DNA from: Paracoccus suum
GTDB taxonomy: Bacteria; Pseudomonadota; Alphaproteobacteria; Rhodobacterales; Rhodobacteraceae
Reading direction: 5' to 3'
Length of the DNA stretch: 32,000 nt
NCBI RefSeq assembly: GCF_003324675.1
Contig: NZ_CP030918.1
Span: forward strand, 2,340,001 to 2,372,000
The position numbers and the translations under genes are program-made. Position 1 is the first letter of the stretch. The number at the start of each line of letters is the position of its first letter. This document shows positions 1 to 32,000 of this stretch, in pieces. The notes under the pieces were generated by a model. That model ran no database searches and had not been told where the DNA came from. It saw only the letters and a list, made by a program, of their open reading frames with translations.

Positions 1-715
1 GCGAATCCGCTTAGGCATTCAACAGCCACATCTCGCCGGTCAAGTTCGGACACACGGATGTGCGGAACTACCCGAGATACGACCTCTTATACTTGTATGT
101 GACGCGGCGTTAACTGAACCTCCGGGCGGTCGTCGTAGCGGGCGAGCGCGCTCATCTTCGGATGACAAGGCGCCGATATGATGCTGTTGGCGGCGATTGA
201 TGAGATGAAGGCCGCGGGGGAGGATCCGGCGGTCAATGTCAAGGTATTGCTTGACTCAGACGAGGAGCAGGGCTCGCCCACGCTGGGCGGCGTGATCGAA
301 CGTAACCTCGATCAGTTGAAGGCCGACGCGCTGGTGGTGCTCGACGGCCCGATGCACGAGAGCAACCGGCCGACGCTGGTCTTCGGGAACCGCGGGCTGC
401 AGGCTGCAACCTTGACCGTGTTCGGCGGCACGAGTGAACTGCACAGCGGGCACTATGGCAACTATGCACCCACCCGATCCAGTGCGCATCCGCATGATGG
501 GCGGCACGGTTCCGACCGGCGCGGCGGTCCAGGCGCTGAACGTGCCCTTCGCTATTGTGCCCTTGGTCAACTCGGACAATCGTCAGCACAGCTTTGATGA
601 GAACATGCGAGTAGGAAATTACCTCGACGGCGTGAAGGGGCTGGTCAGCCTGCTGACGCACCGTTCTGAATGCTGCTTGACGCAGCCCAGGCCAGGACAG
701 GATCTTTCGCAATAA
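1..715 (+). pseudogene. M20/M25/M40-family metallopeptidase remnant. It is frameshifted at least twice and internally deleted, and its 5' end runs off the window.
   Basis: Consecutive pieces of one M20 peptidase lie in three frames. The first is ...RSSSDDKAPI, ending at TGA 179-181. The second is MMLLAAIDEMKAAGEDPAVNVKVLLDSDEEQGSP...ELHSGHYGNYAP (178 to about 470). The third is PDPVRIRMMGGTVPTGAAVQALNVPFAIVPLVNSDNRQHSFDENMRVGNYLDGVKGLVSLL, ending at stop 713-715. The lid/dimerisation domain normally found between HSGHYGNxAP and the C-terminal GG(S/T)VP block is absent. Confidence 0.6.
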
Positions 716-1887
716 TCGAAATCCTGTCCTCGCAACCAGATTCTCTGCAGTGCAAGACCTCCTTCTCGCAGGAGGTCTTACCGTCCGGAGTGTCCTCCAC
801 ACCCAGCCTGACGCGCAGGATCGCTGCGAGGCTGCCCTGCAGTTCGATCCGCGGCGGCATCAGGTCGTCGCCTGTCGGCTCGGCGGATCGTGAGGGGGTC
901 GATAAACCCGCTACCGCCTCCGGAACCTCGCACGCATAACGCCGCCCCATATGACGGCGTTTACCGATCAGGGTGGTCCGCCAGAACTCGCCAACCTGAC
1001 CAGTTCGGGCCAACCCAACACGATTCGAGGGCACTCGCTCCGGGGATCAAGACCATCTACGTGCGCGATCAAGTCGACAAGGAACGACGTGTAGATTTTG
1101 ACGATCGTGACCCCACTAGATCCCCTTCTTGCTCTGCCGTCAGCGGATAGGCCGACATGGCGACAAAAACGGCCATCAAACGCAGCGGCGCGATTAACTG
1201 CTTCGAGCCCTCAGCGCACATTGGTTCATCGAAACCTATATACTCTCGTGCCGAAACTCTGGTGGCGCCCGCTCGGCAGGAAATGCCTTTTAAGAGCCGA
1301 GATTACTTTGGTCGGATGCTGTCGCCCTCCTAGTTCCCGATCCGCAACTGCAAAGGGCTGGCTTTCCGACTGCTCCGAATGTCTGAACGACGGAAGTATC
1401 AACGCGTCCGGGGTTGCCGCCATCCTAGGTAACAGCCGCACCGCGCCGATGGCGGGTTCGGGGTGGTGCGCGCTAGGGGCGCGAAGGGACGTCGGTGTTG
1501 TCCACTTGCGAACTCCGTGTTGTTTCTGGCCAGCGATCAAGCTTCACTGACTACTGGTCAAACTCTATACGTGGAGGGCGGCGCGACTTTTAACTAAGGT
1601 TGCATTCCCGTAGGCTTTGCCCGATCGCGTAAAGCTTTTGGAGTTGGAGCGCCCGAGTGGGCGGATCGGTCCCTAGCGCTCGCTCCTCGAGCAGATCGGT
1701 GCTTGCTGGACTACCGCGCCGCGCTCCACTCGGTCTGCGTTTCGGCTAGTGTCAGGGCTCACCGAAGGAGAGTTCCGTCCCTAACAGGCCCGTTCACGCT
1801 CGCCTCACGGGAACAACTGTCAATTTCGGTCAGGACAGGTCACTTCAAGATTCCGTTCGAGCGCACGGGAGTTGCGCGCAGTTGGTC

Positions 1888-2454
1888 TTACGACGAGGAC
1901 TGCGTGTCCGGGGGTCCGGCGGACGAAAGGGTCTCGATCAGCGTGGCGGCGCGTGTGTTCGACCGGCGGACGAACAATACGATATCCAGTGGAATACGGC
2001 CGTAATCAGCGGACAGCGTGACTGCCCTGCCAGTCGCGAGATCGGCCTGAGCGATCGAGTGGGGCGTCCAGCCTGCCCCGACACCCGCAGCAACCAGCCG
2101 GGACATCCCGACGGAAAATGCCGACTCGACCGCCGTCGGGCCCTCTAATCGGGCCACCGCGCGGCGTTCGTGGCTGGCGATGATCCGTCCCATGTAGCTG
2201 TCGGACGGGTAGCGGATGGTCGGGCAGCCAGGAGGCAGCAGCCCGGCCTTTGAGCGCCGCTCGCGCAGCGCGCCGCCCACGACGGGCACAAGCGCGTCGC
2301 GTCGCCACAGATACCGCATGATGCTGTCGTCGAACGGGGTGCCCTGAGCATCGCCGAGGCGGAATATGCCGTCGCCCAGGCTCGCCATGCCCAGATCAAG
2401 GCGCGGGCCTTTGGCCCGGATGGCGAACTGCGCCATCCTGTCTTGCTCGAACAA
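1888..2454 (-). pseudogene. LysR-family regulator fragment. Only the substrate-binding domain remains; the N-terminal HTH is missing.
   Basis: The 188-aa ORF reads ...RLDLGMASLGDG...GMSRLVAAGVGAGWTPHSIAQADLATGRAVTL...PLDIVLFVRR, which is typical of a LysR C-terminal effector domain. An in-frame TGA lies immediately upstream and no winged-helix N-terminus is present. The nominal start is a TTG. Confidence 0.5.
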
Positions 2455-2485
2455 TCACTGAAACGCCTGAAAGGCACCGAGCATT

Positions 2486-2686
2486 ATGCAACCGAGCCCA
2501 ACGTCACTGGAGCAGATGCGCGCGCATTTCGAGCTGCTCGACGCCGGCATCAGCTCCGGGCGCGCCGAGCTGATCCGGCTGCACCGGGCCGGGCTGATCG
2601 AGGATGAAACGCTGCACAACCTGGAACGCGATCTGGACATCGAAGAGGTGACGATTCGGTTCCAGCTTGATGACCTGTCGGACTGA
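2486..2686 (+). pseudogene. C-terminal tail fragment of a CPA1-type Na+/H+ antiporter
   Basis: The 66-aa ORF ...GRAELIRLHRAGLIEDETLHNLERDLDIEEV... resembles the cytoplasmic C-terminal coiled tail of bacterial Na+/H+ exchangers. No transmembrane part lies upstream. It abuts the truncated LysR fragment. Confidence 0.4.
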
Positions 2687-2762
2687 TCGCGGGTTTATTT
2701 GGAGGCGGTAGGTGAGATCATCTGTCGCGAAAGGAGGGGAGCTAGCCCCCGGCTCCGTCAGA

Positions 2763-3326
2763 TTATTCTGCCTTTGCACCCGCGGATGAACTTCCCCCTG
2801 TGATCCACCGCGATTGTGACTCCGCCTCAGTCCCATCTGCCTGATCGAAAACGCTGCCGTCCATCGCCGTACTGTCGATAAGGCCGGGGCTCTCCACGAC
2901 CAGCTCCAAAAGACTCATCAGCGTACGCGTTTGCTCACCCGTCAATCCGCCAAACAGCTCCTTCTGTCGCTCCAGCGAAGCGCTGATCAACGGCTTCAAG
3001 GTAGCTTCGCCCTCGGGACTGATGAACAGCAGCTTCTCGCGCGCGTCCTCACCCGAGGCCTCGCGCGTGATCAGACCGCGCTCCTCAAGCGTCGCCAGAG
3101 CGCGGCTGATCGTGTTCTGCGGGCGCGGAAAGAGAAACGCGATCTCCTTGGCGCGGATGCCGGGAAACTGCGAGATGGCGTAAAGCGCCGACCAGGCCTG
3201 CACCGGCAGGTCGAACTGCCGCCGCGTGAAGCGGTCCGTGACGAGGTTGTTTCCCAGCACGACATGGCTGAGCAGCATCAGCGGACCGAGCTCGCCCGAG
3301 AACAGCGTTTTTCGTCTGTGGTCCAT
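2763..3326 (-). CDS. MarR-family transcriptional regulator
   Basis: The internal start MDHRRKTLF... (ATG at 3326) gives 187 aa. The winged-HTH block reads LPVQAWSALYAISQFPGIRAKEIAFLFPRPQNTISRALATLEERGLITRE..DAREKLLFISPEG. The gene is divergent from hyuA. The 273-aa ORF-track version adds a Pro/Ser-rich N-terminal extension that overlaps hyuA and is unlikely to be real. Confidence 0.85.
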   Translation of the reverse strand: MDHRRKTLFSGELGPLMLLSHVVLGNNLVTDRFTRRQFDLPVQAWSALYAISQFPGIRAKEIAFLFPRPQNTISRALATLEERGLITREASGEDAREKLLFISPEGEATLKPLISASLERQKELFGGLTGEQTRTLMSLLELVVESPGLIDSTAMDGSVFDQADGTEAESQSRWITGGSSSAGAKAE

Positions 3327-3395
3327 AGCCGCGCATCCCTTCTGACCGGCCTCTTTTAGAATCCACGGCGGGGGGCCGCCATGCTTGCAAGATAA

Positions 3396-3424
3396 ATCCA
3401 TTTGGATCAAACTTCGATTCGAAG
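3396..3424. promoter_or_regulatory. Two short palindromes in the marR/hyuA divergent intergenic region (candidate MarR operators)
   Basis: ATCCA-TT-TGGAT lies at 3396-3407 and CTTCGA-T-TCGAAG at 3412-3424. Both sit directly upstream of the hyuA Shine-Dalgarno sequence GGGAGGAG. Confidence 0.3.
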
Positions 3425-3441
3425 AGGGAGGAGATTGCGGA

Positions 3442-5514
3442 ATGCTGGCACTTGGGGTGGATGTTGGCGGGACCTTCACGGACCTTCTGCTAGCGGATCT
3501 GGGCAGCGAGCGCGTGACGATCCACAAGACGCCGTCCACGCCGTCCAATCCGGCGCTGGGGGTGGTTGAAGGGATCACCGGCATCTGTGCCCTAGCGGGT
3601 GTGAAGCCGGCCGAGATCGAGATGCTATTTCACGGCACGACGGTCGGCACCAACGCCATGCTGACCCATAGCGGTGCGGTGACCGGCATGATCACCAACG
3701 CCGGCTTTCGCGATATTCTGCATATAGGCCGCCACCAGCGACCGCAGCATTACTCGATCATCCAGGATTTGCCGTGGCAGAGCCGCCCGATGATCCGCCG
3801 CAGGCACCGGCTGACGGTGAACGGGCGGCTCGACGCCTCCGGGCAGGAGTTGGAGCCGCTTGACGAGGTTGCGGTGGCCGAGGCGGCGCGCAAGCTTGGC
3901 GAGGCCGGCGTCGAGGCGGTTCTCGTCGGGTTTCTGTTCTCCTACGTCAACCCCGCCCATGAGCGGCGCGCGGCGGAAATCGTCCGCGGCGTGCTGCCGG
4001 ACGTTTTCGTGACCACCTCGTCAGAGGTCGCGCCGCAATTCCGCGAGTTCGAGCGGTTTACCACGGCCGCCATGTCGGCGTTCATCGGACCCAAGGTCCG
4101 CCGCTACATTGCGGAACTCGAAGACCGGATGCGCGGCTTGGGCATCACGGCCGAGCTTCACGTGATGACCTCCAGCGGCGGGTTGGCGACGCCCACGATG
4201 ATCGCGGAAAAACCCGCGGCGACGCTGCTGTCGGGTCTGGTAGCTGGCGTTCGCGCCGGCGCCTGGATCGGGCGGCACTCGGGAACCGACCGGCTCATCA
4301 CGCTCGATATCGGCGGGACGAGCGCCGACATCGGCATCATCCAGGACGGCCGCCTGGCCGAGGCGGACGCGCGCAGCGCAAGCATCGCCGGCTTTCCGGT
4401 GATGCTGCCGATGATTGACATTCACACCATCGGTGCAGGCGGAGGCTCGATCGCCCACATCGACGCCGGCGGAGCGTTCCGTGTAGGGCCGCAGAGCGCG
4501 GGCGCGGACCCCGGGCCCGCAGCTTACGGCCGTGGGGGCACCTGTCCTACGGTGACGGACGCCAACGTCGTGCTGGGACGGTTGGTGCCCGAGCGCTTCC
4601 TCGGTGGCCGCATGGCGCTGGACCGCGCCGCGTCAGAGGCGGTGATCGCCACCCTTGCCGCGGAACTCGGGCGCGGGCCAGAGGAAACGGCAGAAGGGGC
4701 GCTGACCGTGCTGAACAGCAACATGGCCAACGCCATCCGTTCGCGCACCGTGCAGAAGGGCATCGATCCGCGGGATTTTACGCTCGCCGGGTTCGGCGGA
4801 GCCGGGCCGCTTCATGCTGCCGAAGTGGCGGGAATGCTGGGAATCCGCAGCGTGCTGATCCCGCGACATCCGGGAATCACTTCCGCGACGGGCCTGCTCA
4901 CCGCGGATCTGGAATATCACGTCCTGCGCACCGCCTTTGCGGTCAAAGGCGCGATCGACGTGGATCGCCTGAATGGCCTCTTCGATGACATGGAGGCGGA
5001 ACTGGCCAACCTTTTCGAGGGGGACGGCGTGCAGCCCGCCCGTCGAAAGCTGCTGCGCGAGGGCGATCTGCGCTACGTTGGGCAGGGCTACGAGCTGAAG
5101 ATCGACCTGCCGGCCGGACTGTTGGACGAGGCTGCACTGGAGGGAGTATGGCAGGCGTTCCATGACCGCCACCGCGCCGAGTACGGGCACGCCTTCACCG
5201 ATAGTCCGATCGAGATTGTCACGGTCAAGGCGCGGGGCATCGGCGAGGTCGAAAAGCTTGATCGACCTCCGCGGCCGCCCGAGCGTGCCGCGCCGCGGCC
5301 GGTAGGTCGTGGTCGATGCGTGTTCCGGGTCAATGACGTCCTCGGCGAATACGACATCCCCCATTATGAACGCGAGGAGTTGGGGGTCGATCAACCCCTT
5401 GAGGGGCCTGCGATCGTGCTGCAGATCGATACCACCACGGTCGTGCCGCCCGGCTGGAGTTTCGTACAGGACGCCGCCGGAAACCTCATGTTGACCCTGA
5501 TCGATGCAGCCTGA
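3442..5514 (+). CDS. hyuA: Hydantoinase/oxoprolinase family, A (ATP-binding) subunit
   Basis: The start MLALGVDVGGTFTDLLL (ATG 3442) lies 7 nt after GGGAGGAG. It carries the hydantoinase_A blocks GVDVGGTFTD and LDIGGTSADIGII and has a length of about 690 aa. Confidence 0.9.
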   Translation: MLALGVDVGGTFTDLLLADLGSERVTIHKTPSTPSNPALGVVEGITGICALAGVKPAEIEMLFHGTTVGTNAMLTHSGAVTGMITNAGFRDILHIGRHQRPQHYSIIQDLPWQSRPMIRRRHRLTVNGRLDASGQELEPLDEVAVAEAARKLGEAGVEAVLVGFLFSYVNPAHERRAAEIVRGVLPDVFVTTSSEVAPQFREFERFTTAAMSAFIGPKVRRYIAELEDRMRGLGITAELHVMTSSGGLATPTMIAEKPAATLLSGLVAGVRAGAWIGRHSGTDRLITLDIGGTSADIGIIQDGRLAEADARSASIAGFPVMLPMIDIHTIGAGGGSIAHIDAGGAFRVGPQSAGADPGPAAYGRGGTCPTVTDANVVLGRLVPERFLGGRMALDRAASEAVIATLAAELGRGPEETAEGALTVLNSNMANAIRSRTVQKGIDPRDFTLAGFGGAGPLHAAEVAGMLGIRSVLIPRHPGITSATGLLTADLEYHVLRTAFAVKGAIDVDRLNGLFDDMEAELANLFEGDGVQPARRKLLREGDLRYVGQGYELKIDLPAGLLDEAALEGVWQAFHDRHRAEYGHAFTDSPIEIVTVKARGIGEVEKLDRPPRPPERAAPRPVGRGRCVFRVNDVLGEYDIPHYEREELGVDQPLEGPAIVLQIDTTTVVPPGWSFVQDAAGNLMLTLIDAA

Positions 5515-5524
5515 GGAGGATGCG

Positions 5525-7285
5525 ATGACGTCACCAATCGACCCCTTCCTTGCCGCTGTCATCCACGGCGCGCTGGAGAGCATCGCCATTGAGATGGGCC
5601 ACAAGCTGATGCGGATGAGCTATTCCAGCATCATCCGCGAGAGCGAGGATTTCGGCGCGGCGCTGACCGACGCGCAGGGCAGGCAGCTGTGCGAATGCAC
5701 CATGAGTACGCCGCTGCAGTCCGGTCCAATTCCGGGATATATCACCGGCATCCTACGCGAGTTGGAAGCGCGGGGCGATCACGTGCAGCCGGGCGATGTC
5801 TTCATGCACAACGACCCCTATGGCGGCGCCTCGCACGGCCCGGACGTGGGGTTTGCCGTGCCGGTTTTCCACCATGGCGCGCTGGTCGGTTTTTCGGTGA
5901 CGACCGCGCACCATCTCGAAATTGGGGCCCTGACCCCCGGCAGTTGCGGTATCGTCGACGCGGTCGACACCTATGCCGAGGGGCTGCAGTTCAAGGCAAT
6001 CCGGGTTTACGACGCCGGCCGCCGGGTCGAGCCCGTGTGGCAGATCTTGCGCGCGAATATCCGCATTCCCGACCTCGTGGTCGGCGACATGGAGGCGCAA
6101 GTCGCGGCGGCCCGTATCGGGGCAGAGCGCTATGGCGAATTGCTGGATAAATACGGCCTGGAGGCGGTGACCGCGGCCTATGAGAATCTGCTCGATTATT
6201 CCGAGCGGCTGATGCGGGCGGCGATCGAGCGCCTTCCGGACGGCAGCTACAATGCCCGCACTTTCATCGACGGGTACATTGACAGCGACGATCCGGCGCT
6301 GCGCGACCTACCCATCGAAGTGACCCTGACCGTCAAGGGCTCGGATCTGCATGTTGATCTGACAGGCACGGCGCCGCAGACTTCCAACCGACCGATCAAC
6401 ATGCCCTTCGTCGGCACCGTGGATTGCGCGGTCTGGCTTACGCTCCGCTCGATCCTGCTGGACAGCGAAATCTACGGGAACATTCCGCAAAACAGCGGTT
6501 TGACGCGGCCCATCACGATTCATGCCCCCAAGGGCTGTCTGGCCAATCCGATCTTTCCGGCCCCTGTAATTGCGCGTTTCTGTCCTGGAAATGCCCTGGC
6601 CGACACGATCATGAAGGCGATCGCGCCGGCGGTTCCTGAGCAGGTCAGCGCGGGGATCGGTAATTTGCGCGTCATGGCTTTCTCCGGCGCGTCTCAGGGC
6701 GCCCCGTGGGTGCACATGGAGATCATGGAGGGCTCGTACGGTGGCCGCGCCGGGAAGGACGGCATGGACGCGGTCGACACCCTCTACGCCAACACCCGCA
6801 ACAACCCGGTCGAGGATATCGAGTCGCACCTACCCCTGCGGGTGCGGACCTATGAGCTGCGCGAGCGTGTGGCCGGACCGGGTAAATGGCGGGGCGGTAT
6901 CGGCTCGGTCCGCTCCTTCGAGATGTTGGAGGACGGGGCCGTTTCTATCGAAGGCGACGGGCAGCGGTTCGCGCCCTGGGGCTTTGCGGGAGGGGCAGAC
7001 GGCGCCCCGGCACGGATCGAGCTCGCCCGCGGCGGCAATCTTGCCCCCGAGGCTTTGCCGTCCAAGATTCCCTACCGCCACCTGTCACGCGGGGATCGCC
7101 TCACGGCGGTCGGTCCGTGCGGCGGCGGTTACGGCAATCCGCACGAACGTGATCCGCAAGCCGTTCTCGACGACCTTCTGGACGGCTTGATCACCGCGGA
7201 TGATGCCCGCGCGCAGTACGGGGTCGCCATCGTGGATGGCGCGATCGACAACGCCGAAACGAAGCTTTTGCGCCGACCCGCTTGA
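5525..7285 (+). CDS. hyuB: Hydantoinase/oxoprolinase family, B subunit
   Basis: The start is MTSPIDPFLAAVIHGAL (ATG 5525, after GAGGAGGA). It carries the hydantoinase_B blocks FMHNDPYGGASHGPDV and GDMEAQVAA, is about 586 aa long, and begins 10 nt after the hyuA stop. Confidence 0.9.
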   Translation: MTSPIDPFLAAVIHGALESIAIEMGHKLMRMSYSSIIRESEDFGAALTDAQGRQLCECTMSTPLQSGPIPGYITGILRELEARGDHVQPGDVFMHNDPYGGASHGPDVGFAVPVFHHGALVGFSVTTAHHLEIGALTPGSCGIVDAVDTYAEGLQFKAIRVYDAGRRVEPVWQILRANIRIPDLVVGDMEAQVAAARIGAERYGELLDKYGLEAVTAAYENLLDYSERLMRAAIERLPDGSYNARTFIDGYIDSDDPALRDLPIEVTLTVKGSDLHVDLTGTAPQTSNRPINMPFVGTVDCAVWLTLRSILLDSEIYGNIPQNSGLTRPITIHAPKGCLANPIFPAPVIARFCPGNALADTIMKAIAPAVPEQVSAGIGNLRVMAFSGASQGAPWVHMEIMEGSYGGRAGKDGMDAVDTLYANTRNNPVEDIESHLPLRVRTYELRERVAGPGKWRGGIGSVRSFEMLEDGAVSIEGDGQRFAPWGFAGGADGAPARIELARGGNLAPEALPSKIPYRHLSRGDRLTAVGPCGGGYGNPHERDPQAVLDDLLDGLITADDARAQYGVAIVDGAIDNAETKLLRRPA

Positions 7286-7314
7286 CCAACAGCAGCCCGA
7301 GGAGATGCGAAGAG

Positions 7315-8418
7315 ATGAACGTCCACAATTCCGCGCCCATTATCGCCGTAGCCGTGCTGCTGGCCGCGGGGCTGCCGGCCCACGCCCGGGACGGTGTGGA
7401 AGCCGCGAAGGCCGAGATCGCGGCGTATTCGGGTCAACCCGAATTCACGGCGCCAGGTGAGCCGTTCGACGCCCGCGCCTGCATGAAGGGCAAGAAGATC
7501 CTGACGATCCCGGCCTCCAGTGCGATTCCTTTCATCAAGACTATCGCTGACGGCAAGGACGCGTTGGCCAAGACCCTCGGCTTCGAGCATCGCCAGTGGG
7601 AGAATCAGGGCAGCCCGACCCAGTATATCCAAGGCATGGAATACGGGGCTAATAACGGCTTCAACCTGATCAGCCTGCTGGCCGGCGCGGACCCCCGCTT
7701 CTTTCAGCCGCAAGTGATCGGCGCCCAAGGGAAGGGCGTTAAGGTCGTTGCATCGCATCTGACGGGTCTCGAGCAGGAGCCGCCGGCCGGTGTCGATTCC
7801 GCGACGGCCATCGACTACCGCAAGGCGGGTGAACTGATGGCCGACTGGACCATCGCCAAGACCGGCGGAAAGGTGAACGCGCTGGTCCTGACCTCCAACG
7901 AGGCGTTATCCACAGACAGTATCGTGGATGGCCTTAAGTCCGCATTTGCGGCGAACTGCCCGGATTGCGCCTTTGAGCTGGCGAACGTTCCGATCGTCGA
8001 CTGGGCGACTAAGGTCCAGCCGCTGGTGCAGGGCAAGCTGCAGACCAACGCGAACCTGAACTACATCATCCCGATCTATGACAGCATGTCGCAATTCGTG
8101 GTCCCGGCGATCCAGATCGCGGGCAAGACGGCTCAGGTGAAAGTCGCCACCTTCAACGGGACGCCCTTTGTGCTGGACATGATCCGCGACGGCAGCGTCG
8201 AGATGGATATCGGCGAAAACCTAGACTGGATCTCGCATGCCATGTTGGACGCGGAAATGCGGCTGCTGTGCGACCTTCCCGCAGTTCGCGATTCCAAGGT
8301 CCCGCTGAAGGTATTCGATGCCGAGCATATGGACGGGGTCAGCAAGCCGGCGAAAGCGTCCGAGGGCTACGGCGACGCCTATGTGGCGGGCTACAAGTCC
8401 CTGTGGAAGCTGGAATAG
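7315..8418 (+). CDS. Periplasmic substrate-binding protein of a CUT2 (ribose/sugar-type, PBP1-fold) ABC importer
   Basis: The signal peptide is MNVHNSAPIIAVAVLLAAGLPAHA. The overall pattern matches a LacI/ribose-type binding domain (KKILTIPASS..., KVVASHL, ATFNGTP). The ABC ATPase follows immediately. Confidence 0.8.
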   Translation: MNVHNSAPIIAVAVLLAAGLPAHARDGVEAAKAEIAAYSGQPEFTAPGEPFDARACMKGKKILTIPASSAIPFIKTIADGKDALAKTLGFEHRQWENQGSPTQYIQGMEYGANNGFNLISLLAGADPRFFQPQVIGAQGKGVKVVASHLTGLEQEPPAGVDSATAIDYRKAGELMADWTIAKTGGKVNALVLTSNEALSTDSIVDGLKSAFAANCPDCAFELANVPIVDWATKVQPLVQGKLQTNANLNYIIPIYDSMSQFVVPAIQIAGKTAQVKVATFNGTPFVLDMIRDGSVEMDIGENLDWISHAMLDAEMRLLCDLPAVRDSKVPLKVFDAEHMDGVSKPAKASEGYGDAYVAGYKSLWKLE

Positions 8419-9938
8419 TGGAGGCTGCGCCGCGGCTGGCCATCTCGGGGCTGACGAAGTCATTTGGCGGCGTCCATGCCCTGCGCGATGTCGACCTGAC
8501 AGTCGCATCGGGGGAAATCCATGGCCTGCTCGGGACCAACGGGTCCGGCAAATCCACACTGATCAAGGTCCTGGCAGGGGTGCATGCCCCAGACGCCGGT
8601 CGGCTCGAGGTTGATGGCCGGCAGGTTTCCTTGCCGCTGGCCCCCGGCGAGGGCGAGAGGCACGGGCTTGCCTTTGTCCACCAGAACCTGGCCCTTTTGC
8701 CTGAGGCGACGGTAATCGAGAACCTGATCGCAGGTGACCGTCGCCATCTTGGCCGCTGGCATATTGACTGGGCGGCGCAAACCCGCCGGGCTCGCGCCCT
8801 GTTCGAAAAGCACGGCCTGCGACTGGATCCGCGCACGCCGGTCGAAGACCTGACGCAGGTGCAGCGGGCGGAGTTTGCCATTGTCCGCGCCGCCGACCGG
8901 CTTGCTGATACGGGCGGGGTGCTTGTCCTCGACGAGCCGACCCCGTTCCTACCGCTCGACGATGTGCGCGAGCTTTTCGGCCTCATGCGCAGACTGGCGG
9001 GACAGGGGGTCAGCATCGTCTTTGTGTCGCATGACATCGACGAGATCTTGGAGATCACCGAGCGTGCAACGATCCTGCGTGACGGGTGCGTGGTATCGAC
9101 CTTCGTGACACGGAACACGCCGCGAGACGCTATCGTGCGCGCTATCGTTGGCAGCGACGTTGCTGGGGGCCGCGTAATTCCCGCGCCGGTCGACACGGCG
9201 CCGGTTCGGGTGCGCGTCGAAGATTTGACGAGCGCGACCCTGTCGCCACTGTCCTTCGAGGTGCGGGCCGGCGAGGTCCTCGGGCTGACCGGCCTTTTGG
9301 GTTCCGGCTATGACGAGGTGCCATATCTGCTCGCCGGGGCGCGATCCGCGGCTGGCGGCCAACTGACCGTGGATGGGCAAACCGTGGCTGTCGCCTCGGT
9401 CACGCCTGCCCGCGCAAAACGGGATGGCATCGTTCTCATTCCCGGGGATCGGCAAAAAGCCGGCCTCGCGCTCGACATCAGCCTCGCCGAAAATGCGATG
9501 CTGCCGCTTTTGGGGAAAAGCCGCACCATCCATCCCGACGCACGCAACAAGGCGACTCGCGTCCTGATGGACCGGTTCGGCGTGAAGGCGCGTCATCCCG
9601 CGCAGGCGGCGGGCGAGCTTTCCGGCGGCAACCAGCAAAAGCTGGTTCTGGGCAAGTGGTTCCAGCTTGGCCCGAGGCTGGTGCTGCTGGACGAACCGAC
9701 CCAGGGTATCGATGTCGGTGCCCGTCGCGAGATTTTCGAGCGGATCGCCGAACTCTGCGCATCGGGAACGGCGGTGATCTGCGCCACGTCGGAGTTCGAC
9801 CAGCTGGAAGCCATTGCCCATCGAGTGCTGGTCTTCGACCGCGGCCGCATCAAGACACAATTGAAGGGCGATCATGTCGCGAAACAGCACATTGCCGAGG
9901 CTTGTTATCAAGAGGACCGGGTCCATGACGCGATCTGA
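8418..9938 (+). CDS. Sugar-type ABC transporter ATP-binding protein with two fused ATPase domains
   Basis: The GTG start at 8418 overlaps the last base of the binding-protein stop (TAGTG) and gives VEAAPRLAISGLTKSFGG. It has Walker A GTNGSGKST, a second-domain signature LSGGNQQK and Walker B LVLLDEPT. At about 506 aa it has the typical CUT2 RbsA-like architecture. Confidence 0.85.
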   Translation: MEAAPRLAISGLTKSFGGVHALRDVDLTVASGEIHGLLGTNGSGKSTLIKVLAGVHAPDAGRLEVDGRQVSLPLAPGEGERHGLAFVHQNLALLPEATVIENLIAGDRRHLGRWHIDWAAQTRRARALFEKHGLRLDPRTPVEDLTQVQRAEFAIVRAADRLADTGGVLVLDEPTPFLPLDDVRELFGLMRRLAGQGVSIVFVSHDIDEILEITERATILRDGCVVSTFVTRNTPRDAIVRAIVGSDVAGGRVIPAPVDTAPVRVRVEDLTSATLSPLSFEVRAGEVLGLTGLLGSGYDEVPYLLAGARSAAGGQLTVDGQTVAVASVTPARAKRDGIVLIPGDRQKAGLALDISLAENAMLPLLGKSRTIHPDARNKATRVLMDRFGVKARHPAQAAGELSGGNQQKLVLGKWFQLGPRLVLLDEPTQGIDVGARREIFERIAELCASGTAVICATSEFDQLEAIAHRVLVFDRGRIKTQLKGDHVAKQHIAEACYQEDRVHDAI

Positions 9939-10887
9939 CTGGGCCGAGCAGGCCGAGCGCTTTGGACTGATCTTTGTCTGGATTGTGGTGATCCTGCTGT
10001 TCGGGGCCTTGCGGCCCGACTCCTTCCTTACGTGGTCCAACTTTTCGACCATCCTCGGCTCGGAAGCCGTTCTGGTGATCGTCACGCTAGGCCTGATCGT
10101 GCCGCTGACCGCGGGGGATTTCGACCTGTCCATCGCGCAGAACCTGACGCTGGTTTCGATGCTGACCGCTATCCTGAACGCGCGGATGGGCCTGCCAATC
10201 GGCGAGGTCATTCCGCTGATGTTGCTGGTGGGGGCCGCCATCGGCGCGATCAATGCGGCGATCATCCTTTATTTTCGGGTCCATTCGCTGATCGTGACAT
10301 TGGGCATGGGTACGTTCCTGCACGGCGTCACGCTATGGGTCAGCGATTCCCAGACCATCGGAGGCCTGTCACCCGCGCTGTTGAAATACGTCATCATCAA
10401 CCGTCTGTTCGGCATTCCTTTCAGCTTCTACTATGCGCTGCTGCTGGCGCTGGGCGTCTGGTACATGCTCGGCTACACCGCGTTGGGCCAGCAGCTGCTG
10501 TTCACGGGTCGCGGACGTGAAATTGCGCGGCTCAGCGGTGTGCCGGTAGGCAGGGTCCGGCTGATGGCGCTGGTAATATCCGGCGTGTTGGGCGCGATCG
10601 CGGGCATCCTCTACGCGGGCACGACGGGGTCGGCCAATCCCAGTTCCGGGACCGCGCTGCTGCTGCCCGCCTTCGCCGCCGCTTTCCTGGGTGCGACATG
10701 CATCAAGCCCGGCAGGTTCAACGCACTGGGTTCGGTGGTAGCGGTCTATTTCCTGGTGACCGGGATCAACGGGCTATCCGTAGTGGGCTTTCAGACCTTC
10801 GTCCAGGATCTGTTTTACGGCGGTGCATTGATCCTCGCGGTCATCATTTCGCAACTCGTCAGTGGACGGAAAGAGAGGGCGCTATGA
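9925..10887 (+). CDS. ABC transporter permease (RbsC/BPD_transp_2 type)
   Basis: The start MTRSDWAEQAERFGLIFVWIVVILLF overlaps the ATPase stop. The product is multi-pass and hydrophobic. The loop TGRGREIARLSGVPVGRVRLMALVISGVLGAIAGILYAG matches the conserved ribose-type permease loop. Confidence 0.85.
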   Translation: MTRSDWAEQAERFGLIFVWIVVILLFGALRPDSFLTWSNFSTILGSEAVLVIVTLGLIVPLTAGDFDLSIAQNLTLVSMLTAILNARMGLPIGEVIPLMLLVGAAIGAINAAIILYFRVHSLIVTLGMGTFLHGVTLWVSDSQTIGGLSPALLKYVIINRLFGIPFSFYYALLLALGVWYMLGYTALGQQLLFTGRGREIARLSGVPVGRVRLMALVISGVLGAIAGILYAGTTGSANPSSGTALLLPAFAAAFLGATCIKPGRFNALGSVVAVYFLVTGINGLSVVGFQTFVQDLFYGGALILAVIISQLVSGRKERAL

Positions 10888-12137
10888 CTGCTGCGGAGGG
10901 TTCGCCCGCGCCGCTCCGTGTCAACGGTGGGCGGCTGTGGAAGCGTCACATGGACATCGCGCGGATCGGGGCAATCGCGGGCGACGGCTGCTGCCGGCTG
11001 GCCATGACGCCCGAGGATGCCGAGGCGCGGCGGTTGCTCGCCGAGTGGGGCCGCGCGGCGAACATGGAGATGCGCGTCGACAGGGCCGGGAACATGATTT
11101 TTCTGCGGCCCGGCGCGGATCCCGCGCGCCTGCCTGTGGCTTCGGGCAGTCACCTCGACACCCAACCGCATGGCGGAAGGTTCGACGGGATTTCCGGCGT
11201 TCTCGCCGCGCTCGAGGTGGTCGAGACCCTGAACGACGCGGGAATCGAAACCGTTGCCCCGCTCGCGGTCGTCAACTGGACCAATGAAGAGGGGGTGCGC
11301 TTTGCCCCCGGTCTGACCGGATCGGGGTGGTATGCCGGATTTCTCGACGATGGCGCGCTGGACAATGCGCCGACGCTGGAAGGCTCATGCTTTGCCGAGG
11401 AGGCTGAGCGGCTCGGCTGGCGCGGCGCGGACGGGCCCGCCGCGGTCCGGTTCGATTCATTCTTCGAGCTGCATATCGAGCAAGGGCCCATCCTCGAACA
11501 GGCTGGCCGCCGCATCGGCGTGGTCGAATCGATCCAGGGTCTGGTCTGGCTGGACGTCGAGGTCCGCGGACGCGATGGTCACGCTGGCACGACGCCGATG
11601 GATAGTCGGAGCGACGCGCTGCTGGCGTCTGCGCGGATGTTGGTCGCGCTGTCGGAGATTGGCCGGGCGCAGCCCGATGCACGCGTCAGCGTTGGCCAAT
11701 TCCTACCGGGAACCGATGGCCCGTCGACCATCATGGGCGATGTGCGTTTCGTCATCGATGTCCGTCATCCCGATCCGGCAACCTTGTCGCTCCTCGCCCG
11801 CCGCTGCTCGGAGGCGTGCGTCGTCGAGGCGCGTACGGCGGGTTGTGAGGCCACCGTCGAACAGCGCGTCGAGATCTCCCCCACGCGGCTGGATGCGAAC
11901 TGCGTCAGCGCGGTTGAAAACGCCGCGGCCCTGTTGGGCGAAAGCGCTATGCGAATGGCCAGCGGCGCCTTGCACGATACCTGCAACATTGCCGAGGGCA
12001 CGCCCGCTGCGATGATCTTCGTGCCGTGCCGCGATGGCATCAGCCATAATGTCGCGGAATATGCCTCGCCAGAGGATCTCGCGGCGGGAGCGTCGGTGCT
12101 GCTTCATGCAATGCTGGCAAGGGCGGGCACCGCATGA
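10884..12137 (+). CDS. M20-family amidohydrolase (N-carbamoyl-L-amino-acid hydrolase / allantoate amidohydrolase type)
   Basis: The ATG at 10884 overlaps the permease stop (ATGA). It carries the blocks GSHLDTQPHGGRFDGISGVLAALEV, VNWTNEEGVRF, FELHIEQGPILE, GHAGTTPM and SGALHDT. Length is about 417 aa. Confidence 0.85.
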   Translation: MTAAEGSPAPLRVNGGRLWKRHMDIARIGAIAGDGCCRLAMTPEDAEARRLLAEWGRAANMEMRVDRAGNMIFLRPGADPARLPVASGSHLDTQPHGGRFDGISGVLAALEVVETLNDAGIETVAPLAVVNWTNEEGVRFAPGLTGSGWYAGFLDDGALDNAPTLEGSCFAEEAERLGWRGADGPAAVRFDSFFELHIEQGPILEQAGRRIGVVESIQGLVWLDVEVRGRDGHAGTTPMDSRSDALLASARMLVALSEIGRAQPDARVSVGQFLPGTDGPSTIMGDVRFVIDVRHPDPATLSLLARRCSEACVVEARTAGCEATVEQRVEISPTRLDANCVSAVENAAALLGESAMRMASGALHDTCNIAEGTPAAMIFVPCRDGISHNVAEYASPEDLAAGASVLLHAMLARAGTA

Positions 12138-12391
12138 GGGTATGCAGCCGCGATGGAGTGGTGGAGAAAACTTCGTCGTCGCAAGCATGGCGAAGAAGAT
12201 CACATTACAGCGGGCTACTGCGGTTTGGCAGCGGGGCGTATCGGTAATGCCGCGAGAGAGAGAGCTCGTGTTGATCTAACCGCGACTAAGATACCTGTCC
12301 CATCGGCTTGAGCAGCCCCCCGTGACCGCGCTGTTAGGAGGGATACTACGCCAGTTGGCTCGCTACTCTCTCAGCTGACAGCCCCGAGCTT

Positions 12392-12416
12392 AAAAACGGC
12401 GCCCACGCGGGGCGCC
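12392..12416 (-). terminator. Rho-independent terminator downstream of the PotD/F-like gene
   Basis: On the minus strand a GGCGCCCC/GGGCGCC stem with a 4-nt loop is followed by GTTTTT (plus strand AAAAACGGCGCCCACGCGGGGCGCC). It lies about 27 nt after the stop at 12443. Confidence 0.55.
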
Positions 12417-12442
12417 ATTTCAATTGCCATCCTCAGTTCCAT

Positions 12443-13537
12443 TCATCCCGCCAGCCACGAATTGAAACGTTCGGTCAATTCGCTGTCGTGATCTGCCCAG
12501 AACTCGTTGCTGGAGGGAAGGGCTTCCTTCAGATTCACTTCGCTGGTGGGCAGGTTGGGCATCATTTCGGTCTTGTCGTCCTTGTAAGTCGTAACAAGGG
12601 CGGCGGCCGATTTGCGGGTGGGGCCATAGCTGATGTAGCGGGTCAGGTTGGCCATCGACTGAGGCTCGGTGGCAAAATTGATGAATTTCTTGGCAAGTTC
12701 GACGTTCGGGGCACCTTTCGGAATGACGATCCCCTCGAACTCGTAGACCTCTCCCTGCCAGATGATCTTGAAGGGTTTGGCTTCGTTGATCATCGCATCG
12801 AAAATGCGCCCGTTATAGGAGGTGGTCATGGTGACCTCGCCGTCTGCCAACAGCTGTGGCGGCTGCGCGCCGGCCTCCCACCAGACCGCACTGGGCTTGA
12901 TGGTGTCGAGCTTCCTAAAGGCCCTGTCGATGCCTTCCGGCGTCTCCAGCGTTGCGTAGACGTCCGCCGGGGGGACGCCGTCCGCCATCAGCGCGAGTTC
13001 AAGGTTGACCTTCGGGCTCTTTCTCAGGCCACGCTTGCCGGGATATTTCTCGAGATCAAAGAAGTCCGCGACGGTGGAGGGCTCGCCATTCGGAAACTTG
13101 GTGGTGTCATAGCCGATGATCGTGGCCGAGACGTCGCTAGCCACGAAGCAATCACTGATCGTCCCCTCCAGAAAATCCTTCTCCGGCGGCGTGCCGTCAG
13201 CGCCGGGCGCAAAGATCGCCATGTCCATCGGCTCGAGCAGGCCCTGGTCGCACAGGCTGATCGCATCCGCGTATTCCACGGTCGCAGCGTCGGTCATGAC
13301 GTTACCGGCCTCGACCTCGGCCTTGATCGGTGTCGCCGGGTTGTCGACGTCGATCATGTTGACCTTTATCCCGGTCGCCTCTTGGAAACGCTGGACGTAG
13401 GCCTGTTTTTGCGCGGCGCTGTAGGCGCCGCCCCAGGATCTGAAGTTGATCGTGTTTTCTTCTGCCGTCGCCATGTTGGCGAGCGCGAAAGACGCAACCG
13501 TGGTCAGTATCGCCCTCAGCACAGAGATATCCTCCAT
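12443..13537 (-). CDS. Extracellular solute-binding protein, PotD/PotF (polyamine-type) family. It is an orphan with no cognate permease or ATPase nearby.
   Basis: The signal peptide is MEDISVLRAILTTVASFALANMATA. The body shows ...NFRSWGGAYSAAQKQAYVQRFQEATGIKVNM... and ...WWEAGAQPPQLLADGEVTMTTSYNGRI..., which is typical of family-1 PotD/F-like binding proteins. Confidence 0.8.
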   Translation of the reverse strand: MEDISVLRAILTTVASFALANMATAEENTINFRSWGGAYSAAQKQAYVQRFQEATGIKVNMIDVDNPATPIKAEVEAGNVMTDAATVEYADAISLCDQGLLEPMDMAIFAPGADGTPPEKDFLEGTISDCFVASDVSATIIGYDTTKFPNGEPSTVADFFDLEKYPGKRGLRKSPKVNLELALMADGVPPADVYATLETPEGIDRAFRKLDTIKPSAVWWEAGAQPPQLLADGEVTMTTSYNGRIFDAMINEAKPFKIIWQGEVYEFEGIVIPKGAPNVELAKKFINFATEPQSMANLTRYISYGPTRKSAAALVTTYKDDKTEMMPNLPTSEVNLKEALPSSNEFWADHDSELTERFNSWLAG

Positions 13538-13883
13538 CCGCTACGAAAATTGGTGGATCACATATCTTGATATCTTGAGATTAGAGAGAGTTGCATAAGG
13601 CGCGCAAGCAGAATTGACGTGCAGGTGGCGGGGAGACGCCGGCGTCGAAAAGTTGCCAGGATTGTCCGACGCGGACGCGGCTCTGAAACGCAGAATCGCT
13701 GCCGGGACCAGCAAAGCTGCCCCTGCCAGCCGATGGATGTGTGGCATCAGCGCAGGTGTCCGCGCGACGGGCACTTGCCGTGAGCTATCAATGGCGTCGA
13801 GGTTGCGGCACAGTCCCCTCGAGGCCTCACCAGTTTTTTTGCGATATCTTCCTAAGCCGCCCGACACGCCAGGTGCGTGCAAC

Positions 13884-14537
13884 TCACTTTATTTCCCGAA
13901 CATCCTTGCGGCGCATCCAGGCGAGATAATTGGGCGCAATCCAGCGGGCAAAGCGGTGCAGGGGAAGGGGCTGTGGCTCTGACAGCGGCAGCGCCAGCGT
14001 GTCTAGGGCGGTGCCCGATACCGCACGCGCCATTTCGCGTCCCAGCGCGACGCCTAACGCGACCCCGCGACCATTGCAGCCGATCCAGGTCCACGCGTCG
14101 GGTCCCAGCTTGTGGATCCGCGGAAAGCGGTCCCAGGTCATTCCGACATAGCCCGACCAGACGTGGCTCATCCGCTGAACGCCAAGCTCGGGATATGCCT
14201 CGGCCAAGGTCGAGGCGGCCTTTTGTGCAACCCGGCGGGCCATGTCCCGGTGTCCCATTACGACACCACCCGTGACCAGTCGGTTGCGGGCGTCGTAGCG
14301 GAAGAATCGCAGGTCGCCGCGCGTGTCTGACACCGCTTGCCGTCCAGGCAGCACATGGCGGCGAAGGTTATCGCCGATGGGATCAGTCGACATCTGCCAC
14401 GACAGCACCGGTACAACAGTCCGTGCGAGTCGGCGTGCCAGTTGCGGGACCAGCTCGCCGGTGTAGGTACCCGTGGCGAGGATCATGTGGCGCGCGCGCA
14501 CGTGGTGACCATCGAGGGTGCTGACGACCCAACGCGG
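13884..14537 (-). pseudogene. 5'-truncated FAD-dependent (DAO-family, PuuB/OrdL-like) oxidoreductase
   Basis: The open frame reads RWVVSTLDGHHVRARHMILATGTYTGELVP...WIGCNGRGVALGVALGREMA..., which is the C-terminal two thirds of a DAO-family enzyme. An in-frame TGA at 14538-14540 cuts it off, and no GxGxxG FAD-binding N-terminus lies upstream. Confidence 0.65.
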
Positions 14538-14540
14538 TCA

Positions 14541-15236
14541 ACCATCCGGCGATGGTGCTGGCAAACAAGTTTGACCGGCTGGATGCGGACCTGATTGAGC
14601 AGGCACTCGACGCCGTGAGTGACGGGCCATCAACGAAGCTGTCTCGGACCCGTAGAAATTCCGTCAGTTGTGCCCGGACGGAGTCTCCGGAGCCATGATC
14701 CTCACAGCCCTTTCTTTGATAGGAGACCACTCCGTGACCGAAACGAAAGCCTTGATCGTGCTCCTTGCCCTCGTCCCGGTCGCGGCCATGTCCGCCGGCA
14801 TCATCAAACAGGCCATCGCAAACGCCCAGGACGGGGCGATCGCATTGGTGGCAACGCTGGTCGTCGGAATCGACGCGCGGACCAAGGCCGCCCTGGCCAA
14901 GTCGGCCCAGGATCGGACTGACGGACAAGCCCGCCATCGAGGCAGACCGGCTGCTGGACAAGATCGACCGCGGCCACCTTTAGAAGGTGGTGGATAACGT
15001 GCTGTCGGCCAACGTCGATCGCGTCGCCGCGACGCTCGTCCTGCAGCCAAAGGTTGCCGCTGACCATTCATCGAGGACTTCCATGCCGACCTGCGGGCGC
15101 GCAATCCCGCCCTTGCTAGGCGTCTGCCGATTGGCCCCGAGGACGTGAAGAAGCTGATCGCGTCGGGCGTCGGCCGGACGTGCTGGCGGCCGCGCTGCGC
15201 GAGGCGGGCGTGAAGGGCGTGCTGGATCGGGTGTAG
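14541..15236 (+). other. Multiply frameshifted coding remnant of unknown function
   Basis: Protein-like strings switch frame several times. They read PAMVLANKFDRLDADLIEQALDAV..., then ...TETKALIVLLALVPVAAMSAGIIKQAIANAQDGAIALVATLVVGIDARTKAALAKSAQD, then ..DKPAIEADRLLDKIDRGHL*, then ..FIEDFHADLRARNPALARRLPIGPEDVKKLIASG, then RPDVLAAALREAGVKGVLDRV*. I recognise no family. Confidence 0.3.
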
Positions 15237-15275
15237 GGGCACGCGCCCCGACCCGCGCCGTAAGGCCCACTGTCG

Positions 15276-15298
15276 AGCCCCGGCCCTGCGCCGGGGCT
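15276..15298 (+). terminator. Terminator-like hairpin after the decayed remnant
   Basis: AGCCCCGGC-CCTGC-GCCGGGGCT forms a 9-bp stem and is followed by TGGCGTTTCC, which is a weak T tract. Confidence 0.35.
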
Positions 15299-15557
15299 TG
15301 GCGTTTCCGCTGTCGGGACGGCCGGTCAGGACCCCAAAAAATGGGGAACAATACGGGAATAGCCCCCCTGAAACCCTTATAATCGTGAATTTTTCAGGGA
15401 AAATGGCGGAGGGGGTGGGTCTGGCGTCGAACGTTCTCTGACGCCCAAGGCTCTGTATAAAAAGCAAAAAATCAACATCAGATGGTTGAGCCTCCGCGAG
15501 CGCGTCCCATTCCGGAAGATGTCGCGGCACATGAACAGAATTCCGTCGCCATCTTGA

Positions 15558-16313
15558 TCATCCCTGCGGACTGGATGACGCCGCCTCCGAATATTCGTTG
15601 CGGTCGGTGAGTTTTGCGGCCGGTCCGATGTCGCTGGAGACGATACGGCCATCCTCGAGCGTGAGGATGCAGTCGGCACGGTCGAGGATGCGGTTGTCGT
15701 GGGTGACCAGAAGGGTCGTTGTGCCCCGCGCCGCGGCGAGACGCTTGAGAAGATCGATCACATCGGCGGCGCTGTCCTTGTCCAACGCTGCTGTTGGCTC
15801 GTCCGCCAGCACCATCGCAGGGTTGCCAACCAGCGCACGGGCCACCGCGACGCGCTGCTTCTGCCCGCCCGACAGGTTCGCGGGCAGGTAGTGCAGTCGG
15901 TCGGACAGCCCAACCAGATCGAGAGCACGGGCCGCTGCTTGCCGGGCCAGACCATCCGGCACGCCGGGGCGGACCTGTACCCCCATGATGACGTTCTGCA
16001 ACGCCGTGAGGCTTTCATGCAGATTGTGCGCCTGGAAGATGAACCCCAGCCGCTGGCGCAGCAGGGTCAGCTCTGCCTCGGGCGCATCGCGCAACTCGTG
16101 CCCCATGAGCCGCACCGACCCGTCTTCCACGCCGCGCAGACATCCGGCCAGTGTCAGCAGCGTGGTCTTGCCAGAGCCCGACGGCCCCATCAGCACGGTA
16201 AAGCTGCCACGCTCCAGCGTCATGTCGATGTCGAACAAGGCCTGTTTGCGCGCGTCGCCGCTGCCGAACCAGTGGTTCAGGCCGCGTATGTCGAGGACGG
16301 TCTCGTTGCTCAT
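15558..16313 (-). CDS. devA: DevA-type ABC exporter ATP-binding protein
   Basis: It carries Walker A GPSGSGKTT, signature LSGGQKQRVAVARAL and Walker B VLADEPTAALD. The N-terminal block LDIRGLNHWFGSGDARKQALFDIDMTLERGSF and the LHESLTALQNV block resemble DevA-family members. It is the third gene after the DevB and DevC homologues. Confidence 0.8.
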   Translation of the reverse strand: MSNETVLDIRGLNHWFGSGDARKQALFDIDMTLERGSFTVLMGPSGSGKTTLLTLAGCLRGVEDGSVRLMGHELRDAPEAELTLLRQRLGFIFQAHNLHESLTALQNVIMGVQVRPGVPDGLARQAAARALDLVGLSDRLHYLPANLSGGQKQRVAVARALVGNPAMVLADEPTAALDKDSAADVIDLLKRLAAARGTTTLLVTHDNRILDRADCILTLEDGRIVSSDIGPAAKLTDRNEYSEAASSSPQG

Positions 16314-16325
16314 GCCTGTGGCTCC

Positions 16326-17498
16326 TCAGAACAGGTCGGCCGGGTCGGCCGCGGACAGCTTGCGCGTGGCAATCACCCCCGAGAGCACTGAGAAGACGAC
16401 CGTGCCTGCGAAGACCATGAGCGCCATAGCGGGCGTCATCGACAACGGCAGGGTGGTGATTGCGCCCATGAGCGTCAGAATCGCTGTGCCCACCACAAGC
16501 CCGGGCAGAAAGCCCAGAAGGCCGAGCACCAGCGCCTCCTCGACGACGATGCCGAGGAAGAAGCGCGGCCCGTAGCCCATGGCCTTGAAGGTCGCGTATT
16601 CGCGCAGGTGGTCGGCCACGTCCGCCGACAGGACCTGGTAGACGATCACGAGCCCGACCAGAACGCCGATCAGCACGCCGAAACCAAAGATCACGCCCGT
16701 GGGCCGCTGCGTCTGCTGATAGCGCAGATCCTCCTGCGCGGCTTCGGCGTAGCTGCGGATGCGCAGGCTGTCCTCGGAAATCAGCCCAGCCAGCCGCGCG
16801 ATGACAGCGTCCGCATCTGCACCAGGCCGCAGGCGCAGCAGGATATGGTCCGGCGCGGCCGAACTGCGCGCAGGAAAGAGCGAAAGGAAGGTCTGGTCCG
16901 ACACGAACATGTAGCCGTCGCCCCCGAAGCCGCCGCCGCCCGCGAAGGTGTCGAGCGCAGTGAGCGTGCGGCCTTGCGTCTCGAAGGACAGGGGCGTCTG
17001 CGGGCGGATCGCGGCGGCCTCGTCGCGCGGCAGGCCGCGCGCCAGCCGGTCGAGGATTGCGACGTCCTGCACCTGCAGCAACGCAAGATCGCCGGCGATC
17101 GCGGGCGACGCGAACCCCGGCTGGCCGGGGTCGATCCCGAAGGTGGTGAAGGTGATGTCGGTGTCGCCGCGATCCCAGGGCGCGTTGCCCACGAACAGCC
17201 CCATGCCGGCAACGACGTCGGGGGCCGCGAAGGCCTGCAGCATCCATTGCCGCGCCACGTTGCTGCCTTCGGCCAACGCGTTGGCGTCTGCGGCCGAGAT
17301 CATGATGTCGGCCTGGAAAAGCTCGTAGGGTTTCAGCGTCGCCGCGGCCATCGAGTTCATGATGCCGAGCTGCACGAAAACGAGGACATTGGCGAAGGCG
17401 ACGCCCGACAGGGCCGCCACGAACCGACCCCGCTTGTGGGTCAGTTGCAGCCAGCCGATCGGCAGCCGCCCGAAGATCCATTGCAGAAGACGGCTCAT
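16326..17498 (-). CDS. devC: DevC-type ABC exporter permease (FtsX-like)
   Basis: The N-terminus is MSRLLQWIFGRLPIGWLQLTHKRGRFVAALSGVAFANVLVFVQLG. It has a large periplasmic loop and a C-terminal FtsX block LREYATFKAMGYGPRFFLGIVVEEAL. Its start overlaps the devB stop (ATGA). Confidence 0.8.
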   Translation of the reverse strand: MSRLLQWIFGRLPIGWLQLTHKRGRFVAALSGVAFANVLVFVQLGIMNSMAAATLKPYELFQADIMISAADANALAEGSNVARQWMLQAFAAPDVVAGMGLFVGNAPWDRGDTDITFTTFGIDPGQPGFASPAIAGDLALLQVQDVAILDRLARGLPRDEAAAIRPQTPLSFETQGRTLTALDTFAGGGGFGGDGYMFVSDQTFLSLFPARSSAAPDHILLRLRPGADADAVIARLAGLISEDSLRIRSYAEAAQEDLRYQQTQRPTGVIFGFGVLIGVLVGLVIVYQVLSADVADHLREYATFKAMGYGPRFFLGIVVEEALVLGLLGFLPGLVVGTAILTLMGAITTLPLSMTPAMALMVFAGTVVFSVLSGVIATRKLSAADPADLF

Positions 17499-18724
17499 TG
17501 ACCGACCCGCGCAGGCGCGCCCGTGTCGATGCGGGCCACCGCCTCCAGCCCGACATAGCGCGCGGCAAGGCGCGAGGACGCGGGATCGAGCGCCACAAGC
17601 ACCCGGATCACGCGCGCGTCGGAATTTGCCGCGGCATCGTCCGAGATCAGTCCCTGCCGCCCGACGGTCAGGCCGATGCTTTCGACCGTGCCGCGCACGC
17701 CTTGCCCCAGTGCGGGGGCGGCAAGCTCGACCGGTTGGCCCGGCGCGACGGCAGCGACACGATCCTGCCAGACCTCGACTTCTGCCATCATGGCGCTTGT
17801 GTCGCCCATCTCCATGATGCCTTCGGCGGGCGGGCGCTGGCCGGGTGTCGCGTTGACCTCGAGGATCGTGCCGTCGACGGGCGCGCGCACCTCGGCCTGG
17901 GCCATGTCGGCGCGAGCACGCGCAAGCTCCGCCTGCGCGGCGTCCACGTTGCGTGCGGCCACGACGACATCGGGCTGGTCGTCCAGCGCCGTGCCAGTAA
18001 AGCGCGCCAGTGTCGCCTCGGCCCGTACGACGGCCAGACCGGCTTCCTCGGCCGCGGTGCGCGCCGCATCGAGCGTGGCCTCGGTGGCGACACCGCGCTC
18101 GGCCAGCCCCTCGGTCCGCGCGAGGTTCGCTTGCGCCTCGCGCGCGGTGGCGCGCGCCTGATCGAGGGTCGCCTGCGCCTCGGCCCGGCTCGCGGCGACG
18201 GCGCTGCGCGTCTGCGCGAGGGTCGCCTGCCGGACGGCGAGGGTTGCCTCCGCCGTCAGGACGGCGCTTTCCAGGGCCTGCATGTTGTCGAGCCGGGCCA
18301 GCATGTCGCCCCGGGACACGCGGTCGCCGACCGAGACGAGGATCTCGGCGACCCGTGCATCGCCCGCGCCGTAAGGGGCGGCGACGATGGCGACGTCGCC
18401 ACGGGGCATCAGGCGCGCCAAACCCACCACGTCAGACGGCAACAGGGTCTCGGCCATCTCCTCGGGCAGGTCGATCTCGGGAGGCAGCGCGATCGGGTTG
18501 TCGGCCCCGCCGCCGGGTTGCAGCCCGGTTAGGGCATAGAAGTTCTGCAGCCCCGGCGGCTGGTAATAGAGCCCGATCACTGCGCCCGAAAACATGAAGA
18601 CCGGGATCAGCAGGACCAACAGATAACGCTTGCGGAACCAGCGCCGGCGCCGCGCCGGGGCGGCGGCGTCGCCTGTGTCCCGGCCCAGGTCGAGCGGCAG
18701 GTCGGGGGTGTCGGGGGCGGTCAT
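17495..18724 (-). CDS. devB: DevB-type membrane fusion protein (HlyD family)
   Basis: It has a single N-terminal TM segment (YLLVLLIPVFMFSGAVIGLYY), a long Ala/Glu/Arg-rich coiled-coil region and a beta-barrel-like C-terminus (VRAPVDGTILEV...). It is the first gene of the B-C-A order. Confidence 0.8.
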   Translation of the reverse strand: MTAPDTPDLPLDLGRDTGDAAAPARRRRWFRKRYLLVLLIPVFMFSGAVIGLYYQPPGLQNFYALTGLQPGGGADNPIALPPEIDLPEEMAETLLPSDVVGLARLMPRGDVAIVAAPYGAGDARVAEILVSVGDRVSRGDMLARLDNMQALESAVLTAEATLAVRQATLAQTRSAVAASRAEAQATLDQARATAREAQANLARTEGLAERGVATEATLDAARTAAEEAGLAVVRAEATLARFTGTALDDQPDVVVAARNVDAAQAELARARADMAQAEVRAPVDGTILEVNATPGQRPPAEGIMEMGDTSAMMAEVEVWQDRVAAVAPGQPVELAAPALGQGVRGTVESIGLTVGRQGLISDDAAANSDARVIRVLVALDPASSRLAARYVGLEAVARIDTGAPARVGQ

Positions 18725-18747
18725 CTGTCTGATCCTTTCCGGTGGCA

Positions 18748-18769
18748 GGGGGCGCGCAGCGGCGCCCCC
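18748..18769 (-). terminator. GC-rich hairpin between the EF-hand gene and devB (terminator or attenuator candidate)
   Basis: GGGGGCGC-GCAGCG-GCGCCCCC forms an 8-bp perfect stem. It lies in the 51-nt gap between the stop at 18776 and the devB start at 18724. There is no clear U-tract. Confidence 0.4.
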
Positions 18770-18775
18770 GGATGA

Positions 18776-19213
18776 TCACATGGCAAAATCGTCCAGCGTG
18801 ATGACGCCATCGCCGTCCTTGTCGAGCTCGGCCAACCAACCGTCCGTGCCGGCGAGGAACTCTTCACGCCCGACGATGCCATTGCCATCGGTATCGCTGG
18901 CGGTCAGGTTCATGCCATCGGCAACGGCCTGCATCTGATCGCGCTGGTCGGCCTCGTAGTTGGCGACGTCATTGGCGCGCGCCTCGTCGAAATAGACGTA
19001 TTCATCGGCGTCGAGGATGTCATTCTGATCGGCATCGAAGGCCATGAACACGTTGCCGCGCATTTCGCGCAATTCTTCCAGTGTTGCCGCGCCGTTTCCA
19101 TCAAGGTCCCAGCTTTGCATGAACTGGTCTCCGGGCGTGGTCTGGGCCAGGGCAGCGGTGGCGGTGGCGGTGGCGGTGAGGACAAAGATGGCGGGGATGA
19201 GGTGGCGTTTCAC
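18776..19213 (-). CDS. Secreted EF-hand calcium-binding protein (four EF loops)
   Basis: The GTG start at 19213 follows AAGGA and gives VKRHLIPAIFVLTATATATAALA as a signal peptide. It has four canonical 12-residue loops: DLDGNGAATLEE, DADQNDILDADE, DTDGNGIVGREE and DKDGDGVITLDD. The ORF-track start at 19276 adds 21 basic residues and is less likely. Confidence 0.75.
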   Translation of the reverse strand: MKRHLIPAIFVLTATATATAALAQTTPGDQFMQSWDLDGNGAATLEELREMRGNVFMAFDADQNDILDADEYVYFDEARANDVANYEADQRDQMQAVADGMNLTASDTDGNGIVGREEFLAGTDGWLAELDKDGDGVITLDDFAM

Positions 19214-19279
19214 GAGTGAATTCCTTGATTTTCTGGGCGTGGGATAGCCCGATCCTGCTGTGCGCATCGGGCGCATTGT

Positions 19280-19783
19280 TCAGGCAGACGGGCGGATCAT
19301 CCGCCGCATCACGTTGTTCTTCAGAACGAGGCGGTGAAACGGCACCGCGAGCACGTGCAGCGCGATGAGGGCGAGCAGCACGACCTTGAGCACGTTGTGC
19401 GCCTGTGCGGCGGGTGTCACGTCAGCGAACCAGGCCAGCGAGCCGGTAACGGCCATCGCCGCGAGCACTGCGTAGAAAGCCCAGTGCGCGATGTGACTCA
19501 GGGTCTTCAGCGGCGCGGGCTCGTTCTCGGGGGCCGCAGGCACACCGCGGGTCAGGCGCAGCACGAGGCGCGAGACGACGAAGGCGAGGATCAATGCGCC
19601 GCCCGCCACATGGGCGAGGATCAGCGGGTCGAAGGCATAGGTCTCGCCCGCGCGGATCGCATCCCAGGCGCCCGAGATGGCGTCCTTGAAGATGTACTGC
19701 CCGGCGACGAGCACGGCGACGGCCCAGTGCAGGGCGATCTGGGTGGCGGAATATCCTTGTGGAGCGGCGGTCGTGGCGGTCAT
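19280..19783 (-). CDS. Cytochrome b561 family (CybB-like) membrane di-haem protein
   Basis: It has four hydrophobic helices with conserved His positions: IALHWAVAVLV, LILAHVAGGAL, LSHIAHWAFYAVL and LIALHVLAVPFH. Length is 167 aa. Confidence 0.8.
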   Translation of the reverse strand: MTATTAAPQGYSATQIALHWAVAVLVAGQYIFKDAISGAWDAIRAGETYAFDPLILAHVAGGALILAFVVSRLVLRLTRGVPAAPENEPAPLKTLSHIAHWAFYAVLAAMAVTGSLAWFADVTPAAQAHNVLKVVLLALIALHVLAVPFHRLVLKNNVMRRMIRPSA

Positions 19784-19846
19784 GGCTCAGGTCCCTCGTC
19801 GTGCGCAGCGGGCCGGCGCCGTTGCGACGCCGACCGCACGCTCTTG

Positions 19847-20389
19847 TCATTGCTGTTCGGCATCGGCGCCGTGCATGCGCTGCATGCGGGCCATCATCTG
19901 CGCCGGGAACGCCATCTCTTCGGCGCTGATTTCGCCGTCCTCGTTGGCATCGAGCATGGTGAAGGGCCGCTCGGCCATGCCGCGGGTGACCTCTGCGAAG
20001 AGGGCTGCGAACTCGTCCGAGGACAGCGCGCCGTTCCCGTCACCATCGTGCTCGGTGTGCAGCGCGGCGATGCCTGCCTCGAGTTCGGCCGCCGTCACCG
20101 TGCCGTCCTCATCAGAGTCGAAGGACTGGTAGACCGGGTTGTCGGCCATGCCGCCCATCCCCATCGGCCCCGGATTATTGAAATGGGGCCCTCCGCGCTG
20201 CATCATCATGCCGGGGCCGCGGCCGTCCTGCATGAAGCCGGCCTGGTCGCCATGCATCATCTGCATCATCTGTCGCGGGCCCCAGCCGTCGTGCGGACCC
20301 CAGCCACCGGCGATGGCGGGGATGGCGATGGCGCCGATCACGGCGGCGGTGGCGGCTGCGCCGAGGGTCAGAATGGTCTTGCGTTTCAT
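19847..20389 (-). CDS. Periplasmic Met/Gly-rich EF-hand protein (three EF loops)
   Basis: The signal peptide is MKRKTILTLGAAATAAVIGAIAIPAIAG. A Met/Gly/His/Pro-rich segment follows (…RQMMQMMHGDQAGFMQDGRGPGMMMQRGGPHF..PMGMGGM). The EF loops are DSDEDGTVTAAE, DGDGNGALSSDE and DANEDGEISAEE. Confidence 0.75.
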   Translation of the reverse strand: MKRKTILTLGAAATAAVIGAIAIPAIAGGWGPHDGWGPRQMMQMMHGDQAGFMQDGRGPGMMMQRGGPHFNNPGPMGMGGMADNPVYQSFDSDEDGTVTAAELEAGIAALHTEHDGDGNGALSSDEFAALFAEVTRGMAERPFTMLDANEDGEISAEEMAFPAQMMARMQRMHGADAEQQ

Positions 20390-20562
20390 GGGTCACCTCT
20401 TCGGGTTTCTGGTTTCGATGAGGCGAAGATGGAGGCCCCTTGTCGCAGAAGAGTGCCGGTCCGACCCCCGAATTGTATCGCTTTGTCGCAAAGCCGCCTC
20501 GCTGCGACGGATCTGGACAGAATAATCTCCCGAACAGGGTCACCCCGCGCTATCAAGGACTT

Positions 20563-21294
20563 ATGACCGATCCCGCCCGCGCACCGCATATTCTTGTCGT
20601 CGACGATCATCGTGAAATCCGCGATGCGGTGACGCGCTACCTTGAAAAGAACGGCATGCGCGCGAGCGCCGCCAGGGACGTGCCCGAAATGGACGCGGCG
20701 CTCCGCGCGGGCCGCTTCGATCTCGTCGTGCTCGACGTGATGATGCCGGGGGAAGACGGGCTGTCGGCGGCGCGTCGGCTGGCTGCGGCAGGCGGTCCAC
20801 CGGTGCTGATGCTCAGCGCGCTTGGCGAGGATACCGACCGGATCGTGGGGCTCGAGGTCGGCGCCGACGACTACCTGGTGAAGCCCTTCAACCCGCGCGA
20901 GCTGCTGGCCCGGGTGAAGGCGATCCTGCGTCGCTCCGACCGGCCCGAGCCGCTGGCGGGCGCGCTTGGCGGGCGCAAGCTGACCTTCGCGGGATGGGTG
21001 CTGGACACCGACACGCGCGCGCTGACGCACGAGGACGGGCTCGAGGTCTCGCTCACCACGGCGGAGTTCAAACTGCTGACGGCCTTCCTCGAACGGCCGC
21101 GCTTCGTGCTGTCGCGCGACCAGCTGCTCGACATCACCAGCGGGCGCACGGCGGATGTCTTCGACCGGACCATAGACAATCAGGTGAGCCGCCTGCGCCG
21201 CAAGATCGAAGATGATCCGGCGCATCCTCAGATCATCGCGACGATCCGGTCGGGCGGCTACAGCCTTGCCGCCGACGTCCGCGAGGTGACGTGA
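20563..21294 (+). CDS. OmpR-family response regulator
   Basis: The start is MTDPARAPHILVVDDHREIRDAV (ATG 20563). The receiver motifs are DLVVLDVMMPGEDG and ADDYLVKPF. The winged helix reads TTAEFKLLTAFLERPRFVLSRDQLLD...IDNQVSRLRRKIE...IATIRSGGYSL. Confidence 0.9.
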   Translation: MTDPARAPHILVVDDHREIRDAVTRYLEKNGMRASAARDVPEMDAALRAGRFDLVVLDVMMPGEDGLSAARRLAAAGGPPVLMLSALGEDTDRIVGLEVGADDYLVKPFNPRELLARVKAILRRSDRPEPLAGALGGRKLTFAGWVLDTDTRALTHEDGLEVSLTTAEFKLLTAFLERPRFVLSRDQLLDITSGRTADVFDRTIDNQVSRLRRKIEDDPAHPQIIATIRSGGYSLAADVREVT

Positions 21295-22661
21295 TGCGTC
21301 TCGTCCCCCGCAGCCTGCTCGGCCAATTGGCGCTACTGATCCTCGGGGCCTTCCTGGCTGCGCAGGCGATCAGCATCTGGCTCTTCGCCGACGAACGCGG
21401 CGCGGCGATCCGCGCGGCACAACGGTTCGAGACGGTCGAACGTGCTGAAGCGGTGGCCCGCGCGCTCGATGCGGCGCCAACCGAGAGCCAGGAGAGCATC
21501 CTCGCAGCGGTGAACTCCCGCCTTGTCCGGTTCAGCGTGGGCGATGGGCCCTTAGTCGAGACAGGGCGCATGGAGTTGCCGGCGCTCGAAGGCGGCGACA
21601 TCCGCGCGACGGAAATCACCGTGTCGCCGCATGATGGACAGCCCGCAGAGCCGCCCGCCGCATTCGCCTGGCTGCACGAGCGGATGCGCGCGGCGGGTGT
21701 CGCGCCGGTGGAGTTCCGGATTTCGATCCCGCTTGGCGAGGGCGACTGGCTCAATGTCCAAGCCCGGTTCCAGAGGCCGGACATCCAGGCGCCGCCCGCG
21801 CTCATGGGCGCCACGCTTCTGTCGCTGGCGCTGCTGATGGCGGCGCTCTGGTTCGGGCTAGGACGGATCACCAGGCCGCTCCGGCAGCTTGCGGATGCCG
21901 CGGACGGGTTAGGCCTCGATGCGCCCGCTCCCAAGATGCCAAGGCACGGCCCGCGCGAGGTGCGCGCCCTGTCCGACGCACTGGGGCGCATGCATGCGCG
22001 CCTTACGGCCATGATCGCGGATCGAACCCGGATGCTTGCCGCGCTCGGCCACGACCTGCGTTCTCCCATCACGGCGCTGCGGGTCCGCGCGGAGATGGTC
22101 GATGATGACGAGACGCGCGAACGGATGGCCGCCACGCTCGAAGAAATGCAGGAGATGGTGGACTCGACGCTGGCCTACGCGCGAGGCGTCTCCACCGACC
22201 AGCCGATGGAGACGTGCGATCTTTCCCTTCTCGTGGGCGAGCTCGCGGACGAGCTCTCCGAGACGGGTCCGCAGATCGCCGTGTTATCATCGGAACCGGT
22301 CAGGGCCGAGGTCCGCCGCACGGCGATCCGGCGCGCCCTGCGCAACCTGATGGAGAACGCGCAGCGCTACGGCCGCGGGGCGCGGGTGTCGGTCACGCGG
22401 GTTGGCGATCGCGCGGAGATGCGGATCGAGGACGATGGTCCCGGCATCCCGGAGCAGGATCTGGACAAGGTCTTCGACCCCTTCACCCGGCTCGAGACGT
22501 CACGCTCGCGCGAGACGGGCGGTATCGGCCTCGGCCTGCCCATCGCGCGGGCCATCCTGCGCGCCCATGGCGGCGACGTGGTCCTGTCGAATCGCGCAGA
22601 GGGCGGGTTGCGGGCGACGGTGCAACTGCCGCTGTCACATTTCCGTCGATCGGAAACATGA
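21291..22661 (+). CDS. EnvZ-like sensor histidine kinase (2 TM, HAMP, HisKA, HATPase_c)
   Basis: The start overlaps the response-regulator stop (GTGATG). It carries H-box LAALGHDLRSPITAL, N-box LRNLMENAQRYG, G1 DDGPGIP and G2 GGIGLGLPIARAI. A periplasmic loop of about 150 aa lies between the two TM segments. Confidence 0.9.
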   Translation: MMRLVPRSLLGQLALLILGAFLAAQAISIWLFADERGAAIRAAQRFETVERAEAVARALDAAPTESQESILAAVNSRLVRFSVGDGPLVETGRMELPALEGGDIRATEITVSPHDGQPAEPPAAFAWLHERMRAAGVAPVEFRISIPLGEGDWLNVQARFQRPDIQAPPALMGATLLSLALLMAALWFGLGRITRPLRQLADAADGLGLDAPAPKMPRHGPREVRALSDALGRMHARLTAMIADRTRMLAALGHDLRSPITALRVRAEMVDDDETRERMAATLEEMQEMVDSTLAYARGVSTDQPMETCDLSLLVGELADELSETGPQIAVLSSEPVRAEVRRTAIRRALRNLMENAQRYGRGARVSVTRVGDRAEMRIEDDGPGIPEQDLDKVFDPFTRLETSRSRETGGIGLGLPIARAILRAHGGDVVLSNRAEGGLRATVQLPLSHFRRSET

Positions 22662-22835
22662 CGGTTGCCGCTGGCATCCCCAGTGCGGTTCGGCCACGTA
22701 CCGCCCGAGATGACGTGGTCGCCGTGTTTCAGTACCGCCAGGCGCACCCCCGGCCGTAGGGACGAAAGAGCCAAGCCGCAAAGGGACGACGGTGCCGAAG
22801 CGACTTCTCCGTGGCTTTGCCGATCAACCGGCACG

Positions 22836-23195
22836 TCAGCCCGCCGCTACCGCCTTGGGTGCGCCCGTGGCCATATCGGTGCCGGTGTAGGGCAGACCGG
22901 CCTGCTTCCATGCGCCGAAGCCGCCCTCCATATGCGCGAGTGGCGACAGTCCCGCCGCCAGCGCGATCTCGGCTATCTTGCCTGACCGGGCGCCCGAGCC
23001 GCAATGCAACACGATACGCTTGCCGTCCTGTGTGGGCAGTGCTTCGGGACGGAAGAACGCCATGGGCATCAGCAGTGCCCCATCAATATGCTCCATCATG
23101 TATTCGGGCGGCGTGCGTACATCGATCAATACGATCTCGTGCGCGTCGAGCGCCGCCTTAACTTGTTCCGGAGTCCAGTTTTCGAGTTGTGCCAT
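22836..23195 (-). CDS. Single-domain rhodanese (sulfurtransferase)
   Basis: The 119-aa product has an active-site loop HCGSGARSG within VLIDVRTPPEY...IVLHCGSGARS...GGFGAWKQAGLP. Its start lies 2 nt after the upstream MBL gene stop. Confidence 0.85.
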   Translation of the reverse strand: MAQLENWTPEQVKAALDAHEIVLIDVRTPPEYMMEHIDGALLMPMAFFRPEALPTQDGKRIVLHCGSGARSGKIAEIALAAGLSPLAHMEGGFGAWKQAGLPYTGTDMATGAPKAVAAG

Positions 23196-23197
23196 GA

Positions 23198-24097
23198 TCA
23201 GAACCTGTTCGCCGGTATCTTGAAGTAGCTGTTTCCGTCACCCTCCGGTTCCGGCAGGCGGCCGCCCCGAAGATTGAACTGCAGCGCATGCAGCATCCGG
23301 TCGGGTAGGTTGAGTGTCGCGTCTCGCGCCTCGCGGACCTTCACGTATTCGTCTTTCGGAACGCCGCCCCCCAGGTGCTTGTTCGACGCCTTCTGCTCGG
23401 CGACTGTACTTTCCCAAGCCGGACCATCGCGGCCCTTGGCGCCGTAGTCGTGGCCAATGAAAATGCGATGCTCGTCTGGCAGCGCGAGGATCGCCATCAG
23501 CGAGTCGTAGAGCATGGCGGCCGATCCGCCGGGGAAGTCGGCGCGGGCGGTTCCGCTGTCAGGCTGCATGAACGTGTCATGCGCGAAGATCGCGTCGCCC
23601 ACCACATAGGTGATCGAGCCGAGAGTGTGGCCGGGCGACAGCATCACGCGCACGTCGATTTCGCCCACGCGGAACGTGTCGCCCTCGGCGAAGAGCCGAT
23701 CGAAATCGGCCTCCGGGTCGAATGCGTCCGGCGTGTTGTAGAAGTCGCGCCAGAGTTCTGCGATCTCGCGCACCTTCTCGCCGATTGCGTTGGGCGCGCC
23801 GGTCTTCTCCTTGAGATAGGCGGCCGCCATCAGGTGGTCGGCATGGGGGTGCGTGTCGAGGATCCATTCGAGTGTCAGACCCTCGCGCTCGATCCAGTCG
23901 AGCGCCCAGTCGGCACATTCGGTCGAGGTGTGCGCGCGGGCGGGATTGAAGTCGAGAACCACGTCGATCAGCGCGCATTTCTTCGTCGCCGGGTCGATGC
24001 AGATGTACTGGCAGCTGCCCGAGGCCTCGTCGTAGAAACCGACGACATCGGGGCTTCCAGGTCCACGGGATGCGCTTTTCGAATGCGGGATCGTCAT
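23198..24097 (-). CDS. MBL-fold persulfide dioxygenase-like protein, paralogue 1
   Basis: The start is MTIPHSKS.. (ATG 24097, after AAGGAAAGGA). It carries the metal motif DTHPHADHL plus SPGHTLGS, GTARADFPGG and IGHDYG. Length is about 299 aa. The ORF-track N-terminal extension runs into the sulP 3' end. Confidence 0.8.
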   Translation of the reverse strand: MTIPHSKSASRGPGSPDVVGFYDEASGSCQYICIDPATKKCALIDVVLDFNPARAHTSTECADWALDWIEREGLTLEWILDTHPHADHLMAAAYLKEKTGAPNAIGEKVREIAELWRDFYNTPDAFDPEADFDRLFAEGDTFRVGEIDVRVMLSPGHTLGSITYVVGDAIFAHDTFMQPDSGTARADFPGGSAAMLYDSLMAILALPDEHRIFIGHDYGAKGRDGPAWESTVAEQKASNKHLGGGVPKDEYVKVREARDATLNLPDRMLHALQFNLRGGRLPEPEGDGNSYFKIPANRF

Positions 24098-24116
24098 GCA
24101 GTCCTTTCCTTTCAGG

Positions 24117-25856
24117 TCATTCTGCGGCTTTGGCCGGATCGGCCGGTTGGGTGAGCGCCTTCCAGGCGTCATACTGGGACAGGAAGACGCGGCCATTGAG
24201 TTGGTCGAGGAAGTGCGTCGTCCTGAGGCGGTCCATCACCGGACCCTTCACTTCCGATAGGTGCAGTCCGACCCCAAGATCCGTGAGTCTGTGATTGATC
24301 GCCTCCAGACTTTCGAGGGCAGAGTAGTCGATCTCGTTTACCGCGGAGCACATAAGGATCACGTGGCGCAGCGACTGACCGTCGACCACGCGATCCTGGA
24401 TCAGATCCTCGAGGAACCGGGCGTTCACGAAGTAGAGGCTCTCGTCCACACGCAGGGCGAGGATCTCCGGATGCGTTTCGACTTCATGCCGGTTGATGTT
24501 CCGGAAATGGTTCGTTCCGGGAACCAGCCCGACCTCGGCGACATGCGGTTTGGACGTCTTGTAGAGGTGCAGCGCGATGGAGAGGATGACGCCGGAGGCC
24601 ACGCCGATCTCGACTCCCAGCGTCAGGGTCAGCAGAATCGTGGCAGTGACCGCCGCGAAATCGGCGCGTGAGTACGACCAGGTCTTCTTCAGGATCGAGA
24701 AGTCGACGAGGCTGAGCACGGCGACGACGATTGTGGCGGCCAGCGTCGCGTTGGGAAGGTAATAGACCAGCGGCGTCAGGGCGAGCGCGGCAATCGCGAG
24801 GCCGATCGCGGTAAAGGCGCCGGCAGCCGGCGTTTCGGCGCCCGCGTCGAAGTTCACGACCGAGCGCGCGAACCCGCCGGTGACGGGATAGCCGCCGGTG
24901 AAGGCCGCGCCCAGATTCGCAGCGCCGAGGCCGATGAGTTCCTGGTTCGGGTCGATGCGCTGACGCTTCTTGGCAGCGAGCGTCTGGGCGACGGAAATGG
25001 ACTCCACGAAGCCGATGATGGAGATCAGGATCGCCGGGATTGCCAGTTGGCGGATCAGCTCGGGTGCGAGACCGGGCATGGTCAGCGGCGGCAGGGACTG
25101 TGGCACCTCGCCGACGATGGAGACGCCGCGCTCGGCGAGACCGAAAGCCCAAACCGCGAGTGTCGTGACCACGACTGCCGCCACGGGCCCCGCCTTGGTG
25201 ACTATGTCGGCCAGAAGCGGACCTGCGCCGATCTTGCGCAGGAGCGGCTTCAGTCCCTTGCGCACCCAGAAAAGAAATGCCGTCGCCGTGACGCCTATGA
25301 CCACCGTTATCGGATTGATCTGCCCCAGATTCGAGACAAGCGCACCGACCATCTCGATCAGCGTGTGACCGCTCGCCTCGATCCCGAGGATATGCTTGAG
25401 CTGGCTCGTCGCGATCAGGATGCCCGAAGCAGTGATGAACCCGGCGATCACTGGATGGCTGAGGAAATTTGCCAGAAATCCCAGCCGGAAGACGCCGAGC
25501 AGCAACAGGAAGCCACCGGAAAGCCCCGCGAGCGTCAGCGCTGCGACGGCATAGCCCGCGGTGCCCTGCTCGGCGACCTGACCGACGGCGGAGGCGGTCA
25601 GGAGCGACACGACCGCCACAGGCCCCACAGCGAGCGCGCGGGACGTGCCGAAGACCGCGTAGAGCAGGATCGGCGCGATCGAGGCGTAGATCCCGGCTTC
25701 GGGCGGCAAGCCTGCCAGAAGCGCATAGGCCAGCGACTGCGGGATCAGCATGATCGTCACGATCACCGCCGCCACGAGATCGTTCGTGAGCGCCGATCGG
25801 TTGTATTGCCGGCCCCACCTGAGGATCGGAAAATAGCTGGCAAGTCTTGGGATCAT
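24117..25856 (-). CDS. SulP-family anion transporter with C-terminal STAS domain
   Basis: The N-terminus reads MIPRLASYFPILRWGRQYNRSALTNDLVAAVIVTIMLIPQSLAYALLAGLPPEAGIYAS, and GAANLGAAFTGGYPVTGGFARSVVN is also present. The STAS tail reads HVILMCSAVNEIDYSALESLE...LHLSEVKGPVMDRL. Length is 579 aa. Confidence 0.9.
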   Translation of the reverse strand: MIPRLASYFPILRWGRQYNRSALTNDLVAAVIVTIMLIPQSLAYALLAGLPPEAGIYASIAPILLYAVFGTSRALAVGPVAVVSLLTASAVGQVAEQGTAGYAVAALTLAGLSGGFLLLLGVFRLGFLANFLSHPVIAGFITASGILIATSQLKHILGIEASGHTLIEMVGALVSNLGQINPITVVIGVTATAFLFWVRKGLKPLLRKIGAGPLLADIVTKAGPVAAVVVTTLAVWAFGLAERGVSIVGEVPQSLPPLTMPGLAPELIRQLAIPAILISIIGFVESISVAQTLAAKKRQRIDPNQELIGLGAANLGAAFTGGYPVTGGFARSVVNFDAGAETPAAGAFTAIGLAIAALALTPLVYYLPNATLAATIVVAVLSLVDFSILKKTWSYSRADFAAVTATILLTLTLGVEIGVASGVILSIALHLYKTSKPHVAEVGLVPGTNHFRNINRHEVETHPEILALRVDESLYFVNARFLEDLIQDRVVDGQSLRHVILMCSAVNEIDYSALESLEAINHRLTDLGVGLHLSEVKGPVMDRLRTTHFLDQLNGRVFLSQYDAWKALTQPADPAKAAE

Positions 25857-25881
25857 TGCGGGTGAGCTCTTGGGGTTTGGG

Positions 25882-25910
25882 GAACGGGGCGCAACCGGTG
25901 CGCCCCGTTC
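25882..25910. other. Strong intercistronic stem-loop between sqr and sulP
   Basis: GAACGGGGCGCA-ACCGG-TGCGCCCCGTTC forms a 12-bp perfect stem with a 5-nt loop. It sits in the 100-nt gap between the sqr stop (25957) and the sulP start (25856). No T/U tract is present on either strand. Confidence 0.5.
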
Positions 25911-25956
25911 GTGGACGCGTGCTCAGCGGGAGGAGAGGCCGGCGCGCGTTCTCGTC

Positions 25957-27636
25957 TTACTCGGCAGCGACCTCAAGCTTCGCGGGCTTCGCCATCCACT
26001 CGCGCCCCCGAAGCATCGCCTGCCAGTAGATCGGCGGCAGCATCTTCTCCTTCAGAAACCACGCGGCCCGGCTCGGCTTCGTTCCGTCGATCACAAAAGA
26101 GGGGAAGCTCGGCATTACCACGCCGCCATAGCCGAACTCGGCCAGGACAATCTTGCCGCGCTCGACCGTCAGCGGGCACGAGCCGTAGCCGTCGTATTGC
26201 GCCACGGCCGAGCGACCGGCGATGTCGGCAACGATGTTCTCGGCAACCGTGGGCGCCTGCTTGCGCGCCGCGGCGGCCGTCTTGGCGTTGGGCGCGTTCA
26301 TCACGTCGCCGAGCGCCCAGATATTGTCGAAACTCTTGTGCCGCAGTGTGGCCTGATCGACATCGACCCAGCCCGCCTGATCGGCCAAGGGCGAGACGCG
26401 GATGAAATCCGGTGCGGTCTGCGGCGGGCAGACATGCATCATGTCGAATTCCATCTCGACGCGCCGGGGCTCCTTCTCCGGCTCCTTGACTTCGAAGGTG
26501 GCTTTTTTTGCCGGTCCGTCCACCGCCACGAGATTGTGGAAGAAGTCGAGCGTCGCGTCGTACTTCTTCACGTATTCCATCAAGGCCGGCACGTAGTCCT
26601 TCACGCCGAAGAGAACGCCGCCCGCGTTGCAGAAGTGAATGTCGATATCCTTCAGCCGCCCGGAGCGGTGCCAGTGGTCGGCCGAGAGATACATCGCCTT
26701 CTGCGGCGCGCCGGCGCATTTGATCGGCATCGGCGGCTGCGTGAAGACCGCGGTCCCGCCGCGCATCTCCTGCACCAGTTGCCAGGTATAGGGCGCGAGG
26801 TCGTAGCGATAGTTCGAAGTCACGCCGTTTCGTCCGAGCGTCTCGACAAGGCCCTCGATCTTGCCCCAGTCCAATTTAAGGCCAGGACAAACGACAAGCC
26901 GATCGTATTTCACCACGCGGCAGCCATCGAGGATGACAGCGTTGTTCTGCGGCTCGAACGCAGCGACTGCGGCCTTGATCCAGGTGACATCTTTCGGGAT
27001 CAGGCTGCCCATGGTCTTGGCGGTTTCCTGCGCCTCGAATATGCCGCCACCGACCATCGTCCAGCCGGGCTGATAGTAATGAATGTCGGCAGGATCGATG
27101 ATCGCGATCTCGAGGCCCGGCTTGCGCGCCTTGAGGCTGGCAGCGACCGCGATGCCGCCGGCGCCCGCGCCGACGATCACCACCTTGTAATGAGCGTCGC
27201 CGGTGTCGGTCGGCGTCTTCCCGCCATTGGCGACGCGGCGCGCGACACCGTTCATGTCATAGCCTGCCGCCTTCGTCATGGCGAGGATTTCGGAAACCGG
27301 CCGCTTTTTCGCCTCGTGCAGCGACCAGAGTGTCGCCGAGCGTGTGCCAGTCCGGCAGTAGGCCAGAACCGGGCGTTGCACCTCTGCCAGCGCCTGACCG
27401 AAGGCAGCAACATCGTCGTCAGTTACCATCCCGGACTGAACCGGGACATATCTCGCCTCGATCCCCTCGGCCTTGGCAGCGGCCTCGATCTCCTCGAAGC
27501 TCGGCTGATCCGCGCCTTCCCCGTCGGGGCGGTTGCAGATGATTGCGCGATAACCAGCCGACTTGATCGCGGCCATGTCCGAGGCTGCGATCTGCGGGGA
27601 CACCGTGACTTTCGGCGAGATTTCTTTCAGTTCCAT
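25957..27636 (-). CDS. sqr: Fusion of a DUF442 (PTP/rhodanese-like sulfurtransferase) domain to a type II (SQOR-like) sulfide:quinone oxidoreductase
   Basis: The start is MELKEISPK (ATG 27636, after GGGAGGA). Residues 1 to about 135 read ...YRAIICNRPDGEGADQP...VLAYCRTGTRSATLW, which is the DUF442 Cys loop. A Rossmann motif KVVIVGAGAGGIAVA follows. The blocks PIKCAGAPQKAMYL, HVCPPQ, AGWVDVD, NIWALGDV..PNAKTAAA, YDGYGSCPL and PIYWQAMLRG match mitochondrial-type SQR block for block. Confidence 0.85.
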   Translation of the reverse strand: MELKEISPKVTVSPQIAASDMAAIKSAGYRAIICNRPDGEGADQPSFEEIEAAAKAEGIEARYVPVQSGMVTDDDVAAFGQALAEVQRPVLAYCRTGTRSATLWSLHEAKKRPVSEILAMTKAAGYDMNGVARRVANGGKTPTDTGDAHYKVVIVGAGAGGIAVAASLKARKPGLEIAIIDPADIHYYQPGWTMVGGGIFEAQETAKTMGSLIPKDVTWIKAAVAAFEPQNNAVILDGCRVVKYDRLVVCPGLKLDWGKIEGLVETLGRNGVTSNYRYDLAPYTWQLVQEMRGGTAVFTQPPMPIKCAGAPQKAMYLSADHWHRSGRLKDIDIHFCNAGGVLFGVKDYVPALMEYVKKYDATLDFFHNLVAVDGPAKKATFEVKEPEKEPRRVEMEFDMMHVCPPQTAPDFIRVSPLADQAGWVDVDQATLRHKSFDNIWALGDVMNAPNAKTAAAARKQAPTVAENIVADIAGRSAVAQYDGYGSCPLTVERGKIVLAEFGYGGVVMPSFPSFVIDGTKPSRAAWFLKEKMLPPIYWQAMLRGREWMAKPAKLEVAAE

Positions 27637-27715
27637 TGTTGCATTCCTCCCGGTTGGTTTTGATCGAAGACGGTCCACCGGCGCCGAAACGCCGCCATCA
27701 CACCTGCGGACTTCT

Positions 27716-28207
27716 TCAAGCAGATGGTTCTTCGTCTTGTATGACTGAAACCATTTTCGCGCTGTACGCCTGTTCACCGATGCGCTCGATCAACTCCAGT
27801 TGCAGCTCCAACCAGGCCTTATGGCCTTCCTCATCCATTGCGATCTTTTCGAAGAGCATGCGCGATCCGACATCGTTGGCTTCATAGGCCTGTCGGGCCG
27901 CGCTGAGATAGAATTCAACGGCTTCCTCTTCATCGGCGAGGTCCGCCTTGAACATGTCTGTCAGGGTTTCGGCTCGCTTGGGTGATTTCGCGAAAGCGAT
28001 CTCAGGCGTTCCTTTCAAGAACATGATACGCTCGATGAACAGGTCGGAGTGCCCGATTTCTTCTGCCTGTTCCTCGCGCATCTTGTCTGCAAGCAAATTG
28101 AGTCCCCAATCGTCGAGGACATGCGCATGCAATTGATATTGATGCGCGGCGCTCATTTCCATCTGAAGCGCCTTGTTCAGGTTTTCCACCGTCTTGTTGT
28201 TGGACAT
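27716..28207 (-). CDS. Bacterioferritin-like (ferritin-like di-iron) protein
   Basis: The start is MSNNKTVENLNKAL (ATG 28207, after AAAGGAGGA). The 163-aa product aligns by eye with Bfr along its whole length: LNKxL..E..A..QY, W.L, the EEIGH ferroxidase E/H, FIERIMFLKG, ADEEEAVEFY and DEEGHKAWLE. Confidence 0.8.
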   Translation of the reverse strand: MSNNKTVENLNKALQMEMSAAHQYQLHAHVLDDWGLNLLADKMREEQAEEIGHSDLFIERIMFLKGTPEIAFAKSPKRAETLTDMFKADLADEEEAVEFYLSAARQAYEANDVGSRMLFEKIAMDEEGHKAWLELQLELIERIGEQAYSAKMVSVIQDEEPSA

Positions 28208-28244
28208 GGAATCCTCCTTTCGCCGTGTTGCCGCTGTTCTATTC

Positions 28245-29129
28245 TCAAAGACCGTTGACTGGCACCTTGAGCACGCGATTGCCGTCCTTGTCGGTAGGCA
28301 CTTTGCCCGCGCGCATATTGACCTGAAGCGACGGGATGATGAGCCTGGGCATGGCGAGCTGCGCATCGCGCTCGGTCCGGAACTTGATGAACTCGTCACG
28401 TGTCTTGCCGGCGCCTACGTGGATGTTGTGGGCCCTTTCATCGGCGACGGTCGTCTCCCAGCGGATTTCGCGCCCGTTCGGGCCGTAGTCGTGACACATG
28501 AAGAGCCGCGTCTCGTCGGGCAGCGACAGCACTTTCTGGATAGAATCGTAGAGTGTACCGGCGTCGCCGCCGGGGAAGTCCGCCCGCGCCGATCCGCCAT
28601 CCGGCATGAAGAGCGTGTCGCCGACGAAGGCCGCGTCACCCATCACGTGTGTCATACAGGCAGGCGTGTGGCCGGGCGTCGCCATTGCGACCGCCTGCAT
28701 GTTTCCCACCATGTAGGTGTCGCCATCCTCGAACAGTGCGTCGAACTGCGATCCGTCGCGCTGGAACTCGGTACCCTCGTTGAACACCTTGCCGAAGGTG
28801 TCCTGCACTACCATGATTCTGGCGCCGATGCCGATCTTTCCGCCCAGTTTCTGCTGCAGGTACGGCGCAGCGCTCAGATGGTCGGCGTGAACGTGGGTCT
28901 CGATGATCCACTCCACCGACAGGCCCATTTCCTCCACCTTGCGGATGAGCATGTCGGCATGGTCGTATGTGATACGCCCTGCCGCATAATCAAAGTCCAT
29001 GACGCTGTCGACGATCGCGCAGGCGTTCGACGCAGGATCCTTCACAATGTAGCTGATGGTGTTGGTCGCGTCGTCGAAGAACGCATGGACATCGGGCTTG
29101 ACGTCCAGATTGATCGGATAGCGAGTCAT
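28245..29129 (-). CDS. MBL-fold persulfide dioxygenase-like protein, paralogue 2
   Basis: The start is MTRYPINLDVKPD (ATG 29129, after AAAGGAGAA). It carries the metal motif ETHVHADHL plus TPGHTPAC, GSARADFPGG and MCHDYG. At about 294 aa it has the same architecture as the 23198-24097 product. Confidence 0.8.
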   Translation of the reverse strand: MTRYPINLDVKPDVHAFFDDATNTISYIVKDPASNACAIVDSVMDFDYAAGRITYDHADMLIRKVEEMGLSVEWIIETHVHADHLSAAPYLQQKLGGKIGIGARIMVVQDTFGKVFNEGTEFQRDGSQFDALFEDGDTYMVGNMQAVAMATPGHTPACMTHVMGDAAFVGDTLFMPDGGSARADFPGGDAGTLYDSIQKVLSLPDETRLFMCHDYGPNGREIRWETTVADERAHNIHVGAGKTRDEFIKFRTERDAQLAMPRLIIPSLQVNMRAGKVPTDKDGNRVLKVPVNGL

Positions 29130-29151
29130 GAAATTCTCCTTTTGCAGACCG

Positions 29152-29589
29152 TCAGGCGGTTGCGCGCCGGGCGCTCGCGCCTCTGGACTGGAGGAACCTG
29201 GCGAGGAAGATGCCCCCGACCACTGCTGCGATGAAGGCGAACACTTCCCACCGGCCGGTCCCGAGCGCGGGCAACGCTCCGCCCGGGCAAAAACCGGCGA
29301 TGCCCCAGCCGATACCGAACACAGCCGAGCCGCCCAGAAGGCGGGCATCGACGGTGCGGCTGATCGGCACCTGAAACGCCTCCGCCAGAACGGGCGCGGG
29401 CCGCCCGAAGACCAGCCGGTAGCCGATGAAGGTCGTCACCAGCGCTCCGCCCATCACGAAGATGAGCGACGGGTCCCAGCTGCCCGCGATGTCAAAGAAG
29501 TTCAGTACCTTGGCCGGGTTCGCCATGCCGGAGAGTGCGATTCCGGTGCCGAACACCAGTCCGATGATGTAGGCGGCGATCAAACGCAT
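29152..29589 (-). CDS. Half-size YeeE/YedE-family sulfur-compound transport membrane protein
   Basis: The 145-aa product begins MRLIAAYIIGLVFGTGIALSGMANPAKVLNFFD and contains GIGWGIAGFCPGG, the conserved Cys-containing re-entrant motif of YeeE/YedE halves. Confidence 0.8.
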   Translation of the reverse strand: MRLIAAYIIGLVFGTGIALSGMANPAKVLNFFDIAGSWDPSLIFVMGGALVTTFIGYRLVFGRPAPVLAEAFQVPISRTVDARLLGGSAVFGIGWGIAGFCPGGALPALGTGRWEVFAFIAAVVGGIFLARFLQSRGASARRATA

Positions 29590-29592
29590 GGC

Positions 29593-30024
29593 TCAGGCTC
29601 CCAGAACGTGACGAACGACGTAGACCGTGGCGAAGGTCGTGATCATGAAGGTGAGCGTCGCGGCGACCGACCTGACGCTCAAGCGCGCCATGCCACAGAC
29701 GCCATGACCGGACGTGCAGCCGGACCCGAAGGTCACGCCAATGCCGACGAGCAATCCGCCGCCGATCAGCATCGCTGTCGAGACGGGCACCTGGACCGCC
29801 GGCATCTCACCGGTGATCACGAGCAGCGCAAGCGGCCCGCTCACCATGCCCAGCAGCACCGCGCCGCGCCACGCGAACTCGCTGCCCGAGGACGGTGTGA
29901 GCAAGCCGGCAAGAATGCCGGTCGCGCCCATGATCCGGCCGAGAAACAGCATCAGCAACGTGGCCGCGAGACCGATCAGAACGCCGCCGCCGAGGGAGGC
30001 CCAGGGTGTAAACACGGTCTCCAT
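29593..30024 (-). CDS. Half-size YeeE/YedE-family sulfur-compound transport membrane protein
   Basis: The start is METVFTPWASLGGGVLIGL (ATG 30024). It contains the motif GVTFGSGCTSGHGVCGMARLS. It is about 143 aa and lies 3 nt upstream of its partner half. Confidence 0.8.
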   Translation of the reverse strand: METVFTPWASLGGGVLIGLAATLLMLFLGRIMGATGILAGLLTPSSGSEFAWRGAVLLGMVSGPLALLVITGEMPAVQVPVSTAMLIGGGLLVGIGVTFGSGCTSGHGVCGMARLSVRSVAATLTFMITTFATVYVVRHVLGA

Positions 30025-30028
30025 CGGC

Positions 30029-30241
30029 TCAGGCCCGGCAGGTCTTGACGCCGAGCACGGAATAGACCGGGCAGACACGGGTCACGGCAACGACCAGCAT
30101 GACGAGCCCCACGACAGCCGCGCCGTATTTGAGCAGCGCGCCTTCGAAGAGCGGCAGACCGCTCAGAAACGCGAGATAGAGAAGCGCGAGGCCAAGGGCG
30201 GCCCGAAAGATACGATCGACGGTTCCAACATTGACGCTCAC
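30029..30241 (-). CDS. DUF2892 (YgaP-membrane-domain-like) small membrane protein
   Basis: The GTG start at 30241 follows GGAGGA. The 70-aa product carries the family hallmarks N-terminal GxxDRxxR (GTVDRIFRAALG) and C-terminal CPxYxxxG (RVCPVYSVLGVKT). Confidence 0.75.
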   Translation of the reverse strand: MSVNVGTVDRIFRAALGLALLYLAFLSGLPLFEGALLKYGAAVVGLVMLVVAVTRVCPVYSVLGVKTCRA

Positions 30242-30296
30242 GGCAGATCCTCCAGGATAAAAGCTGTCTGACGAATATAGCTTTGCCGCACAAGCT

Positions 30297-30315
30297 TCAG
30301 TGACATTGTCACTGA
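30297..30315. promoter_or_regulatory. Perfect 9-1-9 palindrome TCAGTGACA-T-TGTCACTGA upstream of the sulfur operon (candidate operator)
   Basis: It was read directly from the sequence. Its centre at 30306 is 65 bp upstream of the DUF2892 start codon. Sixteen of the 19 nt recur at 31547-31562. Confidence 0.6.
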
Positions 30316-30361
30316 GCGCAGGAAAAGTCCGTCGCCGGAGGCCGCGTGCGGGCCGTGTCGA

Positions 30362-31027
30362 TCAATCGCTCTCGGCGAGTCGCTGCAGGCTTTCGCGGGC
30401 GAGCAGCCGGACCCGACCGCGCGCCTGGCTCACGAACCCGCGTTTCTGGAAGTCCTGCAGGACGCGGGACACGACTTCGCGCGCCGTGCCCAGCTCCCGG
30501 GCGAGGTCGTCATGCGTCGCCGATACTTCGACAGCCGTGCCGGAGAGAGCGAGCAGCCTTGCCGCGAGGCGCACGTCGATCCGTCCGAAGGCCACCTCGT
30601 CCACGACATGCAGGAGATCCAGCAGACGGCGCGAATAGGCCGCAAACACGAACTTGCGAAAGGCCGGTTCCTCCGCCGCCAGCAGATCGAAGGTCTCTTG
30701 CGAGAGCGCAACGGCAACGAGCGCCGTTTCCGCCACCCCCTCGGCGTTGTAGGCCTCTTCGGCCAGCATGCAGGCCGTCGTCAGCACGCAGCTTTCACCC
30801 GCCTCCACCCGGTATAGCACGATCTCCCGCCCCGACTCGGCCGTTTGCGAGACCCGGAGCGTTCCCTCGACCAGAAACATCAGGTTGTCGGGACGATTAT
30901 CGGGGCTGAAGACGGTCTGGCCGCGCGCGTAGCGTGCGACCTGTGCACTGGCGAGCAGCCTGTCGCGCACCGTCCGGGGAAGACCGCGCGTACCCTGGAA
31001 CCGTTCGGTCCAGTCGCCGATGCTCAT
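30362..31027 (-). CDS. Crp/Fnr-family transcriptional regulator
   Basis: The start MSIGDWTERF (ATG 31027) overlaps the rrf2 stop (ATGA). The cNMP-binding-like barrel reads GQTVFSPDNRPDNLMFLVEGTLRV...GREIVLYRVEAGESCV. The C-terminal HTH reads THDDLARELGTAREVVSRVLQDFQKRGFV. It has no FNR-type N-terminal Cys cluster. Confidence 0.85.
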   Translation of the reverse strand: MSIGDWTERFQGTRGLPRTVRDRLLASAQVARYARGQTVFSPDNRPDNLMFLVEGTLRVSQTAESGREIVLYRVEAGESCVLTTACMLAEEAYNAEGVAETALVAVALSQETFDLLAAEEPAFRKFVFAAYSRRLLDLLHVVDEVAFGRIDVRLAARLLALSGTAVEVSATHDDLARELGTAREVVSRVLQDFQKRGFVSQARGRVRLLARESLQRLAESD

Positions 31028-31494
31028 GTCGCGCTCCGCGTCGGCGCCGGGGCGCCTTTCTCGACGGTCGCGATGCGCCCCAAGAGCTGATCGCGATTGG
31101 CGGAAATGTCCGCCAGCGTGAGATCGTCGAGGACCGCCATGAACGCCCGGGTGGCCTCGTGGAGGCCCCGGGACAGCCGGCAAACCCCGATGAGGGGGCA
31201 TGTGTTCGACGCCGGATTGAAACATTCGACAACATCGAGCGGCCCCTCGGTCAACCTGATGACGTCACCCACGACGATCTCCTCGGCCGGACACGCAAGA
31301 CGGAACCCGCCGCCCCGCCCGCGCTGGGTCTTGACGAAGCCGGCGCGCCCCAGCTCGTGGACGATCTTCACGATGTGCGGCCGGGCCAGCCCATGCACCC
31401 GCACCACGTCATCGACGCGGATGAGATCCGGCGCCCTGAGTGCGGCAAGTTGAAGCGATCGAAGCGCGTAGTTGGAATATGCCGTGAGCTTCAT
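31024..31494 (-). CDS. Rrf2-family (NsrR/IscR/RirA-like) Fe-S-type transcriptional regulator
   Basis: The N-terminal wHTH reads MKLTAYSNYALRSLQLAAL...ARPHIVKIVHELGRAGFVKTQRGRGGGFRLA. Three clustered Cys are present in ECFNPASNTCPLIGVC, with spacing C-x7-C-x5-C. Confidence 0.85.
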   Translation of the reverse strand: MKLTAYSNYALRSLQLAALRAPDLIRVDDVVRVHGLARPHIVKIVHELGRAGFVKTQRGRGGGFRLACPAEEIVVGDVIRLTEGPLDVVECFNPASNTCPLIGVCRLSRGLHEATRAFMAVLDDLTLADISANRDQLLGRIATVEKGAPAPTRSAT

Positions 31495-31543
31495 CTATGT
31501 CTCCCGATGAAACTTCTACCCAGCATATAACTTTTTTGCAAGC

Positions 31544-31562
31544 TGGGTGACAATGTCACTGA
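31544..31562. promoter_or_regulatory. Second copy of the GTGACA-N-TGTCACTGA operator-like palindrome, in the rrf2/prx divergent promoter
   Basis: The plus strand reads TGGGTGACAATGTCACTGA and the minus strand reads TCAGTGACATTGTCACCCA, so 16 of 19 nt are identical to 30297-30315. The same CAAGCT lies immediately 5' of both sites on the plus strand. The centre at 31553 is 59 bp from the rrf2 start and 61 bp from the prx start. Confidence 0.55.
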
Positions 31563-31613
31563 ACGGCACGGCGAGGCGCGGTATCTGCCGGGCAACCCAC
31601 GAAAGGAAACATC

Positions 31614-32000
31614 ATGCCTCTGCTTCTCGGAGATATCGTTCCAGACTTCACCGCTGACACGACGCTCGGACCGATCTCGTTCCATGACTGGATCGGGGAT
31701 GACTGGGCCTTCTTCTTCAGCCACCCGGCGGACTTCACGCCGGTCTGCACCACCGAGATGGGCCGGACATCGCAACTCAGCGCCGAGTTCGACAAGCGCG
31801 GCGTCAAGCCGATCGGGCTCAGCACCGACACGGTCGACGAGCATCTGAAATGGATCGAGGATGTGAACGACACGCAGAACACGAGGCTGCGATTTCCCAT
31901 CGTCGCGGACCCGGATCTGAAGATCGCGCGGCTCTACGACATGATCCATCCGGCCCAGTCCGAGACCGCCGCCGTGCGCTCGGTCTTCATCATTGACAAC
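31614..32000 (+). CDS. 1-Cys peroxiredoxin (Prx6-type); the 3' end runs off the window
   Basis: It is not in the ORF track because it has no stop inside the window. The ATG at 31614 follows GAAAGGAAAC. My translation is MPLLLGDIVPDFTADTTLGPISFHDWIGDDWAFFFSHPADFTPVCTTEMGRTSQLSAEFDKRGVKPIGLSTD...RSVFIIDN, with the canonical PVCTTE peroxidatic-Cys motif. The 152-aa minus-strand ORF at 31491-31949 is its antisense shadow. Confidence 0.85.
   Translation, partial: MPLLLGDIVPDFTADTTLGPISFHDWIGDDWAFFFSHPADFTPVCTTEMGRTSQLSAEFDKRGVKPIGLSTDTVDEHLKWIEDVNDTQNTRLRFPIVADPDLKIARLYDMIHPAQSETAAVRSVFIIDN

What the first reader, a model, noticed from the sequence alone, without database searches (positions are those of the whole stretch)
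22836..30315. Nine-gene co-directional sulfide/persulfide oxidation and sulfur-trafficking operon of unusual composition
Seen: nine minus-strand genes run from 30241 to 22836 with gaps of only 2-100 nt. In order they are DUF2892, two half-size YeeE/YedE, MBL/PDO paralogue 2, a bacterioferritin-like protein, DUF442::type II SQR, SulP-STAS, MBL/PDO paralogue 1 and rhodanese.

Established: SQR plus persulfide dioxygenase plus a rhodanese-type sulfurtransferase is the heterotrophic route from sulfide to sulfite/thiosulfate. YeeE/YedE proteins transport thiosulfate-like sulfur anions.

Inference: this is one self-contained detoxification/trafficking module. Its unusual parts are the duplicated dioxygenase, an iron-storage-like protein, a SulP carrier where a TauE-type sulfite exporter might be expected, and three separate Cys-loop sulfur carriers. 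No ArsR-type (BigR/SqrR/CstR) or sigma54 FisR-type persulfide sensor is anywhere in the window.
Basis: partly seen in the sequence, partly recalled or inferred. Interest (0 to 1): 0.7.

Follow-up and report, generated by a model that had tools for sequence, protein, structure and literature searches.

The report
Sulfide-oxidation island with unrecognised Crp-type regulator
The nine genes are a real, widely shared and horizontally mobile sulfide-detoxification operon built from known enzyme families, and what is new is that it sits directly behind two overlooked regulator genes, one of which looks like a previously undescribed type of sulfide/persulfide sensor.

Summary
Nine minus-strand genes (30241..22836; gaps 4, 3, 22, 37, 79, 100, 19, 2 nt) encode DUF2892, two half-size YeeE-type proteins, a type II PDO, a haem-less bacterioferritin-like protein, DUF442::type II SQR, SulP-STAS, a second PDO and a rhodanese.

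Both MBL proteins are persulfide dioxygenases, not glyoxalase II. The pathway reading is therefore supported.

The claim of a self-contained module with no sensor is not. Directly upstream on the same strand lie a translationally coupled Rrf2 gene (3-Cys, Fe-S type) and a Crp/Fnr-family gene. A 15-bp palindrome, AGTGACAnTGTCACT, occurs in the window only before DUF2892 and before rrf2.

Eighty genomes were retrieved using the Crp-type regulator alone. In 76 of them it sits immediately upstream of a DUF2892/YeeE/PDO(/SQR/SulP) operon, usually with the same palindrome in between. All orthologues carry an invariant CX5C in the effector pocket.

The core composition is common in Alphaproteobacteria. 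Bfr, PDO1 and rhodanese are rarer add-ons. The module is mobile: it is on Paracoccus and Chelativorans plasmids, and homology ends at about 22853.

The enzymes are known kinds. The regulator is a candidate new class of sulfide/persulfide sensor and is untested.

The parts
31614..32000 (+). 5' part of a 1-Cys/Prx6-type peroxiredoxin gene. It is divergent from rrf2 and runs off the window.
   Evidence: Translation MPLLLGDIVPDFTADTT...FTPVCTTE. The full-length orthologue in L002 hits NF009668 peroxiredoxin above its cut-off. In related loci it is followed by an MCO or a hypothetical gene and then cydA-cydB.
31546..31560 (.). Palindromic operator copy 1 (AGTGACATTGTCACC). It is centred in the 119-nt prx/rrf2 divergent intergenic region, about 60 nt from each start codon.
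   Evidence: It is present in most loci that have rrf2.
31509..31536 (-). AT-rich element (AAAAGTTATAT...AGAAGTTT) overlapping the -10-like TATAT of the rrf2 promoter. Candidate Rrf2 operator.
   Evidence: It is a conserved block in the alignment of 28 prx/rrf2 intergenic regions. The assignment to Rrf2 is an inference.
31024..31494 (-). Rrf2-family regulator, 156 aa, with Cys91/Cys99/Cys105 (Fe-S type spacing).
   Evidence: PDB NsrR 5N07 at E 4e-22. NCBIfam RirA 116 bits and NsrR 112 bits are both below their cut-offs, while rrf2_super is above. The stop codon overlaps the crp start (ATGA).
30362..31027 (-). Crp/Fnr-family regulator, 221 aa, with invariant G-E-S-C80-VLTTA-C86 in the effector pocket and a CRP-like recognition helix (REVVSR).
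   Evidence: Pfam cNMP_binding + HTH_Crp_2; family alignment; all 82 orthologues carry CX5C; alignment to E. coli CRP; genomic linkage.
30299..30313 (.). Palindromic operator copy 2 (AGTGACAATGTCACT). Its centre is 65 nt upstream of the DUF2892 GTG.
   Evidence: These are the only two sites in the window, against 0.2 expected. The box is conserved where flanks diverge. It is present in about 67/80 loci with or without rrf2.
30257..30284 (-). AT-rich element (AAAGCTATATTCGTCAGACAGCTTTTAT) containing the -10-like TATAT. Candidate Rrf2 operator on the operon promoter.
   Evidence: An A..TATA element at this position occurs in 25/28 loci with rrf2 against 3/46 without (Fisher 2.5e-13, not corrected for phylogeny).
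30029..30241 (-). DUF2892 / YgaP-like transmembrane protein, 70 aa, GTG start, Cys57 and Cys68 invariant.
   Evidence: It is the first gene after the regulator, even beside a 45%-identical regulator.
29593..30024 (-). Half-size YeeE/YedE-type membrane protein (Sulf_transp), 143 aa, Cys103 and Cys110 invariant.
29152..29589 (-). Second half-size YeeE-type protein (DUF6691), 145 aa, Cys101 invariant.
28245..29129 (-). Persulfide dioxygenase PDO2 (type II), 294 aa. This is the copy conserved throughout the family.
   Evidence: PDB 9G8T 1e-107, 4YSK 5e-103. Present in 59/63 loci.
27716..28207 (-). Bacterioferritin-like protein, 163 aa. The di-iron ferroxidase ligands are kept; the haem ligand Met52 is replaced by Ile.
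   Evidence: PDB 3GVY at 4e-31 with alignment. TIGR00754 scores 115.1 against a cut-off of 125.55. No island copy has Met at this position.
25957..27636 (-). DUF442 (rhodanese-like, Cys94) fused to a type II sulfide:quinone oxidoreductase (Cys307, Cys487), 559 aa.
   Evidence: The same architecture is found in SQRCp, with C94/C310/C490 (PMC9163753).
25882..25910 (-). 12-bp GC-rich RNA hairpin in the 100-nt sqr-sulP gap, with no U-tract.
   Evidence: The gap folds at -41.1 kcal/mol, z -3.3. Hairpins of different sequence sit at the same junction in other loci.
24117..25856 (-). SulP-family anion transporter with a C-terminal STAS domain, 579 aa.
   Evidence: It follows PDO in 49/63 loci, including 11 that lack SQR.
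23198..24097 (-). Persulfide dioxygenase PDO1 (type II), 299 aa, 44% identical to PDO2.
22836..23195 (-). Single-domain rhodanese, 119 aa, active-site loop HCGSGARS.
   Evidence: the loop is read.
22853..22854 (.). Left boundary of the shared module. Homology to every related island stops here.
   Evidence: blastn of the window against the loci. The left 22.8 kb matches unrelated plasmid regions only weakly.

Best explanation
The nine genes are the structural operon of a larger, horizontally mobile 'sulfide-stress island'. In this window the island runs from about 22854 to beyond 32000.

Shown by homology:
- The type II SQR oxidises H2S to enzyme-bound sulfane sulfur and passes electrons to quinone.
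- Its fused DUF442 domain (Cys94) and the separate rhodanese handle the sulfane sulfur.
- Two type II PDOs oxidise glutathione persulfide to sulfite.

Inferred:
- SulP exports the oxyanion product (sulfite or thiosulfate). It tracks PDO even where SQR is absent.
- The two YeeE halves form one YeeE-like channel that, with the Cys-bearing DUF2892 protein, moves thiosulfate or polysulfide across the membrane. The direction is unknown.
- The haem-less ferritin-like protein buffers iron, either for the Fe(II)-dependent PDO or against sulfide-driven Fenton chemistry.

Regulation (inferred from comparative genomics, not tested):
- The Crp/Fnr-family protein encoded just upstream binds the palindrome TGTGAC-N3-GTCACA through a CRP-like R-E-x-x-x-R recognition helix. 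The box overlaps the -35 region of the operon promoter and the divergent prx/rrf2 promoters.
- Its two invariant cysteines (CX5C) lie where CRP binds cAMP. They are proposed to react with persulfide or polysulfide, as the Cys pairs of SqrR, BigR and CstR do, and so switch the protein.
- The co-transcribed Fe-S-type Rrf2 protein is proposed to add a second layer through an AT-rich site over the -10 region. It would couple the operon to the divergent peroxiredoxin (and, in relatives, cytochrome bd) unit that keeps respiration going in sulfide.
For: Enzymes:
- Searches give family assignments with E-values of 1e-74 to 1e-107 to solved PDOs and human SQOR.
- The catalytic Cys are aligned and conserved.
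- The role of DUF442 in SQRCp was shown experimentally (PMC9163753).

One unit:
- Gaps are 2-100 nt and the scan finds no terminators.
- Gene order is conserved in plasmids and genomes.

Regulator linkage:
- Eighty loci were retrieved using only the regulator as query. In 76 the regulator is immediately upstream of and co-directional with a DUF2892/YeeE/PDO operon.
- A regulator only 45% identical is still followed by a DUF2892 gene with the palindrome at the junction. One at 50% identity is followed by a YeeE half.

Operator:
- There are only two sites in the window, against 0.2 expected.
- There are 79 exact GTGAC-N3-GTCAC matches in about 1.6 Mb of loci, where my own estimate from base frequencies expects about 1.5. 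All but one lie at these promoters.
- The box is present whether or not rrf2 is there, so it goes with the Crp-type protein.
- The recognition helix keeps CRP's R180/E181/R185 equivalents, which fits GTGA half-sites.

Sensor residues:
- CX5C is invariant in 19 sequences found by a pattern-independent search and in all 82 loci. 79/82 proteins have exactly those two Cys.
- Among 35-52%-identical family representatives, Cys80 is kept in 147/151 and both Cys in 115/151.
- The pair maps to the cAMP phosphate-binding cassette, and CRP R82 has no counterpart.

Rrf2 layer:
- The AT-rich element occurs in 25/28 loci with rrf2 against 3/46 without.
- rrf2 co-occurs with prx and cydAB.

Literature:
- A 2026 review lists dedicated sulfide/RSS sensors only in the CsoR, ArsR and Fis families (PMC13467558).
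- Searches found no paper linking Crp/Fnr or Rrf2 regulators to sqr/pdo.
Against: - There is no expression, binding or chemical data for any protein of this island. The signal, and whether the regulator activates or represses, are guesses.
- The box-to-(-10) spacing (23-28 nt from the centre) is a little short for a textbook class II activator. It is also compatible with a repressor over the -35.
- The half-site spacing is N5, not CRP's N6.
- One of the two peptide patterns used in the genome scan contains the first Cys, so 'all loci have CX5C' is partly circular. and the 12 AGQSC loci are independent of that pattern.
- The Rrf2/AT-rich correlation is not corrected for shared ancestry.
- An NsrR-like Rrf2, cytochrome bd, peroxiredoxin and ferritin/Dps would equally suit a nitric oxide or oxidative-stress response.
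- A conserved hairpin between sqr and sulP could split the nine genes into two differently expressed halves.
- Four of 80 regulators are orphans.
- cydAB is seen only in relatives, because the window ends inside prx.
Confidence: 0.62

Rival explanations
1. One reading: a self-contained detoxification operon with no dedicated sensor, expressed constitutively or under a distant global regulator. The upstream Rrf2 and Crp genes would be unrelated neighbours.
For: No ArsR, CsoR or sigma-54 regulator is in the window. No consensus sigma-70 promoter was detected.
Against: The regulator and operon are adjacent in 76/80 genomes chosen by the regulator alone. A palindrome shared by both promoters is conserved while flanks diverge.
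Confidence: 0.06
2. The island is mainly a nitric-oxide / oxidative-stress (or low-oxygen) response. An NsrR-like Fe-S Rrf2 and a Dnr/NnrR-like Crp protein would sense NO or O2 and switch on cytochrome bd, peroxiredoxin and ferritin/Dps. The sulfur genes would ride along because NO and sulfide poison the same oxidases.
For: The best solved relative of the Rrf2 is NsrR. Prx, cydAB, an MCO and Bfr or Dps are all present in the island. Cytochrome bd is known to resist NO as well as sulfide (reference list of PMC9774590).
Against: The Crp-type regulator keeps its PDO operon in about 40 loci that have no rrf2, prx or cydAB nearby. Its deep-core partners are DUF2892 and YeeE, which are sulfur-handling families. 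The Rrf2 scores below the NsrR cut-off and has Asn, not Asp, at position 8. The Crp protein has no FNR-type N-terminal Cys cluster.
Confidence: 0.14
3. A sulfur-acquisition module. The YeeE-type channel and SulP would import thiosulfate or sulfate, and rhodanese and PDO would convert thiosulfate-derived sulfane sulfur to sulfite for assimilation, under a sulfur-status regulator.
For: YeeE/TsuA is a thiosulfate importer (weak NF052577 hit). SulP meets the 'sulfate permease' subfamily model.
Against: SQR is present in 39/63 operons and is a catabolic, quinone-reducing enzyme. The module is linked with cytochrome bd and peroxiredoxin. No cys assimilation genes are in the module.
Confidence: 0.08
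4. The palindrome is the Rrf2 protein's operator and Rrf2 is the real sensor, for example through sulfide attack on its Fe-S cluster. The Crp-type protein would have another target.
For: Rrf2 proteins bind odd-centred palindromes. A sulfide-sensing Fe-S cluster has just been described in NreB (PMC13478379). The box lies between prx and rrf2.
Against: The box is found in front of the operon in about 40 loci with no rrf2 nearby. It is also found beside a 45%-identical Crp regulator on contigs where no adjacent Rrf2 gene was identified. The half-site GTGA fits the CRP-type helix.
Confidence: 0.1

Closest known systems
Cupriavidus pinatubonensis JMP134 fisR-pdo-sqr sulfide-oxidation operon (SQRCp / PDOCp)
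   Same: It has the same SQR architecture: an N-terminal DUF442 rhodanese-like domain with Cys94 fused to a type II SQR with two catalytic Cys. It has the same partnership with a glutathione-persulfide dioxygenase and the same heterotrophic sulfide to sulfite/thiosulfate chemistry (PMC9163753).
   Different: Its regulator is the sigma-54 activator FisR. That paper lists the fusion in Acinetobacter, Burkholderia, Gluconobacter, Pseudomonas and Cupriavidus, not in the lineages seen here. It has no YeeE halves, DUF2892, SulP, ferritin-like gene or second PDO reported with it.
bigR operon of Xylella fastidiosa / Agrobacterium tumefaciens (BigR, Blh, membrane proteins)
   Same: The DUF442 and PDO modules are the same. 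Both window PDOs match the dioxygenase half of Blh NF040641, and the SQR N-terminus matches its sulfurtransferase half. It serves sulfide detoxification that protects aerobic respiration (PMC5823870). From memory, that operon also carries small YeeE/DUF395-type membrane proteins; I did not check this here.
   Different: There DUF442 is fused to the PDO and not to an SQR, there is no SQR in the operon, and the sensor is the ArsR-type two-Cys repressor BigR.
SqrR (Rhodobacter capsulatus) / CstR (Staphylococcus aureus) persulfide-sensing repressors
   Same: The proposed logic is the same: a dedicated regulator next to sqr/pdo-type genes, with a pair of conserved cysteines that could be bridged by sulfane sulfur (general description in PMC13467558).
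   Different: The folds differ (ArsR and CsoR against the Crp/Fnr cNMP-binding fold). The Cys pair here is CX5C within one effector pocket. The chemistry here is untested.
Escherichia coli CRP
   Same: It has the two-domain fold, and the recognition-helix residues equivalent to R180/E181/R185 are kept. The half-site is TGTGA.
   Different: Identity is 24%. The cAMP-contacting R82 has no counterpart, and two Cys occupy the cassette. Half-site spacing is N5, not N6. It is a local operon regulator rather than a global one.
NsrR (Streptomyces coelicolor 5N07; Bacillus-type C-X7-C-X5-C spacing)
   Same: It is the best solved relative of the island's Rrf2. Three C-terminal Cys are in Fe-S-ligand positions.
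   Different: It scores below both the NsrR and RirA family cut-offs and has Asn8 instead of the Asp8 cluster ligand. Its neighbours are prx/cydAB and a sulfide operon, not hmp-type NO genes.
Escherichia coli ygaV-ygaP
   Same: A sulfide-responsive regulator is paired with a membrane protein carrying the YgaP-like TM (DUF2892) domain (Pfam name; YgaV as an SqrR homologue in PMC13467558).
   Different: YgaP carries its own rhodanese domain and YgaV is ArsR-type. Here DUF2892 stands alone as a 70-aa protein and the regulator is Crp-type.

Membership tests
Type II sulfide:quinone oxidoreductase (SQOR-like) | Full-length similarity to SQOR, with the FAD-binding N-terminus | tested here: met
   Human SQOR 6OI5/6MO6 at E 2.5e-95 over residues 149-547. 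Pyr_redox_2 starts at VVIVGAGAGG.
Type II sulfide:quinone oxidoreductase (SQOR-like) | Two redox-active cysteines (KCAGAPQK and SCPL motifs) | tested here: met
   Cys307 and Cys487 align to the human motifs and are invariant in 49 orthologues.
DUF442::SQR fusion (SQRCp type) | N-terminal DUF442/BLH_phosphatase domain with an active-site Cys in a C-X5-R loop | tested here: met
   PF04273 at 105 bits, TIGR01244 at 138 bits. YCRTGTRS with Cys94 is invariant. SQRCp uses Cys94.
Type II persulfide dioxygenase | Closer to solved PDOs than to glyoxalase II | tested here: met
   PDO2: 4YSK 5e-103 against GloB-type 2e-11. PDO1: 4YSK 3e-74 against 5e-11. GSH_gloB TIGR03413 scores 64-72 bits against a cut-off of 200.
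Type II persulfide dioxygenase | Mononuclear iron ligands (first His of HxHxDH, a later His, an Asp) | tested here: inconclusive
   THVHADH / PGHT / GDT in PDO2 and THPHADH / PGHT / HDT in PDO1 were read. I did not align them residue by residue to a structure.
Type II persulfide dioxygenase | Enzymatic oxidation of GSSH to sulfite | not testable with these tools
   Needs an enzyme assay.
Bacterioferritin (TIGR00754) | Score above the curated cut-off | tested here: not met
   115.1 bits against a cut-off of 125.55.
Bacterioferritin (TIGR00754) | Haem-ligating Met52 | tested here: not met
   Ile in the window, and Ile, Thr or Leu in all island copies.
Bacterioferritin (TIGR00754) | Di-iron ferroxidase ligands (E18, E51, H54, E94, E127, H130) | tested here: met
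   All six align with E. coli and R. sphaeroides Bfr.
SulP anion transporters | Sulfate_transp core plus C-terminal STAS, above the TIGR00815 cut-off | tested here: met
   449.8 bits against 380.45; Pfam 354 and 60 bits. The substrate was not tested.
YeeE/YedE (TsuA) thiosulfate transporter | Single polypeptide of about 330 aa with two homologous halves | tested here: not met
   There are two separate genes of 143 and 145 aa. NF052577 scores 30 bits against a cut-off of 400. A heterodimer that works like YeeE is an inference.
Known dedicated persulfide sensors (ArsR SqrR/BigR, CsoR CstR, sigma-54 FisR) | A regulator of one of these folds next to the operon | tested here: not met
   None is in the window or in the annotated plasmid islands next to the operon.
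Crp/Fnr superfamily | cNMP-binding-like domain plus C-terminal HTH_Crp | tested here: met
   PF00027 and PF13545. Foldseek places the model among CRP-family structures with probability 1.0.
FNR proper | N-terminal Cys cluster for a [4Fe-4S] centre | tested here: not met
   The only Cys are C80 and C86. The N-terminus is MSIGDWTERF.
cAMP-binding CRP | cAMP contacts E72/R82/S83 | tested here: not met
   R82 falls in an alignment gap and the cassette is replaced by SCVLTTACMLAEEAY. NF008732 scores 50 bits against a cut-off of 266.
NsrR | Score above the NF008240 cut-off, with three Cys plus Asp8 as cluster ligands | tested here: not met
   112 bits against 182. The three Cys are present, but position 8 is an invariant Asn.

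The most novel reading that the evidence does not exclude
The Crp/Fnr-family protein encoded at 31027-30362 would found a fourth structural class of dedicated sulfide/persulfide-sensing transcription factors, after the ArsR, CsoR and Fis/sigma-54 types. It would use a CX5C pair in the former cAMP pocket to read reactive sulfur species. It would control sqr/pdo/YeeE operons through a TGTGAC-N3-GTCACA box in hundreds of alphaproteobacterial species; at least 597 places were found in species-representative genomes. Where present, an Fe-S Rrf2 partner would tie sulfide oxidation to the sulfide-insensitive cytochrome bd branch.
Probability: 0.4. Interest if true: 0.8.

Novelty: new variant of a known kind. 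Interest (0 to 1): 0.6.

Why it matters
[quoted passage not shown] Its regulation is understood only through three sensor families. Marine Rhodobacterales (roseobacters), Paracoccus and several Hyphomicrobiales carry the pathway under a different, uncharacterised regulator.

If the Crp-type protein senses persulfide, it would explain how these abundant bacteria switch the pathway on. It would add a new sensor fold to reactive-sulfur biology. It would also give a simple, well-defined regulator and operator pair for biosensors.

The recurring links of PDO with SulP and with a haem-less ferritin give testable ideas about sulfite export and about iron handling during sulfide stress. Carriage on plasmids shows that sulfide tolerance is a transferable trait.

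Tried and rejected
- An exact-sequence look-up of the SQR protein found no record, so the source organism is not identified. The nearest DNA is a Hoeflea MAG at 91%.
- The consensus promoter/terminator scan found nothing in 22500-32000. This is uninformative for a high-GC alphaproteobacterium, and I give no transcription start site.
- Rfam found no known RNA family in the window.
- RedB of R. capsulatus was considered as the named relative of the Crp-type regulator. It is described as a global regulator with a non-palindromic AT-rich motif. Its sequence was not compared, and I dropped it as an explanation.
- The AlphaFold model and Foldseek returned only generic CRP-family neighbours. No coordinates are returned, so the Cys-Cys distance could not be measured.
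- The four 'orphan' regulators (L010, L020, L051, L078) were inspected by ORF listing only. No sulfur genes were apparent next to them, and one flank looks like an insertion. I did not pursue them.
- The idea that the palindrome belongs to Rrf2 was rejected because the box persists without rrf2.
- The idea that the two PDOs are a recent duplication was rejected. They are 44% identical, and PDO1-like copies occur independently in Roseovarius and Loktanella loci.

Full report
**1. Observation**

The window carries nine consecutive minus-strand genes between 30241 and 22836. Pfam and NCBIfam assign them as follows:
- YgaP-like_TM/DUF2892
- a Sulf_transp half
- DUF6691
- an MBL-fold protein
- a ferritin/bfr-like protein
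- BLH_phosphatase(DUF442)+Pyr_redox_2
- Sulfate_transp+STAS
- a second MBL-fold protein
- a rhodanese

The mechanical ORF list over-extends five of them. I took starts from Shine-Dalgarno positions in the sequence and from the gene lengths annotated in two RefSeq plasmids. The intergenic gaps are then 4, 3, 22, 37, 79, 100, 19 and 2 nt.

**2.

- Both MBL proteins match the solved type II persulfide dioxygenases. PDO2 gives 9G8T 1e-107 and 4YSK/4YSL 5e-103. PDO1 gives 2e-79 and 3e-74. Glyoxalase II structures lie near 1e-11, and the GloB model scores far below its cut-off.
- PDO1 and PDO2 are 44% identical, so they are old paralogues.
- The SQR domain matches human SQOR at 2.5e-95, with both catalytic Cys motifs aligned. 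This makes it type II.
- Its N-terminal DUF442 carries the C-X5-R loop with Cys94. This is the architecture characterised for SQRCp of Cupriavidus pinatubonensis, where the domain restrains sulfane-sulfur accumulation (PMC9163753).
- The ferritin-like protein keeps all six ferroxidase ligands but has Ile in place of the haem ligand Met52. It scores just under the bacterioferritin cut-off. It is a haem-less Bfr-like protein.

**3.

Reading on from 30315 on the same strand gives two more genes:
- a Crp/Fnr-family gene (31027-30362; cNMP_binding + HTH_Crp_2)
- immediately before it, an Rrf2 gene (31494-31024) whose TGA overlaps the crp ATG

Divergent from rrf2, a peroxiredoxin gene starts at 31614 and runs off the window.

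A 15-bp palindrome, AGTGACAnTGTCACT, occurs exactly twice in the 32 kb, against 0.2 expected. One copy lies 65 nt upstream of the DUF2892 start. The other is centred in the prx/rrf2 intergenic region. In both places it is followed by a similar AGCTTG...TATAT promoter-like stretch.

No ArsR, CsoR or sigma-54 regulator exists elsewhere in the window.

**4. The module is shared and mobile**

Megablast finds the whole 11-gene stretch on plasmids of Paracoccus aminovorans, P. sediminicola, a Paracoccus sp. and Chelativorans sp. AA-79 at 84-92% identity.

In the annotated records the island continues beyond prx with a hypothetical or multicopper-oxidase gene and cydA-cydB, and it lies near transposase or recombinase genes.

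The Chelativorans copy has a Dps gene where this window has PDO2 and bfr. DUF6691 is still detectable there by tblastn, although RefSeq does not annotate it. A ferritin-superfamily protein is thus retained in kind.

Homology of the window to every related locus stops at about 22853, 17 nt past the rhodanese stop. The left 22.8 kb is unrelated. The best match is a Hoeflea MAG (91.4% over 9.15 kb). The source is therefore more likely a Hyphomicrobiales relative, or a plasmid, than a member of the Rhodobacterales.

**5. The regulator defines the operon**

The Crp-type protein belongs to a tight family. The 120 best clusters are all at least 68% identical and mostly 220-221 aa long. It carries an invariant AGESCVLTTACMLAEEAYNAEG segment and a TAREV(I/V)SR helix.

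A scan of 185,579 species-representative genomes, seeded only with this family, found at least 597 places. The 80 best were kept. I ran tblastn with the window's proteins against them. The results were:
- In 76/80 the regulator is directly upstream of, and co-directional with, a DUF2892/YeeE-halves/PDO operon.
- Among 63 loci with at least 7 kb of downstream sequence, PDO2 is present in 59, SulP in 49, DUF2892 in 48, SQR in 39, the YeeE halves in 36, a second PDO in 9, Bfr in 4 and the rhodanese in 1.
- SulP follows PDO in 11 loci that have no SQR.
- In Pikeienuella piscinae the operon is just DUF2892, the YeeE halves, PDO and a ferritin-like gene.

SulP and the ferritin-like gene therefore appear tied to PDO, that is to sulfite formation and an Fe(II) enzyme, rather than to SQR.

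The truly uncommon parts are Bfr, PDO1 and the rhodanese.

**6. The operator goes with the Crp-type protein**

- A GTGAC-N3-GTCAC box lies within about 110 nt downstream of the regulator's stop codon in roughly 67/80 loci, with or without rrf2.
- There are 79 exact matches in about 1.6 Mb of fetched loci, where my own estimate from base frequencies expects about 1.5. All but one lie at the operon promoter or upstream of rrf2 or crp.
- Roseovarius loci, where 1-3 kb is inserted between regulator and operon, have one box before the operon and one before the regulator itself.
- A regulator only 45% identical is followed by a DUF2892 gene with the box at the junction. One at 50% identity is followed by a YeeE half.
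- The recognition helix keeps the three base-contacting residues of E. coli CRP (REVVSR against RETVGR), which fits the GTGA half-site. The spacing is N5 rather than CRP's N6.

**7. Candidate sensing residues**

- All 82 orthologues carry G[E/D/Q]SC-X5-C, and 79 have no other cysteine.
- One of the two scan patterns includes the first Cys, so this is partly circular. The pattern-independent search gives the same result, as do the 12 loci retrieved through the other pattern.
- In a search of 1.84 billion cluster representatives, 303 clusters reach E of 1e-30 or better. Among the best 150 (35-52% identity), Cys80 is kept in 147/151 rows and both Cys in 115/151.
- Aligned to CRP, the pair sits in the cAMP phosphate-binding cassette, and CRP's R82 has no counterpart.
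- In the AlphaFold model this is the least confident segment (pLDDT about 58).

A thiol-based response to persulfide or polysulfide, like that of the Cys pairs of SqrR, BigR and CstR, is the most economical hypothesis. It is an inference only.

**8. The Rrf2 layer**

- The Rrf2 protein is closest to NsrR among solved structures. It scores below both the NsrR and RirA cut-offs, has C-X7-C-X5-C, and has an invariant Asn at position 8.
- It is present in about 29 of the 82 loci, nearly always with the divergent prx and/or cydAB.
- About 20 nt downstream of the palindrome, an AT-rich A..TATA element occurs in 25/28 loci with rrf2 against 3/46 without (Fisher 2.5e-13, not corrected for phylogeny). 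The same block is conserved upstream of rrf2.

I read this as a candidate Rrf2 operator over the -10 region. That would give dual control and couple sulfide oxidation to a peroxiredoxin and cytochrome bd unit. Cytochrome bd is the sulfide-insensitive oxidase (Forte 2016 and Korshunov 2016, as cited in PMC9774590).

**9. Other features**

- The 100-nt sqr-sulP gap holds a 12-bp GC hairpin without a U-tract. The gap folds at -41 kcal/mol, z -3.3. Hairpins of unrelated sequence sit at the same junction in other loci. This suggests a conserved intra-operon RNA element that could set different levels for the upstream and downstream genes.
- Invariant cysteines also mark DUF2892 (C57, C68), the YeeE halves (C103, C110; C101) and the SQR (C94, C307, C487).

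**10. Comparison with what is known**

The chemistry is that of the C. pinatubonensis fisR-pdo-sqr operon, the Xylella/Agrobacterium bigR-blh operon and the S. aureus cst operon. The difference lies in the accessory set and, above all, in the regulators.

A review dated August 2026 lists dedicated reactive-sulfur sensors only in the CsoR, ArsR and Fis families (PMC13467558). Four full-text searches found no paper connecting a Crp/Fnr or Rrf2 regulator with sqr or pdo. The library lacks most subscription journals, so prior description cannot be excluded.

**11. Verdict**

- The pathway interpretation is supported.
- The 'no sensor / self-contained' reading is not supported, and 'unusual composition' is only partly supported.
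- The structural genes are new members of known families in a common alphaproteobacterial arrangement.
- The interest lies in the conserved regulator and operator pair and its Rrf2/prx/cyt bd partner, which make a specific and readily testable hypothesis.
- Novelty is 'new variant of a known kind', and interest is 0.6.

Noticed in passing
window 25882-25910 (minus strand), sqr-sulP gap: There is a perfect 12-bp GC hairpin (GAACGGGGCGCA-CCGGT-TGCGCCCCGTTC) with no U-tract. Hairpins of different sequence occupy the same junction in Paracoccus, Silicimonas, Loktanella and Marivita loci. It may be an intra-operon attenuator or an mRNA-stabilising element.
   Followed up: partly
L001:10007-11328 (Chelativorans sp. 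AA-79 plasmid): In this otherwise 89-94% identical island, the PDO2 and bfr genes are replaced by a Dps-family gene. DUF6691 is unannotated in RefSeq but still detectable by tblastn. A ferritin-superfamily protein is swapped rather than lost.
   Followed up: partly
L011 and L012 (Paracoccus indicus IO390502, scaffold6): There are two copies of the regulator and operon module on one scaffold, about 245 kb apart. One has prx-cydAB, bfr and the YeeE halves. The other is a shorter rrf2-crp-DUF2892-PDO-SQR-SulP version.
   Followed up: no
window 30299-30313 and 31546-31560: The half-sites are CRP-like (TGTGA/TCACA) but spaced by 5 bp instead of the 6 bp of CRP sites. This implies a different dimer geometry or DNA bend.
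   Followed up: no
window 18776-22661: Just outside the module lie two secreted EF-hand proteins, a cytochrome b561 and a convergent OmpR-type response regulator/histidine kinase pair. A similar HlyD/FtsX/ABC plus two-component block lies on a Shinella plasmid (H21). None of these genes accompanies the island in any of the fetched related loci.
   Followed up: partly
L013, L014, L016, L023, L024 (Roseovarius): One to three kb of extra DNA separates the regulator from its operon. A second palindrome lies about 45 nt upstream of the regulator gene itself, which suggests autoregulation where rrf2 is absent.
   Followed up: no
L085/L086 (metagenome contigs): A regulator only 45% identical is followed by a 60-aa DUF2892 gene and then a sCache-HAMP-GAF-GGDEF diguanylate cyclase. 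This hints that the regulator/DUF2892 pair is the ancient core and may feed into c-di-GMP signalling in some lineages.
   Followed up: no
L001:5827-7317, L004 about 7258 (upstream of prx): A CueO-like multicopper oxidase sits between prx and cydA in the Chelativorans and Hoeflea versions. Paracoccus versions have a 143-aa secreted hypothetical protein at the same place.
   Followed up: no

Follow-up and report, generated by a model that had tools for sequence, protein, structure and literature searches.

A 19-bp palindrome in the 32,000-nucleotide stretch of Paracoccus suum DNA analysed here (hereafter the window) is best read as the predicted operator of the adjacent Crp/Fnr-family regulator, which would most likely activate a set of sulfide-oxidation genes; we give this joint reading a probability of about 0.8. 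Judged from its conservation, the palindrome is a real operator and neither a chance repeat nor a hairpin, and across the loci compared it tracks the crp-like gene independently of the neighbouring rrf2 gene. Beside each copy of the palindrome stands a conserved NsrR-like box (box 2), an element absent from the first-pass annotation of this DNA, so that the promoters would have two inputs.

The palindrome, its copies and its proposed target genes

The features on which the argument draws are the following.

23198-30241, minus strand: target sulfur operon, delimited from ORFs, Pfam and NCBIfam, with synteny kept in loci L001-L082.
30261-30283, minus strand: box 2-A, AAGCTATATTCGTCAGACAGCTT, a 23-bp AT-rich 11-1-11 repeat (PWM score 17.7 bits), proposed NsrR-like Rrf2 operator.
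30272-30280, minus strand: putative -10 of the operon promoter, CTATATTCG, placed by the positional conservation of TA at +29/+30.
30297-30315, no strand assigned: site A, the 19-bp 9-1-9 palindrome TCAGTGACATTGTCACTGA, proposed Crp/Fnr-like operator for the minus-strand ygaP-led sulfur operon.
30362-31027, minus strand: Crp/Fnr-family regulator gene, 221 aa, assigned from Pfam, PDB relatives and conservation.
31024-31494, minus strand: Rrf2-family regulator gene, 156 aa, with invariant Cys91-X7-Cys99-X5-Cys105.
31511-31533, minus strand: box 2-B, AAGTTATATGCTGGGTAGAAGTT, 23 bp (PWM score 21.4 bits), proposed Rrf2 autoregulatory operator.
31544-31562, no strand assigned: site B, the second copy, TGGGTGACAATGTCACTGA on the plus strand, centred in the rrf2-crp/peroxiredoxin divergent intergenic region.
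31582-31587, plus strand: putative -10 of the peroxiredoxin promoter, TATCTG, placed by its TA, at +29/+30 relative to the site B centre.
31614-32000, plus strand: peroxiredoxin gene, truncated at the end of the window, proposed as the divergent target of site B.

Site A is a perfect inverted repeat centred at 30306, 65 nt from the GTG start (30241) of the YgaP-like gene that heads the operon, and lies in the 120-bp gap between the stop codon of the crp-like gene (30362) and that GTG. The 16-mer TCAGTGACATTGTCAC is found exactly at 30297-30312 on the plus strand and at 31547-31562 on the minus strand; the latter copy is part of site B, whose plus-strand sequence implies that the right arm alone is complete. 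Site B is centred at 31553, with the rrf2 ATG (31494) 59 nt away on one side and the peroxiredoxin ATG (31614) 61 nt away on the other. On the plus strand, both sites are preceded by CAAGCT (30291-30296 and 31538-31543). The perfect palindrome, its 16-nt recurrence, the shared hexamer and the placing of site A 65 bp upstream of the first gene of the operon had been reported in the first-pass annotation and were all found again, and the view expressed there that such a recurrence is improbable by chance held up against shuffled sequences: with up to 3 mismatches allowed, the 16-mer has 4 matches in the window versus 0.09 expected. Sites A and B are the sole occurrences within the window of the core GTGACAWTGTCAC and, at zero mismatches in 32 kb, of the 13-bp core GTGACNNNGTCAC; no extra copies of the palindrome or of box 2 were found elsewhere in the 32-kb window.

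The operon encodes a YgaP-like transmembrane protein (DUF2892), two YeeE/YedE-type half transporters, an MBL-fold persulfide-dioxygenase-like protein, a ferritin-like protein, a DUF442-SQR-like flavoprotein, a SulP-STAS permease and a second MBL-fold protein. Together with the rrf2-crp/peroxiredoxin divergent promoter, this ygaP-yeeE-pdo-bfr-sqr-sulP-pdo operon would make up the local set under control of the palindrome, in agreement with the earlier suggestion of a shared operator defining a small regulon. In related plasmids, the peroxiredoxin gene is followed by cydAB.

Conservation was analyzed in a main comparison set of 82 related rrf2-anchored loci (L001-L082; 1.43 Mb, with flanks of +/-10 kb). 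Exact cores number 86 in these loci, versus 1.6 expected from composition, and all 86 lie at the rrf2/peroxiredoxin or operon promoter; outside the canonical promoter positions both the palindrome and box 2 are absent, flanks included. Conservation at orthologous operons, as opposed to REP-like scatter, was the check proposed in the first-pass annotation, and its outcome favoured an operator. About 70 genome loci have site A at the equivalent position, and in the main clade site B keeps a distance of 64-66 nt from the rrf2 ATG, on its upstream side.

The family consensus is T-C-N-GTGAC-WWW-GTCAC-N-G-A, i.e. TGTGA-N5-TCACA, and distant loci read TGTGAC...GTCACA. The GTGA/TCAC half-sites are invariant in 55/55 sites from rrf2-less loci and in 74-76 of 77 distinct sites. 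Spacing is equally strict, with 135 exact GTGAC-N3-GTCAC cores in 1.95 Mb versus 0-5 for every other spacing, and of about 130 sites at the operator position no more than 2 have the canonical-equivalent GTGAC-N4-GTCAC. The palindrome is thus an inverted repeat of the TGTGA/TCACA type without the even spacing of CRP/FNR-type operators; the Crp-family-like half-sites, and a spacer one base shorter than in TGTGA-N6-TCACA, had already been pointed out from the window alone and recur as N5 in the 135 exact copies. To our knowledge, this spacing is one base below that of every CRP/FNR-family site.

Predicted promoter layout and direction of control

Relative to the palindrome centre, TA at +29/+30 is weakly conserved in three promoter sets, and TA at -30/-29 on the plus strand of the oriented loci is conserved on the peroxiredoxin side. 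A strict sigma-70 scan of 30150-31700 found no full promoter, so the promoter positions are based on positional conservation only. With TA at +29/+30 as part of the -10, the palindrome would be centred near -41, a position suggestive of class II activation. Class II sites of E. coli CRP (TGTGA-N6-TCACA) are centred at -41.5, a layout that the palindrome would share on this placement, and class I sites at -61.5 and beyond. No -35 element is conserved in the operon and crp-only promoters. At the rrf2 promoter, CTTGCA is conserved directly after the palindrome and would also permit a promoter in which the palindrome is centred near -46. On the side facing the gene, a conserved G-A-C at +8 to +10 could be a remnant of a -35 element, and would also fit a repressor blocking the -35.

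Measured from the centre of the adjacent palindrome copy, box 2-A covers +23 to +45 of site A and lies across the putative -10 and start of transcription, whereas box 2-B covers +20 to +42 of site B, towards rrf2. The family consensus of box 2 is AAGTTATATTTAAAATATAACTT, framed AAG...CTT. For box 2-B the distance to the rrf2 ATG downstream is 38-49 nt (mostly 39-47) in most of the 82 loci; most of the remaining ones have a box 2 elsewhere in the upstream region. Loci that lack crp and the palindrome are among those with the box.

These positions bear on whether the Crp-like protein could bind the palindrome as a repressor, occluding the -35 region and being released by its signal like SqrR, BigR and CstR, which we consider unlikely. 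Such a repressor would accord with the overlap between the palindrome and the expected -35 position and with the conserved G-A-C, but a centre near -41 with no conserved -35 is the classical layout of CRP/FNR activators. Although most characterised sulfide or persulfide regulators of sqr/pdo operons are repressors (PMC13467558), a repressor-type box already covers the -10 in rrf2-containing lineages, where a second repressor would be redundant. Activation by the Crp-like protein is the reading that we prefer.

Proposed assignment of the two elements to the two regulators

The Crp/Fnr-like protein consists of a cNMP-binding-like domain and a C-terminal HTH (Pfam), and the ATG of its gene overlaps the rrf2 stop codon (ATGA). 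The helix TAREV(I/V)SR is invariant across 73 rrf2-linked sequences and is retained, with T or S in first place, in distant crp-only orthologues. A comparison of the helix with the bases flanking the site gave no informative correlation, the helix core being invariant and only the residue after SR varying (V in the main clade, Q in a subclade). In CRP, the R-E..R pattern of the recognition helix reads GTGA, and the helix of the Crp-like protein carries R-E..R. The palindrome co-occurs with a CRP/FNR-family gene bearing matching HTH residues. Orthologues in the loci fetched show 34-96% identity and belong to Alpha- and Gammaproteobacteria; a DUF2892 membrane protein gene accompanies every one of them, and in most cases sqr, pdo and yeeE do so too.

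Of the 71 genome loci with crp, 70 carry the palindrome, and 6 of the 7 without crp lack it. Among those with enough sequence to decide, crp and the palindrome occur together in 70, crp stands alone in 1 and both are missing in 5; the two other loci that lack crp lie on short contigs, one without the palindrome (L063) and one with it (L068). The association has a Fisher p of 3e-7, in which shared ancestry is not corrected for. In one locus (L062), crp and the palindrome are both gone and box 2 and ygaP are kept. Loci with crp and no rrf2 were found on five plasmids (Thioclava, two Paracoccus, Azospirillum and Thiothrix) and in metagenomes, and represent alpha- and gammaproteobacteria with 44-59% protein identity, 69% in one case. 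The five plasmid loci all carry the palindrome, which in the Azospirillum plasmid accompanies the DUF2892 gene 1.2 kb from crp; no box 2 was found at their promoters, a single 10.5-bit match (L085) being located about 4.5 kb upstream of crp. Among the 48 metagenomic rrf2-less crp loci, the N3 palindrome occurs in 43 and the N4 form in 2 more, in the same place, the chance expectation being about 0.013 matches per locus. In metagenomic and plasmid loci alike, the palindrome is always immediately 5' of the DUF2892/YgaP-like gene heading the sulfur operon.

A BLAST search of 72,556 plasmids with the 31-nt site gave, among the matches examined, intergenic crp-adjacent matches in Chelativorans, Ruegeria and Paracoccus. 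The Vibrio and Sphingobium plasmid matches examined (E of at least 2) had no crp or ygaP near and apparently fell inside coding or IS sequence, and no additional regulon members were found among the matches examined.

The first-pass annotation had left the cognate protein open, with the Crp-like and Rrf2 proteins as equal candidates. That equality does not survive these counts: presence in 70 of 71 crp-containing loci favours the Crp-like protein, and absence from 6 of 7 crp-less loci with rrf2 disfavours the Rrf2 protein.

By contrast to the palindrome, box 2 tracks rrf2 and not crp in the loci compared, being found in 7 of 8 loci with rrf2 versus 1 of 48 without it, and in 6 of 7 crp-less genome loci. 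An independent NsrR PWM was derived from 13 E. coli NsrR ChIP-seq sites (PMC5320621), and 85 of its 91 matches at >=14 bits are box-2 sites in related loci. Box 2 is the predicted operator of the Fe-S-type Rrf2 protein, which would probably act as a repressor. With NsrR operators, of which E. coli hcp (AAGTTATATTTAATATACATGTT) is an example, box 2 shares the form of a 23-bp AT-rich 11-1-11 repeat, which the palindrome does not have. Among solved structures, S. coelicolor NsrR (ScNsrR) comes nearest to the Rrf2 protein, but the protein has a C-X7-C-X5-C arrangement and Asn8 where ScNsrR has the ligand Asp8, and its scores reach neither the NsrR nor the RirA cut-off of NCBIfam. Its predicted targets are sulfide-oxidation and peroxiredoxin genes, whereas NsrR targets hmp or hcp. 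By inspection, the RirA IRO box (TGA-N9-TCA) fits neither box 2 nor the palindrome, the latter misfit having been recognized at first pass.

Binding of the palindrome by the Rrf2 protein, which would auto-repress rrf2-crp and repress the sulfur operon, is very improbable. Odd-length inverted repeats are frequent binding sites of Rrf2 regulators, autoregulation is common among these proteins, and site B is 59 nt upstream of rrf2, but the palindrome is found with no rrf2 near in 43-45 of the 48 metagenomic crp loci and in the 5 plasmid loci, and a subclade with a crp of about 50% identity keeps rrf2 and lacks site B upstream of it. The palindrome of L068 (a 1.3-kb contig), between rrf2 and ygaP with no crp between, would suit the Rrf2 protein, although crp could be elsewhere in that genome and 6 of 7 rrf2 loci without crp have no palindrome; besides, rrf2 is tracked by a 23-bp NsrR-like box of its own. 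As an Rrf2/NsrR-type operator the palindrome was rejected, since it is 19 bp long, is not a ~23-bp AT-rich 11-1-11 repeat and does not follow rrf2 (present in 43-45 of 48 rrf2-less loci, absent from 6 of 7 loci with rrf2 and no crp), whereas box 2 has that form and follows rrf2. Hardly credible is a hairpin (a terminator or RNA-stabilising element following crp, or else a REP-like repeat): site A is directly past the crp stop codon and folds as RNA into an 8-bp stem with a 3-nt loop (-20 kcal/mol for the 56-nt context, z-score -2.0), but there is no U-tract, the terminator scan was empty, site B lies in a divergent promoter region and not past a gene, the arms are invariant with one pair type per position and zero compensatory changes, an uncompensated G-to-A at +2 breaks the +/-2 pair in 18 of 77 distinct sites, and the exact cores keep to promoters with no scatter, so that both an intrinsic terminator and a REP-like hairpin were rejected for want of covariation and of a terminator and for promoter-only copies.

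With the Crp/Fnr-like protein as the preferred reader of the palindrome, its dimer would bind about 41 bp upstream of the predicted start, in place of a -35 element, most likely as a class II activator. The DUF2892/YgaP-led sulfide-oxidation operon would be driven from site A and the peroxiredoxin gene from site B, which may have an effect on rrf2-crp as well. In the Paracoccus suum lineage, the NsrR-like operator over the -10 and start would provide a second input, with the Fe-S-type Rrf2 protein probably repressing. Physical binding, activation over repression, the start positions and the signal are what we infer from sequence.

Known regulators and significance

With E. coli CRP, the proposed system has in common the GTGA/TCAC inverted repeat, the cNMP-binding-like fold and an HTH with R-E..R. 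It differs in that the half-sites are one base pair closer (N5, in an odd 9-1-9 repeat), that the regulon would be a local sulfur-detoxification cluster whereas that of CRP is global, and that an invariant C-X5-C occupies the pocket where CRP has its cAMP-holding residues. These cysteines, in the beta-roll, are the only two conserved Cys positions in the alignment of the Crp-like family, and their location in the ligand pocket suggests thiol-reactive sulfur species as the signal. FNR, FixK and Dnr, as a rule small-molecule sensors that act as activators with a local or a global regulon, bind TTGAT-N4-ATCAA at about -41.5. They belong to the same superfamily as the Crp-like protein, but the half-site of the palindrome is GTGAC, not TTGAT, its spacing is odd, and the N-terminal Cys cluster of FNR is absent from the Crp-like protein. 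CooA, a haem-based CO sensor of the CRP family whose site has the canonical even spacing, is found among the PDB relatives of the Crp-like protein at low similarity (E about 1e-7 to 1e-5) and offers a precedent for sensing a toxic small gas, not a cyclic nucleotide, via the beta-roll/C-helix region; unlike CooA, the Crp-like protein gives no evidence of haem.

Dedicated sensors of reactive sulfur species belong to the CsoR, ArsR and Fis superfamilies only, according to a 2026 review, and a conserved cysteine pair is the hallmark of the SqrR/BigR, CstR and FisR sensors (PMC13467558). The targets of SqrR/BigR (ArsR), CstR (CsoR) and FisR (a sigma-54 activator) are the same as those predicted here, comprising SQR, persulfide dioxygenase, sulfurtransferase-like domains and YeeE-type transporters. 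The Crp-like protein differs from these sensors in family and DNA motif, although its invariant C-X5-C may recall their Cys pair, which forms a di- or polysulfide link in response to sulfane sulfur. No ArsR or CsoR gene was found among the window ORFs scanned; the regulators present are of the Crp/Fnr and Rrf2 families and not of the ArsR, CsoR or sigma-54 Fis superfamilies. In the open full text searched (subscription journals lie outside it, and "Crp/Fnr" is unsearchable as a phrase), we found neither Crp/Fnr-type nor Rrf2-type regulators described for sqr/pdo operons, nor any mention of the palindrome motif.

Combined, these comparisons lead to a tentative proposal, to which we give somewhat less than even odds: the Crp/Fnr-like proteins would be a fourth class of dedicated reactive-sulfur sensors, in which C-X5-C would sense persulfide or polysulfide (or cofactor-bound sulfide) and which would activate DUF2892-sqr-pdo operons from an odd-spaced 9-1-9 site at -41. 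In roseobacters and relatives, they would act in series with an Fe-S Rrf2 repressor as a two-input gate, e.g. for sulfide AND oxygen, NO or Fe-S status. The pairing of the palindrome with the NsrR-like Rrf2 box makes such a two-input promoter directly testable by reporters. Sulfide oxidation of the SQR/PDO type occurs widely among heterotrophic bacteria, and the abundant marine Rhodobacterales are one example. If the proposal is true, it would supply a defined motif for regulon prediction in genomes and metagenomes, and a natural case of a CRP-family dimer on half-sites spaced one base pair more tightly than usual, with a bearing on the evolution of spacing specificity, and it would add a new sensor class to sulfide biology.

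Two copies of the palindrome and the genes they precede

The palindrome TCAGTGACATTGTCACTGA, a perfect 9-1-9 inverted repeat in the window sequence, lies in a gap of 120 bp between a Crp/Fnr-family gene (crp) and a ygaP-led sulfur operon, its centre 65 nt from the operon's first start codon. Its 16-mer TCAGTGACATTGTCAC has an exact second copy on the minus strand, and CAAGCT directly precedes both copies, hereafter sites A and B, on the plus strand. The first-pass annotation had described repeat, recurrence, hexamer, gap and distance correctly. When up to three mismatches were allowed, TCAGTGACATTGTCAC gave four matches in the window, all inside sites A and B, versus 0.09 from shuffles, and the 13-bp core GTGACNNNGTCAC was found without mismatch only at these two sites in the 32 kb. 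The centre of site B is 59 nt from the ATG of rrf2, encoding an Rrf2-family regulator, and 61 nt from that of prx, encoding a peroxiredoxin. Features were assigned by ORF mapping with domain/family matches, and box 2, a second element discussed below, by a position weight matrix (PWM) scan:

30241-23198, minus: compact sulfur operon
30261-30283, minus: box 2, copy adjoining site A
30297-30315: site A
31027-30362, minus: crp, its ATG overlapping the rrf2 stop codon
31494-31024, minus: rrf2
31511-31533, minus: box 2, copy adjoining site B
31547-31562, minus: exact 16-nt recurrence within site B (31544-31562)
31614, plus: start of prx

The operon encodes a YgaP-like transmembrane protein (DUF2892), two YeeE/YedE-type proteins, an MBL-fold protein (Blh/PDO-like), a ferritin-like protein, a DUF442-SQR-like flavoprotein, a SulP-STAS protein and a second MBL-fold protein. 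The ferritin/bacterioferritin-like gene (27716-28210, minus) sits between the PDO-like and SQR-like genes; a Dps-family gene takes its place in a Chelativorans plasmid, and it is missing in many loci. Elsewhere in the window, and with no relation to the palindrome, a cytochrome b561-type gene lies between genes for two EF-hand-domain proteins (18776-20389, minus).

Conservation of the palindrome

Close homologues of the Rrf2 protein number more than 1000, and the nearest DNA match is the Chelativorans plasmid, with 94% identity. A scan with the Rrf2 alignment, one genome per species, provided 80 loci among the matches listed, from Rhodobacterales, Hyphomicrobiales, Fodinicurvata, Ferrovibrio and others, and the order prx, rrf2-crp, ygaP operon was kept in nearly all rrf2-anchored loci. 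In these the core lies 64-66 nt upstream of the rrf2 ATG and, in most, also 12-56 nt past the crp stop codon. All exact cores in 1.43 Mb (86/86; 1.6 expected from composition) fell at these two promoters, two seemingly displaced ones preceding an operon relocated by insertion, which supports the earlier proposal of a shared operator. The arms are invariant in sequence, with one pair type per position and zero compensatory changes, and a G-to-A change at +2 is uncompensated in 18 of 77 distinct sites. Protein-binding sites, not hairpins, show this pattern; a scan for terminator-like sites after the palindrome found none, and the hairpin reading was rejected.

Proposed assignment of the two elements to the two regulators

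Alignment on the palindrome revealed a second conserved block, box 2, flanking each copy on its gene side, and the same block was present upstream of rrf2 in loci devoid of the palindrome. A PWM seeded with rrf2-upstream sequences of one subclade only found box 2 also in the other clade and before the operon. The iterated consensus, AAGTTATATTTAAAATATAACTT, is an AT-rich 23-bp 11-1-11 repeat, and 171 of its 189 matches were located upstream of rrf2 or 0.4-3.5 kb past the rrf2 start, in the operon-promoter zone. It is very similar to NsrR sites mapped in E. coli by ChIP-seq, such as that of hcp, AAGTTATATTTAATATACATGTT (PMC5320621), and an independent PWM built solely on 13 of these sites (PMC5320621) yielded, at 14 bits or more, 91 matches in 1.43 Mb, 85 of which were box-2 sites. 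Operators of NsrR-type proteins are 23 bp long (PMC9338935). Box 2 is probably the Rrf2 operator, placed over the putative -10. The closest solved structure to the Rrf2 protein is S. coelicolor NsrR (E = 4e-22); against the NCBIfam models for NsrR and RirA it scored about equally, below both cut-offs. Cys91-X7-Cys99-X5-Cys105 is invariant, as is Asn8, in contrast to the cluster ligand Asp8 of S. coelicolor NsrR at that position. By these sequence features the protein looks like a member of a separate Fe-S Rrf2 subfamily.

Among genome loci with enough sequence, 70 had both crp and palindrome, one crp only and five neither (Fisher p = 3e-7, kinship of loci ignored). The sole crp locus without palindrome, L067, has lost the operon too; in L062 crp and palindrome are both lost and box 2 and ygaP kept, box 2 being present in 6/7 crp-less genome loci. 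The one exception to the association within the sequence covered, a 1.3-kb Roseovarius MAG contig (L068), has the palindrome at ~918 between rrf2 and ygaP with no crp between them. A protein search of plasmids gave crp orthologues without adjacent rrf2, and in the five loci examined the palindrome directly preceded a DUF2892 gene (5/5):

L083, Thioclava: GTGTGACGAAGTCACCG
L084, P. marcusii: TTGGTGATCTTGTCACCG
L085, P. aminophilus: CAGTAACTAAGTCACAG
L086, Azospirillum: CTGTGACTCCGTCACAG
L087, Thiothrix: TGTGTGACTTTGTTACAG

In Azospirillum the palindrome is 1.2 kb off crp, yet immediately before DUF2892. No box 2 was found at these five promoters, the sole match of at least 10 bits lying ~4.5 kb upstream of crp in P. 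aminophilus. A metagenome scan with the Crp alignment added 80 loci among the matches listed. Where no rrf2 was in reach, the palindrome (≤1 mismatch) was found in 43/48 loci (chance ~0.013 per locus), mostly 20-150 nt past the crp stop and in a few cases further downstream or upstream of crp; it was present in 8/8 rrf2-containing loci. Box 2 occurred in 7/8 loci with rrf2 versus 1/48 without. Three of the five apparent failures showed no sulfur-operon gene downstream of crp, and the other two, L092 (~2529) and L099 (~2777), carry GTGAC-N4-GTCAC, the canonical CRP spacing, where ~130 other loci have three bases (N3), indicating that the crp family tolerates both spacings. The core partnership in the plasmid loci and most metagenomic ones (L083-L087, L088-L167) is crp with a small DUF2892/YgaP-like two-TM protein, a pair that in Thiothrix and Azospirillum occurs even though the 5 kb examined has no annotated sqr or pdo.

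Across genomes, plasmids and metagenomes, the palindrome thus tracks crp and a DUF2892-led target, and box 2 tracks rrf2. The cognate protein of the palindrome, left open by the first-pass annotation, is by this comparative evidence assigned to the Crp-like regulator with a probability of about 0.8, binding being predicted only, and the Rrf2 protein is predicted to have its own operator beside each palindrome copy. Neither an Rrf2 operator nor a RirA IRO box, nor the hairpin, fits the palindrome. It would work like CRP-type operators and differs by its odd spacing, sites of the family having an even N6; we know of no CRP/FNR-family member with an odd site. Over all DNA collected there were 135 exact cores with N3 (TGTGA-N5-TCACA) and 0-5 with each of N1, N2, N4, N5 and N6, bearing out the earlier remark that the spacer is shorter than the classical one.

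The Crp-like protein combines a cNMP-binding-like domain with a Crp-type HTH, whose recognition helix TAREV(I/V)SR is invariant in 73 rrf2-linked sequences; distant crp-only orthologues retain it, starting with either T or S. The helix has the Arg-Glu...Arg pattern by which CRP reads GTGA. The best-conserved stretch of the sensor domain is GRExxLYR...S-C-V-L-T-T-A-C, and its C-X5-C pair (residues ~80 and 86) is invariant save for one Tyr among the 73 sequences. The pair is retained from Hyphomicrobiales through to Thiothrix, and 3DV8, the nearest homologue of solved structure (Eubacterium rectale, from a structural-genomics project), has it too. In an alignment with M. tuberculosis CRP these cysteines flank the FGEL (cAMP) phosphate-binding motif. 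Since most reactive-sulfur-species sensors use a cysteine pair, and the sensor superfamilies listed in a 2026 review are only CsoR, ArsR and Fis (PMC13467558), the pair is a reasonable candidate for a redox or persulfide-sensing site.

Promoter geometry and proposed regulatory logic

Three independent promoter sets keep a TA at +29/+30 from the palindrome centre, on the gene side: the operon promoter in the rrf2-containing clade, where it is part of CTATAT/TTATAT; the prx-facing side of site B; and the rrf2-less loci. Positions +11 to +28 show no conservation in operon and crp-only promoters, and a strict sigma-70 scan found no complete promoter, which fits activator dependence. Should the -10 hexamer begin with this TA, the centre of the palindrome would fall near -41, where class II CRP/FNR activators classically bind, and box 2 would cover about -18 to +5, where a repressor would sit. 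The favoured mechanism is that the Crp-like protein would activate from -41 and, in the rrf2-containing lineage, Rrf2 would repress via box 2. A less probable reading is that the Crp-like protein represses from the palindrome, as G-A-C at +8 to +10 could be a -35 remnant. In the rrf2 promoter, a CTTGCA conserved after the palindrome permits another reading, in which the centre falls near -46; site B may therefore serve mainly the prx promoter.

In a subclade with crp ~50% identical (L052, L059-L062, L064-L065, L067, L070, L072-L073, L076-L077, L079-L082), the rrf2-prx region has no palindrome and instead two box-2 copies, one on each side: one ~47 nt upstream of rrf2, the other, CCTATATTTGAAATAG, ~100 nt upstream of rrf2 by the prx start. 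There prx appears rewired from Crp input to Rrf2 input. Downstream of prx, in a region that the window does not reach, cydAB (cytochrome bd oxidase) was observed in related plasmids examined (L001, 12082-16019; L002, 11832-14317), and a multicopper oxidase gene as well in the Chelativorans plasmid. Cytochrome bd-type terminal oxidases have been reported to be sulfide-insensitive; were prx and cydAB transcribed together, a terminal oxidase would come under the control of site B as well.

Elsewhere, SqrR/BigR, CstR or FisR, which belong to different regulator families, control the target genes found at this locus. A full-text literature search, in which subscription journals were outside the scope and "Crp/Fnr" was not searchable as a phrase, returned no description of this system. 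Judged from sequence comparison, palindrome and crp are rated as a CRP/FNR-family operator-regulator pair of unusual spacing, in some lineages layered with an NsrR-like Rrf2 repressor; its novelty would lie in the candidate effector site and in a physiological role so far undescribed in this family. Its functional steps being predicted, the pair offers a concrete lead, open to testing, towards a class of sulfide-detoxification regulator not yet described.
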